A stretch of DNA of 61,550 nt, the filler included. It is 13 parts of 13 records of this genome, joined end to end, with 100 filler letters (N's around TTAATTAATTAA, not from the genome) between each part and the next. Parts side by side here need not be neighbours in the genome. Positions count along the whole stretch, not along the records: positions 24,850 to 29,531 come from SRR15195285_5278; 12 more parts are not named here. The stretch is one strand, 5' to 3'. Positions 1 to 61,550 of the stretch are shown piece after piece. The position numbers and the translations under genes are program-made. A model generated the notes under the pieces. That model ran no database searches. It saw only the letters and a list, made by a program, of their open reading frames with translations, and had not been told where the DNA came from. Position 1 is the stretch's first letter. Each line of letters starts with the position of its first letter.

Positions 1-1
1 T

Positions 2-3000
2 GCGGATGAAGACCGGGTCCAATGCACGGAACTTTGTCTTAAATGCGTCGATGATGACTGGCTCTGGGTCAAGCACCGTGACTCCAGGTGGAGCCTTGGC
101 TTTTGCTTCGGCCACGTGAGAATCAAGTCGGACAGATAATTTGTTCTGGGCTGCTGATACCACTGTACCCTTGCCCTGTCCTCGAATGTCGATCTGTGTG
201 CCTTTCAAGTCGTTCAACGACAAACCGTTCCCAGGTATCCAAGCTTCTGGTTGTTCGAAAGCCTTCGTTCGGGCTGCCTTGCGCATCGATTGGCGCTGCT
301 TGCGCCGCTCGCGCTCCCATTCGGAGACAATCCGCTCAGTGAACAGCGCGACGAACTTCTCGGACATGACCATCCACTCTACCGTACTCATGTCCACAGC
401 CTGCATGCCCAGATTGTCAAATCGAATTGTATGCAGGTTGACAAGTGCCTGGTAGTCGGTGACTTGGCCTCTGTCTTTGTTGATCACATTGACCCAATGT
501 CCAACCAAATCGTCACCTTGCAAATGTGAGCCGTCCATCCATGCAGCGTCATTGTCACCACCTTGCCGTCGCGCGTCCGCCTCTACACGAGCTCGATAGC
601 GATACTCGAACGCGCCCTTCTTTTTCGCAGATTCTGCGGCTTCTTGATCAAGTAGGCTCTTGATGCTGTCCTGCACGTACCGCGCCATCCAACTAGCGGC
701 CCAGTCCTCATCTAGTAGTGCTATCGAGTTCTCCCTTTGCAGCACTACTGAGGTGCGATTCTTGCCATTGATTCTACTCGGTTGGTCATCGAGGTGCGTC
801 TGCACCTGTGCCTTGCCGGACTTCACCTGCAGGACGTTGCCAACCTTGTAACCTCCAGTCTTGGTTCGCCAACGGATAGTCTTGCCAACGTTGCTGCCCA
901 TTGTTGCTTGATCTTGAAGCTCTTTGTTCGTCAACACTATCCATGCATCCTCTTGGTCGTGCACCAATGATCGTGCAGCTTCTTCAGCTCGCTGACGTTC
1001 TTCTTGTATCCTGGCTGCCTTGGCATCTTCATCTTCCTCAACATCAGATGTGCCCGATTTAAATTTGCTGATTTCATCGATAGCCTGAGCCACTGTCCCG
1101 TCGCTCAATGCAAGGCCAATTGTTTCGCCCATGTTCAACAGGTCGCTGCGGTTCAGCGTCCCATCCATCTCTTGATCCAGCATGGAGAACAACGCTTTGG
1201 ATTCGTCCTCTGTAAGCGTGCGCGGTTGATCCACTTCTTCACTAGCTTGTCCCCCGTCGGCTGCCGGTGGCGTCTGTACGGAACTGGGAGTGATCAGAGC
1301 TTCGGCTTCGGCCACTTCCCTGTCGATCAGCTCTATCACTTCTGGCTGGAAAAGCTTCCGGGCTGTGTTGTTTGCAGGCTCCATCATCCAAGCTTCGTAA
1401 GCATCAAACCCGATTGAACCAGTTTCGTCCGGATCAAGCTTGTGGACAGCTCGAGACACCTCGGCAGCCGATAGTTCAACTTCCACGCTGTCGCCTAGTG
1501 CACCAAAGTCATCTACATGGATCACTCCTCGGCCGTTTCGATCTATTGCTTTGAATAGCGTGGCAATGCGCTCTATGCGCATCGCCCCTGGGTCGACAGC
1601 TAGCGCAAGTTTTCGTGCCTTCACTGCAGCCATCCTCGACACGGTATTCGTTATCTTGTTGGCGATTTTGTCGTTCGAAGCCAGCCATTCGGCGAATGCG
1701 TCTGCGTACACTACCTCAGTCCCGTCTGGATCTAGACTCTCCACCGCTGTGGCCTTCTCTTTTTTGGTCATTTTGACTTCGTACTTCTTGCGCAACATAG
1801 GTAGCACATGATCGATGATGACATACCCGAGACCGTCTGGCTCGATTACAGCCCAAACCTCCTCGTGCAGAGGGTCCTGCCAGATGCTATCCTCATCTGC
1901 CTGTGTATCATCTTGCGCACCTGCAAGATTGTCGACTTCAAGGTTGCCAGCTGACTCATCGGCACTGTCTTCTGTCGGGCTGCTCTGCTTGCCCTCCTTA
2001 CCCTTCTTCTTGTTCTTCTTCTTGTTCTTCTTCTTCTTGCCTGCCTTGCCGGAATCGTCATCTTGAGCGACCATGTACTGATCATCGTCCGCCGCCTCGT
2101 ATGGTTCTAGAAGCCTCACGCCGATACGATTCTTCGGGTCGAGCATCCACGCAAAGAATGCGTCGTATCGAAATGTGCCTAGTTCTTTGGGGTCGAGATC
2201 TCTGGCCATTTTGCTCAATTCAGGTCCTGTCAGCTCCGAGCGGGATGGACTAGCTGGACCAGCAGCGTGCAGGTGCTGAATCTCAGCTTTGTCATCCTTT
2301 CCCAAGTCATCAAGCTCGTCAACGGCTTCGAACATCTTCCGCACGGCTAGTTCCCGTTGTGCTTGGGCGTTTGCTGCATCAATCTGGGCCTGTTCGGCTG
2401 CATCCTTTTCAGCTTGCAGATTTATTGCTTCAATCCCTTTCCGAATTTTCCGGACTAACTTGGAGGACCCACTGGCGTACCAGCTCATGAACTCGATGAA
2501 CGTCACGTCCCCGTTCCCGACAGTATCTATCTCCTCCATTGCTCGGTCGAGCTCCTGCACACTGAAGTGCTTTTCCATAACTGCGCCGCATTTGTTGAGT
2601 GTTGCGTGGTAGTTGTTGATGCATGTCTTCCAACGGTACCGTGCAGACGATGGGCCGCTACCCTCTTTCTCAACGCTATCCAGAAATGATTCCACTGTAT
2701 CTGCAGTAGTATCAGCCTTCTCCGCCTTCTTTTTGTTTCTTTTTTGGGGTGCAGACTCCGCCTCCTTCAGCTTGTCACCCTTGATCTTTGCAGCTGCTTC
2801 TACAAGCATCGTTGCAAAGTTGCTGTCCGACGTTAACCAACTACCAAAGGCGACGAGATCGATGAGATCTTCCTCGGCATTCTGAACATCTGAGACGCCC
2901 AGGTCAGTCAGCAAAGCATGCAGATCTTCACTGCTCAAGATCAAAGGGGCGGCTGCAGCCACGATAGCTAACTCCTCATTGACCCACTCCATCAGAGCAT

Positions 3001-3835
3001 CAATTTTGGATTTATCCGCCGCCATTTTCTTCTCCACGAACGCAAGACCGTCCTCACCAGAGCTGGCCAGAATTGCCGTCGTCTTCAGTGCAACGCGAGT
3101 GAGAGGCAGAGCTATCTTACCCACTGTCTTGGTGGCTGCCCACGTACCTTGTAGTGAAAACTTCGTCATTCTATAAGCACCCTCGGCAGCCACCAAGTAG
3201 CGTTCATAGTCGCTATCATCGCCACCCTCATCTGAGTCGAATGCCATTAGAGGTGCGAGCTCCGGCCACTCCAGCGCCATCAACGACGACCGGACCATTG
3301 CTGCAAGGTCACTATCACTAGAGAGCCAGCGTACGAACGTCTCGCAGTTGCACTGCGGTCTACGCTCCGCCGCAGCTTTCCGTTCGGCAGCCGCTTGACG
3401 CCTCTCATCGGATTGTGCTTCCACTGCGGCCGCCGTTTCCGCATCTAGTGCCTGGGCAAGTCGCTCCATAAGCTGGGCCTTTTTCCCGCTCGTGTCCAGC
3501 CCTCGTTTTCGTAGCTCTTTTCGAAGCTGTGGTGCTTTGAAAGAGGCGAAGTCAGCCTTGGCCGCCTGCAGGTGCTGAAATGCTGCTGCTTTCGCAGCAT
3601 TTTCTGCTACGATTTCCTCCGCCTCCAGCTCATCTAGTACAACAGCTTCTCTTCCTGCACGGTCTGACTTGGCATCAGCATGCACCAAGCGCTGGACTAG
3701 TTCTGCCCGTGACCCGTCGGTGCTCAGCTTCTGCTTTTTGAGAGCCTTCTTTAAATGAGATTTACTCATATTGTCGTACGCACTGGCTCCACTAGCCACA
3801 ACTGGGTCCGGCTCCGGCTCCAGCTCCGGCTCCGG
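2..3835 (-). CDS. Partial (>1270 aa) protein with 2 SAP domains, several EF-hands and three SH3/Tudor-like repeats; absent from the ORF track
   Basis: Manual translation of the minus strand shows no stop from 3835 to the window edge. SAP-like: YDNMSKSHLKKALKKQKLSTDGSRAELVQRL and FKAPQLRKELRKRGLDTSGKKAQLMERL. EF-hand-like: IDTVGNGDVTFIEF, IDRNGRGVIHVDDF, LDPDETGSIGFDAY, LDQEMDGTLNRSDL. Open at both ends. Confidence 0.85.
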
Positions 3836-3836
3836 T

Positions 3837-3936
3837 NNNNNNNNNNNNNNNNNNNNNNNNNNNNNNNNNNNNNNNNNNNNTTAATTAATTAANNNNNNNN
3901 NNNNNNNNNNNNNNNNNNNNNNNNNNNNNNNNNNNN
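3837..3936. other. Artificial contig-joining spacer
   Basis: 44 N + TTAATTAATTAA (stops in all six frames) + 44 N. Confidence 0.98.
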
Positions 3937-5265
3937 CCAGAGCCAGAGCCAGAGACAGAGACAGAGACAGAGACAGTAGAGCCTGAGCTAGAACAAGACG
4001 ACGCTGCAATCAGCGGCGCGCACGAACCAACATGGGTTGCGATCAGCAAGGGGGAGTTGCCACCGCCCACTGCTCCCGCTTCCGACGATGGCTTGCCGGC
4101 CATCGACCCTGAGAGCACTGAACACACAAGGCCGTCAGGCTCCCCGCCAATCGTGGCACCTAGCGTCTCGCAGAATGCGCCACGACCGCCGCTGCAGGCG
4201 CCCGCTACTCGCGCTGTGGCTATCGCATCAGAGCCTCTACCCGGTCTGCGTAGAGCAAAGCGACTTCCAGCAGCCCCAACACCTGTGGTGAGGCCGATTG
4301 CATCGCAGACGGTGCGTATCCGGTATCCGCGACCGTCATCTAGAGTACTTTCAGACGATGGCTGGGTGATGGACGCCTGCACTGATAGTGGCAGTGTTCG
4401 AACTGGCGTGGGGAAACCTACTGCTGCTGGATGCAGCGACCCGTGGTCAGTGCGGCAACCTCGCGTATACAAGGAGTCAGATGCCGCGGGCTTAACTCTA
4501 AGCGACTGGTGCACGAAAGGTGTGGGCTCTCCGGTGTCACTACCTCAGCAACCGCAGAGCGACGCAGCGATTGACGAAGAAGCAGGTAGACCTCTCGACC
4601 CCAGTCCCCCGCCCGTTCATCTGTTGCTTTCAGACGACGAAGACGCTTCAGTTGTCGACGCCGATAAGCTGGCCAATAAAGAAGCGGTCGATGTTGATGA
4701 GGACGTTGTGGAGTCACATGAGGACCCTGTCGATGCTGATACCGCTTCCGACAGAGCGCTTGAACAAGCTAAGCCACCGGATGGGCTGAGCAAAAAAGAG
4801 CTCAAATCATGGGAAAAGGAGAGAGAAAAGGAAGAGAAACAACAGAAGAAATTGCAAGCACAAGAAGAAAAGGAGCGTAAGAAGGCAGAGGCAGCAGAGG
4901 CTAAGGCAGCGAAAAAGAGCAAAGGAACACAGGAGCAGGAGCAGGAGGCAGTAGAAAACGATAGTATCGCAGAGACAGTAGATGAGAGCAGAAGTGGCAT
5001 GGCCGAGGACGCAGCATCGGGTACTCTAGCTGCAGATGAAACCGTTGATGGCGCTGCGCCGCCGCCTGACTTAATTGAGGACAAAGCTTCAAAGAAGGCG
5101 CGGGAGAGAGCGGAGAAGGAGCGACAAAAGCTCGAGGCACAAGAGGAGAAGGAACGCAAAAAGGAGCTTGCTGCGCAGGAAAAAGCAGCGAAAAGGGGCA
5201 AGAACAAGAACGTTGAGCCTGAGTCAGCAGTGCCTGACGCCGAGCCTGAGCTCGAGCCAGCGTAA
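3937..5265 (+). CDS. 5'-partial low-complexity, acidic/Lys-rich coiled-coil hypothetical protein
   Basis: Frame is open from the contig edge (PEPEPETETET...) to TAA at 5263-5265. Two similar charged segments (KKLQAQEEKERKK / QKLEAQEEKERKK). Confidence 0.65.
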   Translation, partial: PEPEPETETETETVEPELEQDDAAISGAHEPTWVAISKGELPPPTAPASDDGLPAIDPESTEHTRPSGSPPIVAPSVSQNAPRPPLQAPATRAVAIASEPLPGLRRAKRLPAAPTPVVRPIASQTVRIRYPRPSSRVLSDDGWVMDACTDSGSVRTGVGKPTAAGCSDPWSVRQPRVYKESDAAGLTLSDWCTKGVGSPVSLPQQPQSDAAIDEEAGRPLDPSPPPVHLLLSDDEDASVVDADKLANKEAVDVDEDVVESHEDPVDADTASDRALEQAKPPDGLSKKELKSWEKEREKEEKQQKKLQAQEEKERKKAEAAEAKAAKKSKGTQEQEQEAVENDSIAETVDESRSGMAEDAASGTLAADETVDGAAPPPDLIEDKASKKARERAEKERQKLEAQEEKERKKELAAQEKAAKRGKNKNVEPESAVPDAEPELEPA

Positions 5266-5429
5266 CTGCTTGGCTGGGACTGTGCCTGTATCTACAATAA
5301 AACTGCTTAGCGTTGGTTTGGCCGTAGCGGCAGCCCAAACGCCCCTCGTAAGGCAGCGACAGTACCACAAGTGGTGTACCAGTCAGAACGACCACGCGCA
5401 GACAATGCCTTCCTCGCAATGGCTGCTTC

Positions 5430-5705
5430 AGGTCGAGCGACATTGACGCTCTGCGATCCCGGCCATCGTTACCAGGCATGGTATGCACGGAACTATTTGA
5501 GGTACTTGATTTGTTTCCGACGCTGCAAGAGCTTGCTGGCTTTGAAGTGTCAGCATTCCAAGAAGATGTCTCGCAGGTATCTCTGTTCACTTTCGATGAC
5601 GACGCAGCAACGTCAACACCCCGCACAGTTGCCCTGGCACAGTTTTCACGCTGCATCGCACCAGACAGTGAGCTCGCTGCACAGTAATGGGCGCACAACA
5701 ACTGA
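5430..5705 (+). pseudogene. Possible decayed sulfatase C-terminal fragment
   Basis: ELFEVLDLFPTLQELAGF...VALAQFSRC resembles the sulfatase motif VELVDLFPTLxELAG...SQ(F/Y)xR. It is flanked by a frame change and stops, and no CxPSR motif is seen. Confidence 0.3.
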
Positions 5706-6031
5706 TTTTGGCGAGGAGCTGTATGATCTCAGAGGTGAGGGTTGTTTGGTGACTTCGACATGCAGAGCGACAATCTCGCATCAAGCGAATCGTACAGTCT
5801 AGTACTACAGCAGCTGCCAACTCCGAGCCCAGTTCTCTGGAACCCTAGTGGCTCCCGAGCAGAAATGTGCACTGAAGAAGAGGTACTAGTGGAGCTGACC
5901 GCGCTCAAAATTAGAGCAGCGGAACTCATACAATCCGCCTCGCAATTGAGCACAACCACGACATTACACACGAGCCCCTGCAGACTGCTAGGGGAGGCAT
6001 CATTGAACATATGCCTCGCATTCGACCGCAT

Positions 6032-7171
6032 CTACTGGATCTTCACTTCCAGCCCAGATTCAGGGCAATCGCCGTAGCATGGAACCCAGCCACAGCAAGC
6101 AATGTGCGCGCAGCCCCCAGTCTCATGCTTGTCATCCTTGTAGCCACGGGCGAGCTTGATGAAGCCTTGATTTCCGAACTTTGTGCTCCAGCTATTCTTG
6201 ACAATCCAGTAGTCACCATGGGTCTCGTCTGTGCCGAAGCCGACGAGCGCGATGGAGTGATCGATGCCCTTGGTGCTATTGGCGCACATTTCCTTCGTGA
6301 TGAAGCAGTCGCCGGTAGCTTCGCAGCCCTTCTCACGCAGGCCGAACACGGAAGCATCGACACCCGAGTTCACGGGACCGTTCTTGAAGATCCAAGCAGC
6401 GAGCTGCTCCTCGTCGTTGTGCGCTGGTCCAGTGGTGTTCGTCTGCGCGCGCATTCGTACGCGTCAGCCCACGCGGCAGAAGTCATCTCGCACAGCAACA
6501 GATGCTGGGCAACCAAAACAGAAGGCGCTTGCGGCGCACCCAGCCATTATTAGTACCCGCGATCACCTTGCTCTTGTCATACTTGCACGGGTGTCCAGGA
6601 ATTGGCGGGTTCGTGTCCTTGTAGCCGGCCTCGACGTACGGCGGGTACACATTCATGTCCTCGAATCCGTGACCCGGATCATCAGTGCCCGACCCGGCGA
6701 CATAGCCGAACTGATCCTTTGTCCAGCCGATGCACTCAACGAGCTGTTCCTCGGAGAAGTTGCGCAGGCCGTGGCCTGAGTGCATGGCGTACTGGCCCTC
6801 GAACGCGCAGGTGCGCCCGAACGTCCCGCAGTATCTGCACACCGGAGCGCACACGCCGACCTGAGTTTGCAGTGGGCAGGCGCTGGCCCCGAGCACTGCT
6901 GCGCGCATATCGCTACGCACCCATGGGCACCCTGGTCCTTGGCCGGCGTCACGGCACCCTTTTCGCGCCAGTCCACGCCCTTCGCCAGCGCATGCGCGAC
7001 AAACTCCTCGGAGAAGCGCTCGAACGGCACCGAGTTGCGCAAGTGCAGCTGCAGCTCCGCCTCCAGCGTCCCCGGCTCCATCAGCTTCACCGCCACGCCA
7101 TCGGTCCGGAGCAGGCCGGTTGGCTCGGCGGCTGCGGCCAGGGGCAGTGCGAGGGTGAGCGTGGCGAGCAT
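6032..7171 (-). CDS. Secreted papain-family (C1A) cysteine protease, 3 exons (7171-6921, 6834-6540, 6442-6032), 318 aa
   Basis: Signal peptide; VDWREKGAVTPAKDQG; catalytic Cys in GYCGTF; SEEQLVEC; catalytic His in IDHSIALVGFG; Asn in WIVKNSW. GT-AG introns 6835-6920 and 6443-6539 restore the frame. Confidence 0.92.
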
Positions 7172-7726
7172 CGGGCCTGTCGGTTCCGGGCGTACGTAAC
7201 TGATGCGACTCTATCTATACCAGCAGTGTACCGCGCGACTGCGTGGGGAGCGCGAGCCTGCGCGCCGGCGCTGCGATGGAGAGCCTGCTGCTGCATGGCG
7301 GGACCAACATAGATCTATCAGAACAATTACACTTTACAGCATTGGAATTCCACATGATTCCGAGATAAACATGCGCCGGCATTATTGTAAAAGAAATTCT
7401 CAGTCTAGATATCGCAATTTCCTTGATCCCCGCGCGCCGGCGCGAGTCTCGTGTCTGTCTCTTCAAGACGGACCCTCACCACATTCTCTACGGTACTAGA
7501 TCTATTATAGTACGGTGGATACAACATGTTCTATTGATAATGTGTGCATCGCGTTGTGGAGTTAACCAGCCGCTGTTGTGATCTCGTGCACAAGACCTCC
7601 TGTACCGGTATTGTACCGGTAGGAGGTGGTGTGAGGACTACTAGATCTACCGGGGAGGCTGTGCTGCGTTGCAGCACTGCCTCCGTTATGACAGCGGTGA
7701 CACCGGGCACTTGGCCAAGTGCCCGG

Positions 7727-7826
7727 NNNNNNNNNNNNNNNNNNNNNNNNNNNNNNNNNNNNNNNNNNNNTTAATTAATTAANNNNNNNNNNNNNNNNNN
7801 NNNNNNNNNNNNNNNNNNNNNNNNNN
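7727..7826. other. Artificial contig-joining spacer
   Basis: N44-TTAATTAATTAA-N44. Confidence 0.98.
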
Positions 7827-8376
7827 GACGATTTTGCATGCCAAGCAAACGGGACATGATTCGACATTGGCGCCTTGGCACCTTCGTGTTGAAAGCTAAG
7901 GCATGCATGCGGGCGTCAAAACCAGACCGAATGAACGCACGTTCTTCGCGACCTTCCTGACCGACCTTCCAGACTTTCCACACGTTCCACCTTGACACTG
8001 TTATCCCTCAAAAAACTGTTCACGGATCGTGTACACGCTTACGCGCGGACCCGCGCGCGCTGACTCGACTGACGGCGCGGTGCATGAGCGGAATACCAAT
8101 AGCAATACCGAATACGTAGCCGGCCATCAGCAGCTGCTGCATGAGCCGGCGCGCGCGAGTGGACTGCGCGTTCGTCAGCTCTCTGTGTGTAATTGTCCGT
8201 GGATAGCGCCTCATCACTCTGCAGTCAGCCGAACCACTCAGTCCGGTACACAACGACAGCGGAGGTTTTCCCGCCTATCGCCACCGCCGCTCGCTGGCGA
8301 GCGAGAGTTCGGCACAGATCAACTGGTGGAAAGGATGCTGCCGCGGTGATGTGCTGTACGGCAGTGGCCCCTTGAA

Positions 8377-11058
8377 ATGGGTCCGCCAGTCGGGGCGTCA
8401 CCGCCGAGAACGTTCACGTTTACGTCGCAGGGACGCACGGTGGTGAAGAGTCTGCCCCCGATCGCAGCGAAGCAGCAGCAGGTCGGTGCCACAGCACGAG
8501 ATGCACTCTCTGCAACGTCCATTCACTTTGTGTCGTCTGTATATCTATCAAACACTGAGCTGTCTCTTGACCTGCACGACGTGGTGATGGATGCGTGGTG
8601 ACAGGCGGGAGCTCCGGCCGGCAAGAAGGGTGGGCGCAATGCGCGGCGGCAGCCCAATTCGGAAGCGTCGGGGAAGCGGCGTGCATTGCACACATCCATG
8701 GGCGAGAGGGGTTCTGCAGAGCTGCGGCATCTGCACGGGATCAAGATGCCGAGAACGAGAAATTCCTGTGATGGCAGCGTGGAAAATGCCGGCAGCGGCA
8801 CTTTGCCGACCCCAAGGCACCGCGGCCAGACTCCCTGCTACCTTCCACCGAACCGGCACGCCCGGCTCACGGCGTGCTCCCACCGTGGCGGCAAGCTCCC
8901 GGTCGAGTGGCCTGAGGCACACGACTGGCGGAGAGCTGCGTCTGTACCAGTGCTGGCGCTAGAACCAGTGCCGCCACGCACCCCGATCGAGCTGGGAGTG
9001 GACGAGACACCAACAGTTAACACCGCCAAAACCGCCCACTCCTCAATGCTGGGTCTCGTGGCTGCGCAACTAGGCTGGCGGGAAGACCGATCGGCGGATT
9101 TTTTTGACAGACAACTGCCGAGAGCACACGTGCTGTGGGTCGTTTCGCAGGAGGAGCTCAACAACATCTTGAGCTCGCCGATGCGCCGAGAAAACACACG
9201 GGTGAGCCGTATCCCAGGCATGCACGAGCTCTGCAGAAAGGCCCGCTTTGCGCGGTTGTTGCGGACTAGTGGCGACGGGACGCCGGCAGTCGAACCGAGT
9301 ATCCGCACGTGGGTTTTGCCAGATGAGCGTCCGCCACCTGCTGCTTTCAACCGGGGCCCGCTCATCGTGAAGCCAGATGACGGGTCGCAAGGGACTGGGA
9401 TCTCAATTGCCACCACTCCAGTTGAGCTGGAGCTGATTGCGGCAAAAATGGCTCGTAGGGGCAATGCCATCGCCGTTGCACAAGAATATGTGGACAGACC
9501 ACTGCTCGTGGATGGATACAAATTTGACCTTAGGCTCTACGTCCTGGTACTCAGCCTCCGACCGTTGCGCGTGTTTTTGTGCAACGAAGGCCTTGCGCGC
9601 GTCTGTTCAGAACCTTATCTCGAACCAACAGACTCAGCGACGCGGGAGGAGCGTCTGCGGAGGAACCGGCTGACACGCCACCTAACAAACTATGGTGTCA
9701 GCAAGCACAACGACGCTCATTTCGATGACTGTGACGACCCAAAGGATGGGTCGAGGGGAACGAAACGCACACTTTCCGCCACGCTCGCATACATGCAGGC
9801 CCGTGGCGACATATCAACAGATGTCTGGGGCGATATCTGCGGACTGGTGCGAAAAACAACTCTTGAACTCGGGCGCGCGTGTCGTGACGAGCGGACAGAG
9901 CCAGAGCTGCGGCTTGCAAGTCTGTGGGACAACTCGCCTCCCAAGTCCATTGGAGGCTGGCCAGCCCGTGGTAGTGCATGGAATCCACACAAATTAGGCG
10001 ACAGGGAAAAGCGAGACTGCTTCCAATTGCTTGGTGTGGACATCATTCTCGATGAGCAAGGCACCCCGCATGTACTTGAAGCGAATTGTGGTCCATCCTT
10101 CAACTTCGATAAGGTCGATGTAGTCGGAGCAGCAGCGACTCCACGACAAAGGTCGAAGATACCCTGTCCTCCAATGCATGGAGATGATGCAAATCAAACT
10201 TCTGCAGGTGAAACTGAGAGCTTCGCAGGCTTCCCGTGCGATCTACTGAACTCGCGGCTGCGAGGACACGGCACGAAAGTCTGCCGATGCTCTGCAATAG
10301 TGAAACCACACATTCATCGACCGAGCAAGGTTGATCTGGTCGTAAAGGGCCAAGCCCTCCGTGGACTATGCGAGATTGTCACCCGTGATATCCGCGCAAG
10401 GAGCAATGGCGGCCATGGTGATGGAAGTGGCGAAAGCAGGCCGTGCATCGACAGGTCTAACGCCAGTCGTAGTGGTGCTGGACTCACGGCAAGATCCAAG
10501 GCAAACACAGATATTTGGTCGACTGCAGCACAGTGCAATCCTGCACCTGCCGTGGACAATGCCAGGTCCCAGAGAGGTCAGGGGCAGGAGCAAGAGCAGG
10601 AGCAGGGGCAAGTAGCTAGGTCGGTGGACAACTTATCGCGTACGGCAGTCAGCGCTGCACAGCTGGTTGAAGGGACATCATACTCTGTGATCTGGGCTGG
10701 TGATGAGGATGAGGTCAAGGAATGTGCCGCTCTACCTGACGCGCCGCGGTCAATGCAGCAGCAGGGGCAACAGTCAGAGCAGCAGTCGGCGCAGGAGCAG
10801 GGGCCGGAAAGGCAGCAACAGCAGCAGGAGGAGGAACAGGAGCAGGAGCAGGAAGAGAAAGTCGAGGAGGAGGGGGCGGTGGAAGTGGTTGAAGCTGCCG
10901 TTGGTGTGAATGGGCAGCAACCTCTGGTACTGCCACCTCGAACGCCACCACCGGTACCTGATTCCGACGCCGACGAAGCGGCGGGGCCAAGAGAGGTGAC
11001 AACAGAGAATGCCGCGCCTCCATCCTGGGCAGCAGGCGCAGAAGAATGTGGCAAGTAG
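8377..11058 (+). CDS. Tubulin-tyrosine-ligase-like (TTLL) protein, probable polyglutamylase (TTLL11-like)
   Basis: IVKPDDGSQGTGI, QEYVDRPLLVDGYKFDLRLYVLV, EGLARVC, HLTNY, FQLLGVDIILD...LEANCGPS. Putative first exon 8377-8481 and intron 8482-8604 are in frame with the long ORF; the start is uncertain. Confidence 0.88.
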
Positions 11059-11254
11059 ATGTCTAGGCGATCAATTTCTTCCATCGCTGTCAGTGGTGTG
11101 CCCAGAGATGTAGCGAGGCCAGCGAGCGCCAAGGATGCATTGTCGTCACCTTGACGCAGTTTTCGACGTGTATGAGACGAAAAATGTACTCAGTGCGTAC
11201 AGGCTATGTTAAGCTGGACAAATCACACTTGTCATTCCATGTGATGCTCACGAA

Positions 11255-11995
11255 TCAACGCCTTTCCCTGTTGGCACGAGCCTTTCGCAGCATTGTGCGC
11301 GTTGGAGCGGCTGGTGCTTCGCCAGTTCGCATCGACGCGCGTTCATTTTTTTCGCGCCGATGCCTCAGGCCATCTTCGCGCTCCGATGGCGATACGCTCG
11401 TGAAGTCCAGCTGGCGCAACCAAGGCAGCAAAGCGACGACGTCAGCTCGATATCGGCCTCGGCCTGCCGCTGTGCCGCCGAACGCCACTCCCTTATCCGT
11501 GTGTTTGTGCACTGGTATCTCGGACTCCAAAGGGTTGCCATGCAAGCTGAGCTCGGTCAGCCTCTTCAGTTTTGTCAGCTTGGCCACAGCTGCTAGCGAA
11601 GGGATGTCGTTCGCATGCAGATTGAGCACGAGCAGGTTGACACAGGTATCGGCTAACTCGTCGCCCACGTTGACAAGGTGATTGTGAGAGAGGTCGAGTC
11701 GATGAAGAGATGCCATCGTACCCATGCAGAGCAGTGGCTGCAGTGCATGAACAAACCCGCCCCAGCCGCACAAAGCATTGTTTGCCAGACATATTGCGTC
11801 ATCGACAATCAACCCGTGAGGTCTGATCGCTGCACCTTTCGGGGGAGCATGAAAGCCATCTCTGTAAAACAGCCCGTCCTGATATGAACCGAAAACTTGG
11901 TTGAGATTTCCACTGGCACCCCAATCGATCGTCATCTCGGCAGCCACGTTTTGCTCCTGCAAGTTGCAGCCCCACAGCGGTAGTGGTGTAAGCAT
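11255..11995 (-). CDS. Leucine-rich repeat protein, LRRC51-like
   Basis: LDLSHNHL, LNLHANDI, LSLHGNPLE and LRR cap YRADVVALLPWLRQLDFTSV. Start uncertain (alternative ATG at 11935). Confidence 0.8.
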   Translation of the reverse strand: MLTPLPLWGCNLQEQNVAAEMTIDWGASGNLNQVFGSYQDGLFYRDGFHAPPKGAAIRPHGLIVDDAICLANNALCGWGGFVHALQPLLCMGTMASLHRLDLSHNHLVNVGDELADTCVNLLVLNLHANDIPSLAAVAKLTKLKRLTELSLHGNPLESEIPVHKHTDKGVAFGGTAAGRGRYRADVVALLPWLRQLDFTSVSPSEREDGLRHRREKNERASMRTGEAPAAPTRTMLRKARANRERR

Positions 11996-12235
11996 TGGAC
12001 TCACCGGCCCGACGAACAGTGGCGGTGGCAGTGGTAGCAGAGCAGCAGCAGCGCTATTTGCGTGTTTTCGTCAATTCTCTCTGTCTCATCACTGCGACCG
12101 CAGTGCTGCCACGCGTCGTATGCTAATTCACACGGTGGGGCAATACACTGCGTGTCACTGCTGTAATCAAGTGTGTAGCATCATCCGAAGCGTCAAGCGC
12201 AGCTGTCCTACCCGTGTAGGTGGGGCTTAATAAGT

Positions 12236-13882
12236 CTACAGAAAGCGCACCTGTCGTAAGCACAAAGCTTGGTGGGCTCCCCGTCGTCCTTGTACACTAC
12301 CTTCTCCCTTCGCAACATAGTCACGTCCCGCAAGCCCCCGTCCTTTGCCGTCCTGGTCGAATCGATGACGGTGCGTACCTGTATAGAGTTGTGGATCTGT
12401 CAGTTTTGATATCACAGCACCCTTCGAGATTGGTTCGCCGCTGGTGAACGGCAGCCCAATGTCTGGGAAAGCTGACGGCCAGTTTACTGGAAATCCCTTT
12501 TCAACCCCGACTTGAGGACCACCTCCCCAGTTTGCCATGGTGCGGGATAGCTTGTCCTTGGGCCCGCCCTGAGCTGTGCTGCGTGGTGGCGGCCGACCAG
12601 CAGCTGCAACCTGACCTAGTCTTGGCTTTGCAGTTGCTGTGACATCGTTTGATATTCGAGTTGGTGAAACAGAGCCACTCCGCCGTCCATTGCGCACGAC
12701 CTTCTTGGCAGAAACTGTAGTCGTGTCCATTGCGCTAACAGACCGAAAATGTACTGCCTCATGTGCAGGTAGTGCCCACGGGTTCTCAGCCGTGTCCTCT
12801 TGTTTCTTCCGCCCAGCGCTTGGAATGCCAGCCATGCGCGAGACCTTACGCTTTGGCCTCAGGACTCGGCCACCACAGTGATCACACAGACTGTCAAACT
12901 CCATTTTGCCCATGATGTTTTCCTTTGGAGGTGTGGGGTGTACGAGCTTGCACTGCTTGCATAGCTTCTCCGAGGGGGGCACGTACGCTACATCTGCTGT
13001 CTGCGTCTCGTGCGGTTCATCGTCATTCAGCACTCTCCTGCCCTCATCAGGTGCTGCATGCAGCACCGTTGGAGTCTTCGGTTTGGATACCTCGTCCCAC
13101 GGTCTGAATCCACGCTGCTCCTGTATGCAAGCACGAGAACGCCGGCAAGCAAGTACATCATTCAATATATCTACGAGCTGGCAGGTTGTGTGGTCAGGAC
13201 GAACACATGAACACAGGTGCAATGGCTATGCGCTGGCATGGCTCGCGCACCGCGATGGCGGCCACGTCTTCCCATTGCTCGATCTCGCCATACGCGAGGT
13301 TGACGGGGTCCGTACGGAACGAAAATGGACGCTTGGCATTATCTAGCTCAGCGCGGCTTTTCCCCTTCTTCCTTCGGTCTCGTGACGATTCCTCCGGGGA
13401 GCGCTGCCGCTGTTCTCGTTTCGCCTGGGCAATCGCGACTTGCATCACAGTGGGTTCCTGCTCCTCCTCGTGCCCTTCAAAACAAATGGTGAGAAAGCCA
13501 CCTACTGCTGCGTTGTATGTGTCCTGAATGTCGCGCTGATAGCACAAACACACGCACACCGACTACCCTGAGAAGTAGAGTAAAGACTCTACGAAATACG
13601 GCCAAGCTAGATGCGGCAGAGTCACGCCAGACTAGATATTGAGTCCAGACGCACGTTGCCAACTACTCTCACACGGTCGCGGCCGGGCTTGCGCTGTAGA
13701 GTGTACTCGGTTCTCCGTGCGGGAAGCATCCGTGACCCTTCCCCAGCCAGAACCACCTCGCCAAGGAAATCTGGCTCGTGTTCCATAGCAGCCTCCTGCT
13801 CTCGCCGCTTCGCGGCCGCACGGATTTCTTCCAGCTTCTCCTCTGCCTCAGCATCGAGGGCCCCCTCTTTTACTTGCACGCT
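12236..13882 (-). CDS. 5'-partial protein with C2-like remnant, CxxC-CxxC ribbon and C-terminal partial p25alpha (TPPP/apicortin-type) domain
   Basis: LTDPQLYTGTHRHRFDQDGKGRGLAGRD at about 12320-12403. Phase-0 GT-AG introns 13524-13672 and 13178-13250 join three ORF-track pieces. CKQC...CDHC motif. Confidence 0.75.
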
Positions 13883-13883
13883 G

Positions 13884-13983
13884 NNNNNNNNNNNNNNNNN
13901 NNNNNNNNNNNNNNNNNNNNNNNNNNNTTAATTAATTAANNNNNNNNNNNNNNNNNNNNNNNNNNNNNNNNNNNNNNNNNNNN
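13884..13983. other. Artificial contig-joining spacer
   Basis: N44-TTAATTAATTAA-N44. Confidence 0.98.
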
Positions 13984-13984
13984 C

Positions 13985-16900
13985 AGTGTGGCTGTTTGTG
14001 CTGCGGGCTATCATTCATACAACATGACGACACAAAGCTGTGTCGGATGTGCACCTGGCAAGTACGTGGAAACTGTTGGCAGCACTCAACAAAATGACTG
14101 CATTGACTGTGGTGCTGGGTTGTATCTACCTTCAGATTCCAGCTTCAATGCATCGGACTGCATTGTTTGTGAGCTTGGACGGTATGCATCCCCGGGCTCT
14201 GCTGCATGTGAAAACTGCGAACCCGGTCGGTTCAACAGTTTCTCTGCTGCTATTCCATGTGCGTTGTGTGGTATCGGTCGCTACTCCCTTGAGGCCGCTA
14301 CGGCCTGCATTCAGTGTGGTGCTGGACAGTCAGACGACGACAGTGATCCATCAACAGGGTGCACTAGATGTCCGATAGGAACATACGCCGCGCCGGGTCG
14401 AGGTGGATCGCATGGCTGCGAACCATGTGCATTAGGAACCTACGATCACGACGCCTTCCGGTCTGGCGCTGTACTCGTCGGTGCGTTGCACTCACATAGT
14501 GCTGCAACGCCATGTGCACCATGTGGTATTGGCCGATCTCAAAATTCAACAGGCCAAATCCAGTGTGACATATGTCCTCCGGGCACGTATCAAGATCTAC
14601 CTGCGCAAGCAGTGTGCGAACTGTGTTCCGCAGGGACTTACAGCCTATTGAGTGGGAGCAATTCCAGCGCAGACTGCATCGACTGTGCTGCTGGTCGTTA
14701 TCAAAGCTCACGGGGCGAGTCGAACTCCAGTGACTGCTTTGAGTGCCCCGTCGGCACGTATGCTGGCAATGGCAGTAGTGCCTGTGCATCATGCCGTCCT
14801 GGGACTGCGGACTTAGATGAAAATCCAAGCACGGTGTGTCAGACGTGTAGCGCCGGATTTTTTGCTGGTCAGATGTCTGTTGTCTGCCTAGAATGTCAGT
14901 CTGGCTGGGCAGATCTTGATGCGTCCGCGGCTTCGGAATGCGAAAAGTGTCAGCCCGGAACGTTCTCAGCTGCAACAGCGACTGACTGCACGAGGTGCGA
15001 ATCTGGTAAAGCTGATGCTGACTTGGATCCTGCTACCATCTGCAGTCAGTGTGAAAACGGCACGTACTCGCCGACTGCTTCGATCCGATGTGAAGCATGT
15101 GCATCGGGATACGCAGACCTCGACTTAAACCCAGGATCAGAATGTCAAACCTGCGGCGCAGGCGTAACTTCTGAAATTGGTCTGACTGAGTGCCCTCTCA
15201 TATACTGTAGCAGATATTCTGTTCAGCACGCCAGCGTTGCTGGAAGCATACTCTTCCGTGACGAGAACGGCAGGACATATCCGGATAATGCTGCCAGCGT
15301 TGTGACATGCGACGCCGGTTTCTCGCTATCTGCATCTGCAGTGCAGAAGTATGCATACCGCCGCTGCACCGCGAACGGCAGGTGGGATGTGCCCTCCCCA
15401 GAGTGTGTGTCCATCAATTGCTCGTTGGCACCAAACTGTGCGGCGCTTCTGCGGACGGGCTGTGTTGACACGATGCATACTTGTGGGCCTTGTCTACCTG
15501 GGTATGCGTCCATGTTAGCCGAGGGCGATGGCAACGATCAATGCGGAATACTAGCGCTGGCTTTCAATGCCTCTGTGGAAACAATAGGGATCCCACCACT
15601 CCTGGACGAGTTCATCTCGGCCATCGAAAGTGCGGCTTTCAACGTAAGCGATGGCTCTGTAGCTCATGCAGAAACTATACGCTACGTCCAGATTGTGCAT
15701 CAGGAGGTGCAAGGACTCCCCGGGGCTCCTGAAGATTACATGGTCCCTGGCCCGTCAACTGCCTGGGGAGCGCCCGCCCACCAAATCGAAGAAGCTCTCA
15801 GGTTTGTGATAGGAGACCCTGATAGTTCAGTAACCGTTGAAGATGTTACCGTGACACCAGGTAGTCGTCGACGACGTCAGCTGATTGATGCCGCGTACGT
15901 CAGTGTGTCATACACAATTGTGTCCTCAACAGATGTTTCGGATGTCGTGTCCAGGTACTCGAATACCTCATTCCTGGCAGCTCTTGAGTTGGCAGATGGC
16001 CCCATAACTGTTCACAACTCGACTGCAGAGACCACGGGCGTAGGCCCTCTGGCAATCGATGCATCGTCGCCGCTTCTGGTATCTGAACCAACAATCTTCA
16101 CGACGGTGCAGTTCGAGTTGACAGTTAGGGTCACCAGCGCCCCAGCGTCTGCACTGGTTCTGGGTGCAGTGTCAGAAATTCTGCAGAACGCAACGACTCT
16201 CGCCCGCTATTTTCGTGAAACGAGCAACAGGACCATCTCAATTCACCGTTTGGACCTGCTGAGTGCTGGACTGGTGCACTTGCCTCTCCCTCCGGCTCCA
16301 CCACCGCCGCCTTGTGGGACACTTGGGATCATGTGCATTTCGGCAGGAATAGAATCGCATTACATCGTTCTTGCGTTTGTGGTAGTGGCATCTTTGTGGT
16401 GCATGTGTGGACTGTGCCAGGCCGTAGGTGATAAACTTGTTGCAAAACATCAACGCAGAGTTCACGTTGAGGTGTACCCGAGTGCTCACGAGGCAGAGGA
16501 CGTCTTGCGCGAGAAACTTCGGCAGGCAGAGCAGGTTATCGCCAAAATGGCTGAACATATAGATCCAGCACAACTCGAAAGTCTCAAATGGCGTGTTGGC
16601 GAAAAGGCTATTGTGGACAACTTCGTTGAAATGACGTACGATGAATGCGTTGCTTTCAAGCCTGTTTTTGTCGAGCGTGGGGACAAGCTTCCTGGCATTG
16701 AAATGAAGCTGCACCCATTGGAAGACTCAACTATTGACATGCTTATCGAACACCTGGAAAAGCTCAAGCTTGACACGCGGAACTTACAGCGGCCGCCTCC
16801 TTGGTGGAAGGCCACTTCAAAGAAGCATCTTTTCTATACCTACTGCATGTATGGTATACTGAGTAGTGTCGACATGGTACTTCATGGTTTCTGTACATCT

Positions 16901-17256
16901 GTGCTCAGAGATGAGGGGCAAGTTGATGATGGTATCCACAGGCTGTCCGATTTTGCCGCGCTCTCTCTGGTACTGCGCGTTGGTCTGTCAGCCGCGAGCG
17001 CTGCGTATACGGGGTGGTACCTGCATGAAGTTGGCCTTGACGCGAACTCTCACAAGCATCTCACTCGAACTCTGTTAAATTATCGCCGCACAAGGCGCCG
17101 AAGCCACCACGAACGAATTGAGAAGGCCAGAAAGTTGGTGTCCACAGAAGTGGGTGCGATGAAAGCTGTGGCACACTTGCGGGTCAAGAGTACACACCGG
17201 CCCCAATCGGCTCCAGCTGGGAAAATCTTTCATGATTTTGCCCTCAAAAGTGCGCC
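13985..17256 (+). CDS. Partial membrane protein with Cys-rich (ephrin-receptor-like/GCC2_GCC3) repeats and a Sushi/CCP-like domain
   Basis: Many CxxCxxG(T/R)Y repeats; TCDAGFSL...RCTANGRWDVPSPEC; hydrophobic segment IVLAFVVVASLWCMCGLC. Open at both contig ends. Confidence 0.85.
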
Positions 17257-17356
17257 NNNNNNNNNNNNNNNNNNNNNNNNNNNNNNNNNNNNNNNNNNNN
17301 TTAATTAATTAANNNNNNNNNNNNNNNNNNNNNNNNNNNNNNNNNNNNNNNNNNNN
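17257..17356. other. Artificial contig-joining spacer
   Basis: N44-TTAATTAATTAA-N44. Confidence 0.98.
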
Positions 17357-17565
17357 AAGTACATTCGGTACATACGATCCGTACTATTCATAAACAAAAA
17401 AGTAGCGAAGTGTCGCCTGCAGTCTCCGCTCTCATTTTACAAAGAGAGAGAGATCGTACCAGAGTACTTGAGTAGCATGAATACTTACCGTACCTGTACA
17501 GCTCTGCGAGTGTACTGTATACTGCCCGCCGGAGGCGCGTTGGCAGGTACGAGGGTGCGCCATCG

Positions 17566-19719
17566 ATGGTGGAGGCCTCGCTTGCGGGCCCCGGGCCGCC
17601 CGGCGCCGCCGCCGCGCCGGAGGTGAAGATCTTTGCTTGCGAGCATATGGGCGCGGGCTGCGGATTTGTGGGGCTGCGTGGGCAGGTGGTGGAGCACGAG
17701 AAGCACTGTCCGTATTCTTCAAACACGCCGCCGGTGGCCTCTCCGTCAGTGGCCTCGGCAAGGACGCCACCGCCGACCTCAGCAAGGACGCCGCCGCCGA
17801 GCTCGGCACGGACGCCGCCGCGGGCGTCGAGCACCACTAGGCGGCCACAGCGCGCGCAAGACGAGGCCGAGGTTGGAGTGCCACCCAGTGCTGGCAGCGC
17901 AGCACCCAGCCCGCGGCGCAGCACGGGCGCCTTTAAGACACCTCCGCGAAGGTCTCCGCAGCGCCAAACCCTGACCCCGATTGCACCCGCCCAAGACCTG
18001 CAGGTTATGCCCGAAAGCACGAGCAGTGGCATCAATATCGGAGGCAAGTGCTACGACGTGGTGCCACCGTCGTCGTCCAAACGTGCGTCGAAACGGCGGC
18101 GAGAAGAGGTGACGGTCGAGCTGACCGAGACGGGCAAACTCAGCATCGGACTGGAGGTGCTGTGGCCGAACGAGACCCTCGCTGTGTTCAAGGAGCAGAA
18201 GCTTGGGATAGAATGGGTCTCGTACACTGGACACCACGTAGAAGATCACTCGCACGTGGTGGTGGAGCGGCTAGAGCCCGACGCAGCCGAGGCGCGCGCG
18301 CACCACGTCCGGCCTGGTTGTTACCTTGTGCGGATCGGTGACCAAAGCTCGAACAAGTACCACTTCAATCATGTCCTGGATACTATAAAGGAATCGCCGC
18401 GCCCGCTGCGACTGGTGCTGGGCGACCCATCAAGGCCGTCGCCGACACGGAGCTACACAGATTGTGTGGCCTGGAGCATCGACGAGTCTTCAGCTGCCCT
18501 GGACGGTGTCAGCCCGGGGATGGCGCTCGCGAAGGTGAACGGGGTCTCCATTCGCGGCAAGCTTCTCCAGCAGATTAAAGCGGAGATTGCAGAGGCGGAG
18601 CAGCCTGTACGGCTGACGTTCAGAGAGCGTCGGGGCAGAAGATCGTCGTCGAGACCGTCCTCAACGAAGAAGGCAACGCCTGGTAGCTCAGGCGATATAA
18701 TATCGCCACCACGGACCCCGCCAGATGAGGGGCTGCCTCCGACGCGGCAAGAGACTAGTGTTTCCGCGCCCCTGATCCTAGACGTACACAGGGTGCTGTG
18801 GGAGGGCTGGCTCCATTTGCTGCCGGATCGTCATCGGCACTGGTTTTTCATCTATCAGGTCGACGGCGAGGATTGTTGTCGGGTGGCGTACAGGCAGGAT
18901 AGCGGCGTGGAAGACGCGGGTGGCAACGGCGTGGACAGTCAGACTCCGCCAGTGTTGTCAGCGCAGTTTAAAGACTGCTCACCATTTGTGCAGGTTAGAG
19001 CACATACGCCTGAGGAGCCCGAGCACTTCGTTCTCCAAACGAGAGACGGAGGAGAGTACCACCTCAGTGCAGGAGACGAGTACGTCGCGCAGGCGGTAGT
19101 TGATGCGTTGCAAGGCAATGAGTTGAAGTCGGAGCACAAAGATGCGCCAAGGTCTGAGCGACCACCGATTATTCCAAACGGGGTTCACATCGACAACGAC
19201 GACGCAGCTGAACGAATCGTCACATCGCAAACTGTGTCTGACAGTGTGACAACTCCCAATCCTCCGACTTCTGCCAACGGCTTTGGCACGATCTGTATCG
19301 GGCTGTTGGTCCTATTATGCAGTATTTACGGGGGAACGTTGGCCGATTTGGTAGGCTACGGCACATCCAAGCAAGCTGCAGCAGACCCAACCTGTGCGTC
19401 TGACGTTATCTGCGGCCCTCACGGCTCTGTTCACATCTTCTCATCTATCGCGGAGCGAGACGAGCAACTAGGGCGGCCAAGGGACCAAGCCGCGGCTGCC
19501 GATCGTTGGAGTAGCCGTAGCAACAGCGTCTGTGCGTGCGTCTGTGACGAAGGCTGGGGCGGTGACGACTGCAGAACCGCCCCGATGGAGTTGCTCGAGG
19601 TCGCATGGCAGGCGGTGTCTGAGACAGTGTCTGCGATGCACTGGGCACTGCACGAGCAGCTGGCGCGGATGGCAAACGGCACCGACGACGACGGCATGGC
19701 AGCACCGGACGGGCGATAG
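17566..19719 (+). CDS. 717-aa protein: TRAF-type Zn finger, PDZ-like x2, PH-like, TM helix, EGF-like
   Basis: CEHMGAGCGFVGLRGQVVEHEKHCPY; VRPGCYLVRIGD...IKESPRPLRLVL and VSPGMALAKVNG...PVRLTF; WEGWL...FVLQTRDGGEYHLSA; TICIGLLVLLCSIYG; CGPHG...CVCDEGWGGDDC. Confidence 0.75.
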   Translation: MVEASLAGPGPPGAAAAPEVKIFACEHMGAGCGFVGLRGQVVEHEKHCPYSSNTPPVASPSVASARTPPPTSARTPPPSSARTPPRASSTTRRPQRAQDEAEVGVPPSAGSAAPSPRRSTGAFKTPPRRSPQRQTLTPIAPAQDLQVMPESTSSGINIGGKCYDVVPPSSSKRASKRRREEVTVELTETGKLSIGLEVLWPNETLAVFKEQKLGIEWVSYTGHHVEDHSHVVVERLEPDAAEARAHHVRPGCYLVRIGDQSSNKYHFNHVLDTIKESPRPLRLVLGDPSRPSPTRSYTDCVAWSIDESSAALDGVSPGMALAKVNGVSIRGKLLQQIKAEIAEAEQPVRLTFRERRGRRSSSRPSSTKKATPGSSGDIISPPRTPPDEGLPPTRQETSVSAPLILDVHRVLWEGWLHLLPDRHRHWFFIYQVDGEDCCRVAYRQDSGVEDAGGNGVDSQTPPVLSAQFKDCSPFVQVRAHTPEEPEHFVLQTRDGGEYHLSAGDEYVAQAVVDALQGNELKSEHKDAPRSERPPIIPNGVHIDNDDAAERIVTSQTVSDSVTTPNPPTSANGFGTICIGLLVLLCSIYGGTLADLVGYGTSKQAAADPTCASDVICGPHGSVHIFSSIAERDEQLGRPRDQAAAADRWSSRSNSVCACVCDEGWGGDDCRTAPMELLEVAWQAVSETVSAMHWALHEQLARMANGTDDDGMAAPDGR

Positions 19720-19814
19720 GTCGGCCGCTAATGAACTGTTTTCAGTCGAAGCCCACTTGACTCGGAAACCGTCACACACTCTGAAACCCCGCGGCTCTCA
19801 CGGTCTCGGTCCGG

Positions 19815-20709
19815 CTACGACCACGCAGATCCGTCTGGCTTCGCGCCGAAGCACGCCATCTTGTTGTTGATAGGAAGCTTCGCCAGGTCGCCGCCGAGGT
19901 AGGTTGCAATCTGCGGAATCTCCTTGAATGCAGCGTAGTACGCAGTAAGGAGCGGGAACCCTTCGAGCGGTGACGGGTTGCTGGTGCACTGGGCGAGAAA
20001 TTCGTGCTGGTCGATCATCTCAAACAGATGGAAATCGGGCGCGGTTGGCGTATCGCAGGCAAGGTACTGGGTGCTGTTTTGTTTGAGCCACTCCTCGAAT
20101 TTGCCGTAGTTGGTTTTCGGGGAGCCGGCAAGGTAGCCCACCCAGTTGTCCTCTGGCGCAGGGCTGCGCACGAAGTGTCAAAAGCCGGTGGCAAGTGATC
20201 AGAACAGCGGCACGCAACAGCGCCAGCTCGTACTATTCGCTCACCTATAAAATGCAGTCACAGCATCATTGCGCAGATCCATGACCTGGCACAGGCACTG
20301 CTCGACCTTGAGGGTCTCCGCGTAGTTGCTGCCGTACAGGCCCAGCACGCGTCCGAGGTGTGCGAAGCAGGCGTTGGTCTGCGCGATCGTGTGCTCGCCG
20401 TCGATGACGTACGGGAGGTTCATCAGCGCGTTCTTCTCCTTCAGCGCCGGCTTTTTGTCGAACCAGTCGCTGGTGTCCCAACCTCCGCCCTCCTTGGGAT
20501 TCGCGTCGTAATTCACCGCCTGCGCACGCTCGCGACTTTAAAAAAGACAGCTGCTGGAGAGCTTCCAAAGGCCCACTTCCCGCGCAGCAGGCAGCACTCA
20601 CCTCATAGTCCGCCCCAGCGAACTCGCACATCATCCGGAGCGGAGCCCCCAGCCCCCGAATGCTCCAGTAACCCACGGTTAGCTTGCCTTGCGGCGAGGA
20701 GGCCGCCAT
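19815..20709 (-). CDS. Glutathione S-transferase, mu-class-like, 3 exons (20709-20602, 20519-20245, 20163-19815), 243 aa
   Basis: GYWSIRGLGAPLR, NLPYVIDG, QTNA, PINNKMA. GT-AG introns 20520-20601 and 20164-20244. Confidence 0.93.
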
Positions 20710-21000
20710 TCTGCGTACTAGTACTGCTCGCGATGGTGTCAACAACGCAGAGGGAGCGTACGTGTGGGTGGCTGAGCCGGAGGACGTCCCAGGACGACCG
20801 GCGGCGGCGACTACAACGTACTACATACCGTACAGTAGCTAGTATTAAAGTATACCGGGTAGTGCATGCTACCGGTCGGCTGGCCGGGGTATCAAATGGT
20901 GGTGTAAACCCCCTACGGTACACGCCTACTGCATGAAAATGATCAAGAGTTCATTCGATTCATTCGTAGACAGGGTTTTTGATTCCCAATTGGAAGTATT

Positions 21001-21100
21001 NNNNNNNNNNNNNNNNNNNNNNNNNNNNNNNNNNNNNNNNNNNNTTAATTAATTAANNNNNNNNNNNNNNNNNNNNNNNNNNNNNNNNNNNNNNNNNNNN
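21001..21100. other. Artificial contig-joining spacer
   Basis: N44-TTAATTAATTAA-N44. Confidence 0.98.
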
Positions 21101-21209
21101 GGTTGCATCCGTGCGAAATCAGTCAGAATTAATTCCAGTACTGCTGATTCTGCCATAAAGACTTATCAGATGGAGCGGTACGTACGGTCACGTGGCCGGC
21201 TTGGGACAC

Positions 21210-22565
21210 ATGGCGCTGCTCGAGGCGGCGCTGCTGCTGCTCGTGGCGGCGCTGCAGCTCCCCAGCCGCTCGGTATCGCCATCGCTGCGCCCATCACCGC
21301 CTACGGTCTCGTCAGCGGAGCCCGCACCATGGCGGCTGCCCTCAATCGACTGGGCTGCGGGCGGCGTGGTCGGTCGTACGGGTCGCTTCGCGGTGCGCGC
21401 CTTCGACATCGTCCGCTGGCCCGGCGACGGTCGCTGGTACATGTACTGCGACCTGGTGCTCTACACCAACCCCGTGTGTCCGTCCTCCTTTGGGTCGGAG
21501 ATAGGCTGCTTCTCCGCGCCCTCGCTCGATGCGGAGTGGACGTTCCACGGCATCCGACCCGGCCTCTCGAAGAATCACTCCGCTGCAGATGCCGGCGGCT
21601 TGGCGACGCCCACCGCGATCGTGCGCGACGGAAAGGTGTTCGTTTACTTTGCGTACGAAGGGCTGCCGGCGTCGGGTGGCGGCCTGCGTGGCATCGGCGG
21701 CGCGAGCGCGTCGGATCCGCTCGGTCCATTCGAGCGAATGCCACCGGTGGCCGAGGCGCCCGCCGGCTGGCACCGACCGAGCGGCCCTGGCGGAATCCTG
21801 GACGATCCGGAGGTACGTGCGAAACACGGCTTTGACTTTCCAAGAGTAGTTTCCTGAGTGTTTCCTGCACTTGATCATCGTGCTTCGTATACCCCACGCT
21901 TTCTCAGGTGATGTTCCACGCTGGACGGTTCCACCTGTTCAATTCACGCAAGCATCTGAACGATCGCAACTGCTCCCTCCGCCCAGGGGACCCCGCGGCT
22001 GAGGCGCCGTCGCACTGCATGGAATGGCATACCTCGCCTGATGGTCTGGCGTGGACGCGGCGTGGTGTGCTCACCCCGCCACCGAGTGGCGTGGCGATGG
22101 GGCAGACGAAGAGTGCGCGCGTGTACGGCGATCAGCTGGTGATCATCGCTGACGGTGGCGGGCAGCGCGCCTTCGTCGCCAACGCGTCTGGGCTCGCAGG
22201 CGATGACCCAGCGGCGCTGAGCTGGTCGCCGGGGCGATCCGTGCAGCAGCAGATGAACATGAGCTCATTTTACGGTACGGAAAACACGTGCTTTTCGCGC
22301 CATTTTATACTAAAAACGCCAAGCCGGCTCGCCAAAACGGCTTTTTACCAAGGCAGGCTCGGGACAAACATAGGAAAAGTTGAGGGAAAAACACGTTTCT
22401 GCAGGCTGTGCGCTGCGTATCCTCCCTATTGACGGCCCACCAACGCATGCCGCGCTTGGATGGCAGCAGGCCACGTCTGTGCCGGGCTGGACCCCGCACC
22501 CTGCCGGTCAGCCTTCCTTCCCGCTCACGTTCGCTGTGTTTCCGCTCAAGCCCAACGATGCTTGA
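21210..22565 (+). CDS. Secreted five-bladed beta-propeller glycoside-hydrolase-like protein (GH43/GH117-like), 3 exons (21210-21812, 21908-22274, 22405-22565), 376 aa
   Basis: Signal peptide; blade motifs DGRWYMY, WTFHG, ATPTAIVRDGKVFVYF, IGGASASDPLGPF, DDPEVMFHAGRFHLF, TSPDGLAWTRRG. Two GT-AG introns restore the frame. Confidence 0.72.
22275..22404 (+). mobile_element. Introner-like spliceosomal intron (130 nt)
   Basis: GT...CAG intron with similar ends (GGAAAACACGT / GGAAAAACACGT), imperfect terminal inverted similarity and the core CCAAGGCAGGCTCGGGACAAACATAGGAAAAGTTGAG. A-rich, unlike the other introns here. Confidence 0.55.
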
Positions 22566-22901
22566 TGATAGCTAGCGGCGTCCGAGTGCGTTCGAAAAGC
22601 CCCCGCCGAGAAATGAATGAAAATAATAACCTCTTAGAACTGTAAATGACGCATTCATTTCAATAACCCCATACCTGGGTACAACAATGCCATCGTGATG
22701 AGGCGTTTCCGCATCTCAATCTACTGCGAATTGCATAACAATTGCCAAAAATTTCTCCATCATTTTCAGGGGCAGTTCTGCAAATCGTCCCTGCTCAGAG
22801 TGAGTTTCAATAGGAAATTGGGCGACCATTATGCAATTCGCAGTAATCGATCTCGTTCGAATCTCTCCACGCCAGTGTGGGTCCTCGCAACAACCTTGAA
22901 T

Positions 22902-24205
22902 TCAGATCCCGAAGTCGACATCTCGCTGTCGCCCACTCACAATCTCCTTCCCAATCTTTTTGTACTGCACTCGAGCAGGTCAGGTAGGCGAGGCGCGGCG
23001 ATTAAGTCAGTCAGGAGCCACTCAGGGGCCAGTGACGCAGCAAGACACTGTAGGGCAAGGCAGGGCAGGGCAGGGCAAGGCAGGGCAGGGCAAGGCAGGG
23101 CAGGGCAGGGCAAAAGGGCACGCTGATCATAGTATGCCAACGGCAGCGGCAATGTACAAATGCGCACCGCATCCAGCACAACCGGCATCTCTGCGAGCCC
23201 CGGTTGGAATTCTCCGGCCCCCGGCGTGCCAGACCAGTGCCACGGGTTCAGACCCACGATCCTCGGGTCACTGCGCGCCCAGTCATACGAGAAGGCTGCC
23301 CAGTGTAGCATGGCTTTGGAGCAGTTGCCTAGGCACGGCGGGTTGGGGCCGTCCCGCGTGCTGTTGCTGCAGCACAGATGGTTCGAGCATGCGGTAGTGT
23401 TGCAGCCGTCTGTCGTTCCGAACGCAGCAACACAGACAGTCAGCGGCGGCCGTGGTCAAACAGGTTGCAGGGCATCCGCAGTGCGGAACGCACAGGTTGG
23501 CGGCACGAAGAGCGCGAGCTGGTGCGGTGCCATCAACGGGTAGAGGCTCTTCTCAAAGAGCGAACGCGCCCCCGGTGCCGTACCCTCGTCCGGGTAGTAG
23601 TCGACAGAGATCCAGTCCAGCCCGGCTGGCACATGCGGGTACGAGATGTTGACTCGGTGGTCATCGAAGTCGCCTCCAGTGTCGCAGATGTGGGCGAAGG
23701 TGGTGCCGTTGACAACTCCACCGGCGATCACTGGAAACGCCTCGTTATAGTACAGTATCGCCTTACCTCGCGGCAGGTCTGCGCGGACTGTACTCACGGC
23801 AGTGTTGACGTCCGCCCAAGTGGTACACGACCAGCAGATCTCATCCCCGAAGAACACGCCAAATATTGAGCCCTCCGCGAGCATGGGCGCGACCGTGGTC
23901 TTGAGCAGCGTCGCCCACTTCTGCTTGTAGTCGGGGCAGAGCTTGTTGCCACAGAAGAAGGTGGTGCGCACCGCGAGTAGCGAAGCAATGCCGGTGGAGT
24001 TGTGGTAGCTGCGGATGACGGCCAGGTCAGCCGTGGTAAATAGAAAGTTCACCCAGCTCTGCTGGAGCGACGGATCGTTGCTGCCGCCTGCAGGCGTAGC
24101 GCTCTCCGCCTCCCACACCGAGAAGTACTTGAGGTTCGGATTGGCCGCGCTGCCGCTGCCACAGAGACCAGCCACGGCGGCGAGAGCCAGCAGCAGCACG
24201 CGCAT
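22902..24205 (-). CDS. Secreted putative TIM-barrel glycoside-hydrolase-like protein, 3 exons (24205-23494, 23409-23168, 22964-22902), 338 aa
   Basis: Signal peptide MRVLLLALAAVAG; GVFFGDE, YYNEA, LDWISVDYYP, FVPPTYG, RIVGLNPWHW. GT-AG introns 23410-23493 and 22965-23167. Confidence 0.65.
23052..23112. repeat. Pentanucleotide microsatellite (GGGCA/AGGCA)n inside an intron
   Basis: About 12 tandem units read directly. Confidence 0.9.
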
Positions 24206-24492
24206 CCTGCCCTCTGTGGCACTGCGGCCTGCGGGTCCGCCGGCGCCGCGGCGCGCGGGGCTGCGGCGCGGCCGCGGTGGCATACATGTACTATATATAT
24301 TAAGATCTAATAGCTGCCTTTGAGTCCGAGTCGACCGCGAGATAGACGCGTCCGCGTCGCCAGTTGCGAAAGAAGGGGAAATGCATTCACTTTCACATAT
24401 TCGTCGGCATGCTTGAAGACATCGAAAGATTTAGCTAGTAGTAGCCCGCTATTCAGGGGCATTGTCTCGGTTTCACCTGGCCCCCGATGGAC

Positions 24493-24552
24493 CCGTTTGG
24501 GGCACGTTTGGGGCAGTTGTTTCTGAATCCGTTTGGGGCACGTTTGGGGCAG
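24493..24552 (+). repeat. Nested direct repeat, 4 x CGTTTGGGGCA
   Basis: CCGTTTGGGGCACGTTTGGGGCAG at 24493 and 24529. Confidence 0.9.
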
Positions 24553-24749
24553 CTGTACCGGTACAGTACCGGCACCAGCGGATCGCTCTCGCCGAACAGC
24601 ACCAGCGACGGAGGTGGCGGCGGCGCTGCACTAAGCTCGTCGCTAAGGAAAAATGATAACTCTCTTTTGGGAAGTGATTTCTTCATGAAAACCCATCCAG
24701 GACTTCCGCCGCCGCCGCCGAGCCGTGCTATGGGCTGTGCCACTGTTAC

Positions 24750-24849
24750 NNNNNNNNNNNNNNNNNNNNNNNNNNNNNNNNNNNNNNNNNNNNTTAATTA
24801 ATTAANNNNNNNNNNNNNNNNNNNNNNNNNNNNNNNNNNNNNNNNNNNN
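24750..24849. other. Artificial contig-joining spacer
   Basis: N44-TTAATTAATTAA-N44. Confidence 0.98.
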
Positions 24850-27800
24850 TTGCGCGCAGCATTTCTACCGCGTTGCTTGGTGGGGGCTGCTGCGGTTGGT
24901 GCATTTGCTGCGGCTCAGGCTGCGGCAGTAGCTCAGGCTGTGGCCGAGGCGGCCGCTGCTGCTGCCTTTCTCGCAACATCTGCACCGCGGCTCCTGGTGG
25001 CGTCGGCGCCGGCTGCTGGTTCAGGCCCGCAGCCTCGGTTGTGTCCGCTGGTGCGCCTTGCCTCCTGCGCAAAAAGTCAACAGCCACCGGATTTGCTGTC
25101 ACCTTCGCGTCTTCATCAGCAATCGACTGCCCGTTGGAATGGCTCCCGTTCAGCTCATGGGCACCACCACCGGCAGCTTCCGCAGGCCTCGGCGGGCCTG
25201 ACCGATCCGCTTCGTATGCTTGGAAGACTATGTGAGATCGAGGGCAAGAGGAGAACATAATCCTCACGGCCGGATTAAAGGAAAAGAATCGCTTCAGCTC
25301 CCGCTGTCGGCCTAGTACGGCGTGGATCGCGGTGTCTGCCAAATCCTCTGGTAAGAAGCCCTGATCCAGGTAGGCATCCACGCGGTGCGTGAAGTCCGCG
25401 GCCACGGCGTTGTAGGCAACAATGGTGTGGCAAATGCGCATCGTGTTCGGGGCATCAACCTGCATCTCCGCAAGCTTTCTCTTGCAGCGAATGCAGCACT
25501 TCATAGCGTTCACTGAGAAGCCTCCGAGTTGTGAATTCGAATCGGCACCGTCCTCTGAAAGCTGCTCCAGCTGTTCTATCAGGGCCAGGAACATCTCCGT
25601 GCAGAGCAACCTGTGGGTGAAAAATCTCGTCGCCTCATTTTTCTTCAACCCCTTGTCCACGTACTTTGTCATGCAGTCCTCAAGTGCATCGATCGGAGAG
25701 TCTCGCGCTCCCTCAGATGACATTCGTGTCATACGGCTGCCACGTGATTCGTCGGCTGCTCCGCCACTAGAAACCACTTGCTGCAACTGAATATCGTTGA
25801 GGTCGATGGCCTTCCCAACCATCGCAGACAGCTCGCTGTAAGCCTTTCGACTGATAGACTTCTTTTCACATGCATGAAGAAAGTTCGACCGCATAGACGC
25901 AAGCATGATATCGTACATGGCAAAGCTGTGATCGATGTCTGAATTGGAGTCGCTTGCAGCCAGCCACCTCCTAATGTTTCGGAGTTTATCCATGTGGCTT
26001 GGCCCGTGACCATGACCGTGATCGTGACCGTGATCGTGACCGTGATCCTTTTCGTGGCCACTGTGATGACTGATGCTGGACCCTGTCCTATGAGGACCGC
26101 CTTCCTCGTTAGTGTCGCCGCCCATGCCGTCGGAAAAGAGGACTGCGTTCCGCAAATCAACATTCACCTCGCCGCCTTCTCCACTGTCAGAGTGAAAGCA
26201 GGACACCACCAGGTCCGCTGTGCCGGCACAATGGGAAGTCTGCGGAGTGTCACCTCCTGCCGAGGTCAACTCGCATGTTTCGTTCATGTCTCCTCCTGCT
26301 AAACACAGCGAAGACAGGTCAATTGAGCACTCGCCAATCTCATGATCGTCCTCGCCGAAGTCACTATCGTAAAATACCAGCTGCAGTGTGACCGGTACAT
26401 CCTTCGATATGGCGGAGAGAGCGAAGTCGTGACTAGCTGTTCCCGCAGGCCATGTGGGTGAGTACGTGTGATTCACCACTGGTGTCTCAAATGTGTAGAC
26501 GTCGTCTCCGACGACCAGTGTCATGACGCCGTACGGGTTCGGTGCCATGATATTGCTCGCGACTGAGGCTCGGGAAGCCCGCAAGTCAGGCTTTGCTGTA
26601 GCACAAAGGTCAACAATGCTGATCGACGTGTCACTAATACTAGCATTGCTGCGCACAGACAGCATTGCATCGTCATCAACAGGCGGAAGAGTCGTTGGCA
26701 CGAGCTGATTTTCCAGGATGCGAGTCCATACCGACTGCATGGGGTGAATCTTGATGTCTACCAGGTCACCGTCTAGCATGTGAGCCTTCGCTAGGTTTGG
26801 CATCAGGCTACCGAGTGCGTCAATGTCCACATTCGAATGGAACCAGTGGCTTTTGAGCTTGAACATGAATCTGTCCATCTCGGCTTGGATTGTTCGTAGA
26901 CTCTGGGTAGCGAGCCCGGGTCGGTATGGATTTGGTGGGTACACCTCGAGCATCTTGTAGACCTTGCCAGAGGTGGTGCCATTTATGACGAGGGTGAGAG
27001 TCACAATGCCTGTTGTCTGCAGGAAGATCGTCTCGCGTGCACGATCTCCGATGAGGTGATTGCCGTCAATCAATAGCGCCAGCGAAAGAGAGACAGCCCC
27101 CCGGAGGCCGCCCCAGACCAGTACAACCGCCTCCTTGAGCGAGAGTCCGTAGCCTATCTTGGTGAGGATCGGCGAAAACAGGGCAACAACGCCGGCACGA
27201 ATGAACCCAAGAACAATCCACAGCGTGAAGTTGAGGACTACCTGGTTGCCAACGTGGAACTTGGTCTCAGCTGTGTCGTGTAGACTTTCTGTGCACTCGC
27301 CACCTAGTTCCGGGCCGTCCCAACGGCAGACGTGATGTGTCAAGCACACCTGCTCCTGTTCGATGGGTCCACAAACTTCTGCTTTGTCCTCAGCAAAGTC
27401 GTCCTCAAAGTTTTCAACGAATGACGCAATCTTGTCTCTGGATTTCACCCCGGCCAGGATGAAGATGAAGCTGGTTGCAACGTAGCCAACTTCACCCCAA
27501 AAAGCATGGTTGGCGTGATGTGTACGTTCGTCCATCGCAAGAAAGCTCGTGCGCGCTGCCTGCACACCGAACACCACTGTACCCAGCACGCCCGAAACTC
27601 CCAGAACATTCTCTGCGAGCCAGAAGGTGCTGAGAGTACCGACCACAAGAGTCGTGATCTCGATGTTCGGATCGCGTACGTGCTTAATAGCCTCGTAACA
27701 CACAGCTGCCACGAACAGACCCCAGAGTACACCACCGCCAGCGAGCTTGAGTAATGTGTTGATAACCTTGAACGCCGTGGTGTCACAGCCACTTGCGACG

Positions 27801-29371
27801 CCCTGCATCACCATGAAGGCCACGACAGCAGTTCCGTCGTTGAGCAGCGATTCACCTGCAATCATGTAGTTGAGCTTATCTGGGCAACCGAGATCGTTGA
27901 GAACGGCGCAGACGGCTACCGGGTCGGTAGCGGCCAGCATCCCTCCCAGCAGCAAGTGGACTGCCACTGGCAACTGTGGGCTCGAAAAACTACCTTCGAC
28001 ACACTCCATGCAGATGAAACCACCATCAGGTCCTTGCTGAGACTGCCAGTGCGGGTTGACTCGCGGCTCGCACGCCTGGAGACAGTCGGTGTTGGCTGCT
28101 GAATCTGGATCGCACGGCTGATCTCCGACCATGAAGGTGTTCTCGCGAGCCCCACCGACCATCAGCGCACCAGTGACAAGGTCTCTCTCGACGACACACT
28201 CCTCGGCAAACCCAAACAGCAGCATCGTAGTGGCTGCCGTGAGAAGCATTGAAATTAACACTCCTGGGCCTGCCAGGATGACCGAGGACAGCAGCACCTT
28301 CCGGAAGACGTAGTAATCCATGCTGCTTGCGTCTTCGAAGAGCAGCGGTGGAAGCAGTACGAACAGTATCACGTGCGGGTGTGCAGCCTTCCATGCGAGT
28401 ACCGATTTGAAAAGCATGCCGGATAAGCCGGGGTGCTCGTCCGCGTGGCCGCTGTGACCGTGCCCGTCCACTTCCTCTGACGCCTCCAGACCTTCGACAC
28501 ATAGGTGCGAAATATAGTAGCCGAAGAAGAACATAACCACTGTAAATGGTGGGTTGATTGACTTTCCGCAGCATGCGCCGCTGTTCAGCTTGTTCAAGAT
28601 GGTCGTGACGACAACGGTCGCGACAAGGCAGGCAAGCAGGAAAGGCCACCATGCAAGACCGTCGTCATCGTGGTGGCCAGCAAGGCACGGGTCGAGGTTG
28701 CTCTCTTCGAACTGTTCCTCGTCGGTGAGCCCCTCCCCGTCGGTCGCATTGCAGTACACCGGGACACAGTCGTGCTCGCCTTTCGCACAGAGGCGCGGCA
28801 CGCAGTCTTTGCACTTGATGTGGATCGTCTCATTACGGTGGGATACATGATTGTAGATCACATGCGCCATGCAGCCCGTTTCCTCTGCGAGCTCGAGTGT
28901 ATGGCCCGTGCCGTGCAGTAAGCTTTGCATGGCAGCGTCCTCGCCGCACAGAACGGGCTCGCAAGCCGTCGTCCGGAACACGTCCACAGCGTTCGGCGCG
29001 TCGCCGTGGCCGTCGCTGTGGCCGTCGTCGTGCCCCCCTGCAGGCCCATCGCCACGCCCCCCACGGTCGCGATACTCGCAGCACGCTCCGAGACAGCTCG
29101 CCAACGCACCTTCTATGCCGCATAGCTCCTCCGGCGCGCCGGCTACATCGTGGCAGTTCTCGTCGTTCGGGCCTTGCCAAGTACGGTCGTCCGCCCCGCA
29201 GTCCCGCGACTCCTGCAGCGCCCTTCCGTGCTCAAGACCGCCCCCCCCGTCCAGCACCGAGACCTCCACAGCAAGAGAAACACCGGTAGCAGCAGTACCA
29301 GCGCCCCCCGCAAGCGCACAGCCAGCAGCAGCACACAGAGCCTGCACGAGCCGTCTCGCCAATGTCCCCAT
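24850..29371 (-). CDS. SOS1/SLC9C-type (CPA1) Na+/H+ antiporter with Cys/His-rich N-terminal ectodomain and inserted C2 domain, 3'-truncated (paralog 1)
   Basis: PFTVVMF, HPHVILFVLLPPLLFEDA, ATDPVAV, GESLLNDG, GVSGVL, WGGLRGAVSL, TLVINGTT. C2 core NPYG...TPVVNHTYSPTW...FYDSDFGEDDHEIG. Confidence 0.92.
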
Positions 29372-29501
29372 CACCGCCTCAAACCCCGGCTAACTCCGCA
29401 CCCTCAAAACCACCCAGTCAATCGCCACCCTCCCACCCTCTCCCACGGCAAACAAGCCTCGAAGTCCCCGGGCAGCCCTTAGAATGTGCGCAACGTGGTC
29501 C

Positions 29502-29531
29502 CCATCGCCATCGCCATCGCCATCGCCATCG
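29502..29531. repeat. (CATCGC)n microsatellite at contig end
   Basis: About 5 tandem hexamers. Confidence 0.85.
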
Positions 29532-29631
29532 NNNNNNNNNNNNNNNNNNNNNNNNNNNNNNNNNNNNNNNNNNNNTTAATTAATTAANNNNNNNNNNNNN
29601 NNNNNNNNNNNNNNNNNNNNNNNNNNNNNNN
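29532..29631. other. Artificial contig-joining spacer
   Basis: N44-TTAATTAATTAA-N44. Confidence 0.98.
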
Positions 29632-30156
29632 GCTGACAGAGACCTCTGTTGACAGAGCCCTAGTCCAGTGCGCCAGCCAGACACCCTCCGCACCGGATCC
29701 GCACCAGTGGGCGACGCTCTGCCCCACCTGCGGACCACACCGCGCTACCTGCTGACGAGCATCATCGCCAGCCCACCACGCCAGAGTGGATACGGGCATG
29801 CGCACTCTGACGGCTCTACATGCAGTGTTGAGTGTATACGATACGCGGGTACGGTAGCGTGACTGCGATTTGGCCGCGCCGGGGCGCCCCGGCGCCGGCG
29901 CGGGCGTCCAATGATCCACAATTACCACGGGTAATAAGCGAAAAGGTCAATTTTACAATTTCTATATTATCAATTACAATGTGATTTTGGGGTGCATTTC
30001 AGTGCAAATTTCACACTCTGATCGACTGATCCAACGACCGACCGCTGCAGCGAGGCCCTGCTGCTGATGGACGGCTGGCTGAGCGCTTCTGGCTGAGCGC
30101 GCTGGCGCGAATGGGGTGATCTGTCGGGAGCTACAGGTGGTGGAAGGGCGGCGGTG

Positions 30157-33100
30157 ATGGCTTCCGCTGTCAGGAAGGAGTACAAGCTCCTCGTCAGAGA
30201 GAACGAGATGGTCTCGCAGAAGTTCAAGGTGAAGGTCGCCGCTGAGTCCATGGATGAACTTGAGGAGGCCATCGCTGCTAGGGCGCAGGCGGCTGGCATG
30301 GAGATTGATCGAAACTTCATCGTCTGCCCGTGGGATGATGATTTCGACGAGTACGTCGACGGGGTGAAGTGGAAAGATTTTCCCCAGACTGGCAAGGTGG
30401 AGCTGCGGGAGAAGGAGGAGGCTGACGAGGTGGTAGAGGCGGAGGCTGATATAGATGAGGAAGACCTCGCATTCTTCTTGGAAGGTGAGGGAGACCCAGA
30501 ATTGGAGTCAGAGTCGGAGGCGGAGGCGGAGCTGAAGTCGGAACCAGAGCTGGAGCCAGAGCCAGAGCCGCAGCTTCCGCAGCCGCAGTTGGAGCCGGAG
30601 CCGGAGCCGCAGCTGAACCTTACTGTCGCTGTCCGACCTGGATCATCTGTTGCAAAGACCCAGGTTATCCCGCGTAGACCGCCGCCGCCAAAGATAGAGC
30701 CAGCTCCCGAGCTGCGGCTCGAAGAGGCCAGCTCGGAGTCGCTCTCAACAGAAGCCAGCGTGCGCAGCAAGCTTGCACCGGCTCATGTGGTCTGCCCTGA
30801 GGATGCTGGGCCCGGTGATATCATTACTGTGCTTTTGGATGCGGGTGGGAAATCGGAGATTGACATCGAAATACCAGCAGGTGTGCAGCCCGGGGATGCG
30901 TTTCAGGTGGAGTTCTCGTCCGATGGGGAACAGAGGGTTGCCGCCACGCGCAGATTGGATGCTGTTGGAAGCCGATCTCCTCGTTCGCAAGGCAGCAGCC
31001 AAAATGCTGGTGCACAGCCTGTAGCGACAGTGAGACGACTCGAACAGCTCTCGAAGACACCAGAGCATCGGATGCTCGGTAAAGCCAGCGCAACGTTGGA
31101 CAGAGCGGGTCGGCGGGTCGGTGGAAGCGTTGGCTCGCAGGCAGCGCACTGTACGTTTGTTCCCAAGATTAACGCCACACCCTCTGCGGGACGCCAAGCC
31201 ACGCCGACAGATGACGCTGCCTGCGAACGAGTGTTTGATCGGCTATCCAAGCCACGGGTGCCGAAAGCACCTCCGGCAGAACCGCCACCGCTACCTTCTC
31301 CCCAATCCTCGCGTCGTCGACGAAGTAAACCTGCCTCCGCAGCTGCAGAGGGTGAACCACCGAGTCTATACGAGCGAGAGAAGCAGAGAGAAGAAGCGCG
31401 GCGACTTCGATTGCAACAAAAGAAGGAGCTGATGGAAAAAGAGGAGTTTGAGCGACTAGCCGAGCGCAGCGTGCATAAGAAAAGCACCCCGCTAAGTCGC
31501 GAAAAGCAGGAGCAGCGGCATCTGGCAAACGTTGAGCGCTGGGCTGAGTTGGATCGCGCACGTATCAAAAAGGCACAAGAGAAGAAAGCTAAGCTGGACT
31601 ACGAGGCAGACCTTGCAGACGCAACTGCATCTATCTCCAACTTCAATAGCATCCGACTGCCAGCACAATCGCGTGCAGATGTCGTTGATCGGCTGAATGT
31701 GGTAAAGACGCGTATCAAGCCGCAGCAACGCACAAACCGCCGGCTGATCATGTCGCAGTCCGCTCCACGTGAACGGATTCCTGTCGGTACCTCTACCTGG
31801 GGTCCACCAAAAGCTGACGTGCTTAAGCGGCCACAAATTGTCGATACAAACTCGTTGCCGTCCCCACAAGTACGTGGTCCCGCTAACATGCGATCATGGT
31901 CCAAGGGCAAAGTGCTCAAGTGGCTGCAAGCCGTAAAAATGCCAGTGTATGTTCCTGTGTTTAAATTGCGCAATGTCGACGGCGCACAGCTCGTCAAGCT
32001 GGCAATGCACGGAAGAGCGGGTGCCATCGCCGCTTCTAGGATCGGAATTGAGCCCATTCATCACGTGAAAATGATAGCATTAGTCCAAAGAGAGCTCAAA
32101 TATGCCACGTTCAGTGAACAGGAAAGGGACCCAGACGTGTCTCTCAGGGTTGAGATGCCCTGGAGCGTGGCAGGTCAAGGTATATCTGCATCGGGCCCGA
32201 AACAGAAAGCCTTACAGCTGTCGGCGAACATGCAATCTGATGCTCCACCACCATCGCCGACTGTTGTGAAACGAGATGGAAGCGAGGACATGAGTCCGAT
32301 ATCGAGCCATCATGGCACCAGAAGCGCGGGTCCCACCATCAGTGTTGATGGGTTAATGGCCGAAAGAAACCATAGAAAAGCGCGGACTGCAACATCCGCT
32401 CGACACCTAAAGCGGATGGCTGCAATGTTTAAATGGTTGGATTCTATCGGACTGTCGCAATACTATGAGATGCTGAACGAGGATGGATACGATGATTTGG
32501 CACTAATCGCATCGATGGATGATACGGAAGTACGGGAGTTGATCCACGACCTTAGAATACCAGTGCCTGACTCTCGTACGCTACGTCATGCAATTTCAGA
32601 CCTGCGCCGGCAAGGTCGCTGTCCATCTTTGCCTGGAAGTCCGACGATTCAGGAATTGGTGATGTCAGTAGGTGAGGTGACGAGAAAAAGTTCGCGGGAG
32701 GCTCGCGACCTTGAAATACAGGCACTGCAACGCAAGCAGCAGCAGAAACGCCGGTGGGCCCAAGCGGAGGTTCGGGCAGCGAAAAGAGAGGAGGATGTTA
32801 AGAAGGAGCGTGAAGCAGGGCTTGCGAAAGCTCTTCGTAGAATTCGTGGAGAACCGGAGCCAGATCCAGAGCCACAGTTGCAACCTGAGCCAGATCCAGA
32901 GCCAGAGTCGCAGCCTGAGCCTGAGCCCGAGTCGCAGCCAAAACCAATAGTGCAGGCACTGCGTGAGCCAAGCTCCAAGCTTGAGCCAGCTATTGGGAAA
33001 CCAGACAAATTTGGTGTGGCTGCTGAGCCAGACCGTGATACGAAAAAGTCCAAAACTGGTGTCAGCTATGTGCAACGCTTCAACATGAGCGTCAAGGTCC

Positions 33101-33762
33101 CATCACTCGCAGTGGATGCAAACTCCTCACAAAGACGCCCTGACGACCCATCACGAGCACAAACCGTCCCATGCGAGCGCGAATCGCAATCGAAGCCAGT
33201 GCTGCAAAAGCAAGCCAACGCAGACACAATGCAGGGTCCGAAGCAAGAGCTGGCTCTAAAGCCCGATGATCGCTCTCGTGATCGCAACCAGAGCCAGAAG
33301 CTTTTTGACGAGTTCGAAGAGAAGTCAGTAGCTTTTGAGAAACTTGCTGCAGAAGCTGCCGACCAGGTCAGTGATGTAACATCACCTCAGCTATCACCTG
33401 GCGAACCTGACAACAAGTTAACGAGTCAATCTACCGACCTCGAGACCAGTCCGACACCAATGCTGCGCGTATTGGCTGCGGTAGAAGCTGCTGGCACCGA
33501 GGCCGCAGAGGCTTCAAAAACGCAACAGGTGGCACCGACTTCAACTGAGGATGCACTGATGGCAGCTGATAAGGCGTTGGAAGCCCTAGATAGCATGCCG
33601 CTCTCAGATCGATACGGTCTCATTGCTACGCCACTCGAGCTTTCAGGACGACCAGCCGATACAAGTGCAACTGATGGTAAGTCCAAAATGAGTACGAAAG
33701 GTAAACGAAAAAGCTTGAAAGCGTATGACAAATCGCAGATTGTTGTGGATACCAGTGCTGCC
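30157..33762 (+). CDS. 3'-truncated protein with two SAM domains, coiled coils and PEPE tracts
   Basis: WSKGKVLKWLQAVKMPVYVPVFKLRNVDGAQL; KWLDSIGLSQYYEMLNEDGYDDL; also VCPEDAGPGD...IPAGVQPGDAF, CTFVPKIN and VFDRLS motifs. Confidence 0.82.
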
Positions 33763-33862
33763 NNNNNNNNNNNNNNNNNNNNNNNNNNNNNNNNNNNNNN
33801 NNNNNNTTAATTAATTAANNNNNNNNNNNNNNNNNNNNNNNNNNNNNNNNNNNNNNNNNNNN
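33763..33862. other. Artificial contig-joining spacer
   Basis: N44-TTAATTAATTAA-N44. Confidence 0.98.
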
Positions 33863-33863
33863 C

Positions 33864-35497
33864 TGGTGCATCATCGGGACGTGCTCCGCCGACTGCACGA
33901 CCGTCGAAGGGCATGAGTGCTGCACGTTCACGGCGGACGATTCGCACGCGCAGAATTGCGGTCGCATCGGGTCCGTGCTGCCGGGCGACGACAAGCAGGC
34001 ATGTGGGCAGCACTGCCTGGAGAACGACGCGTGCTTCTGGACCTACTCCGCCGGCGGCGACTACGCCGGCGACTGCGAGCTGCTCGGGCGGTGCGGCGAG
34101 AACGGCGCATCGAACAGGCCGTTTGACGCATCGTACATCGCCGAAGGGACGATGCACTCGGCAGGATGCTTCTCGTGGGGCGACTCGGAACCGGTGCGTC
34201 CACAGCTCAGCTTGTGCCGATGGCCGGCGGCAAGAGCACACGTAACGCGTTCGCCCGCTGCCCCATTGCCACGCCCGCAACGCCTCGGCACCTACGCCAC
34301 ACCCGCTCGTTCGCGGCTGGCCAGCACAAGCAGTCACCTTTGCGTCCGCCGAGGTCTCGCGGTCTTGTGACAGTTCGTTTGACTCCGCGTAGGTTCCCTC
34401 GGCTCCGCTGTCGCTGATGTCGATGATCATGGGATTCGGCATCGCGCTCCTCGTATTCGGACTACCTGCCGTCTGGTGGATGCGCAAGAGCTGCAAAGAG
34501 ACCAACAAGAATCTCCGGCGGCACACAGAAGCTGCTGACGTTGAGAACGGCGGTGCCCAGCCGCAACGTCGCGTGCCGTCGATCAAGAATGTGGCCCGCG
34601 CGATCATTCACGCACAGCGCGCCATGGACGATCTGCAGCGCGGAATGCTGAGATCGATGGTGGCTGAGATGGAGAGAGCAACGGCTCAGCAACTTGCACA
34701 GGCGCAGTCGGTGCAGATCAAGGGGACGAGAGGGGAGCGGAGAGAGGCGCTGCGACAAAAGCACCGACACCAGAGGGCCGCGCTGGCAAATCAGCTAGAC
34801 GCTGTGGATATGGGGCTGAACAAAATGCTGCAGGACCAGGGTGTGTCGGAGGTCGAGGCTGGAGGAGGAGTCATTGCCAAGGAAGACACCCAGCTGGCGA
34901 AGACGGAATCGAGAAAGGTCCTGGCGCAATACGACCAGCACGTGGAAGAGATGAGCAAACAGCTGAAGACGCGAGCGCAGTCGCAGTCACAGAACCTCGA
35001 GAAAAAGCTCGAGGAGAAGCGCGAACTCATGAAGGCACGGCTGCTGCAGATGGAGCAGCTGATGGAGCGGCAAGGCTTGAATGCCACCATTGTCCAAGCG
35101 CCCAAGCAGCCTTCGGGAAAGCCGAGTGCTGCTGCGGAAAGCGCGAAGAAGCGGCAGTCGCGTGCTGTCGCGGTAAAGAGGCTGGATCTGACTGGCGATG
35201 GTAACACAGAGACCGTAGGATATGATACGAACGGCGACGGAGTCGTCGATGCTATCGACTATGATGGTGCGCCCCCTTTTCCTGCCTGGAAGAACCCCCG
35301 TCTGCACACTGGGTTGTCCGCATGCTGTCGCGTCCGCGTGTAGTCTCGCGCTCAGCCCGTGTTCTTGCTGGCTTGCAGGGGATGGGAAGATTGACGCGTA
35401 CTTGCAGGTGAAGGAGGAGCTGGTCGGCAAGCCGGAGTTCGTCGCACCCGGGGCGACTGCACCCGACAGTCCCCGGCCGCCTCCGGGACAACCCTGA
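33864..35497 (+). CDS. 5'-partial single-pass membrane protein: Cys-rich (PAN/apple-like) ectodomain, TM, coiled coil, tandem DxxGDG loops
   Basis: ACGQHCLENDACFWTY...CEL; TM MIMGFGIALLVFGLPAVWW; DLTGDG, DTNGDG, DYDGDG. Introns 34194-34392 and 35267-35378. Confidence 0.7.
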
Positions 35498-35788
35498 TGA
35501 CTGGTTGCTAGTCTCTGCCGCAGTTAAGTGAAGAAAGCTCCAGTGGTTGATGACTCGCTAGCTTGCACGACGCACACGTTCTGTGCATCCCGGTGTCCGA
35601 GCAGCTCGGACACCACCGGGACATCGGGATGCACAGACCCGGGCATGCGTTTGAAACACCACTGGTGCTGGGTGCAGCCAGACATGCATCACGTGGGTCG
35701 GGGTGCTGGGCATGTTACTAAACAAGAAACCGCTTTCGGATAACAGACATCACTATCTGCCAACCACTTGCTCTTCCGCGGAAAACCC

Positions 35789-37821
35789 TTATCCCTGCTT
35801 GTCCTTCTCAATGCCAGCCTTGGCCTTCTCCAGGCGCTTCAACGACTTCTCATGCTGCAACACAGCAGTTCGCGACACACGCGGCACTCGAAATCTCAGA
35901 TCAGCACACCCGGTGTTGCATTCCATGCGTTGGGTTGGCGTGCTGTGCGGCGCTGGGCTTTCTCACCGTTGGGTCAACTGCAAGAGCTTTCTCGGCGCTG
36001 ACCTTTCCTTTGAGATTGCGACCGAGCTGGATCATGCACTCCGCGTGGTTGGAATGCAGTACGACCCGCAGCTTGTCGTCCGGGTCGAGGCACAGCGCCT
36101 GCCCGTATCGGCTGGCTGCTCTATGGAAACCTTCTTTTGTGCCTGCGGTGGGATATACAATGCCATGCGATGTCGTGCCCATCAGTAGCAGCAGTGAGAT
36201 CGGGTCTTTGTGGCTCATTCTGAGCGAACGCATACACGGGGACGAAGGGTGCACGCATAGAAAATCGCAAACCCCTTGCGACCAGCTGTGTCGATGGTGC
36301 GCGGCGCACCGAGTTTAAAGGAAGCATTCCCCTCTTCCTTCAGCGACAATGCGGTCTTGCCCTGCTTGGCGAGAAGCTTCGCCATCATTGAACCCATTTC
36401 TTCCTCGTCGGTAGATTCGCTCTCATCTCCTGCCGCCTCACTGCCACCTTCCACTGCTGTCTTGACAGTAACAGAGGAATCCTTCCCCGACGGAGCATCT
36501 GGGGCCTCTGGTCTGATGCCGTCCAAATAGGCTGTTGATGCAGCAATGAACTCAGCCTTCTCGGAGAAGTCATAGCTGAGCTTCGCCGACGCCAGAAGCC
36601 CCTTCATGTTTTTTATGGACCAGCTCTCGCCCGCATCACGCTCCTTGATCATTTTCCGCGCCAGCGTGAAGTGGTCGATCGTCTGAGCGAGGTCTGGGTG
36701 CTGGTAGTGCAGTGCCTCGTCGCGTGCCTGGTTTCCCTGCGAATTTCGCAGCGTTGTGTCGATGCCGAGCTCACACAGCAAGCGGCCGGTCTCGTGCTGC
36801 CCGCCCATTCCTGCAGCGTGCAGCGGTGTGCCATCGCCATTGTTTCGCACGTTCGGGTTGACCTTTTGCTCTTCGATGAGCCACTTCACCACTGCAACGT
36901 GTCCCTTCGCTGCTGCCCAGTGCAGGGCACAGTGACCGACAAACCCGTAGGAGATACCCTTGCCACGGTAGTATAGAAGGCAGGGCTCCTGCGCAAGCAG
37001 CCGCTGCAGCGTGCCTAGGTCGCCGGCCTTTGCCGCATCGAACCACGGGACGCCGACTTCCTTGTCCACCAGCACGTCCCCCGTCGGCACGACCATCCAG
37101 CCGTCCTGTAGGACTGGAGGCCCGGCAACTTCAGCCGGCTCCGGCTCCGCTGTGGCTGCTGCCGCAGGCGGGATCAGCGGGGGGCCCGTCTCGGGGATCG
37201 GCGCAACGGCAGGCGCCTCCGTCGGGACGAGCTTTTCAGGAACAGTGTTGCGTTCGGTGCCGTCCTCGAATCGAATGGTATAGTACGGATCCTCGCCGGG
37301 AGCTAGGTTCTCCACACCCTTGTGCACGATTTGAGCGCGGCGCTGCGTGCCGTCGGCATCGGTGTGGAGCACCCACTCCACCGGTGCCTTCTTCGGAGCC
37401 TGGACGAGATGCCCCCGCGTCTCGAGGAACGCGGCGATCTTCGAGTGCGACCGCAGTGCCGCCGCGTCGCGCGCGGTGTTGCCATCTTCGTCCTTGACCG
37501 AGGCGTCGCAGCCAGACCTGCAGTGGCAGGTTCACGAGGGCCACAAACAAAAGACTCGTCGATCAGTTGAGCGCAAGGAGGGATCGAGGTGTATTGTAAT
37601 CGTTACCGCAGCAGCAGGTTGACCGCCTCCCAGCTGTCGTTTGACGCCGCCGAGTGCAGCGCTGTCGCACCGCTGCCATTCGCGAGGTTCGGATCGATGC
37701 CTCCGCCCAGAAGCCACGAGATCAGCTCCTCGTTGTTCCTCGCGGCGGCCCAGTGCAACGCCGAGTTACCAATGCCCGGCTGGCGGTAGGAAAGCAGCGC
37801 GGGCGTGGCCGAAAACATCGC
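35789..37821 (-). CDS. 5'-partial ankyrin-repeat + SH3-like + TPR protein
   Basis: SALHWAAA, TALHSAA, ALHWAAAKGH, TPLHAA; PYYTIRFEDGTERNT; LKEEGNASFK...SNHAECMIQLG...ALAVDPTHEK. Introns 37518-37606, 36143-36309 and 35855-35966. Confidence 0.82.
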
Positions 37822-37969
37822 CTGCAAGCGCCCATCATACCCCACAAAACACTGTCAAACATCTCCGCGACGCGAGAATCAGCTTGCTCTGCAGAGCACC
37901 GCAGCCGCTTCCAGGCCACCCATGGACCGCTGGCATATTGCTGACGGGATGGATGCGCCAGTGGCAACG

Positions 37970-38069
37970 NNNNNNNNNNNNNNNNNNNNNNNNNNNNNNN
38001 NNNNNNNNNNNNNTTAATTAATTAANNNNNNNNNNNNNNNNNNNNNNNNNNNNNNNNNNNNNNNNNNNN
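37970..38069. other. Artificial contig-joining spacer
   Basis: N44-TTAATTAATTAA-N44. Confidence 0.98.
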
Positions 38070-38096
38070 CAGCAGCAGCAGCAGCAGCAGCAGCAG
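38070..38096. repeat. (CAG)n microsatellite at contig start
   Basis: About 9 units. Confidence 0.9.
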
Positions 38097-38332
38097 GACA
38101 GCCACCGTGTGAGACTGACTGTAGTAGCTGGCACGAAAGATGATGATTATTGTGATGCACTCTGATGATGGAGCTGTGCCTGGAGGCCGAACCATCGATA
38201 CAGATATCTGATATGCATTCATGCTAATGCATTATTTCCTTGGATAGTACTTGTGAATAATTATGGGGTCCGTAGCAGCCGGAGATCTTGTGCTGTTACT
38301 GCTCAACAAGCAGAGACCCCGACCAGCTCAAG

Positions 38333-40582
38333 TCATACTGGAACTCTCCAATCTATAGGCTTGTGCCCAAGAGCCTGAAGCTCCACGTTGCACTTCGAAA
38401 ACACGCCGCTGCCGAACCAGCCGCGTGACGCGGAAAGCGGTGATGGATGCGGCGCTTCAATTACTCGGTGTCGCGAAGTGTCTACCAGTGTGCGCTTCTT
38501 CCGCGCAAACCCTCCCCATAGTAGAAACACGACACCGGCGTTGCTTCGCTCTGAGATGCCACGAATAACCTCGTCTGTGAAGCTCGCCCACATTGTAGCG
38601 TGCGAGTTGGCTTCACCTTCTCGAACTGTAAGGCTAGCATTCAGCAGAAATACTCCTTGTTGTGCCCACGCTTCTAAGTTCCCGTGTGTAGGCACCTCAA
38701 ACTTTCCCTCGGTGACTGCAGCAGGATCGTCTGATATCTCCTTAAATATGTTGCGCAGCGAAGGTGGAATCGCTACCCGACGCTCAACTGAGAAGCATAG
38801 ACCGTGTGCTTGATTGTGTCCGTGGTACGGATCCTGCCCAACCAACGAATATTTTAATTTCGGCTCGATGTCAACCAGAACTTGGCCAAGTCCACAGTTG
38901 CACAATCGCTTCAGCCTATTCTTGTAAAGATTGTGGAGCGCATCTTACCTGGCCGATGATGACCACCTTCACGCTGTCAAGAGGTGTCAGCTCGAATGCA
39001 TGGAACACGCAGCGAGCGGGTGGAAAGATTCGCCCGCGGCTAGCGTCCGTGGCTATCTGCTGCAGAAGGTGTTGGAAGTTCGAGTGATGAAAGGTTGTCG
39101 GAACGTTCCCAGTAGCTCCTTCTCCACGAACAGGATCCTCGATCGTCGATGTGTCGTGTTGGAAGATTGGACCCCAGCTGGGGTGATCCATCAACTGCCT
39201 AGCGATAACTCGCAGTTCAGCAGCATACATGGCACCCTCGTTGTTTATGGAAGAACTGGCGAGTACGGCAGGATCGCTTGCCACAGCTCCATTTGGGGAA
39301 ACTGGCTGTACGTGAGCTCGATCGACTCCATCACGAATTCTCGCCAGAGTGCCCTGGTGGCAAACACGCAGCATTGGAATTGAATCGTCAGGCGCATCGC
39401 ACAAGCAAAATTCGTGCTCTGAGTGCGCAGCATCGCTATGCGCAGCTTCGCTGCCATTGTGGTCTTATTCTCGCTCGCGTTCGAATGATTGTAATCACTC
39501 ACCGGGTGTGCAGTCAGATTCTGCCGCAGCCATTGCATTGTCGTAACCCCTGCAGTTGCCTTAGCGAGTTCAATCACGGCGCGCAGTTGCGGTACGCTTG
39601 CAATCTCAATACTGCGTAGCTGCTTGTCGATAGCAGGTCCGATTCCGGGCAAGCTTTGCAAATCGTCTGGGCGCAGCGTGGACTTCTCAGCAGCCACGCG
39701 CCTGCGCGAGCGGTGGATGCCGGCAGCATGCGTTTCTCCGAGATGGGTCGCAAACTCAGAAGAACGCGGGTCGGCACCACAGGTCTCGATCAACCAGCGC
39801 CAGACCTGCCCGGAACAGTGCAATGTTTCAGTGCAGCTTTGTTACTGGTTGGCGACCTCAGTTGCTACGATCGTGCACTAGTAGTGTTAATAACTCACGG
39901 TAGCCACGGCTTTAGCGTCGGCAAGTGCGTCGTGCGCGTCATCGAGCGACGTGCCAGTAGCTAGCTGATACAAGTTTTCCAGCGTGTGCGAGCTAACAGC
40001 CTTTTCTGCCTTCAGCGCGACTCTTGCTAAGTGCAGTGTATCAACCGTGTGTGCAGATGCCTCCAAACCTCGCGGCATTTTGCAGCCAGCTGCCACAGCA
40101 CCCTTTCGTAGCACCCTTTCGTCAAATGCCCTGCCGTTATGCGCTGCCCAGACCAAGCGACGCTCAGGCCCAAAGGTGCTGTCCAACCAGCTGGCGAGCT
40201 CTGTCAGAACAGCAGCGAGGCTCTGAGCTTGCCATTCTACGAGTAGCTCCATCGAAATTCCGTGTATCCGTTCAGCGTCTGGATGGATTGGCACAGAGGG
40301 CATAATGTAGCGGACGAATGATGAATACGGCTCATCTTCCCAGTCAGCACAAGTGACCGCGATCTGGACAATATCACAGGGCGGCAATCCTGTCGTCTCC
40401 ACGTCCCACGCCAGCCCAACCGCACGTGGGGGCGGGCTGGACGAGTAGAGCCGGCAGTGCAGAGATGCTGCGCGTGCCGACGTCGGCCCTCGCCAGCGCA
40501 GTTTACGCAGCCTGGAGGAACGATCAAGCGAACATCCATGCGTCCGCCCGAGTCGGAGCAGTGCGCGAGCAGGCCGGATCAT
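38333..40582 (-). CDS. UNG: DEDDh 3'-5' exonuclease + helix-hairpin-helix + family-1 uracil-DNA glycosylase fusion, 4 exons (40582-39899, 39805-39503, 39353-38949, 38833-38333), 630 aa
   Basis: Exo I DVETTG, Exo II AHNGRAFD, Exo III AHDALAD; HhH LQSLPGIGP; UNG motifs GQDPYH, AHGLCFS, PPSLRNI, LLN, NSH, HPSPLS. Three phase-0 GT-AG introns with donors GTGAGT, GTGAGT and GTAAGA. Confidence 0.85.
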
Positions 40583-41491
40583 GGCATATAGTTGTATCGA
40601 CGTGAAGTCAAAATGTGTCGACCATTCGTCGGTGCACCCCCACGCGCGGCACGCGTTCGTCGCGCGCGCAACGCCGGCTGAGTGCCGTGCGCGGCCCCCA
40701 ACTTGGGCAGCAGGGTGCTCGCTGAGCAGGGTGTGGCACGCGCGCGCGCGCCGGCCGCGCGCGGCACATATTCGAATACTCTAATTCATCAGTGCAGTTT
40801 CAAGACCGCAAAATCGTTCTGGGCCGGACAGAGTTTTGTGAAGCCGGCCCTGGTCGACTGAGGCACCTAACGTGGCGGCGGGTGATTATGCCCCCCCGTG
40901 CTGCGCTCTGCCCGCTGCCCTCGTAGCGTAGGGCGCCAGGCTGGCCGCGACCACGCCCACCGGTAGGTTCGCTAGGCGTCTGTGGAGCCGTGGCGCGGTA
41001 GGGTGGGGGTTGGAGGGGGGTTCGGGGAGGTGTGCGCACGAGCAGGACGAGCTTCCTCGTTACTAGCAATGTGCTTATGATCGCATGTAGTATGTCACAC
41101 GCTGGGATGATGGTTGCCTGCGGGGCAAATAGGACTTACTGGCAAATGCAGCAGACTCCACGGACTCCACAGATCAAGACCCAGCCTGTGACTATATCGT
41201 ATATGGTCCGACGGCGCTTGGCTAGAGTTACTGGTACTCCGTGGAAGAGCTTGTACAAGAAAACTCGCAAGATAAAATAATGTGGGAGCCATCGATAGAT
41301 AACATCACGGGCACGGTTCGCGATGGTTGTACTCGAGATATTTGGCTCGGCTTGCAAGTGGCTGATCGGGCCAGCCATTAACGATACTAGTAGCAAGTGA
41401 ATGAACTGCCTCGTCGTACACAACCGTTCGCCATTATTGTGGCTTACACGTTTAGCAGCGTTTATCAGCCATGCAGAAGCACTGCATCGCA

Positions 41492-43546
41492 TCAGCTCCA
41501 TGCTGCCGCAAGCATAGCGACGAAAGTCACGACAGGCACAACCGTGGACGAGGACGACGCCGCTGGCGCCGGCGCTGGCGCTGGAGTAGCCACAGGAGTT
41601 GCCGAGCCTCCAGTGCCACCTCCAGTGCCACCTCCGGTACCACCTCCCGTGCCGTCTCCCGTGCCACCGCCTGTGCCAGCAGACGTGTCCACGGGTTCCA
41701 CGACCTCGACATCGGTGCAGCTAGTGCAGGCCTCAAAAGAACTTTCGGGAGCAACGATCGGGTCGTAGTACATGTCAGCGAAGGCCGGAAACATGAACTC
41801 GACGCCCTTGTTGGACGAAGTCACTGTAATGTTTGTGGCCATGGACGGTGCAGAGGTGTAGGTGCAGGCCGCGACGGTCGCGTCGGCAGCCGTCATGACA
41901 GCTTCACAAGCAGCTGAGTCGTCCAGGGCAGTCACAGCTGCGCATGCAAGAGCGTCGTCCGGAAGAGACGGGTCAGTTGCGGTCTCCAAGCACGTGCCAG
42001 CGATAGGAGCGGCGATCATCGCCTTCGTCGGCATCTGGGCAACCATCCCGCCCATGTTCACCGCAGTCGTCCGGCGGTCAGGGCGTGGTCGTGCGGTCGG
42101 GTCGGCATCTCCACCGTCGCGGCCGTTGTTGCTGCACGATCGCGAGAACTCCCGGTCGAGCGCCATCTTCACGAACGTAACTGCGCTGCTGCTACCGTAA
42201 GTCATCGTGCCTGAAGTCCACGTGGGAAGATTTCTCTGCGAAGCAAGGGACATGATAGAGTGCGCGTTGACTTTGCGGGTGGCATCTGGCCCACGCTCTT
42301 CGATCTTGCCGAACTTGATGTTGAGGCAGCTTGCGTCTGTTCCAGTTGAGCAGACGTCGACGTTCGGACTGCGGCCCTTGAAGGTAACCGTCAAGCCATC
42401 CACATCACCAAGCGGCGTGTCGCCAGTCGCATCTGAGCAGGTCTCGGTGACGGTGGTACCGTCCTCCGCGACGGCGTGCGAGTACGAGCAGCCTTCGGGG
42501 CAGAGAGCAGCAGAGGGCACGGTCTCTTCCGTGCTGTCTGTATTCGTCAGGTCAGCATCAGTGCACGTAGAGGCGTCGACCGCCGCCGGGGGCGCCGTGT
42601 AGGTGCAGGCCGCGACTGTCGCGTCTGCAGCCGTCATTACAGCTTCGCAGGCAGTTGCGTCGTCCAGGGCCGTCACGGCAGCGCACGCAGTAGCGTCGTC
42701 CGCAACAGAATCGTCTGCGGTCTCCGCGCAAGTCGCTGCTTCGCCTCCCGCACTGGCACCTTCTGTCATGTCTACCGTCACTGCCAGAAAGTTGTTGGGG
42801 CCACAGAACGGCCACTGGGAGCTGCGGATGTTGTACTTCACGGCCTTGGCTGGCACGACGATGTTGTCCGGCGTGAACGCGCAGGCGCCTGCTGCAGTGC
42901 AGCCGGTTGCGTCGCAGACACCGTTCGGGCAGTCGACCTGTTGCACGGAGCAGTCGACTGTAGCCGTCTGCGCACAGGACTCCAGAACTTCGAGGACTTC
43001 GGGCACCTCGGCTGTCCACGTTGCGCCTGTGACGGCAGAGGTGTAGTTGCAGGCCCCGACGGACGCGTCGGCAGCCGTCATGATCTCTCCACAGGCAGTT
43101 GAGTCGTCCAGGGCAGTCACGGCAGCGCATGCAGCAGCGTCGTCCAGAACAGAAACAGTTGCGATCTCCGTGCATGTGGCCGCGGTATTCAACGCGTTGC
43201 AGTCAGCTTCGGTGGTGGCCGTCGAATCGCTGCAGGAGGCGGGCACTGCGGCCTGAGGCGCGACGTAGGCAACGTAGTCGCACCCGGTCGGGCAGTCTGC
43301 GGAGCTGTCGGCGGTGTCGCCGAGGTCCACTGCTGCGCATGCGTCCTCGCACGTGCCGCCGTACGCCACCGTGGACTCTTCGCCGAAGATGTACATCTCA
43401 ACTTCCAGGTTGTAGGCGTCTGTGCTTGCCGCCGTGTCGCCGCCTGCTGCGTTTGGGTTGCCGCCGCCGCCGCCGCCGCCACCTTGGCCTTGGCTCAGGG
43501 TGCGGCCAGCCAGGCACATCAATCCGAACGCCGTCGCGCGCATCAT
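41492..43546 (-). CDS. Secreted, probably GPI-anchored acidic Cys-rich surface protein with three repeat modules; SAARP/CARP-like segments
   Basis: Signal peptide; hydrophobic C-terminus (STVVPVVTFVAMLAAAWS) after a G/T/P linker; 684-aa intronless ORF. Confidence 0.8.
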   Translation of the reverse strand: MMRATAFGLMCLAGRTLSQGQGGGGGGGGNPNAAGGDTAASTDAYNLEVEMYIFGEESTVAYGGTCEDACAAVDLGDTADSSADCPTGCDYVAYVAPQAAVPASCSDSTATTEADCNALNTAATCTEIATVSVLDDAAACAAVTALDDSTACGEIMTAADASVGACNYTSAVTGATWTAEVPEVLEVLESCAQTATVDCSVQQVDCPNGVCDATGCTAAGACAFTPDNIVVPAKAVKYNIRSSQWPFCGPNNFLAVTVDMTEGASAGGEAATCAETADDSVADDATACAAVTALDDATACEAVMTAADATVAACTYTAPPAAVDASTCTDADLTNTDSTEETVPSAALCPEGCSYSHAVAEDGTTVTETCSDATGDTPLGDVDGLTVTFKGRSPNVDVCSTGTDASCLNIKFGKIEERGPDATRKVNAHSIMSLASQRNLPTWTSGTMTYGSSSAVTFVKMALDREFSRSCSNNGRDGGDADPTARPRPDRRTTAVNMGGMVAQMPTKAMIAAPIAGTCLETATDPSLPDDALACAAVTALDDSAACEAVMTAADATVAACTYTSAPSMATNITVTSSNKGVEFMFPAFADMYYDPIVAPESSFEACTSCTDVEVVEPVDTSAGTGGGTGDGTGGGTGGGTGGGTGGSATPVATPAPAPAPAASSSSTVVPVVTFVAMLAAAWS
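41855..43181 (-). repeat. Three dispersed ~140-bp intragenic repeats (about 41855-41995, 42596-42737, 43040-43181)
   Basis: Each encodes TCxExAxxSxxDDAxACAAVTALDDxxACxxxMTAADAxVxACxYT with high DNA similarity. Confidence 0.9.
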
Positions 43547-43988
43547 CTTCTCCGCGAACCTGGTTCCTTCCTTCCCTCCTTCCCTGCTCTCGAGAGCTCG
43601 GTGTAGGTTGGTGCGCGTGCGCGCGTGCTGTTGGCTCCGAGAACGAACAGCCGTCTGCCCTAGCTGTGCCCATCGCCATTGCGTACGGCGTACGCTCGCG
43701 TGTGATTAAATCCGCAATCATCACATGCTAAATCACTATTGCCAGTGATGAACATTATTGTGAGATTGAGCGAGCTTGGGTGAGAACGATGCGTGGCCGA
43801 TAGGCGCGCGCCGCCTGCGGCGCACCGCGTCATTTGTACATTGATCTCGCAATTTCAATGTCAACAACTATTATGTATTAACATATGAAAAGTGTGTTGG
43901 GGTGAGAACATGAACAAGCAACAGTTAGAAAGTACACGCCGCGGAATCCTGTAATAGGACCAAGGGTAGACTCAACTGGGTTGGTCAC

Positions 43989-44088
43989 NNNNNNNNNNNN
44001 NNNNNNNNNNNNNNNNNNNNNNNNNNNNNNNNTTAATTAATTAANNNNNNNNNNNNNNNNNNNNNNNNNNNNNNNNNNNNNNNNNNNN
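43989..44088. other. Artificial contig-joining spacer
   Basis: N44-TTAATTAATTAA-N44. Confidence 0.98.
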
Positions 44089-44446
44089 GTTCGACAGTTG
44101 TGGTGTCCCCGCGCGATCCCAAATCGATTCACTCTAATTCTGGGCCCGAACTATTCTACGAATTCGGCTCCGAAAATGACCGATTTATGAGTGCTATCTA
44201 GAATAGTGTTGTGCTGGATGCAGTGCGAGTTTTCTCTGAATGTTTCGTCCCATCCTCCCTGCTCCTCCTCTGCCCCTCCCAACGCTAAGACGTTCGTTAA
44301 GGAGACGGGGTCTGTTGTTTTGTGAGACCGAGAGGGTCGTCTTGTCTTTGTTGATGGGCCACTACATGTAACAAGTTTAGTCATTCTTCTTGCTGCGAGA
44401 AGTTTCGTACTGTCTCGCATTATCCACAACGAGGAGGGGAGCTAGT

Positions 44447-47400
44447 CTACGGCAGTATTTTGGTCGCGCCACTGCCACTGCCCACCAAGTCAATGACGAG
44501 CGCCAGCAGTGCTTGTGGCTCCAACACGCCGACACGTAGCTCCTCCAAACCGAAGTGCTCTAGCACCGTCAGCGCATCCGCCCACCTCACGTTTTCAGCC
44601 TCGACGAGCGGACGCATATTAGCCTCTAGGCGCACTAGCGCCACTTGAAGCGCATACGGACTCGTCGCTGAGAGAAGCGCCTCCACGAACGCTCCTGGAC
44701 AAGCAATCGCCGCCTGAAGTTCATCCAAGCTGTCGATAAGCTCTAAGACCGGAGTAATTTGTTCCCAGCTGAGACCGATGGCGTCCAGCACCGCCTGCTC
44801 GATCACGGGTTGCAGTCTGGCGATCGCGAATGCTTTGCTCGCCGCGCTTGCCACAGAGAGCAGGTTATCGACGAGTCGCTGCGGGTTCTCGATCGCCGCC
44901 TGTAGCTCGTCCACGGTATCAATGAAGCTCAGCACGGGCACGAAGCTGTCCCACTGCGGCAACTGCACGCTAGCGGTCACACCGTCGACTGTGCCACTGA
45001 CCTTGCCTGCTACCGTCTGCGTAGCATCTCCGAGGATGCCACGCTCAATGAGCAGTGGCGCCAGCACAGGCCGCAGCTTCGCAATCGCAAGTGCTTTGGC
45101 CGCAGGCCCCGACGCTGAGAGCAACTCCCGGACAAAGCTCTGAGGGTTGTCCACAGCAGCCTGCAGCCTGTCGATACTCGTCAGCTGGCTCAACAGCGGC
45201 TCGGCTTGCTCCCATGTCACACCGTGGTCCAGCAAAACCGGCTCCAGCTGCGGCCGCAGCTTGTCCAGCAGTGCGCTTCTCATCACCGGCGCCACCAGCT
45301 CCACGATTCTCGCCACGAACGCCTCTGGGTCTTCGATCGCTTGCTGCAGCTCGGAGAGGCTGCTCACCTTCGCGATCACGCCCTTGGCGTGTTCCCACGT
45401 CACGCCACGTTGCGCTAATGCAGGCTCGCAGACGGACCGCAACGCGTGCAGTGCCTCCTCCTTGAGGTTGATGTCGTCGAGATCGTCGTCAGCCTCGATG
45501 TCCTCGACACCGGTGATGTCGCGAGCCATTGCGCCCGTATCATCGGTGGTGGCATCGTTCTGCTCTTTGCTGTCCTCACCACTGTCTTCTTTCGCATCCG
45601 CCGGGCTATCCAGGGCACCTCGCGCACGCCAGCACAGCAACAGCTGCTTGCAGACACCGACGCACAGACGCAGGAACTGCTTGCGCCCGAGGATCAGCTG
45701 CAGCTGCTCTCTCGCAAGCTCGTGCTCAAAGGTCTCTACCGCTGTTCCAGGGCAGCAGCAGAAGTACCTGCGACATCTCGCCAGGCACAGACCCTTCCAT
45801 GGACTCGATGCAAGAATCCGAACACGCACCGTGATGGTATCGTCTGTGCTGCTCAACACGGTTGCAATGTGCCCGCAGCTCCGCAGGCTCTTCGGACAAT
45901 CTAGGATGCGTGCCCGGTCTCCTTTCGCCAGCGGATCGGATGCACTGTCGGCCCACTCTGACGCAAGCCTGTGGAGACCGAGGACGACAGCGATGGCCGT
46001 CGGAGCAAGAGCAACAATGACGTTGCTCCCCACCAGCGCTGTATCGTAGAACTCTCGCGCCAGCCACTCGCCCGTCAGGTTTATCTTGAGCATCAGTAGG
46101 CAGAGCAACGTGAAGAACAGATTGGCCTCCGAGATCAATGCGGTGCAGTCCGTCTTGCTGTTTTTGTAAGGAGTGCAACGGCTGAGCACTGCGAAGAAAT
46201 AGAACGACACGATCAGACCAACGTAGAGCTGCGCAGTCGACCCTGGCGACGCAAACACAAGCACGCCCGAGAGCACGAACTTCTTGCCATAGTGCACTAA
46301 CTCGTACCAGAAATAGCGGGGCTCGTAGGCGCGAACGAGGAAACGGTATTCTTCTGGTCCACCTTCCCACCACGTCGTCTTCGCCACCCCACTAGTGCCA
46401 TTGCGATCTTTAGATGAAGCACAAACGATGGCAGTTTCGCTCTCACGCAGCTCCTCGGTGTTGTGCCCGTGCTGGCGATCGTGTTGATACGTGGCCGTCT
46501 TGCTCACTTTGTGCGCCATCTGCGCTGCATTTGACTCAAGCATCTTTGGCTTGACCATTTCGATCTTCCAATCCTTGCTTATCTCCGGCAGCTCGACGTG
46601 TTTCTCTTCCAGCAGCCAGCGTCGACTATGGATTGTCGCCAATGCTGCAAGCTTCGCATGCTTAACCTGGAAAAACGTCACCAGGCACCAATTCTTCTGA
46701 GGTGCTAGCCTTTCCCGGATCACAACGTCCTTCACTAAGTCGTCGTGCTCTTCATTGCCGCCGAGCGCCTCAAAGACTTCTTTCACCTGCGCCTGATCGA
46801 TTCCTTGCTCCAAGTTCCCCACCCATATCGTGCGGATATCACTAACAGCGGCAGCTTCGCTCCCACGCAGCTCCTCGCTGCCTGCCGCAACCTTACTCTT
46901 GCTTGCGGAAGAAAGTACATTTTGGAGTGCGCTCCGCCACAGCTCTTCCGACGAGACCTCGCCAGAGTTGTCAACGTCGATCAGAACATACGCGCAACGC
47001 AGATCGGCGTCGGTGAGCGATGTGTCCTTGAGAACACTGCGTGCCGTCGTAGAGAAGACCTCGAATGAGATGGTCTCCTCCGGACAGCTGCCAAGACGAG
47101 AGCGATTCTTGAACAGCACGTACGCAAATCCGACAGGCACGCCTATCGGGACCAGAACCAATGCGACGAGCGCCGCTGCAAAGAGCAGCTTGTAGTCAGT
47201 GCTGTTGCAGTCGATCGATGCGTCATAGACATGTACTGATTGGTCAAAGTCGAGGGTTCTGCATGAGAACACAGAGAAGATAGTGGTTGATACTGAAGGA
47301 TAAATGAGGAAGATGATCAGGAGGATGATCTGATTTGCCTTCGAGCTACGGCCGTGGGGATGAAATACCGAACCCGCCTCGCCTGCCGCCAAGACTTGCA

Positions 47401-50400
47401 CCTTCGACCGACCTGTTCGGCCCCAGAGAGAAACGCAAGCAATCACAGCGGCTGGACCAATGAGCATGAAGATGAAGCGCCGATGCAGCCCAACCGTCGC
47501 CAAGCAGTCGACCGAGAATGCGCTCAGTGCATCCAGGTTGACCGCAGGCAAGACGTTCAACAATTGCTTCATATTCGCACACAAAGGACAGCTGAACTTT
47601 AGCGTGATAGGCAGCTGTGCGATGATCTGCAGATTGCTTATCGCGATCTTCAACGTGTCCAACGTGGCCTGCAAAGCTCCTTCCTCCTGGTCGTTGTGGT
47701 CGTCCATCGCGTGTTCCTGCCCACTCTGGATCTTGCGTGCTTGCGCAACAGCTGAGCGCGCCAGAGCGTACTTTGCCCGCATGCTGTCAAGACGGCCTTG
47801 CATCTCCTCCGCCTTCTTCTTTAGACGTGCGTACAAACAACCGACCAAAGCGAGCAGGATCAGCAGCCCAACTGCTGGGACTCTCCAGTCGCTGGCTGTG
47901 CACGGTTCACAGAGCTGTCCGAAGCTTCCATTCCAGTCCGGAGCGCACGCGCCACACAGGCTGCCCTCGTGACCCTCGGCGCACTGGCCGTTGAGCCGAG
48001 CAGTCGCTGTCGAGGCCAGGCGCCTCGCGTTGCCCGCAGACGAGGCATTTGCAGCAACGTTGGCCCCGCAGACTTCTCCATCCACAGCACAGCGAAACAC
48101 CGATCGCGGACTCAGCTCTGGTGCAGGGACGTCCAGCCCGCCCCCCCAGATCTCCAGTCCTTTGGGTGACAGGCTCCAGCCAGGCAGAAGTGTCGGCGGG
48201 GAGCCTATGTCGCACTTGACGCACGCGGGGCACCGCACACATTCTTGGCCCCCGTCATGCTGCACCCGCATCGTGGCGTAGGCTTCGGAATCGAGCCTGT
48301 CGCTGTGGTAGTCACTATCGAAGCAGAAGATCAGGCCGTGGCTGCCGTTGAAGTACTCCGCATTGCAGACGCAGGACGTCTTGGTGGCATCCGGCCGCTG
48401 GCCAACGGGACACTTGACGCACTGTGTCGCGCCCTCCATGGCTGTGGGATCGCCGTTTTCGTCACCTGTCACGCGGCCGGAATCCACACACCTCGAGCAA
48501 TTTGTCCGACCTGCAGCAGCGTACCTGCCGACTGGGCATAGCGTGCAGCCATCACTGTTAGCAGTCGGCTGCTTGCCTGCATCGCACGAACTGCACGAGA
48601 TGTGATCAGAATTTGCGACTTTCCCTTCTTTGCACTTGCTGCACACTCCGTCAGTTGAGACCTGATTTCCCACACAGCTCTCGCAGCCGGTGGAAGATAC
48701 ACCATGCGTCGGAGGCAAAATAGGACCCTTGCCAGCTGGACACTTCACGCACTGTACTGCTCCGTCCATGGCTGTGACGTTGCCTTGTTCGTCACCTGTG
48801 ACGTGGCCGAAATCACACAGGGAGCACTCGCTCCTACCCTTGAGAGCGTACCGGCCAGCTGGGCAGTTATCACAGCCACTGGGAGGATCGCCATCTGGAC
48901 GCTGCCCGGCCGGGCATGGGTTGCAGGAGGTCCTGTTGTTAGACACAACAGCAGGGTACCTGCAATTCTGGCATACGCCAAGCCCATAACGCCCGGGCTC
49001 ACACGGCTCGCACGCTGTCTGGTTGGCGTTTGGGCCGTCGCCAGGGTCGCATGGGACGCACTCGATGCTGCCCGGAAGACCTGTGTCGGGATCTCGCCAC
49101 TCCGGTTCGCCTGTTTTGCTGTTCGTTCCCGTGTTTTTCTCTGATCGCCCTGACACGTAGTTCTTGGAAACCGTACGGTCTGGGCATCGTTGACAAAGCA
49201 GACTGTACCGCGTGTACGTGCAGTTGTGGCCGAGGGGGCAAGGATGCTGCTCGCATCCTGCCAGCCGCCCCGTAATGAAAACAGGTTCACTACCCTCGGA
49301 TTCCGCCTGGTCCCATGGAGCAAAGGTCGTGTCGTAGATTTTCAAGCTAACCGGTGTTTCCAAGTACAGCGCGTCGCCCTTGACGCCGTCTTTGACTGCA
49401 TTCGCTTCAAACTCGCTCGCAGAAATGCGGACGTTTGTGCCGTATGCACGAATGGCGCCGCCTTCACCGCCAGGCTGGTGGCGCGGGAAGTAGTACCCAG
49501 CCATTATGTAATTTCTAGGGTCTGCGCAGGCATTACCGCGGAACACACAGCACACAATCTCGAGACGACCTCCGTCTGTATATATCGCACCACCGTAGCC
49601 AAACGGTGCCTCGTTTTGAATAAATGAAGAGTTGGTGATGCGCACGTCGGAGTCGATCGCCCTGATCGCGCCGCCGTGCTGTCCTTCGGCGCAATACAAT
49701 GAAATACCCCCCCCATGAGCCTCACATCTCTCTACATTCCCATCGTTTCCCAACATCACGTTGCGCACGAACGCTGAGGACTCGATGCGCACGTCGGAAT
49801 TCACAGCTTGGATGGCTCGGTAGTTTTGGTCCTCGAAGACCGAGAACTCAACGCGGAGGTCCGTGCTGCAAACTTCAATCGCTGGTTCTGGCGGGTTGGC
49901 ACGTCGCAAGCTCACGAACCGGACCACGAGGACAGAACGGTCCGTGTAGGGAGCGGTACGAACCTCGCCCTCTCGAAACTGCCCTGGATACAAGCAAAAT
50001 TCGCCAGCTAAGGCATCTTCGTGCACAGCTTCCGGTGTTGTCACACCTTCAGGTCTGCACTGGTTACGGTTGCACCGGGGGCCTACCTGGATACTCCGCT
50101 CCGCTGCGAGGCTGGCCCCGATCCAACCATCGGCCAATCGATCGGCGTCCCAAACATTGGTCAGCTCCGGCAACGCGTACGTCAGACCGGGCGCTACACC
50201 GTCTATCGAGGTGTCGGTCGGCCACTGTGTCGGTGCGCTAGGCAGCTGATCCACGGTTTGGTTGCCCGGTTGCCAGTGCACCGGTGGGCGCCCTTGGATG
50301 ACCCACGAGCCACCGGCGCTGAGCATGGCATTCTGCCCGCCGAACGGCGCTGCATCAGGCCAGGCGCTCACGCACGCCCATCCGCCGTTACCGGTGCCAA

Positions 50401-52750
50401 AGTAAGCAAGCGCGACTGCACCAAAGATCCAGCACTGCGTGTCGCTGCTTAGATTCAACGCCTGCTGGAGCCCAGCGCAGTCGTACTCACAACGCCCCGA
50501 GTCTACCGTGGCGTTGGGGTCGTAATTGCTCGCGGCAGAGTCCGTGCAGCCTAAGGAGGGCATGCATGTGTACGACGCGGTCACTGCATCGCCAGATGCG
50601 GTCACATTTCGGATAAGGGTGGATTGATCGCCTGACGTTGTCCGCGGTGCCGAGTGAAACTCCACCCGTAGAGAAGACCCGCCCGCAACGACGTCATCCG
50701 GTAGCCTCCTCCCCCAGAGCATGACGGGCCGTCTGTCCATTACTGTCCACGGGCTGTGTTCAGGTCCGTTGGTGTTGTCCCAGCACTGGAAACAAGTCCA
50801 GTAGTCGTCGCAGTAATAGTTTGGGCGAACATACATCCATGACCCGAGACGAGGGCCAAATTCAACCGCTGGGTCGCCGTCATAGATCCGCACGTGATCG
50901 CGTCGGTCGGCGTGCGGTACGTCGCCTGTTGCCATCCAATTCTGATCGAGCAGGAAGCGGGAGAAGCTGAGTACAGGGACCTCGCCCGCGTCGCACGTCA
51001 GCTCCCAGGTGCAGTGCTCGTCCGAACCGTACAGGTTCGACTTGCTAAACGTCCCGCCACTTGAAAGTGTCACCCCCCCTGGATGCTCGGGGCACAAAGG
51101 GGTCGCCGCGACGTAATGGTATCCGTCACCCGCTGCGTTGCAGGTTACGCTGCCACCGAGATAACCTGCCTCCGGAGTCACGCTGCAGGTTTCGCCGGGC
51201 ATGTTCGCCTGGTCACAGCTACTGGCATCGACCGTGAAGTGGCACGCATCCCCACCACACAGCGTGCTCGTATCCACCAGTTCGATAAGGTCACACGCAG
51301 TGCAGTCGGTAGTCGGGCCACTATGGACGCTGGTGCCGGTGTACCCGTCTAAACACTGGCACTCGTAATCTGCACAGCGTGTCGTGGTGCATACTTGATC
51401 TGTGGTCACGCACTGCGCATTGCTTCCGCACGGAGGGCTATCGGAGCAGGACGTGTCCTCACGGCAAGAGTAAAGGGCTCCGAAACCCACGCCACTACCA
51501 CTCGATTCGAATGTTATGAAGGCCACGTTGCCGCTCGACACCCATTCAGGCGGGACATTCTCGCCTGGCGCCGCAACACAGTTATAGCATCCGCTGTCGC
51601 AGCACGTCCTGGAGTACATGGCCCAATAAGCTGCAGATGCGTCGTCGCCGTCGTAGATCTTGACGCGGTGGGACCATGATGCGGTGTTGAACGTCTGCCA
51701 CGTGATGATCGGAATCAACCCGTCCCCGCAGGTCACCAACCAGCTGCAATCCTCGGCAGTGTAGCCACCGAGCAGGCCGAACGCGCCACTGCCACTCAGC
51801 GTCGCCCCTCCGTCGACGCACCCAACGGCCGAGTGCGCCGCCATGTAGTCGTAAGTGCCGTCCCCCACCACGTTGCAAGTTACGCTGCCGCCGAGATATC
51901 CAGCCTCCGGAGTCACGCTGCAAGCCTCACCGGGCATATCCGCCTGGTCGCAGCTATCAGTGTCGACCGTGAAGTGGCAGGCGCTCCCATCGCACAGCAT
52001 GGTCGTGTCTGCCACCTCAACTCGATCACACTGAGCTTGGCAGAAATATGAAGCCACAAACCCGTCGCCAGTGGTGTCACCGTCGGAGATGAAGCGGACG
52101 AGCAGATCGGTGCTACTCCCTGCAACGTCGGTCTGGGGGACGTCGGAGTTGTGATACCTCGCCAGCTCTGTGGCGAACGAGGTGGTGCCGTCGTGGACTG
52201 TGACGAAGTCGGTTGAGTCGAAGTCGATTTCGAAGAAGCACGAGACATAAGAAGAGGAGCCGGTGCTGCCTGTCATTCCGAACTCGGCGTAGCAGGACGT
52301 TACGTCGCTGTACGAGCTTACCCGAGAACTAGCGCCGTTTGCGGACGGACGTTGAGACAGGACCGTAGCGAAGCACTCCTCCCGCGTGAAAGATCCCAGG
52401 CTCTCCTCTGTTCCGCCCGTGCCATCGTTCGGCACCCATGCGCATAAAATCCCGCCGGCTGGCAGTGCAAAGCTGGTGAAGGGGGCGGCGAGCACTGGCA
52501 CCTGGTCCTGGCCACAAGACAACAGCCAGGTGCAATCCACGTCGTTGTCGTAGCCGCCGGAGTTCCCGAACGAGCCGCCGCCGCTCAGGGTCGCCCCGCT
52601 GCCGGCGGCGCAGGGTTCACCAGTCTGCTGCGCCCGCCGGTGGTGGCCTGCGGAGGTCGCCAGAGTGGCGTCCACCGGCGGCTTCGAGTCAAGCGCCGTC
52701 ACCACACAGCAGATGGTCCCGCCGACGATTGCCAGCGCCTGCCTCTTCAT
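44447..52750 (-). CDS. Giant intronless receptor-like protein (2767 aa): CUB x3, EGF, Pmp-like beta-helix, Cys-rich repeats, multi-pass TM region with EF-hand + RRM, C-terminal helical repeats
   Basis: Signal-like MKRQALAIVGG; CUB YDNDVDCTWLL...VRFISDG...GFVASY; GGAI/FxxN repeats; LKIAISNLQII, FLIYPSVS, YEPRYFWYELV; DVDNSGEVSSEE; TIWVGNL...WCLVTF. Confidence 0.88.
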   Translation of the reverse strand: MKRQALAIVGGTICCVVTALDSKPPVDATLATSAGHHRRAQQTGEPCAAGSGATLSGGGSFGNSGGYDNDVDCTWLLSCGQDQVPVLAAPFTSFALPAGGILCAWVPNDGTGGTEESLGSFTREECFATVLSQRPSANGASSRVSSYSDVTSCYAEFGMTGSTGSSSYVSCFFEIDFDSTDFVTVHDGTTSFATELARYHNSDVPQTDVAGSSTDLLVRFISDGDTTGDGFVASYFCQAQCDRVEVADTTMLCDGSACHFTVDTDSCDQADMPGEACSVTPEAGYLGGSVTCNVVGDGTYDYMAAHSAVGCVDGGATLSGSGAFGLLGGYTAEDCSWLVTCGDGLIPIITWQTFNTASWSHRVKIYDGDDASAAYWAMYSRTCCDSGCYNCVAAPGENVPPEWVSSGNVAFITFESSGSGVGFGALYSCREDTSCSDSPPCGSNAQCVTTDQVCTTTRCADYECQCLDGYTGTSVHSGPTTDCTACDLIELVDTSTLCGGDACHFTVDASSCDQANMPGETCSVTPEAGYLGGSVTCNAAGDGYHYVAATPLCPEHPGGVTLSSGGTFSKSNLYGSDEHCTWELTCDAGEVPVLSFSRFLLDQNWMATGDVPHADRRDHVRIYDGDPAVEFGPRLGSWMYVRPNYYCDDYWTCFQCWDNTNGPEHSPWTVMDRRPVMLWGRRLPDDVVAGGSSLRVEFHSAPRTTSGDQSTLIRNVTASGDAVTASYTCMPSLGCTDSAASNYDPNATVDSGRCEYDCAGLQQALNLSSDTQCWIFGAVALAYFGTGNGGWACVSAWPDAAPFGGQNAMLSAGGSWVIQGRPPVHWQPGNQTVDQLPSAPTQWPTDTSIDGVAPGLTYALPELTNVWDADRLADGWIGASLAAERSIQVGPRCNRNQCRPEGVTTPEAVHEDALAGEFCLYPGQFREGEVRTAPYTDRSVLVVRFVSLRRANPPEPAIEVCSTDLRVEFSVFEDQNYRAIQAVNSDVRIESSAFVRNVMLGNDGNVERCEAHGGGISLYCAEGQHGGAIRAIDSDVRITNSSFIQNEAPFGYGGAIYTDGGRLEIVCCVFRGNACADPRNYIMAGYYFPRHQPGGEGGAIRAYGTNVRISASEFEANAVKDGVKGDALYLETPVSLKIYDTTFAPWDQAESEGSEPVFITGRLAGCEQHPCPLGHNCTYTRYSLLCQRCPDRTVSKNYVSGRSEKNTGTNSKTGEPEWRDPDTGLPGSIECVPCDPGDGPNANQTACEPCEPGRYGLGVCQNCRYPAVVSNNRTSCNPCPAGQRPDGDPPSGCDNCPAGRYALKGRSECSLCDFGHVTGDEQGNVTAMDGAVQCVKCPAGKGPILPPTHGVSSTGCESCVGNQVSTDGVCSKCKEGKVANSDHISCSSCDAGKQPTANSDGCTLCPVGRYAAAGRTNCSRCVDSGRVTGDENGDPTAMEGATQCVKCPVGQRPDATKTSCVCNAEYFNGSHGLIFCFDSDYHSDRLDSEAYATMRVQHDGGQECVRCPACVKCDIGSPPTLLPGWSLSPKGLEIWGGGLDVPAPELSPRSVFRCAVDGEVCGANVAANASSAGNARRLASTATARLNGQCAEGHEGSLCGACAPDWNGSFGQLCEPCTASDWRVPAVGLLILLALVGCLYARLKKKAEEMQGRLDSMRAKYALARSAVAQARKIQSGQEHAMDDHNDQEEGALQATLDTLKIAISNLQIIAQLPITLKFSCPLCANMKQLLNVLPAVNLDALSAFSVDCLATVGLHRRFIFMLIGPAAVIACVSLWGRTGRSKVQVLAAGEAGSVFHPHGRSSKANQIILLIIFLIYPSVSTTIFSVFSCRTLDFDQSVHVYDASIDCNSTDYKLLFAAALVALVLVPIGVPVGFAYVLFKNRSRLGSCPEETISFEVFSTTARSVLKDTSLTDADLRCAYVLIDVDNSGEVSSEELWRSALQNVLSSASKSKVAAGSEELRGSEAAAVSDIRTIWVGNLEQGIDQAQVKEVFEALGGNEEHDDLVKDVVIRERLAPQKNWCLVTFFQVKHAKLAALATIHSRRWLLEEKHVELPEISKDWKIEMVKPKMLESNAAQMAHKVSKTATYQHDRQHGHNTEELRESETAIVCASSKDRNGTSGVAKTTWWEGGPEEYRFLVRAYEPRYFWYELVHYGKKFVLSGVLVFASPGSTAQLYVGLIVSFYFFAVLSRCTPYKNSKTDCTALISEANLFFTLLCLLMLKINLTGEWLAREFYDTALVGSNVIVALAPTAIAVVLGLHRLASEWADSASDPLAKGDRARILDCPKSLRSCGHIATVLSSTDDTITVRVRILASSPWKGLCLARCRRYFCCCPGTAVETFEHELAREQLQLILGRKQFLRLCVGVCKQLLLCWRARGALDSPADAKEDSGEDSKEQNDATTDDTGAMARDITGVEDIEADDDLDDINLKEEALHALRSVCEPALAQRGVTWEHAKGVIAKVSSLSELQQAIEDPEAFVARIVELVAPVMRSALLDKLRPQLEPVLLDHGVTWEQAEPLLSQLTSIDRLQAAVDNPQSFVRELLSASGPAAKALAIAKLRPVLAPLLIERGILGDATQTVAGKVSGTVDGVTASVQLPQWDSFVPVLSFIDTVDELQAAIENPQRLVDNLLSVASAASKAFAIARLQPVIEQAVLDAIGLSWEQITPVLELIDSLDELQAAIACPGAFVEALLSATSPYALQVALVRLEANMRPLVEAENVRWADALTVLEHFGLEELRVGVLEPQALLALVIDLVGSGSGATKILP

Positions 52751-53138
52751 TCTATCCGTCGCGGTCCGCCACCGCGGTGTGGTTCTAGCCGCTGGAGCTA
52801 CCGCGATCCTCGCCGCCCAGCGTGCAGTCGTGGGACCGCCGGGTGTACGCCGGCCGCGCCCGTGCACTCCGCGTTCGCTGCTTCGGTCGACCACACCCGC
52901 GAGTGACGCTCGCACGACCCGCAAAGGCGGATGTACCTGCCAGGTGGCCCTAGCTCGCGCCCACCCAGAGCCCACGCTCTAGCTCTCGGAGTCCTCGAAC
53001 TTCGTTTGCTTTCGGAAACCGACGTCGCGCGCCGGTCGCGTCGTCGTCCCGCCGCGCGGCGGCACACGCCCCCGCGCGGCGCTCGGTCGACTCGGGCCGG
53101 GGACATTAGATGTTTTTGCATTTTGGCGAGGCGGGGGG

Positions 53139-53238
53139 NNNNNNNNNNNNNNNNNNNNNNNNNNNNNNNNNNNNNNNNNNNNTTAATTAATTAANNNNNN
53201 NNNNNNNNNNNNNNNNNNNNNNNNNNNNNNNNNNNNNN
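53139..53238. other. Artificial contig-joining spacer
   Basis: N44-TTAATTAATTAA-N44. Confidence 0.98.
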
Positions 53239-53365
53239 TCGTCGTCATGCTCCCCTTCGCGCACGCCGGCGCGCGGCGAGAAATCGCGACGGATGCGCGT
53301 GCATACACGCGGCGTGCCGGCGTGGGGCGCGCGTGGCGATGGCGATGGCGCTGCTACTTCCCGTA

Positions 53366-53549
53366 GGACTGCTCTGTAGGGACCCAAACCGGTGTATTGT
53401 ATACGTACAGACCCAGTGGGAGGGCTAGTAGGGTGGGGTGGCCACTGCCCGGGGGACTGCTCTGTAGGGACCCAAACCGGCGTTACATTCCACTATACGT
53501 ACTGGTACAGACCAGGTGTGGGAGGGCTAGTAGGGTGGGTGGCCACTGC
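53366..53549 (+). repeat. Tandem ~85-95 bp direct repeat upstream of the Nudix gene, each copy containing a G-quadruplex motif
   Basis: GGACTGCTCTGTAGGGACCCAAACCGG...GGGAGGGCTAGTAGGGTGGG(G)TGGCCACTGC at 53366-53448 and 53454-53549. Confidence 0.88.
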
Positions 53550-53737
53550 ATCAGCTGGCGTCGAGGCACTTTATCTGTCTCCACTCTGTTCTCATACCGC
53601 CAGTGGTGTTCATCTTCAGGAACGCACTTGCGTCCCTCGATAGGCAGCCGGAGTGTACAGACAAGTCCAGCGCGAGCGCAAATCCGCTGCTAGCGAGCGA
53701 GGTGTGAGCGTGGGACGGGGGCAGGAGCTCGCTGGGC

Positions 53738-55384
53738 ATGGCCGCTCCTCGCGAGCCGAACCCGGAGCCAGAGGCGGGGCAATGGCGCGCGGCTGGCGTC
53801 CTTCCCTATGCCGTGCTCGACGGCACCGTGCTCTGTATGCTTGGAAAGGAGTACGCGCTCGCCCCGTCGACAACGAGGCTCCTCGTGCAACCGAGAGCTC
53901 GCGAGCACCCGCCGGACACGGCTGAACCAGCTACTTCCGCGAGCGCTGGTTCAGCGAAAGAGCCGCAGTATCGGTGCTGGTGGAGCGACTTTGGAGGAGG
54001 TCGAGAGGCCGAAGATGCTTCGGTGGTGCACACAGCGGCCCGCGAGTGGGCCGAAGAGACGGTCGGCGTGTACGGCGACGGCTCGAACCTCGTGTCTCGG
54101 GTTGAGAACTCTGCGAAAGCCATGCTGACGCAGCTGTGCGAGACCGGCGTCGCACCAGATTCGTCTGCTGCGAGCGAGGTCGGACCTACCTTTGCGGTGG
54201 TGGGCGAGACATACACCATGTATGCCTGCGCCGTACCGTTCGTAGACACACTGATCTTTCAGCTCGCTCGCGACGAGAACGATGCCGAAGCGACTGCGGC
54301 GGCTGTCCGTACCACTCAGAGTGGCGCCGTAGGAAGCAACAAAGCAGACGAGGAGGCACTGCGCAAGCTACGGCGTCGGTGCGGAGAGAAACGTGACTTT
54401 GCTTGGGTACCCCTGCAATCGGTTCTCGCGGCTGTAGGTAGTGGGCGCACATGGCTTAGGGACGTCGATGGGCAGATGATTACGCTGCTACCGCGGCTGG
54501 GCTACGCTCTGCAGACCAGTGGCCCCACTCTGCTGAGAGCGATCTCAGAGGTATTCTTTGGTAGTGGCAGCGTTTCGCCTTCTCTGCGGCAAAGGGACCC
54601 AACTGTGCTGTCTGTGCCGCCGCGTCATGCCGGTGGATGCTCGCTCTATCTTAGCGTACGACGGCGACGGCTGATAACGGCACCACAGGAGGTGGGGGGT
54701 AGCACTGGGTCTGAAGGAGCGGATAGATTCGAAGTGAACGGACCGGCGGTAGTGGATGAAGTTGACGTGGCTGCTGCCCTGCTGCACGACACAGTGAAGC
54801 TGCTGCCCCGTTTCGGTGACGTGCGTCGTGCTGTACTACACCGCTACCCATCGCCCCCTGCAGATGTGGGAGCAGAAGCGGAACGACGCTCGGATTTGCG
54901 AGATCCATTCGTGCTGGTGACATTCTTCTGCTCAACTGCAGCTTCGGAAGCACGACGATGGCTCAATAGCAGCGGCAGCGCGAGCAAGCCGAGAGCTGCT
55001 GGGCTACAGGCAGTGCCATACACAGAGGTCGTTGCAGAGTTCGCATTTTTTGAGCCGAAGAAGCGGCGGCGATCCTCGGCAGCAGGCTTTGACAGCAACA
55101 CTGATATGGCAGCGGGTGCAGTATGTGCAGGGGCAGCGGGCCCTGGAAGTCACATGCAGAAGAAGACTCGACCTGCAGGCGGGTGGGGCCACGGTGGCGC
55201 GTTTCTAGCACAGTACAGAGGAGGTGCGGGCAGAAAGACCAAGCTAGGAGTGCGCCCATCACGCAACGCTGCGGTAGCAGCCGCGGATGGGCCAGCGGAG
55301 TTGCACGCTAAAGGTGCTGCGACCGCTTCAAATGTCGATCCCACCCCAATAACTTCAGCGTCGACGGTGGTCGCGCTTTCGTGA
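53738..55384 (+). CDS. Nudix hydrolase with C-terminal RRM-like region, 548 aa
   Basis: AAGVLPY...LGKE; Nudix box WSDFGGGREAEDASVVHTAAREWAEETVG; EKRDFAWV; SLYLSV...RFGDVRRA...FVLVTFF...ASEARRWLN. Confidence 0.8.
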   Translation: MAAPREPNPEPEAGQWRAAGVLPYAVLDGTVLCMLGKEYALAPSTTRLLVQPRAREHPPDTAEPATSASAGSAKEPQYRCWWSDFGGGREAEDASVVHTAAREWAEETVGVYGDGSNLVSRVENSAKAMLTQLCETGVAPDSSAASEVGPTFAVVGETYTMYACAVPFVDTLIFQLARDENDAEATAAAVRTTQSGAVGSNKADEEALRKLRRRCGEKRDFAWVPLQSVLAAVGSGRTWLRDVDGQMITLLPRLGYALQTSGPTLLRAISEVFFGSGSVSPSLRQRDPTVLSVPPRHAGGCSLYLSVRRRRLITAPQEVGGSTGSEGADRFEVNGPAVVDEVDVAAALLHDTVKLLPRFGDVRRAVLHRYPSPPADVGAEAERRSDLRDPFVLVTFFCSTAASEARRWLNSSGSASKPRAAGLQAVPYTEVVAEFAFFEPKKRRRSSAAGFDSNTDMAAGAVCAGAAGPGSHMQKKTRPAGGWGHGGAFLAQYRGGAGRKTKLGVRPSRNAAVAAADGPAELHAKGAATASNVDPTPITSASTVVALS

Positions 55385-55603
55385 GACTGATGGAGCACAA
55401 TGCGACAAACGTGCTATGTCGACGGGCTCGAGGGCAAACAATTGTTGTTGACTCAACAGGTCGTGCTGTTGCTTGTACATCATTCTGAACCTCGCGACTG
55501 CACCTGTGATCGCAAACTCAATCAGTCTTACTGCACTGTTCTAAACGCGCCGTAGTCCGTGAGCTCAGCGGTTATTTTAAATAAATGTCATCAGAACAAG
55601 ATC

Positions 55604-56440
55604 TCACTGACACCCTAACGCATCGTGCATGGTCGTGATCTCTTGAAGTGATTGTTCTGCTGATGCAAGTTGCTGCTCCAGCGCCCTCTCGTGCTGCCGC
55701 ATTTTCATGAACTCCTGCTTGAGTTCATAACTAGACCGCGCAATCTGACCGGCCGGCGTGGATTGCTGGCTCAGAGCTCCGAGCTGCGCTTGTTGCCGGC
55801 GAATCGTGCCTTCGCACTGTGAGAGGTGCTGCCGTGCGGCATCGATCTGTTTGTCAAGCTGCTCGTTGGACGTCTGAGCATCGCAAAGTTGTTGCGCCAG
55901 CTGAGTTATTTGATCCTCCGTAGCTGGGATGTCAGCGTTGAGTTTTCTGAGCTCGGCTGAAAGCTGCGCGCACTGCGCCTGGCGAGCACGTAACTGGTGC
56001 GCTGCGGCAGTCTGAGAGTGAGTGTCGCGAGTAGCCTGCGCTGCTGCGGCGGCGTCCGCCTGTATATCTGTCACCCTGGCAAGGATCCCCTGCAGCTTCT
56101 CTTCAGAAGCTTTCAAATCCTGCAGCTCGCGTTCGAGGCCAGTTGTGACTGCTGCTGTGCGCGCAATGTCCTCGCGACAACGCTGCAGCGCGCAGCCGCC
56201 TGCCATATGGCTAGCTTCCAGCGTCGCCAACTCGGAACGCAGTCGAGCAACATCAGCTTCAACAATCAGCCGTGCTGCATGCTTGCTGGCTAGCGCAGCC
56301 CGCTCCTGCGCCAAGACCTCGCGCTCCTCTACCAGTGCCTTTGCGCTTCCGTCGCGGATGCTTATCAGCTCGGAGATTTGTTCTGCGAGCGACGGCGGCG
56401 GCACGCCCCCCGGCAAGCTGTCCTGCTCGTGATCCTGCAT
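55604..56440 (-). CDS. Coiled-coil hypothetical protein (278 aa from first ATG)
   Basis: Long heptad-rich Q/E/L/A ORF converging on the Nudix gene. Confidence 0.7.
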   Translation of the reverse strand: MQDHEQDSLPGGVPPPSLAEQISELISIRDGSAKALVEEREVLAQERAALASKHAARLIVEADVARLRSELATLEASHMAGGCALQRCREDIARTAAVTTGLERELQDLKASEEKLQGILARVTDIQADAAAAAQATRDTHSQTAAAHQLRARQAQCAQLSAELRKLNADIPATEDQITQLAQQLCDAQTSNEQLDKQIDAARQHLSQCEGTIRRQQAQLGALSQQSTPAGQIARSSYELKQEFMKMRQHERALEQQLASAEQSLQEITTMHDALGCQ

Positions 56441-56890
56441 CGGCTGGCTGCCGGCGCTGCAACTACCCAAGAGTGCTGGCGCTACGATCAGTTGTTTGCG
56501 GGCGGTGTTGTCGGCGTCGCGCGGTTTCAGGTTATTGGTCGCTTTCGTTGGTGTTTGCTTGTTCGCGGCGCGCGGTCCGGTCCATCCGCGGGCGCGCGGG
56601 CGGCGCGCGTTGTCGCGAGCGGATCGTGGATCGAGGTCGTCTAGCTGGAGGAATTCCTACTAGTACGTTTACCGGTACATTTTTGAAACAACTATTGAGA
56701 ATCATGGTTAAAATTGAATGGAATGCATTCGAATAGCTACATTGTATGTATATAATAGACGCAAGACAGGGTTAGATCTACGATACCGATAACAGGAACG
56801 TCGGCGCTCCTGCGGCAATAAACTAACATACACTAAACAAGTTGTCGCACTTGTTCACACCTCACTTCTATCCCGCCCTAATCGCACGGC

Positions 56891-56990
56891 NNNNNNNNNN
56901 NNNNNNNNNNNNNNNNNNNNNNNNNNNNNNNNNNTTAATTAATTAANNNNNNNNNNNNNNNNNNNNNNNNNNNNNNNNNNNNNNNNNNNN
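56891..56990. other. Artificial contig-joining spacer
   Basis: N44-TTAATTAATTAA-N44. Confidence 0.98.
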
Positions 56991-57018
56991 AGCAGCAGCA
57001 GCAGCAGCAGCAGCAGCA
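56991..57018. repeat. (CAG)n microsatellite at contig start
   Basis: About 9 units. Confidence 0.9.
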
Positions 57019-57520
57019 CTGGTGGCAGCCGCGGTGGCACCGCCGGGAGCTTAGCTAGGCGGCAGCAGTAGCGAGAACCGGAAGCTTAGCCAGGCGGCAG
57101 CAGCTGCTCAAGGATGTGCATACTGATAATTATTCATAATTGTATTCATCCGGAAGACACGCGTTTCACTGTATGTCTGGGTGCATATAATCTCACGAGA
57201 TGTTTGCGCCCGTAGTAATCCGCACGCTGCCCTTGAAGCCCCAAAGGATGCCAAAGAGCATGTGAGTTGCTGCTCTCTTCGTGGCCTTCTTGCTCACTAG
57301 CTACTAGTAGGGGAGCAAGAAGGCGGGAGCAAGCAGGCCGCTTACTCTGCTTCGAACGTTTGTGGGCCCGCGGACTCGGCAACTGGGTTTGCCATCTCCT
57401 GCCCAGCGCCGGCACCCGATCGTCCTTTCGAGAGCGGGTTGGCCATGCCATCGGAGTCAGTGTCTGAGTCAATGTTATGAGTTGTCTGCGCGATCGGTGC
57501 ATCGACGGGCATACACACAG

Positions 57521-60500
57521 TCAGTGATGCGACTGCAAAACCATGATGCTCGGTGTATCACGTGTGCCCGCCAGCAATGCGCTATACGAGTGAAAGAGGC
57601 GACAGGCAGCTGGTAGAGTGTGAAAGACGCACCTGATACTTCTGATCCAGAAAATACGTCAGCACCGCAGGGTGCCGCGACGTTTCATCGTTCCCAAACC
57701 CAAGCAATGTCTTGATGATGACTACCGTGCCAGGGAAGAAAAAGTCATTCAACTCAACCTGTACCGTAGACATCCGATCACGACAGTCAGAGCCATCCCA
57801 AGATCATCAGCGTGGGCTTGGCGGCATCGATCCGTAGCAGCGGACAGGAAAATTGCACAGAATCATGAGAGAGCTGCTTATGAGGCGCAAGGGAATGGCG
57901 CACGAATCTCTCTGCCAAGCGATCCTCTACAGCACGAAGCATCCTGAGTGATAAACAGCCCATTTCGTAGCCCTTCTTCAGTCGATGACGGTACTCCTCA
58001 GCAAGCACCCGGAAGGCGATGACTGAATGAATCGCCGTGTAAGTGTTAGGCATATGTCGACGCTGCTCACGGATCAAACTCTTCGCTGCCTTCTTGACTG
58101 CCTCCAGCTCCTCTAGAACTTGGTCATCAGCAGCGGCTTCCTCATCTGTGAGGGAACCGAATGATCGCGAGCTCATGACATCGATGGCCTTGGTCAAGAC
58201 AAAGAGAATTTCCACACAGGTCTGCATGTGGGCGAACGCCATGTGCGGGACACGTTCGCCAAGCACGCCATCGTTGCCAGTGCGGATGAAATCCTTGAGC
58301 TCATCCCACATAACCAGCAACGCCCCCTTTGCCAGCGTTCCCGAATCGTGCGCCTCAATCGCCGCGTCGTTTGCAACGCCTATCGCATCCTCAAGTGCAT
58401 TTGCCGCAGCATCCCCTATCGTGTCTGTTTCTCCAGCCTCACGGAACATTGCAAGCATGTGCTGCAAAAACACACCGTACAAAGCATTCCGCGCGTCAAA
58501 CTCGGAAATCTCCCCTTGGTCAGTGTCCATTCGTACCATCCGATTCGCATCGGCGAGCATGTCGGTCGCATCGTGTATACTCTGATCTAGCAGCTTCTTG
58601 TTCGTAGCAGATACATTTGGAGGGTCTGATGCAGCAAGGTCACAAGCTTTCAATACCTCGACCTCAACGTACCCAATGCTTGCGATTCTCTTCCCAAGTT
58701 CGACTTTTTGGGGCGTCATTGGCTCTTCGGGGTCTTTCGGGGTAAATTTGATCCGCAACCTCAGTGAACCCTGTATGAGCGCAGCTTTTCGCGCTGATAC
58801 AACGATGCTGCTTGCCGCCATTTCAACACTACGGGCGGCCGCTTCACCGGCCTTGATCATGCCTGTGATGCCTTGTTCTACCTCGTCCACGACTCTATGA
58901 ACTCCTTGCTCAGGCGATTCAGGGCTGTTAAAACTCTGCGCGATGCCCTCTTCCACTGAGAAGTTTCGTGTTGGTGCCGTGAGCTCAATCTCCTGCTCGA
59001 ACTCCGCGATGTCTGGGTAGCTTGTTGATGCTATAGTTTCCCGCAGGTCCACTTTGGCTTCGCCAAGATAGTCGTCAACTAAACCATAATCCCAGTCGTA
59101 CACTGTGGCGTACACCGTTGTCTCAGCTGATTCGATCCGGTAACGGAACTTATTGGCTTTTTTCCACACCGGATTGAGGTTGGCTTTCTGGACTGGCGTA
59201 GACTTGCGCTTGCTGGGCCGGCCGTCACGATCCACCAGGACTTCAACGTAGGGATCACTGGAGCCCACCAGCACTGATGATCCATCAGTGAGCATCACCC
59301 TGGACGACTTCTGACGTAACTTGTCGATTGGACCGCGTGCAGAAATTTTCTTCGTCGGTGTGCCTTGCTTGATTTCTGCTTTCCAATGGGTCTCATCAAC
59401 TGGCTTAGCCTTATATCCGACCAACTCATCATGGACAAGCTCTGCGTCGGAGAAATCAATCATCAAATCCTCAACGATCTTGAAATCGGCGTGGCCGTGA
59501 AATTCGTCCGCGGCCAAAGCTGCATGCATCCACGACATTGAGTCCTCGTGCAGGCAAGCCATTGCCTGCCGTACAAGCTGATCACGGTAGCGGTTCTTGC
59601 GATACAAGTCCAGGCGCTGGTAAACATAGCCACAGAGAGTGCCGTTGATGAGCAAGGAGAGTGTCACTACCCCAGCTGTCTGGATCAGCACAAAGTCTTT
59701 GGTTTTGCTCTCAATCGTTGGATGTGAATCGATTAGCAACGCCAGTGCCAGCGACACAGCACCGCGCAGGCCAGCGAACGTCATGAACATCGCCTCCTTC
59801 TTGGTCACGCCATACCCGATCGTTTGTAGGATTGGAAACAACGACGTGATGGTGAGCCCGCGGACGACAAACACGGCAACGTAAAATATTAATGTCAGAA
59901 CCAACAGCTGCGTCAGCTCTTGAACTGACAGAGGTTCACCACTGAGAATGTCGCTCTCATCGACTTCGCGGTTAAACATTGCGTCAACTTTTCCACGTGC
60001 TACGATTCCAGTAAGCGTGAAGATGACCAGCGTCGACACGAAGCCCATCTGCTCCCACATCATGTGATTTCTCTCGAGACAGTCAGGGCTCATGCAGAAG
60101 TAGCTTTTGCGTGCAGTTGCCAGTCCAAACACGACGCTCGCCAAGATTCCAGACACACCGAAAATCTCCTCCGACGTCCAGAACACGGCAAATACGCACG
60201 TGATCACTATTGTTATCTCTACAATGGGTTCACTGACAAACCGCATCCAGATGGACATGGTATGGGCGGCTATCCAGCCCCAGGACACCCCGCCGATAGC
60301 GAGCACCACAAATCTGCTCAAGACTGAGCTGAAGTCAGTGTCGGAGCATTCAGCGACTAAGTCTCGAAATATCCAGAACACCACGACGGCGGTTCCATCG
60401 TTCAGCAGCGACTCGCCTCCAATTATCAAGTTCAGCTTTGCGGGAGCGCCCAGCGACTTGAGGACTCCAAGCACAGCGACCGGGTCTGTGGCCGACAGGA

Positions 60501-61239
60501 TGCCTCCCAGTAGCATGTGCGTCGTCCAACCGTATTCGTTTCCAGCGAGTAGGTTGAATAGAAACCACGAAAACGCGCCCGACAAGGCTGACGAGATCAT
60601 CACGCCCGGCCCAGCCAGCAGGACTGACGAGGGCAGCGACTTTCGAAACACGTGATAGTCGATACTGGCCGAGTCCTCGAACAGCAGAGGAGGCAGTAGC
60701 ACGAACAGGATGATGTGCGGGTGGGTGTTGACCCAGCCACTCACAGAGAGATCCATCCTCGAGAAGTTCTGCTTCACGAAGTCTAATGTGGTGATGGTCT
60801 CGACAGTGAACCCGAACAAGAACATCACCACCGTAAACGGCAGCCCCATTCTGCGTCCACAGATCTTGTGGCTGCTCAGCTTAACCAGGAGTGTGGCGAC
60901 CGCACACCCAATTCCCAGCATCAGGAGTAGGGCAGGCATTCCACCTAGGCCGTCGTCCGAGTCGCCGTAGTAGCACTGGATCATCTTTGGTGCAGGGCGC
61001 TGTAAGCTGGGGAGCATCGAGCAGTTGCCGCCGCCGCCCGCTCCACCCTGCGGATCCCACTTCAAGCACGTCTGCGTAAACTGCACGCACGTCATCGAGT
61101 GCATCGCGTCGCACTTCTCGCTGCGCACGGACGCGATCAGCGCCTGGAGCTCCTCCGCCAACTCCCATTCCTCCGGCAGATCGGCGCTCGAGGAGTTGGT
61201 CGTGTTCATGAAGCCCTCGGCGCTCGACGGCGACGGCAT
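57521..61239 (-). CDS. SOS1/SLC9C-type Na+/H+ antiporter with inserted C2 domain (paralog 2); exons 61239-57904, 57758-57633 and tentatively 57532-57521
   Basis: LPFTVVMF, HPHIILFVLLPPLLFED, ATDPVAV, GESLLNDG, AGLRGAVSL. C2: SSDPYVEV, NLNPVW, VYDWDYGLVDDYLG. Splicing intron 57759-57903 gives ERFVELNDFF, matching paralog 1 RQRELKRFF. The last exon is uncertain. Confidence 0.9.
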
Positions 61240-61525
61240 CCCCTCCCTCAGATGCTAGGGGGTGGGGGCGGTGTGTGTGTGTGGTCGGGAGGGGTGTGGG
61301 GCAAGCCCCCGCAGGTGCCTCTGCAACCAGCGCGCGATTCGCGGGGCGGGCGGAATTGAGTTGGTGGCGACCGCGATGGCCTCGTTCCCACGCGTTCAAG
61401 ATCCGCAGGTAGTCTCCGGCTGCTTTACGCTGGTCTATCCACCCCCTGCCCACAGAGCGTTCACAGTCCAGTTCAGCAGGAATCTGACGCGCCTCTCTGA
61501 CTACGACACAGAGAGACGCGACACG

Positions 61526-61548
61526 CACACACACACACACACACACAC
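61526..61548. repeat. (CA)n microsatellite
   Basis: About 11 units at the window end. Confidence 0.9.
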
Positions 61549-61550
61549 GC

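Follow-up and report, generated by a model that had tools for sequence, protein, structure and literature searches.

Introduction

SOS1 and SLC9C1 have become models for control of a Na+/H+ exchanger by its large cytosolic domains; control is exerted by a kinase in plants (SOS1) and by voltage and cAMP in sperm (SLC9C1). In NHE1 and NHE3 with CHP and calmodulin (7dsv, 7x2u), Ca2+-linked regulation of CPA1 exchangers acts through the juxtamembrane tail, the sensors being separate EF-hand proteins bound in trans. For plant SOS1, the consulted part of PMC10372031 describes Ca2+ sensing as indirect only, via SOS3/SOS2, and places the alpha-CTD close to the inner membrane surface; the CNBD-like domain, packed on helix HC6, is thought there not to bind nucleotide. 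The SOS1 domain borders used below are those given in the same part of PMC10372031.

Here we describe two paralogous genes from a natural branch of the SOS1/SLC9C subfamily that dropped the CNBD and placed a C2 domain inside the membrane-proximal helical domain. It is almost certain that in both proteins the C2 domain is inserted in the HC2-HC3-equivalent loop of a SOS1-like helical domain and that no CNBD is present. Such exchangers would represent a third control logic, with direct Ca2+/lipid or pH control in cis, and would offer a simple test system for the movements by which the alpha-CTD gates the transport domain. A literature search found no description of a Na+/H+ exchanger carrying a C2 domain, in line with the initial annotation, which had considered the design undescribed. 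Two candidates from the literature proved unrelated: the "C2" in a paper on SLC9C1 refers to the adenylyl cyclase C1-C2 domains, and PF00168 and PF00999 in a pelagophyte study belong to separate proteins.

Gene models

The window, i.e. the whole stretch of DNA analysed (61,550 nucleotides, filler included), consists of 13 contigs whose junctions are composed of N44, a 12-base tag and N44; the tag at one junction is TTAATTAATTAA. An Rfam scan of the whole window gave 0 matches, hence no rRNA. The two genes and their parts are as follows.

24850-29371, minus strand: gene 1 (type-1 paralog, P0001), coding sequence from the first Met at 29371 to the contig end, 3' end missing
28667-29371, minus strand: gene 1 N-terminal region (aa 1-235), from the sequence; conserved in orthologues (type-1 consensus, P0035)
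26939-28654, minus strand: gene 1 Na+/H+ exchanger membrane domain (about aa 240-811), from PF00999 and alignment to gene 2
26672-26938, minus strand: gene 1 proximal cytosolic helices (HC1-HC2 equivalent, including FHSNVD), from the AF2 model; collinear with gene 2
26132-26545, minus strand: gene 1 C2 domain (aa 943-1080), eight strands, from Pfam, family HMM (E 5e-24), AF2 and Foldseek
26006-26125, minus strand: gene 1 His/Asp/Gly-rich disordered stretch from the last C2 strand to the distal helices, from pLDDT and His count
25220-26005, minus strand: gene 1 distal helical domain (aa 1123-1384), from the family tail HMM and hhalign
24850-25219, minus strand: low-complexity tail of gene 1 (aa 1385-1507), incomplete because the contig ends here; carries the conserved NP[VAMLI] motif
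57787-61239, minus strand: gene 2 (type-2 paralog, P0002), complete coding sequence, Met at 61239, stop at 57787-57789
59605-60948, minus strand: gene 2 exchanger membrane domain (aa 98-545), from Pfam, AF2 and Foldseek
59395-59592, minus strand: gene 2 proximal helices (aa 550-615, including FHGHAD), from phmmer to AtSOS1 7y3e
58642-59277, minus strand: gene 2 C2 domain (aa 655-866), from Pfam, synaptotagmin-1, AF2, ligand columns, polybasic count and hhalign
57862-58608, minus strand: gene 2 distal helical domain (aa 878-1126), from AF2 helices and the tail HMM (E 7e-66)

Both genes lie on the minus strand of separate contigs, each within an unbroken ORF (1531 codons for gene 1, 1155 for gene 2). 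The contig end truncates the 3' end of gene 1, whose ORF enters the linker at 24849; 1507 residues are readable. Gene 2 encodes 1150 aa. The initial annotation had placed gene 2 at 57521-61239; the start holds, and the end lay about 270 nt too far. P0003, from the assembly of a public run, is 98% identical to P0002 and does not share the last 30 residues of gene 2.

Gene 1 is present in 19 marine or seawater runs from 13 studies. Six of these runs are RNA libraries, whose contigs on gene 1 do not amount to proof of transcription. Contigs from two DNA and two RNA public marine runs are collinear with gene 1 and free of joints. For the tail of P0001, a word-indexed search found no identical full-length protein, only orthologues with at most 59% identity over the queried tail, and the closest gene 1 orthologue in the collection (61% identity) terminates near the point where the gene 1 contig ends. 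RNA-library runs leave parts of gene 1 uncovered. In run X3, one DNA contig extends 468 letters beyond 24850.

The C2 domain might be read as an artefact arising from a chimeric assembly, from a read-through intron or from a pseudogene in decay, since the window is built from short metagenome-type contigs, gene 1 is truncated and the end of gene 2 is not shared by its 98%-identical relative. With two long unbroken reading frames, 41 relatives from independent sources with the same architecture, independent DNA and RNA-library contigs collinear through the C2 region, and confident fold predictions, this reading is extremely improbable.

Membrane domain and family placement

Both proteins match the Pfam family Na_H_Exchanger (PF00999, cut-off 26.2), gene 1 with 127 bits and gene 2 with 160.1 bits. 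The AF2 model of P0002 has a mean pLDDT of 80.4 and a pTM of 0.69, with block pLDDT mostly 83-97 in the membrane domain. In Foldseek, this domain superposes on truncated rice SOS1 (8j2m_A) with a TM-score of 0.91 and an rmsd of 3.2 A over 451 columns. The P0002 model has the 13-helix NHE fold; the membrane domain of gene 1 aligns to that of gene 2. The best solved relatives by sequence are AtSOS1 (2.5e-64), followed by OsSOS1 and SpSLC9C1 (about 1e-53). Plant SOS1/NHX7 (Arabidopsis 7y3e, 8jd9; rice 8iwo, 8j2m) is thus the best match of the membrane domain in both sequence and fold. Sea-urchin SLC9C1 (8pcz, 8otq and others) belongs to the same CPA1 branch, with Foldseek E values of about 1e-19 to 1e-20, and the sequence relationship to NHE1 and NHE3 is far weaker (E 1e-14 to 1e-16). 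The initial annotation's view of two SOS1/SLC9C-like paralogs on different contigs is borne out, and the assignment of both proteins to the CPA1 exchangers of the SOS1/SLC9C branch is supported.

T251, D252, E276, N280, D281, R460 and R492 are each at least 90% conserved (124 and 100 aligned relatives). They include the TD of the unwound helix, the ND motif and two conserved Arg, which we take to form the ion site; its TD, ND and Arg motifs are visible in P0001 too. Both genes are expected to encode electroneutral Na+/H+ exchangers. The inward Na+ gradient that prevails in seawater would drive the extrusion of H+; by general physiology, activation would then alkalinise the cytosol.

The membrane domain of gene 1 carries two Cys-rich loop insertions, which are kept in P0035 and in the type-1 consensus. 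Its first 235 residues have a signal-like start followed by a Cys- and His-rich presumed ectodomain; an extracellular position is presumed by analogy with the SOS1 topology as described in the consulted part of PMC10372031. As in plant SOS1, an N-terminus-out, C-terminus-in topology is expected for both proteins.

Cytosolic helical domain and insertion site

In BLASTP, P0001 and P0002 are collinear from the membrane domain up to and including the C2 domain (31% identity, 555 columns, E 2e-74), and a second alignment covers the tail helices (24% identity, 208 columns, E 4e-7); the C2 domain therefore has the same position in both genes. P0002 can be aligned by phmmer to AtSOS1 7y3e as far as residue 524, and FHGHAD corresponds to the SOS1 HC1-HC2 loop. 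In the cytosolic model of gene 1, the proximal helices lie at local positions 28-50 and 61-67. The C2 domain had been placed just after the FHxx(A/V)D helix: the site is indeed the same in both proteins, and the domain begins about 80-100 residues further on. The linkers flanking it on either side are of low confidence in both AF2 models.

The distal helices of gene 2 are modelled with block pLDDT mostly 83-97. In hhalign, the helices that follow C2 align with those behind the membrane domain in the CNBD-bearing clade, which includes a plant SOS1, with a probability of 91.3% (E 9.3e-7, 198 columns), the match in the CNBD-bearing relatives beginning about 66 residues past the membrane domain. 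By profile comparison, the distal helices are homologous to the SOS1 alpha-CTD (HC3-HC8 region), and the alpha-CTD as a whole corresponds to the proximal plus distal helices of both proteins. The phmmer, tail HMM and hhalign results together agree with the earlier proposal that C2 lies within SOS1-like cytosolic helices. Unlike in plant SOS1, the HC2-HC3 loop is occupied by a C2 domain.

The cytosolic region retains the alpha-CTD and stops where the CNBD-like domain of SOS1 would start. Pfam found no cNMP_binding domain in gene 1 or gene 2 at E<=1, nor in six relatives at E<=0.01; plant SOS1 among the sequence matches does carry PF00027. Full-length orthologues add no CNBD either, and its absence, noted initially, stands. 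Ion_trans was likewise not found by Pfam in either gene, so no voltage sensor was detected, and beyond residue 545 the P0002 model contains only C2 and soluble helices, with no further membrane helices. The proteins thus differ from SLC9C1, in which voltage sensor and CNBD are the regulatory modules; the principle in common is the fusion in cis of modules of channel or signalling type, here a C2 domain.

Gene 2 stops 34 residues past the last conserved helix, and gene 1 continues for 124 low-complexity residues up to the contig end, as the first reading of these ends had it; among 34 relatives, 2-159 residues follow this helix. The motif NP[VAMLI] was found in 23 of the 26 type-1 tails; the mean after shuffling was 1.6. 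Plant SOS1 differs in having a CNBD-like domain, a beta-CTD and a long tail that is autoinhibitory and bears kinase sites. An autoinhibitory tail phosphorylated by SOS2 would not fit into gene 2; the tail of gene 1 is disordered, at least 124 residues long and marked by NP[VAMLI].

The C2 domain could be a structural stand-in for two SOS1 parts that were lost, the CNBD-like domain and the beta-rich domain; it would be a scaffold on which the protein dimerises or which packs against the helical domain, and would sense no ligand. The CNBD-like domain of SOS1 itself probably binds no nucleotide and packs on HC6 (consulted part of PMC10372031), which would suit such a role, as would the decayed Ca2+ ligands of type 1 (see below). 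The C2 site, though, is the HC2-HC3 loop, and the CNBD-like domain follows HC8 according to the same part of PMC10372031; moreover, the acidic pentad and polybasic patch of type 2 are conserved without exception or nearly so, and five relatives manage without C2. We regard a purely structural role as improbable.

The C2 domain

Pfam C2 (PF00168, cut-off 22) matches aa 658-738 of gene 2 with 50.8 bits and aa 943-1022 of gene 1 with 23.6 bits, the latter clearing the cut-off just marginally; the matches span only profile positions 19-95 and 21-92 of 104. By its strand layout, each AF2 model is predicted to contain an eight-strand sandwich. Block pLDDT of the strands in gene 1 is mostly 82-97, with one block at 52; gene 2 has a low-confidence internal insert (aa 762-814), which the last two strands follow. 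Foldseek ranks C2 domains first for the cytosolic model of P0001 (CAR4 at 2.9e-4, a Trichomonas C2 at TMt 0.59); these matches are modest (E 3e-4 to 5e-2) and have large rmsd. The leading ones, plant CAR and OsGAP1 (5a50, 5a52, 4rj9), are small soluble proteins with 17-18% identity. The cytosolic part of P0002 gave no usable match in the ESM Atlas. The type-2 C2 aligns with that of synaptotagmin-1 (E 9e-14), its SDPY and DxD...D motifs in register. The C2 fold of the insert, proposed from the letters of the window, is supported by the Pfam, AF2, Foldseek and synaptotagmin-1 results.

Ligand positions separate the two types. Type-2 sequences have Asp at the four core ligand columns in 11-12 of 12 rows, and their last strand finishes in LAASD in 8 of 8; the C2 of gene 2 has all five acidic Ca2+ ligands of the synaptotagmin/PKC type and a polybasic patch. 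In gene 1 the core positions are N, D, D and H (with D at a neighbouring column) and the loop-1 Asp on the last strand is missing, so that about three of the five canonical ligands are kept (2-3 missing). Six to eight K+R occur in the strand 3-4 region of 10 of 12 type-2 rows, against 0-3 in 29 of 29 type-1 rows; by this count the patch is absent from gene 1. Best sequence matches of the type-2 C2 are the Ca2+/PIP2-binding C2 domains of synaptotagmin-1 and PKC-alpha, which share the polybasic strand 3-4 region; unlike these, the exchanger C2 sits inside another domain and not in tandem. A built-in Ca2+/lipid sensor had been suggested for both paralogs: for gene 2 a direct sensor of this kind is plausible on its sequence, whereas the residue evidence is weak for gene 1, with its degenerate site and missing patch.

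Gene 1 has instead the His-rich stretch, modelled at pLDDT <50 (local 294-333) and with nine His in its last 30 residues. At least three His are found in this stretch in 25 of 27 type-1 relatives and in none of 8 of type 2. The type-1 stretch resembles the His cluster of NHE1, which confers pH-sensitive binding to lipid.

In the AF2 layout, the strand that precedes SDPY in canonical C2 domains sits at the C-terminal end of the exchanger-family C2. The chain order would accordingly fit neither topology I nor topology II, and the domain appears to be circularly permuted, with both ends in calcium-binding loop 1. Matching the last C2 strand by hhalign gave P 0.0024 over 21 columns at a probability of only 12%; Pfam on 66 residues with the last two strands found no C2, only a chance-level match to AlpA, so that the case for permutation is made by the AF2 layout and the weak hhalign match. 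If confirmed, the permuted C2 would be a new topology for a very well studied fold.

Proposed regulation

Taken as a whole, the explanation towards which we lean slightly is that of C2-inserted, SOS1-like exchangers in which C2 is a built-in sensor switching transport in cis; for the regulatory mechanism alone we consider the chances even. The C2 domain would dock on the inner leaflet and reposition the helical domain under the transport domain, and this shift would switch exchange activity, most likely by relief of a SOS1-like autoinhibited state. We infer such coupling of C2 to transport in both paralogs. Compared with the indirect Ca2+ sensing of SOS1 and the EF-hand partners of NHE1 and NHE3, the sensor would be part of the exchanger itself. 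In the type-2 paralog (57787-61239) the trigger may be Ca2+ plus an anionic lipid or PIP2, because of the full ligand set and the polybasic patch. In the type-1 paralog (24850-29371) cytosolic pH, a transition metal or Ca2+-independent lipid binding would be more likely, given the degenerate Ca2+ site and the conserved His-rich stretch at the C2 tip.

Membrane targeting is a common role of C2 domains, and here too the domain may be a targeting or tethering module (for a PIP2-rich plasma membrane, a flagellar membrane or a contact site) or a trafficking control, and not an allosteric gate. Loose attachment would fit the long, low-confidence linkers on both sides of C2 and the existence of relatives without it, and the conserved NP[VAMLI] of type-1 tails could be a sorting signal. 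An integral membrane protein, however, needs no C2 to reach the membrane, the insert lies inside the regulatory helical domain and not at a free end, and a switch would be expected to show the strict conservation found in the type-2 ligand set. We judge a role in targeting unlikely.

The cis-sensor explanation has a bolder form, which we consider rather doubtful: a third C2 topology split at loop 1, with gating in cis by Ca2+ (type 2) and by protons or metal (type 1), specific to Picozoa and relatives. As C2 is inserted in the HC2-HC3 loop, a ligand at the split loop 1 would pull two host helices directly. In type 1 the His-rich stretch would replace half of loop 1, making cytosolic protons or metal the gate and the exchanger a self-contained pH-stat.

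Relatives and distribution

C2 was found in 41 of 126 scanned relatives, all inside two clades. In the membrane-domain tree these clades have SH-aLRT values of 99 and 100, and 86 together; the 21 rows with CNBD form a separate clade (SH-aLRT 100). The named members of the two C2 clades come from Picozoa single-cell assemblies only, and the source of both genes is an uncultured marine protist, probably a picozoan. Almost no proteins have been characterised from Picozoa, an uncultured marine lineage, and the genes provide a first functional lead for it.

Five type-1 relatives (P0139, P0179, P0185, P0187, P0191) have no C2 at the site and keep the His-rich stretch; the host domain thus works, or at least folds, without C2. 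In P0179, P0185 and P0187, which break off later, the proximal region is followed directly by the His-rich stretch and then by the first distal helix.

Gene models

The window holds 13 contigs of 3273-9050 nt. Each joint consists of N44, a 12-base tag (TTAATTAATTAA, as read at one junction) and N44, and gene order across joints carries no meaning. The contigs are genomic, since open reading frames occur on both strands in several of them. The genes studied here are:

24850-29371 (-), gene 1, the type-1 exchanger paralog (protein P0001)
57787-61239 (-), gene 2, the type-2 exchanger paralog (protein P0002)

Gene 1 lies on the contig at 24850-29531 and is read on the minus strand from a first Met at 29371 in a single uninterrupted frame that enters the linker, so that its 3' end is cut by the contig end; 1507 residues were read. 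Gene 2 is located on the last contig, also on the minus strand, and starts at Met 61239 and reaches a stop at 57787-57789 after 1150 aa. The end at 57521 assigned in the initial annotation lies about 270 nt too far. The final 30 residues of gene 2 (57787-57879, minus strand) have model pLDDT values below 50 and are absent from the 98%-identical relative P0003 and from P0004, which terminate at, or one residue past, the point where gene 2 diverges. The true C-terminus of gene 2 may be shorter.

Gene 1 occurs in 19 runs of 13 studies, all marine or seawater, with six of these runs being RNA libraries; contigs from four runs, two DNA and two RNA-library, align to it without joints. That the C2 domain described below is an artefact is very improbable. 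Depth spikes and loose ends in the matching run contigs were observed at 25949-26105 and 28932-29088, at a GHD-coding repeat and another short repeat. Structural variants at these positions were rejected, as the repeats are of low complexity and common to contigs of other organisms.

Exchanger domain and family

Both proteins carry a Pfam Na_H_Exchanger domain and a Pfam C2 domain above the curated cut-offs, in agreement with the combination first proposed for the two genes. The exchanger matches reach 127 bits (gene 1) and 160.1 bits (gene 2); the C2 match, with a cut-off of 22 bits, is clear in gene 2 (50.8 bits) and passes marginally in gene 1 (23.6 bits).

A comparison of P0002 with all PDB sequences ranks Arabidopsis SOS1 (2.5e-64) and rice SOS1 first, then sea-urchin SLC9C1 (about 1e-53); NHE9, NHE3, NHE1 and NHE6 are much weaker (1e-17 to 1e-12). 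An AF2 model of full-length P0002 was built from 100 relatives (mean pLDDT 80.4, pTM 0.69), and its top Foldseek matches are again SOS1 and SLC9C1. The membrane domain superimposes on truncated rice SOS1 with a TM-score of 0.91 and an rmsd of 3.2 A over 451 columns. The positions taken to form the CPA1 ion site, namely T251, D252, N280, D281, R460 and R492, show conservation of 90% or more in the alignments, and the ND motif is the mark of an electroneutral exchanger. By membrane domain and alpha-CTD, the helical cytosolic domain of SOS1, both proteins are CPA1 exchangers of the SOS1/SLC9C branch. Neither the cyclic-nucleotide-binding domain (CNBD) of SOS1 and SLC9C nor the voltage sensor of SLC9C was found in them.

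Further features of gene 1 are:

28667-29371 (-), signal-like start and N-terminal region (about 235 residues) rich in Cys and His
within 26939-28654 (-), two Cys-rich insertions in membrane-domain loops

All of these are kept in type-1 relatives. The N-terminal region of gene 2 is shorter and contains Cys.

Site of the C2 insertion

P0001 and P0002 are collinear from the membrane domain through the C2 domain (31% identity, 555 columns, E 2e-74) and again in the tail helices (24% identity, 208 columns, E 4e-7). The C2 site is therefore identical in both proteins, as had been noted from the sequence at first sight. In a phmmer alignment of P0002 with Arabidopsis SOS1, similarity runs beyond the membrane domain to SOS1 residue 524, and the FHxx(A/V)D motif recognized in the initial annotation aligns to SOS1 segment 482-492. 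According to the SOS1 structure report (PMC10372031), this segment is the loop between helices HC1 and HC2 of the alpha-CTD (residues 458-722), whose eight helices HC1-HC8 form a U shape proximal to the inner membrane surface. C-terminal to the alpha-CTD stand a CNBD-like domain (732-883), a beta-rich domain and an autoinhibitory tail.

A profile built from the helices that follow the C2 domain in the family gave weak but significant matches in relatives without C2. Two of these relatives, P0242 and the PF00027-bearing P0251, belong to the CNBD clade and have the match immediately behind the membrane domain. Alignment by hhalign of these helices with the post-membrane helices of the CNBD clade (24 rows, a plant SOS1 included) gave a probability of 91.3% and E 9.3e-7 over 198 columns, beginning about 66 residues after the membrane domain. 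Because of the SOS1 alignment and these profile matches, the layout is membrane domain, HC1-HC2, C2, HC3-HC8-like helices and a short tail. The C2 domain is thus an insertion in the HC2-HC3 loop, and both proteins stop at the point at which SOS1 enters its CNBD-like domain.

C2 fold

The type-2 C2 resembles the C2 domains of synaptotagmin-1 (E 9e-14), and the alignment brings the SDPY and DxD...D motifs into register. The model of P0002 has confident strands at 663-752, a low-confidence insert at 762-814 and confident strands at 825-834 and 856-866. The insert is the following feature of gene 2:

58798-58956 (-), Ala/Gly-rich, repeat-like insert (aa 762-814) of the C2 domain

It stands between the sixth strand and the last two, measures about 50-130 residues and differs in length from one relative to another. 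For P0001 residues 790-1400, the model (mean pLDDT 80.9) shows eight strands between 946 and 1080, then a disordered stretch, then a helical bundle. Its top PDB fold matches are C2 domains, with Arabidopsis CAR4 first (2.9e-4), followed by CAR1, OsGAP1, a Trichomonas C2 (TMt 0.59), cPLA2, perforin and PKC-epsilon, at modest scores and large rmsd. With Pfam, the synaptotagmin-1 match, the eight-strand model and these fold matches in agreement, the identification of the inserted segment as a C2 fold holds.

In the Pfam C2 match the profile is covered only from position 19 to 95 out of 104, which means that the N-terminal side lacks the first canonical strand, and no conserved strand was found ahead of SDPY in the relatives. 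The last C2 strand of the family shows the pattern of the missing first strand. Aligned by hhalign to 120 canonical C2 domains from the search hits, it gave a single hit, to the strand just before SDPY (P 0.0024, 21 columns, probability only 12%). With moderate confidence, the domain may be circularly permuted, with both ends in Ca2+-binding loop 1, an order which we take to be unlike topologies I and II.

Ligand residues

The two types differ in the residues expected at a Ca2+ and lipid site.

Table. Residue patterns in and behind the C2 domain
Feature; type 2; type 1
Core acidic columns (four); 11-12 of 12 rows with Asp; in the first column, 21 of 29 rows with D and 8 with N, and in the last, just 11 of 29 with D
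Acidic terminus (LAASD) of the final strand; 8 of 8 rows; absent
Lys plus Arg count over the strand 3-4 region (17 columns); 6-8 (10 of 12 rows); 0-3 (29 of 29 rows)
Three or more His among the 30 residues that follow the last C2 strand; none of 8 rows; 25 of 27 rows

In P0001 the four core columns read N, D, D, H. The type-2 polybasic patch is like that of PIP2-binding C2 domains. A built-in Ca2+/lipid sensor, as suggested for both paralogs, fits type 2, where acidic columns and polybasic patch are kept, but fits type 1 poorly, where the Ca2+ site is degenerate. That the C2 domain is a purely structural stand-in for the lost domains is unlikely. One further feature belongs to gene 1:

26006-26125 (-), His/Asp/Gly-rich stretch immediately after the C2 domain

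The stretch occurs in type-1 relatives including P0035 and P0182 and not in type 2. If the domain is permuted, the stretch takes the position of loop 1, and it could serve to sense pH or metal.

Proposed regulation

According to PMC10372031, the alpha-CTD of SOS1 lies under the transport domain beside the membrane and takes part in autoinhibition. From this position, a C2 domain in the HC2-HC3 loop would be well placed to reach the inner leaflet. Architecture, insertion site, absence of a CNBD and residue patterns are observed; as to mechanism, we suggest that in type 2 a rise in Ca2+ would let the C2 domain bind anionic lipid or PIP2, and that the lipid-bound domain would move HC2/HC3 and change exchanger activity, most likely by activation. 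In type 1, the degenerate Ca2+ site and the His-rich tip suggest pH- or metal-dependent lipid binding, or binding independent of Ca2+. A role of the C2 domain as a targeting or tether module is rather unlikely. In seawater, the Na+ gradient would drive H+ expulsion by the exchanger.

No Na+/H+ exchanger with a C2 domain was found in searches of a paper collection largely outside the subscription journals; the view that this design had not been described before is provisionally retained.

Absence of the CNBD and C-terminal tails

No cyclic-nucleotide domain was detected by Pfam in gene 1 or gene 2 (E<=1), and no cNMP_binding domain in six full-length relatives (E<=0.01), which bears out its reported absence. 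In the 34 relatives that reach the last helix, 2-159 acidic or low-complexity residues follow it. P0182, the closest orthologue of gene 1 (61% identity), terminates 17 residues after the alignment reaches P0001 residue 1479; because it ends near the same point, gene 1 is probably incomplete by no more than a few tens of residues. In one public run, a DNA contig reaches 468 nt past the window contig of gene 1.

24850-25219 (-), C-terminal tail of gene 1 with the NP[VAMLI] motif

This motif was present in 23 of 26 type-1 C-terminal tails (1000 shuffles: mean 1.6, maximum 6). An AV(Q/E)ML motif is repeated in the gene 1 tail and is common to its closest orthologue.

Phylogeny, distribution and source

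Of 126 relatives scanned with an iterated local HMM, 41 carry the C2 core, and all 41 belong to the closest hits. An unrooted maximum likelihood tree built on the membrane domain of 121 rows (LG+G4, quick search) places the C2 bearers in two clades, type 2 with 10 rows (SH-aLRT 99) and type 1 with 34 rows (SH-aLRT 100). The two clades join at SH-aLRT 86, one long branch included, and all 21 CNBD rows fall into a separate clade (SH-aLRT 100). A single gain of C2 before the duplication is the simplest reading of this unrooted tree. Five type-1 proteins (P0139, P0179, P0185, P0187 and P0191) are without C2 at the site and keep the His-rich stretch and the flanking segments; the four of them on the tree stand at three or more places, reflecting either several losses or exon skipping. 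In three of the five, homology stops a short way beyond the first distal helix and unrelated sequence follows, a pattern such as read-through of the gene caller into an intron would give.

With the P0002 tail as query, 1.84 billion representatives were searched exhaustively without a profile; 420 matched at E<=1e-3, most of them multi-C2 proteins, and among the 150 matches listed of these 420, 6 also contain exchanger membrane sequence. Full-length P0002, used in a word-indexed search, found 1376 matches at E<=1e-20. Among the 120 matches listed of these, 20 have precomputed PF00999+PF00168 and 21 have PF00999+PF00027. None of these 20 listed PF00999+PF00168 proteins has an NCBI or UniRef source; one member of their 90% clusters is an NCBI record.

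The only named members of the two clades bear EukProt labels of the Picozoa single-cell assemblies COSAG01, SAG22 and COSAG02; COSAG01 is a Picozoa co-assembly according to PMC8599508. Because of these names and the marine runs, we lean towards a picozoan or a relative as the source organism. Other contigs encode:

2-3880 (-), SAP plus EF-hand protein
8602-11058 (+), tubulin-tyrosine-ligase family protein
13940-17308 (+), ephrin-receptor-like repeat protein
36215-37531 (-), ankyrin-repeat protein

The gene content of these contigs fits a flagellated eukaryote.

Follow-up and report, generated by a model that had tools for sequence, protein, structure and literature searches.

What is the topology of the C2 domain inserted into the exchangers encoded at this locus, and where does its first strand lie? 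The window, i.e., the whole stretch of DNA analysed, comprises 61,550 nt joined from 13 parts, and all coordinates are positions on it. It harbors two exchanger genes, both from a marine protist. Gene A (P0001; paralog 2 of the preliminary description) lies at 57787..61239 on the minus strand, in the part that comes from SRR15195285_5300 (56,991-61,550), and encodes an SOS1-like Na+/H+ exchanger of 1150 aa in a single unbroken ORF. Gene B (paralog 1; 24794..29374, minus strand) encodes a second SOS1-like exchanger of about 1511-1526 aa and enters an N gap at its 3' end. Both match the Pfam family Na_H_Exchanger (PF00999; gene A, residues 117-535, E 9.6e-47; gene B, E 1.1e-36). The best solved relative of gene A is Arabidopsis SOS1/NHX7 (7y3e, E 2.5e-64, query residues 117-615), and the two matches place its membrane domain closest to SOS1/NHX7, among the SOS1/SLC9C-like CPA1 exchangers.

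Among solved structures, plant SOS1/NHX7 (7y3e, 8jd9, 8iwo) and sperm SLC9C1 stand closest to the transporter part (query residues 117-615) and, like both genes described here, are long-tailed CPA1 exchangers with regulatory cytosolic domains. The PDB sequence match of gene A to SOS1 ends at residue 615. The tails of genes A and B carry a C2 domain, and no cyclic-nucleotide-binding-type domain was detected in either protein by Pfam at E up to 1, although a diverged copy could escape such a search. C2 domains are among the most studied membrane- and Ca2+-binding folds. In type II C2 domains, strand 1 is N-terminal and loop 1 joins it to strand 2, the termini lie opposite the Ca2+ site, and the sheets are ordered 4-1-8-7 and 3-2-5-6 (type II numbering, used throughout). 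We here report that the ~215-residue insert of both exchangers is, with high probability, a complete eight-stranded C2 domain of the PKC/synaptotagmin type whose permutation is neither type I nor type II.

Strand order and sequence conservation

In gene A, the transporter part is followed by a linker (residues 616-657; 59269..59394, minus strand, as are all features below) that is unconserved, probably disordered, and holds no first strand. The C2 core, type II strands 2-7, occupies residues 658-753 (58981..59268) as judged from Pfam and PDB matches and from AlphaFold2 strands. It opens in loop 1 at G-S-S-D662-P-Y, within the motif SSDPYVEV (660-667; 59239-59262), and continues through NLNPVW (687-692), which forms loop 2, to VYDWD (713-717) and DDYLG (722-726), with D715-W-D717-Y-G-L-V-D722-D723 as loop 3. 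An insertion of ~70 residues in the loop between strands 7 and 8 follows (754-823; 58771..58980), with a conserved motif, R758-N-F-S761-V-E-E, and an Ala-rich helix. Its length varies across orthologs, being shorter in P0047, yet conserved islands persist; AlphaFold2 models it at low confidence (pLDDT) and places helices at 165-177 and 186-189 (model numbering). Type II strand 8, the counterpart of type I strand 1, is GSLRLRIKFTP (824-834; 58738..58770), identified as a DSSP strand and by structural alignment, with GSLRLRIKF at 824-832 (58744-58770). After a further linker of 21 residues (835-855; 58675..58737), which varies in length and sequence among orthologs and has a pLDDT of about 50, comes the canonical first strand together with the first loop-1 aspartate, GYVEVEVLKACDLAASD (856-872; 58624..58674), an assignment based on the matrix, conservation, DSSP, and fragment folding described below. 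The strand that opens a canonical C2 domain thus stands downstream of the last strand, ~190 residues beyond the start of the SDPY core. An exit segment, PPNVSATNKKL...DATDMLADANRMVR (873-903; 58531..58623), is conserved in orthologs, has a pLDDT below 50 in the isolated-domain model, and leads to a C-terminal helical domain. The motif order and motif coordinates of the preliminary description stand as written; its span of 58624-59270 has the right content, but when bounded by codons it is two bases shorter (58624-59268), and a direct translation of the longer span is therefore out of frame.

Database matches agree with this arrangement. The Pfam C2 match of gene A covers residues 658-738 and profile positions 19-95 of 104 (50.8 bits, E 2.2e-13), that of gene B residues 944-1023 and positions 21-92 (23.6 bits), and the isolated inserts score 55.3 and 29.6 bits, respectively, against PF00168 (curated cutoff 22). 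As the matches begin at profile positions 19 and 21, there is no first strand at its expected place. All 78 PDB C2 sequence matches to gene A begin at VGSSDPY, the best ones being type I domains (Syt1 2r83, E 8.6e-14). None of the 10 antiporters has, within 45 aa upstream, the VxVxxAxxL strand that in type II (P) topology is N-terminal and connected via loop 1. Nor does gene A have two strands before loop 1, as in type I (S) topology: Segments 824-834 and 856-866 come last. 

To score first strands we built a 17-position matrix from 459 canonical C2 first-strand segments. In all 10 gene-A-type proteins, the C-terminal strand ranks first among the windows of the entire chain (16.7-21.2 bits), with gene A itself at 16.7 bits and true canonical strands at a median of 13.8, and none of 300 shuffles per protein reached its score. 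It is also strongly conserved across orthologs (consensus IGxVEVEvLKAsnLAASDP). Within 45 aa upstream of SDPY, no first strand was found in any of the 10 antiporters (best windows -4.0 to +2.4 bits); as a control, 9 of 452 canonical SDP[YF] motifs from 144 other proteins had no upstream strand (below 3 bits). When the C-terminal pieces alone (56 and 41 aa) were searched against Pfam at E up to 10, no C2 match was returned; such pieces are too short for the filters, which is why our own matrix was used instead. When strand 8, linker, and strand 1 were combined into a profile, PDB sequences gave a single weak match, to the last strand of the NEDD4 C2 domain (E 1.3), and ESM Atlas features returned generic C2 clusters at 0.77-0.79, below a meaningful level. 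A TetR_C_41 match in the insertion (17.7 bits versus a cutoff of 27) was dismissed as chance.

Could this be an ordinary type II domain, with a degenerate first strand upstream (around KISARG...SRVMLTDGSSVLVG) and the downstream strand a functionless remnant of a second C2 domain? Some phmmer alignments of canonical C2 proteins do extend into the upstream segment (query positions 4-20), and the downstream strand does resemble the first strand of a lost second C2. However, the segment before SDPY is gapped and unconserved in the seven orthologs, being absent or different in five, and in P0001 its score at the canonical offset is -15.1 bits, with no window within 45 aa above -3.2 bits. Few stretches of the region, on the other hand, are as well conserved as the supposed remnant, which still has its loop-1 aspartate. 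With the predicted structure (below), this makes an ordinary type II domain very improbable.

A scrambled segment order might also arise from mis-assembly, from an unspliced in-frame intron or from a wrong gene model. The window is eukaryotic and its ORFs were called with a bacterial finder, gene B ends in the N gap, and in two relatives (P0010, P0013) the sequence diverges right at the strand, in the manner of a frameshift. Against this, the same colinear order recurs in nine further proteins (P0004-P0009, P0017, P0033, P0047) from several independent sources (jgi, ena, lgn), and again in gene B with its ortholog P0011 and in two channel proteins, while the ORF of gene A is uninterrupted and its insertion carries conserved residues. 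An artefact is hence scarcely credible.

Predicted fold and placement of the C-terminal strand

The gene A insert was folded with AlphaFold2 from a shallow alignment of 10 sequences. Gene B and P0011 were left out because their last two strands were misaligned when added, as were P0010 and P0013 for their frameshift-like divergence. The preliminary description had set against its own proposal a model in which the upstream segment serves as strand 1 and the C-terminal strand stays unpaired. This did not occur: The upstream segment has pLDDT 33-44, and no strand is assigned within model residues 1-29 (pLDDT below 50), whereas the relocated segment forms an 11-residue DSSP strand (model residues 226-236, pLDDT 83-86). 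Strands E33-41, E67-72, E77-85, E93-101, and E115-122 lie in a block of pLDDT 77-95, and strand 8 is a DSSP strand at 195-204 (pLDDT 87-89). In total, the gene A model has seven DSSP strands of at least three residues, and short bridges (45 and 49-50) at the place expected for the eighth; an eight-stranded antiparallel beta-sandwich is thus predicted, as it is for gene B.

Structural alignment with VIA-align matched the gene A model to type II C2 domains at Z 9-11 and rmsd 1.9-3.2 A over 92-115 residues. These alignments reach model residues 203-225 and the last strand of the targets, and all 50 rows listed end at or before residue 225. The rows checked skip the N-terminal end of the target (cPLA2 1rlw 34..141, PLC-delta1 651..756, PKC-epsilon 31..134), which we take to be its first strand. 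Foldseek with the whole model gave modest E-values (best 2.3e-4) owing to the disordered stretches, and the trimmed VIA-align comparison was clearer.

Does the C-terminal strand indeed complete the sandwich? When core and C-terminal piece were given to ESMFold2 as separate fragments, the pair scored 0.82, compared to 0.34 for the best control, with contact agreement of at least 83% between runs and partner pLDDT of at least 59; the mark applied is attained by 51 of 78 solved complexes and 2 of 108 mismatched pairs. Partner residues 223-241 contact 191-205 and 66-75 contiguously, 35/37/39 and 77/79/81/83/85 alternately, and also 29-33 and 58-62, so that the strand sits between strands 8 and 4, presumably the canonical slot of strand 1. 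Solved C2 folds that ESMFold2 has learned may account for part of this score. The fragment fold ran independently of our own alignment, and these contacts come only from the fragment fold, the slot in the AlphaFold2 model being inferred from DSSP and confidence.

The fragment fold also shows that the strand can complement the core as a separate chain, and this raises the question whether completion might occur in trans. SOS1 and other CPA1 exchangers form homodimers, and one protomer might insert its C-terminal strand, or the hairpin of strands 8 and 1, into the seven-stranded core of the other, for which the ~70-residue insertion and the 21-residue linker would be long enough; the apparent permutation would then be a domain swap stapling together the cytosolic domains of the dimer. 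Yet single-chain AlphaFold2 closes the fold confidently within one chain, and a loop of a voltage-gated channel, for which no such dimer is expected, shows this order as well. We give completion in trans a small chance and prefer completion within the chain.

Gene B, for which the preliminary description had claimed the same order, shows that order at those positions, but it is not significant by sequence alone and its support is weaker. Its C2 domain spans residues 945-1082 (26129..26542), with NPYG at 946 (start PNPYG), GTADLVVSCF (1051-1060) as strand 8 and GEVNVDLRNAVLFSD (1068-1082; 26129-26173) as relocated strand 1. The latter is not the top matrix window of the whole protein in gene B or its one ortholog. 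With a 13-position matrix it scores 5.3 bits in gene B and 3.5 in the ortholog, as the best or only window of the insert above 3 bits. AlphaFold2, given an alignment of just these two sequences, returned a weak model (mean pLDDT 52) that nevertheless has eight strands in the order of gene A, ending in E169-182, with upstream residues 1-46 below pLDDT 50. Model residues 39..161-170 align to type II C2 domains in VIA-align at Z 8.0-8.7.

Topology and putative origin

Strand order, conservation, predicted fold, and predicted strand placement were each established by computation. The third permutation, with termini in Ca2+-binding loop 1, that had been put forward before is supported by ortholog conservation, the matrix, AlphaFold2, structural alignment and fragment folding alike. 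The chain would enter in the middle of loop 1, just before the SDPY aspartate, pass through type II strands 2-8 with the partly helical insertion in the 7-8 loop, and, after the linker, end with strand 1 and the first loop-1 aspartate, strand 1 folding back between strands 8 and 4, its usual position. 

How does this relate to known C2 domains? Type II domains (PLC-delta1, cPLA2 1rlw, PKC-epsilon 1gmi, Munc13-1 C2B 6nyc, NEDD4 3b7y, plant E-Syt1 C2A 7atp) share the same sandwich: Strands 2-8 superpose (Z 8.4-10.9), including the connection between strands 7 and 8, and loops 2 and 3 are intact. In the antiporters, however, strand 1 comes after strand 8, with loop 1 open and the termini within the Ca2+ site. 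With type I domains (synaptotagmin-1 C2A/C2B, PKC alpha/beta/gamma) they have the SDPY, NPVW, and DxD...D ligand motifs in common, and here, too, the equivalent of type I strand 1 directly precedes the VxVxxAxxL strand; but type I has both strands before loop 1 and the antiporter domain has both after the rest. Passages in two papers describe C2 domains with two topologies only (PMC8507603, PMC9333456). In the open-access literature we found descriptions of types I and II but none of a third or circularly permuted C2 topology, and none of a C2 domain in SOS1 or another antiporter; the CIRPIN paper names a C2 review solely in its reference list.

The profile of strand 8, linker, and strand 1 also suggests how the arrangement arose. 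When 145 other proteins were searched, 33 of the best 40 matches had a canonical first strand followed by SDP[YF], and several matches covered whole tandem-C2 junctions, the 21-residue linker aligning with the inter-domain linkers of tandem C2 proteins. In protist tandem C2 arrays (P0127, P0034, P0118, P0031, P0015), junctions of last strand, linker, first strand, and aspartate align with the C-terminal unit of the antiporters, which fits an origin from a tandem pair; unlike the antiporters, which have no second core, these arrays have their own SDPY core after each first strand. Most likely, judging from these alignments, a tandem pair of type II domains underwent permutation by duplication and truncation, in which the first copy would have lost strand 1 and the second everything past loop 1. 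The alternative offered in the preliminary description, a degenerate upstream strand plus a second-C2 remnant, is accordingly half right: The remnant is probably correct as history, but the upstream strand is very unlikely, and the C-terminal strand now completes the first domain. If true, a conserved third topology would mean that the C2 fold tolerates opening of loop 1, and nature would have supplied a clear case of permutation by duplication and truncation.

Calcium ligands and a possible switch

Gene A carries five acidic ligands that align with the synaptotagmin-1 motifs, two from the halves of loop 1 (D872 and D662) and three from loop 3 (D715, D717, D723). In model numbering, D32, D85, D92, D93, and D242 are invariant in the gene A family and D87 is nearly so. 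The earlier claim that this paralog retains its Asp ligands is thereby borne out (D662, D715, D717, D722/D723, and D872, invariant or nearly so), and the five canonical aspartates suggest that the domain still binds Ca2+. In gene B the ligands are partly kept, with N replacing the SDPY aspartate and H at the last position.

What might Ca2+ do in such a domain? Since the chain enters through one half of loop 1 and exits through the other, Ca2+ would hold both connections together. Additionally or alternatively, it would cause loop 3 (W716, Y718, L720) to dock on the inner leaflet of the membrane. By either route, an SOS1-like exchanger in which Pfam detects no cyclic-nucleotide-type domain would possess a built-in Ca2+ switch. 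The Ca2+ signal to plant SOS1 is relayed by separate proteins, SOS3/SOS2, whereas the exchangers described here contain a Ca2+-type sensor within their own chain. We put forward this mechanism via the open loop 1 tentatively, reading it from the ligands and the strand order, and think it somewhat less probable than even. A direct action of Ca2+ on the cytosolic helices, as envisaged previously, is weakened on the N-terminal side, where the long floppy linker (~30-45 residues, unconserved, disordered) argues against rigid force transmission.

The module is not confined to exchangers, as a voltage-gated channel family carries the same permuted C2 module (two channel proteins). One could therefore picture the permuted C2 as a distinct, mobile Ca2+ clamp, inserted repeatedly by marine protists into cytosolic segments of ion-transport proteins to confer built-in Ca2+ control without a separate sensor. 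Its hosts would be a voltage-gated cation channel with several domains and three or more lineages of SOS1-like exchangers, and Ca2+ would close loop 1 non-covalently, changing the geometry of the two connections. We regard this broader proposal as doubtful. The permuted domain as such points to marine protists in which Ca2+ may directly regulate SOS1-type exchangers and a family of channels. A C2 domain with its termini at the Ca2+ site would also represent a ready-made insertion module for Ca2+-switchable proteins. The relocated strand falls outside the domain as Pfam annotates it, so that a construct made to those boundaries (658-738) would be three strands short.

Two exchangers with a C2 insert and an unusual motif order

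Gene A (57787-61239, minus strand) is a single open reading frame of 1150 codons encoding P0001, a SOS1-like Na+/H+ exchanger in which the Na_H_Exchanger membrane domain (residues 117-535, E 9.6e-47) is followed by a first helical stretch and then by a Pfam C2 match (residues 658-738, profile positions 19-95 of 104). Its closest solved relatives are Arabidopsis SOS1, rice SOS1 and the sperm exchanger SLC9C1, with 7y3e matching query residues 117-615 at E 2.5e-64. Gene B (24794-29374, minus strand), a second SOS1-like exchanger, has the same layout, with its C2 match at residues 944-1023 (profile positions 21-92); its 3′ end is broken by a run of Ns (X in the translation, window about 24794-24842).

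What is the strand order of these C2 domains? In gene A, SSDPYVEV (residues 660-667) is followed by NLNPVW (687-692), VYDWD (713-717), DDYLG (722-726) and GSLRLRIKF (824-832), and only then by GYVEVEVLKACDLAASD (residues 856-872, window 58624-58674), the counterpart of the canonical C2 first strand, here termed the relocated strand. This is exactly the order given in the preliminary description, which proposed a circularly permuted C2 whose termini lie inside Ca2+-binding loop 1; its span of 58624-59270 holds these motifs and is two bases off a codon boundary, to no consequence. In gene B, PNPYG (residue 945) and GTADLVVSCF (residues 1051-1060) precede the relocated strand GEVNVDLRNAVLFSD (residues 1068-1082).

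The C-terminal segment as probable first strand of the gene A C2

None of the 78 matches of the gene A C2 to sequences of solved C2 domains extends upstream of VGSSDPY (query positions 26-32), where every one of them begins. Among seven gene A orthologs, which BLASTP places at 38-95% identity within the queried region, the 30-45 residues ahead of G[ST]SDPY are gapped and have nothing in common; IGxVEVEvLKAsnLAASDPPNVS, past the last strand, ranks with the most conserved parts of the alignment. P0010, a relative from outside the window, and P0013, a relative of P0010 from a later representative search, diverge in a frameshift-like manner exactly where the relocated strand would be expected to start, the sequence there being unrelated and proline-/arginine-rich. 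Both were therefore left out of later alignments; the divergence could be an assembly error or mark a decayed copy.

With a threshold of E 0.001, the representative search yielded 613 proteins; the analysis used the best 150 of them, the majority multi-C2 proteins. From the 24 residues ahead of each [ST]DP[YF] in the non-family proteins among these best 150 of 613 (459 distinct segments), we built a 17-position log-odds matrix for the first strand plus the loop-1 Asp. In ten out of ten gene-A-type proteins (P0001, its relatives P0004-P0009, P0017 and P0033, which are fragments, and P0047 from a third exchanger lineage), no other window along the entire sequence scores as high as the C-terminal strand, which has 16.7-21.2 bits against a median of 13.8 bits for true strands, a score reached by none of 300 shuffles per protein. 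Within 45 residues upstream of SDPY, the best window scored -4.0 to +2.4 bits in 10/10 full-length antiporters. Canonical motifs lacking an upstream strand at 3 bits are rare (only 9 of 452, in 144 other proteins among the best 150 of 613). The 17-position test failed for gene B and its relative P0011, the relocated strand not being the top window. With a 13-position matrix it scored 5.3 bits in gene B, where no other window of the insert exceeded 3 bits, and 3.5 bits in P0011, as the better of two windows.

AlphaFold2, run on gene A residues 631-895 with a 10-sequence alignment (model residue = P0001 residue minus 630), returned a model with mean pLDDT 63.9 and pTM 0.60. Strands are predicted at 33-41, 67-72, 77-85, 93-101 and 115-122 (block pLDDT 77-95), at 195-204 (pLDDT 87-89) and, in the C-terminal segment, at 226-236 (GYVEVEVLKAC, pLDDT 83-86), which is paired in the model, since DSSP calls a strand solely for residues in a ladder. 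The upstream residues 1-29 lie below pLDDT 50 without a strand, so that the outcome of this check sides with the preliminary description; residues 131-183, an insertion, are of low confidence and in part helical. Against solved chains, VIA-align gave Z 8.4-10.9 to C2 domains, the top matches including cPLA2, PLC-delta1, PKC-epsilon, Munc13-1 C2B, NEDD4 and dysferlin C2A, all of type II. In each of the 50 listed rows the match begins at model 22-31 and stops at 203-225, and the strand 226-236 is thus used in none. In the rows checked, the N-terminal end of the target, presumably its first strand, is skipped (1rlw, cPLA2, 34..141; PLC-delta1 651..756; PKC-epsilon 31..134; 9zk6 19..126). Judged on the predicted model, this is the pattern that a type II domain circularly permuted by one strand leaves in a sequential aligner.

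The gene A core (model 27-208) and the C-terminal piece (209-265) were also folded as separate chains by ESMFold2 without the gene A alignment. The pair scored 0.82 (runs 0.81, 0.83 and 0.82) versus 0.34 for the best control; 51 of 78 solved complexes attain this mark, as do 2 of 108 mismatched pairs. At least 83% of contacts agree between runs, and the partner has a pLDDT of at least 59. As C2 has many solved examples, this pass may reflect the model's training on such folds; what it shows, as a prediction, is resemblance to a complete C2 and not binding strength, and that resemblance is the question here. Partner residues 223-241 touch 191-205 and 66-75 contiguously in antiparallel register (pairs 202/228, 197/233, 68/230 and 70/228), alternate residues 35/37/39 and 77/79/81/83/85, and further 29-33 (SSDPY) and 58-62 (loop 2). 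The predicted place of the relocated strand is between strands 8 and 4 (type II numbering), where it packs against those residues of strands 2 and 5 that face inward. The two C2 sheets run 4-1-8-7 and 3-2-5-6 in this numbering, and because of the former order the predicted slot is the canonical strand-1 position. In the fragment fold, S660-D662 and the residues around D872, which make up the halves of loop 1, meet.

Gene B, a channel family and a putative origin

Modelled from two sequences only, the gene B insert gave a weak AlphaFold2 prediction (mean pLDDT 52, pTM 0.51) with eight strands in the order of gene A, the last at E169-182 (GEVNVDLRNAVLFS, pLDDT about 60). Upstream, residues 1-46 stay under pLDDT 50 and form a short helix but no strand. 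VIA-align scored Z 8.0-8.7 to the same C2 set as for gene A. Of 50 rows, 46 have a match that stops at model 170 or earlier; the other four, each a whole ferlin, reach 183-184 via jumps between target domains. The preliminary description had assigned this paralog the same strand order, with which every result is consistent, the support coming mainly from analogy to gene A. Directly after the gene B C2 lies a His/Asp/Gly-rich run, HEKDHGHDHGHDHGHGHG (residues about 1103-1127, window about 25990-26070, minus strand), which may be a metal-binding stretch; a similar run occurs in P0011.

One of the nine canonical-motif exceptions, P0124, is a voltage-gated-type cation channel of 1475 residues with three Ion_trans stretches. 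Its C2 (profile positions 13-102) begins right behind a pore-lining helix, and the strand-1-like TVLQVIIERGENLCEAD follows the last strand (8.0 bits, not significant). In P0161, the sole relative of P0124 found, ARVIVTVTGASNLLSDD lies 188 residues past SDPY and outscores every other window of that protein (18.7 bits, 0/300 shuffles). The channel-family C2 is closely related to that of gene A, the cores being 42% identical, and shows the same motif order. In both channels it occupies an inter-domain loop (P0124 residues 397-570, P0161 residues 262-475).

Seven gene-A-type sequences were used to build a profile that spans strand 8, the linker, strand 1 and the Asp; searched against 145 other proteins (among the best 150 of 613), it gave 129 domain matches in 82 proteins. 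The last strand of the family lands on a canonical first strand directly before G.SDP[YF] in 33 of the 40 top matches, and in several the whole unit aligns with a tandem-C2 junction (P0118, P0034, P0031, P0127 and P0015). Permutation by duplication would fit, because the matches fall on first strands and tandem-C2 junctions: of a tandem C2 pair, the first copy would have lost strand 1 and the second everything past loop 1. Single E-values are modest (best 0.0013, in a small protein set); the evidence for such an origin lies in positional consistency instead.

Ligands, insertion and possible function

Alignment to synaptotagmin-1 shows four ligand aspartates retained in gene A, D662 of SDPY and D715, D717 and D723 of loop 3, and D872, four residues past the L of AxxL, takes the loop-1 Asp position of the canonical consensus. 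All five vary little or not at all (in P0047 the D717 position is N), bearing out the earlier statement that this paralog retains its Asp ligands. In gene B N replaces the SDPY aspartate and the last ligand is absent. The gene A C2 may bind Ca2+, which might tighten the site where the two chain connections join or dock loop 3 (W716, Y718, L720) on the membrane. Given a long, disordered connection on the N-terminal side, any rigid coupling would have to go via the conserved C-terminal exit segment (residues 873-903).

Passages in PMC8507603 and PMC9333456 describe two C2 topologies, type I and type II. In the open-access literature, we found neither a third or permuted C2 topology nor a C2-bearing SOS1-type exchanger; "undescribed" is meant in this sense. 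The permuted C2 would represent a clean, conserved departure within a textbook fold, for which a putative regulatory meaning is plausible.

The strand 7-8 loop of gene A carries an insertion of ~70 residues (754-823, window 58771-58980, minus strand), which ranges from about 33 residues in P0047 to over 130 in P0009, holds short VGSAVSKGVT-like internal repeats in P0006 and P0007, and in every case closes with the same type of Ala-rich, conserved helix (KAGEAAAR...ARQAALIQG). Just past strand 7, RNFSVEE (R-x-F-[ST]-x-E-[ED]; residues 758-764, window 58948-58968, minus strand) is kept in those orthologs that cover the position and looks like a basophilic-kinase phosphorylation site in the loop beside the Ca2+ site. 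The window itself ends in a (CA)n-type dinucleotide repeat (about 61500-61550) that translates as THTHTH or CVCVCV.
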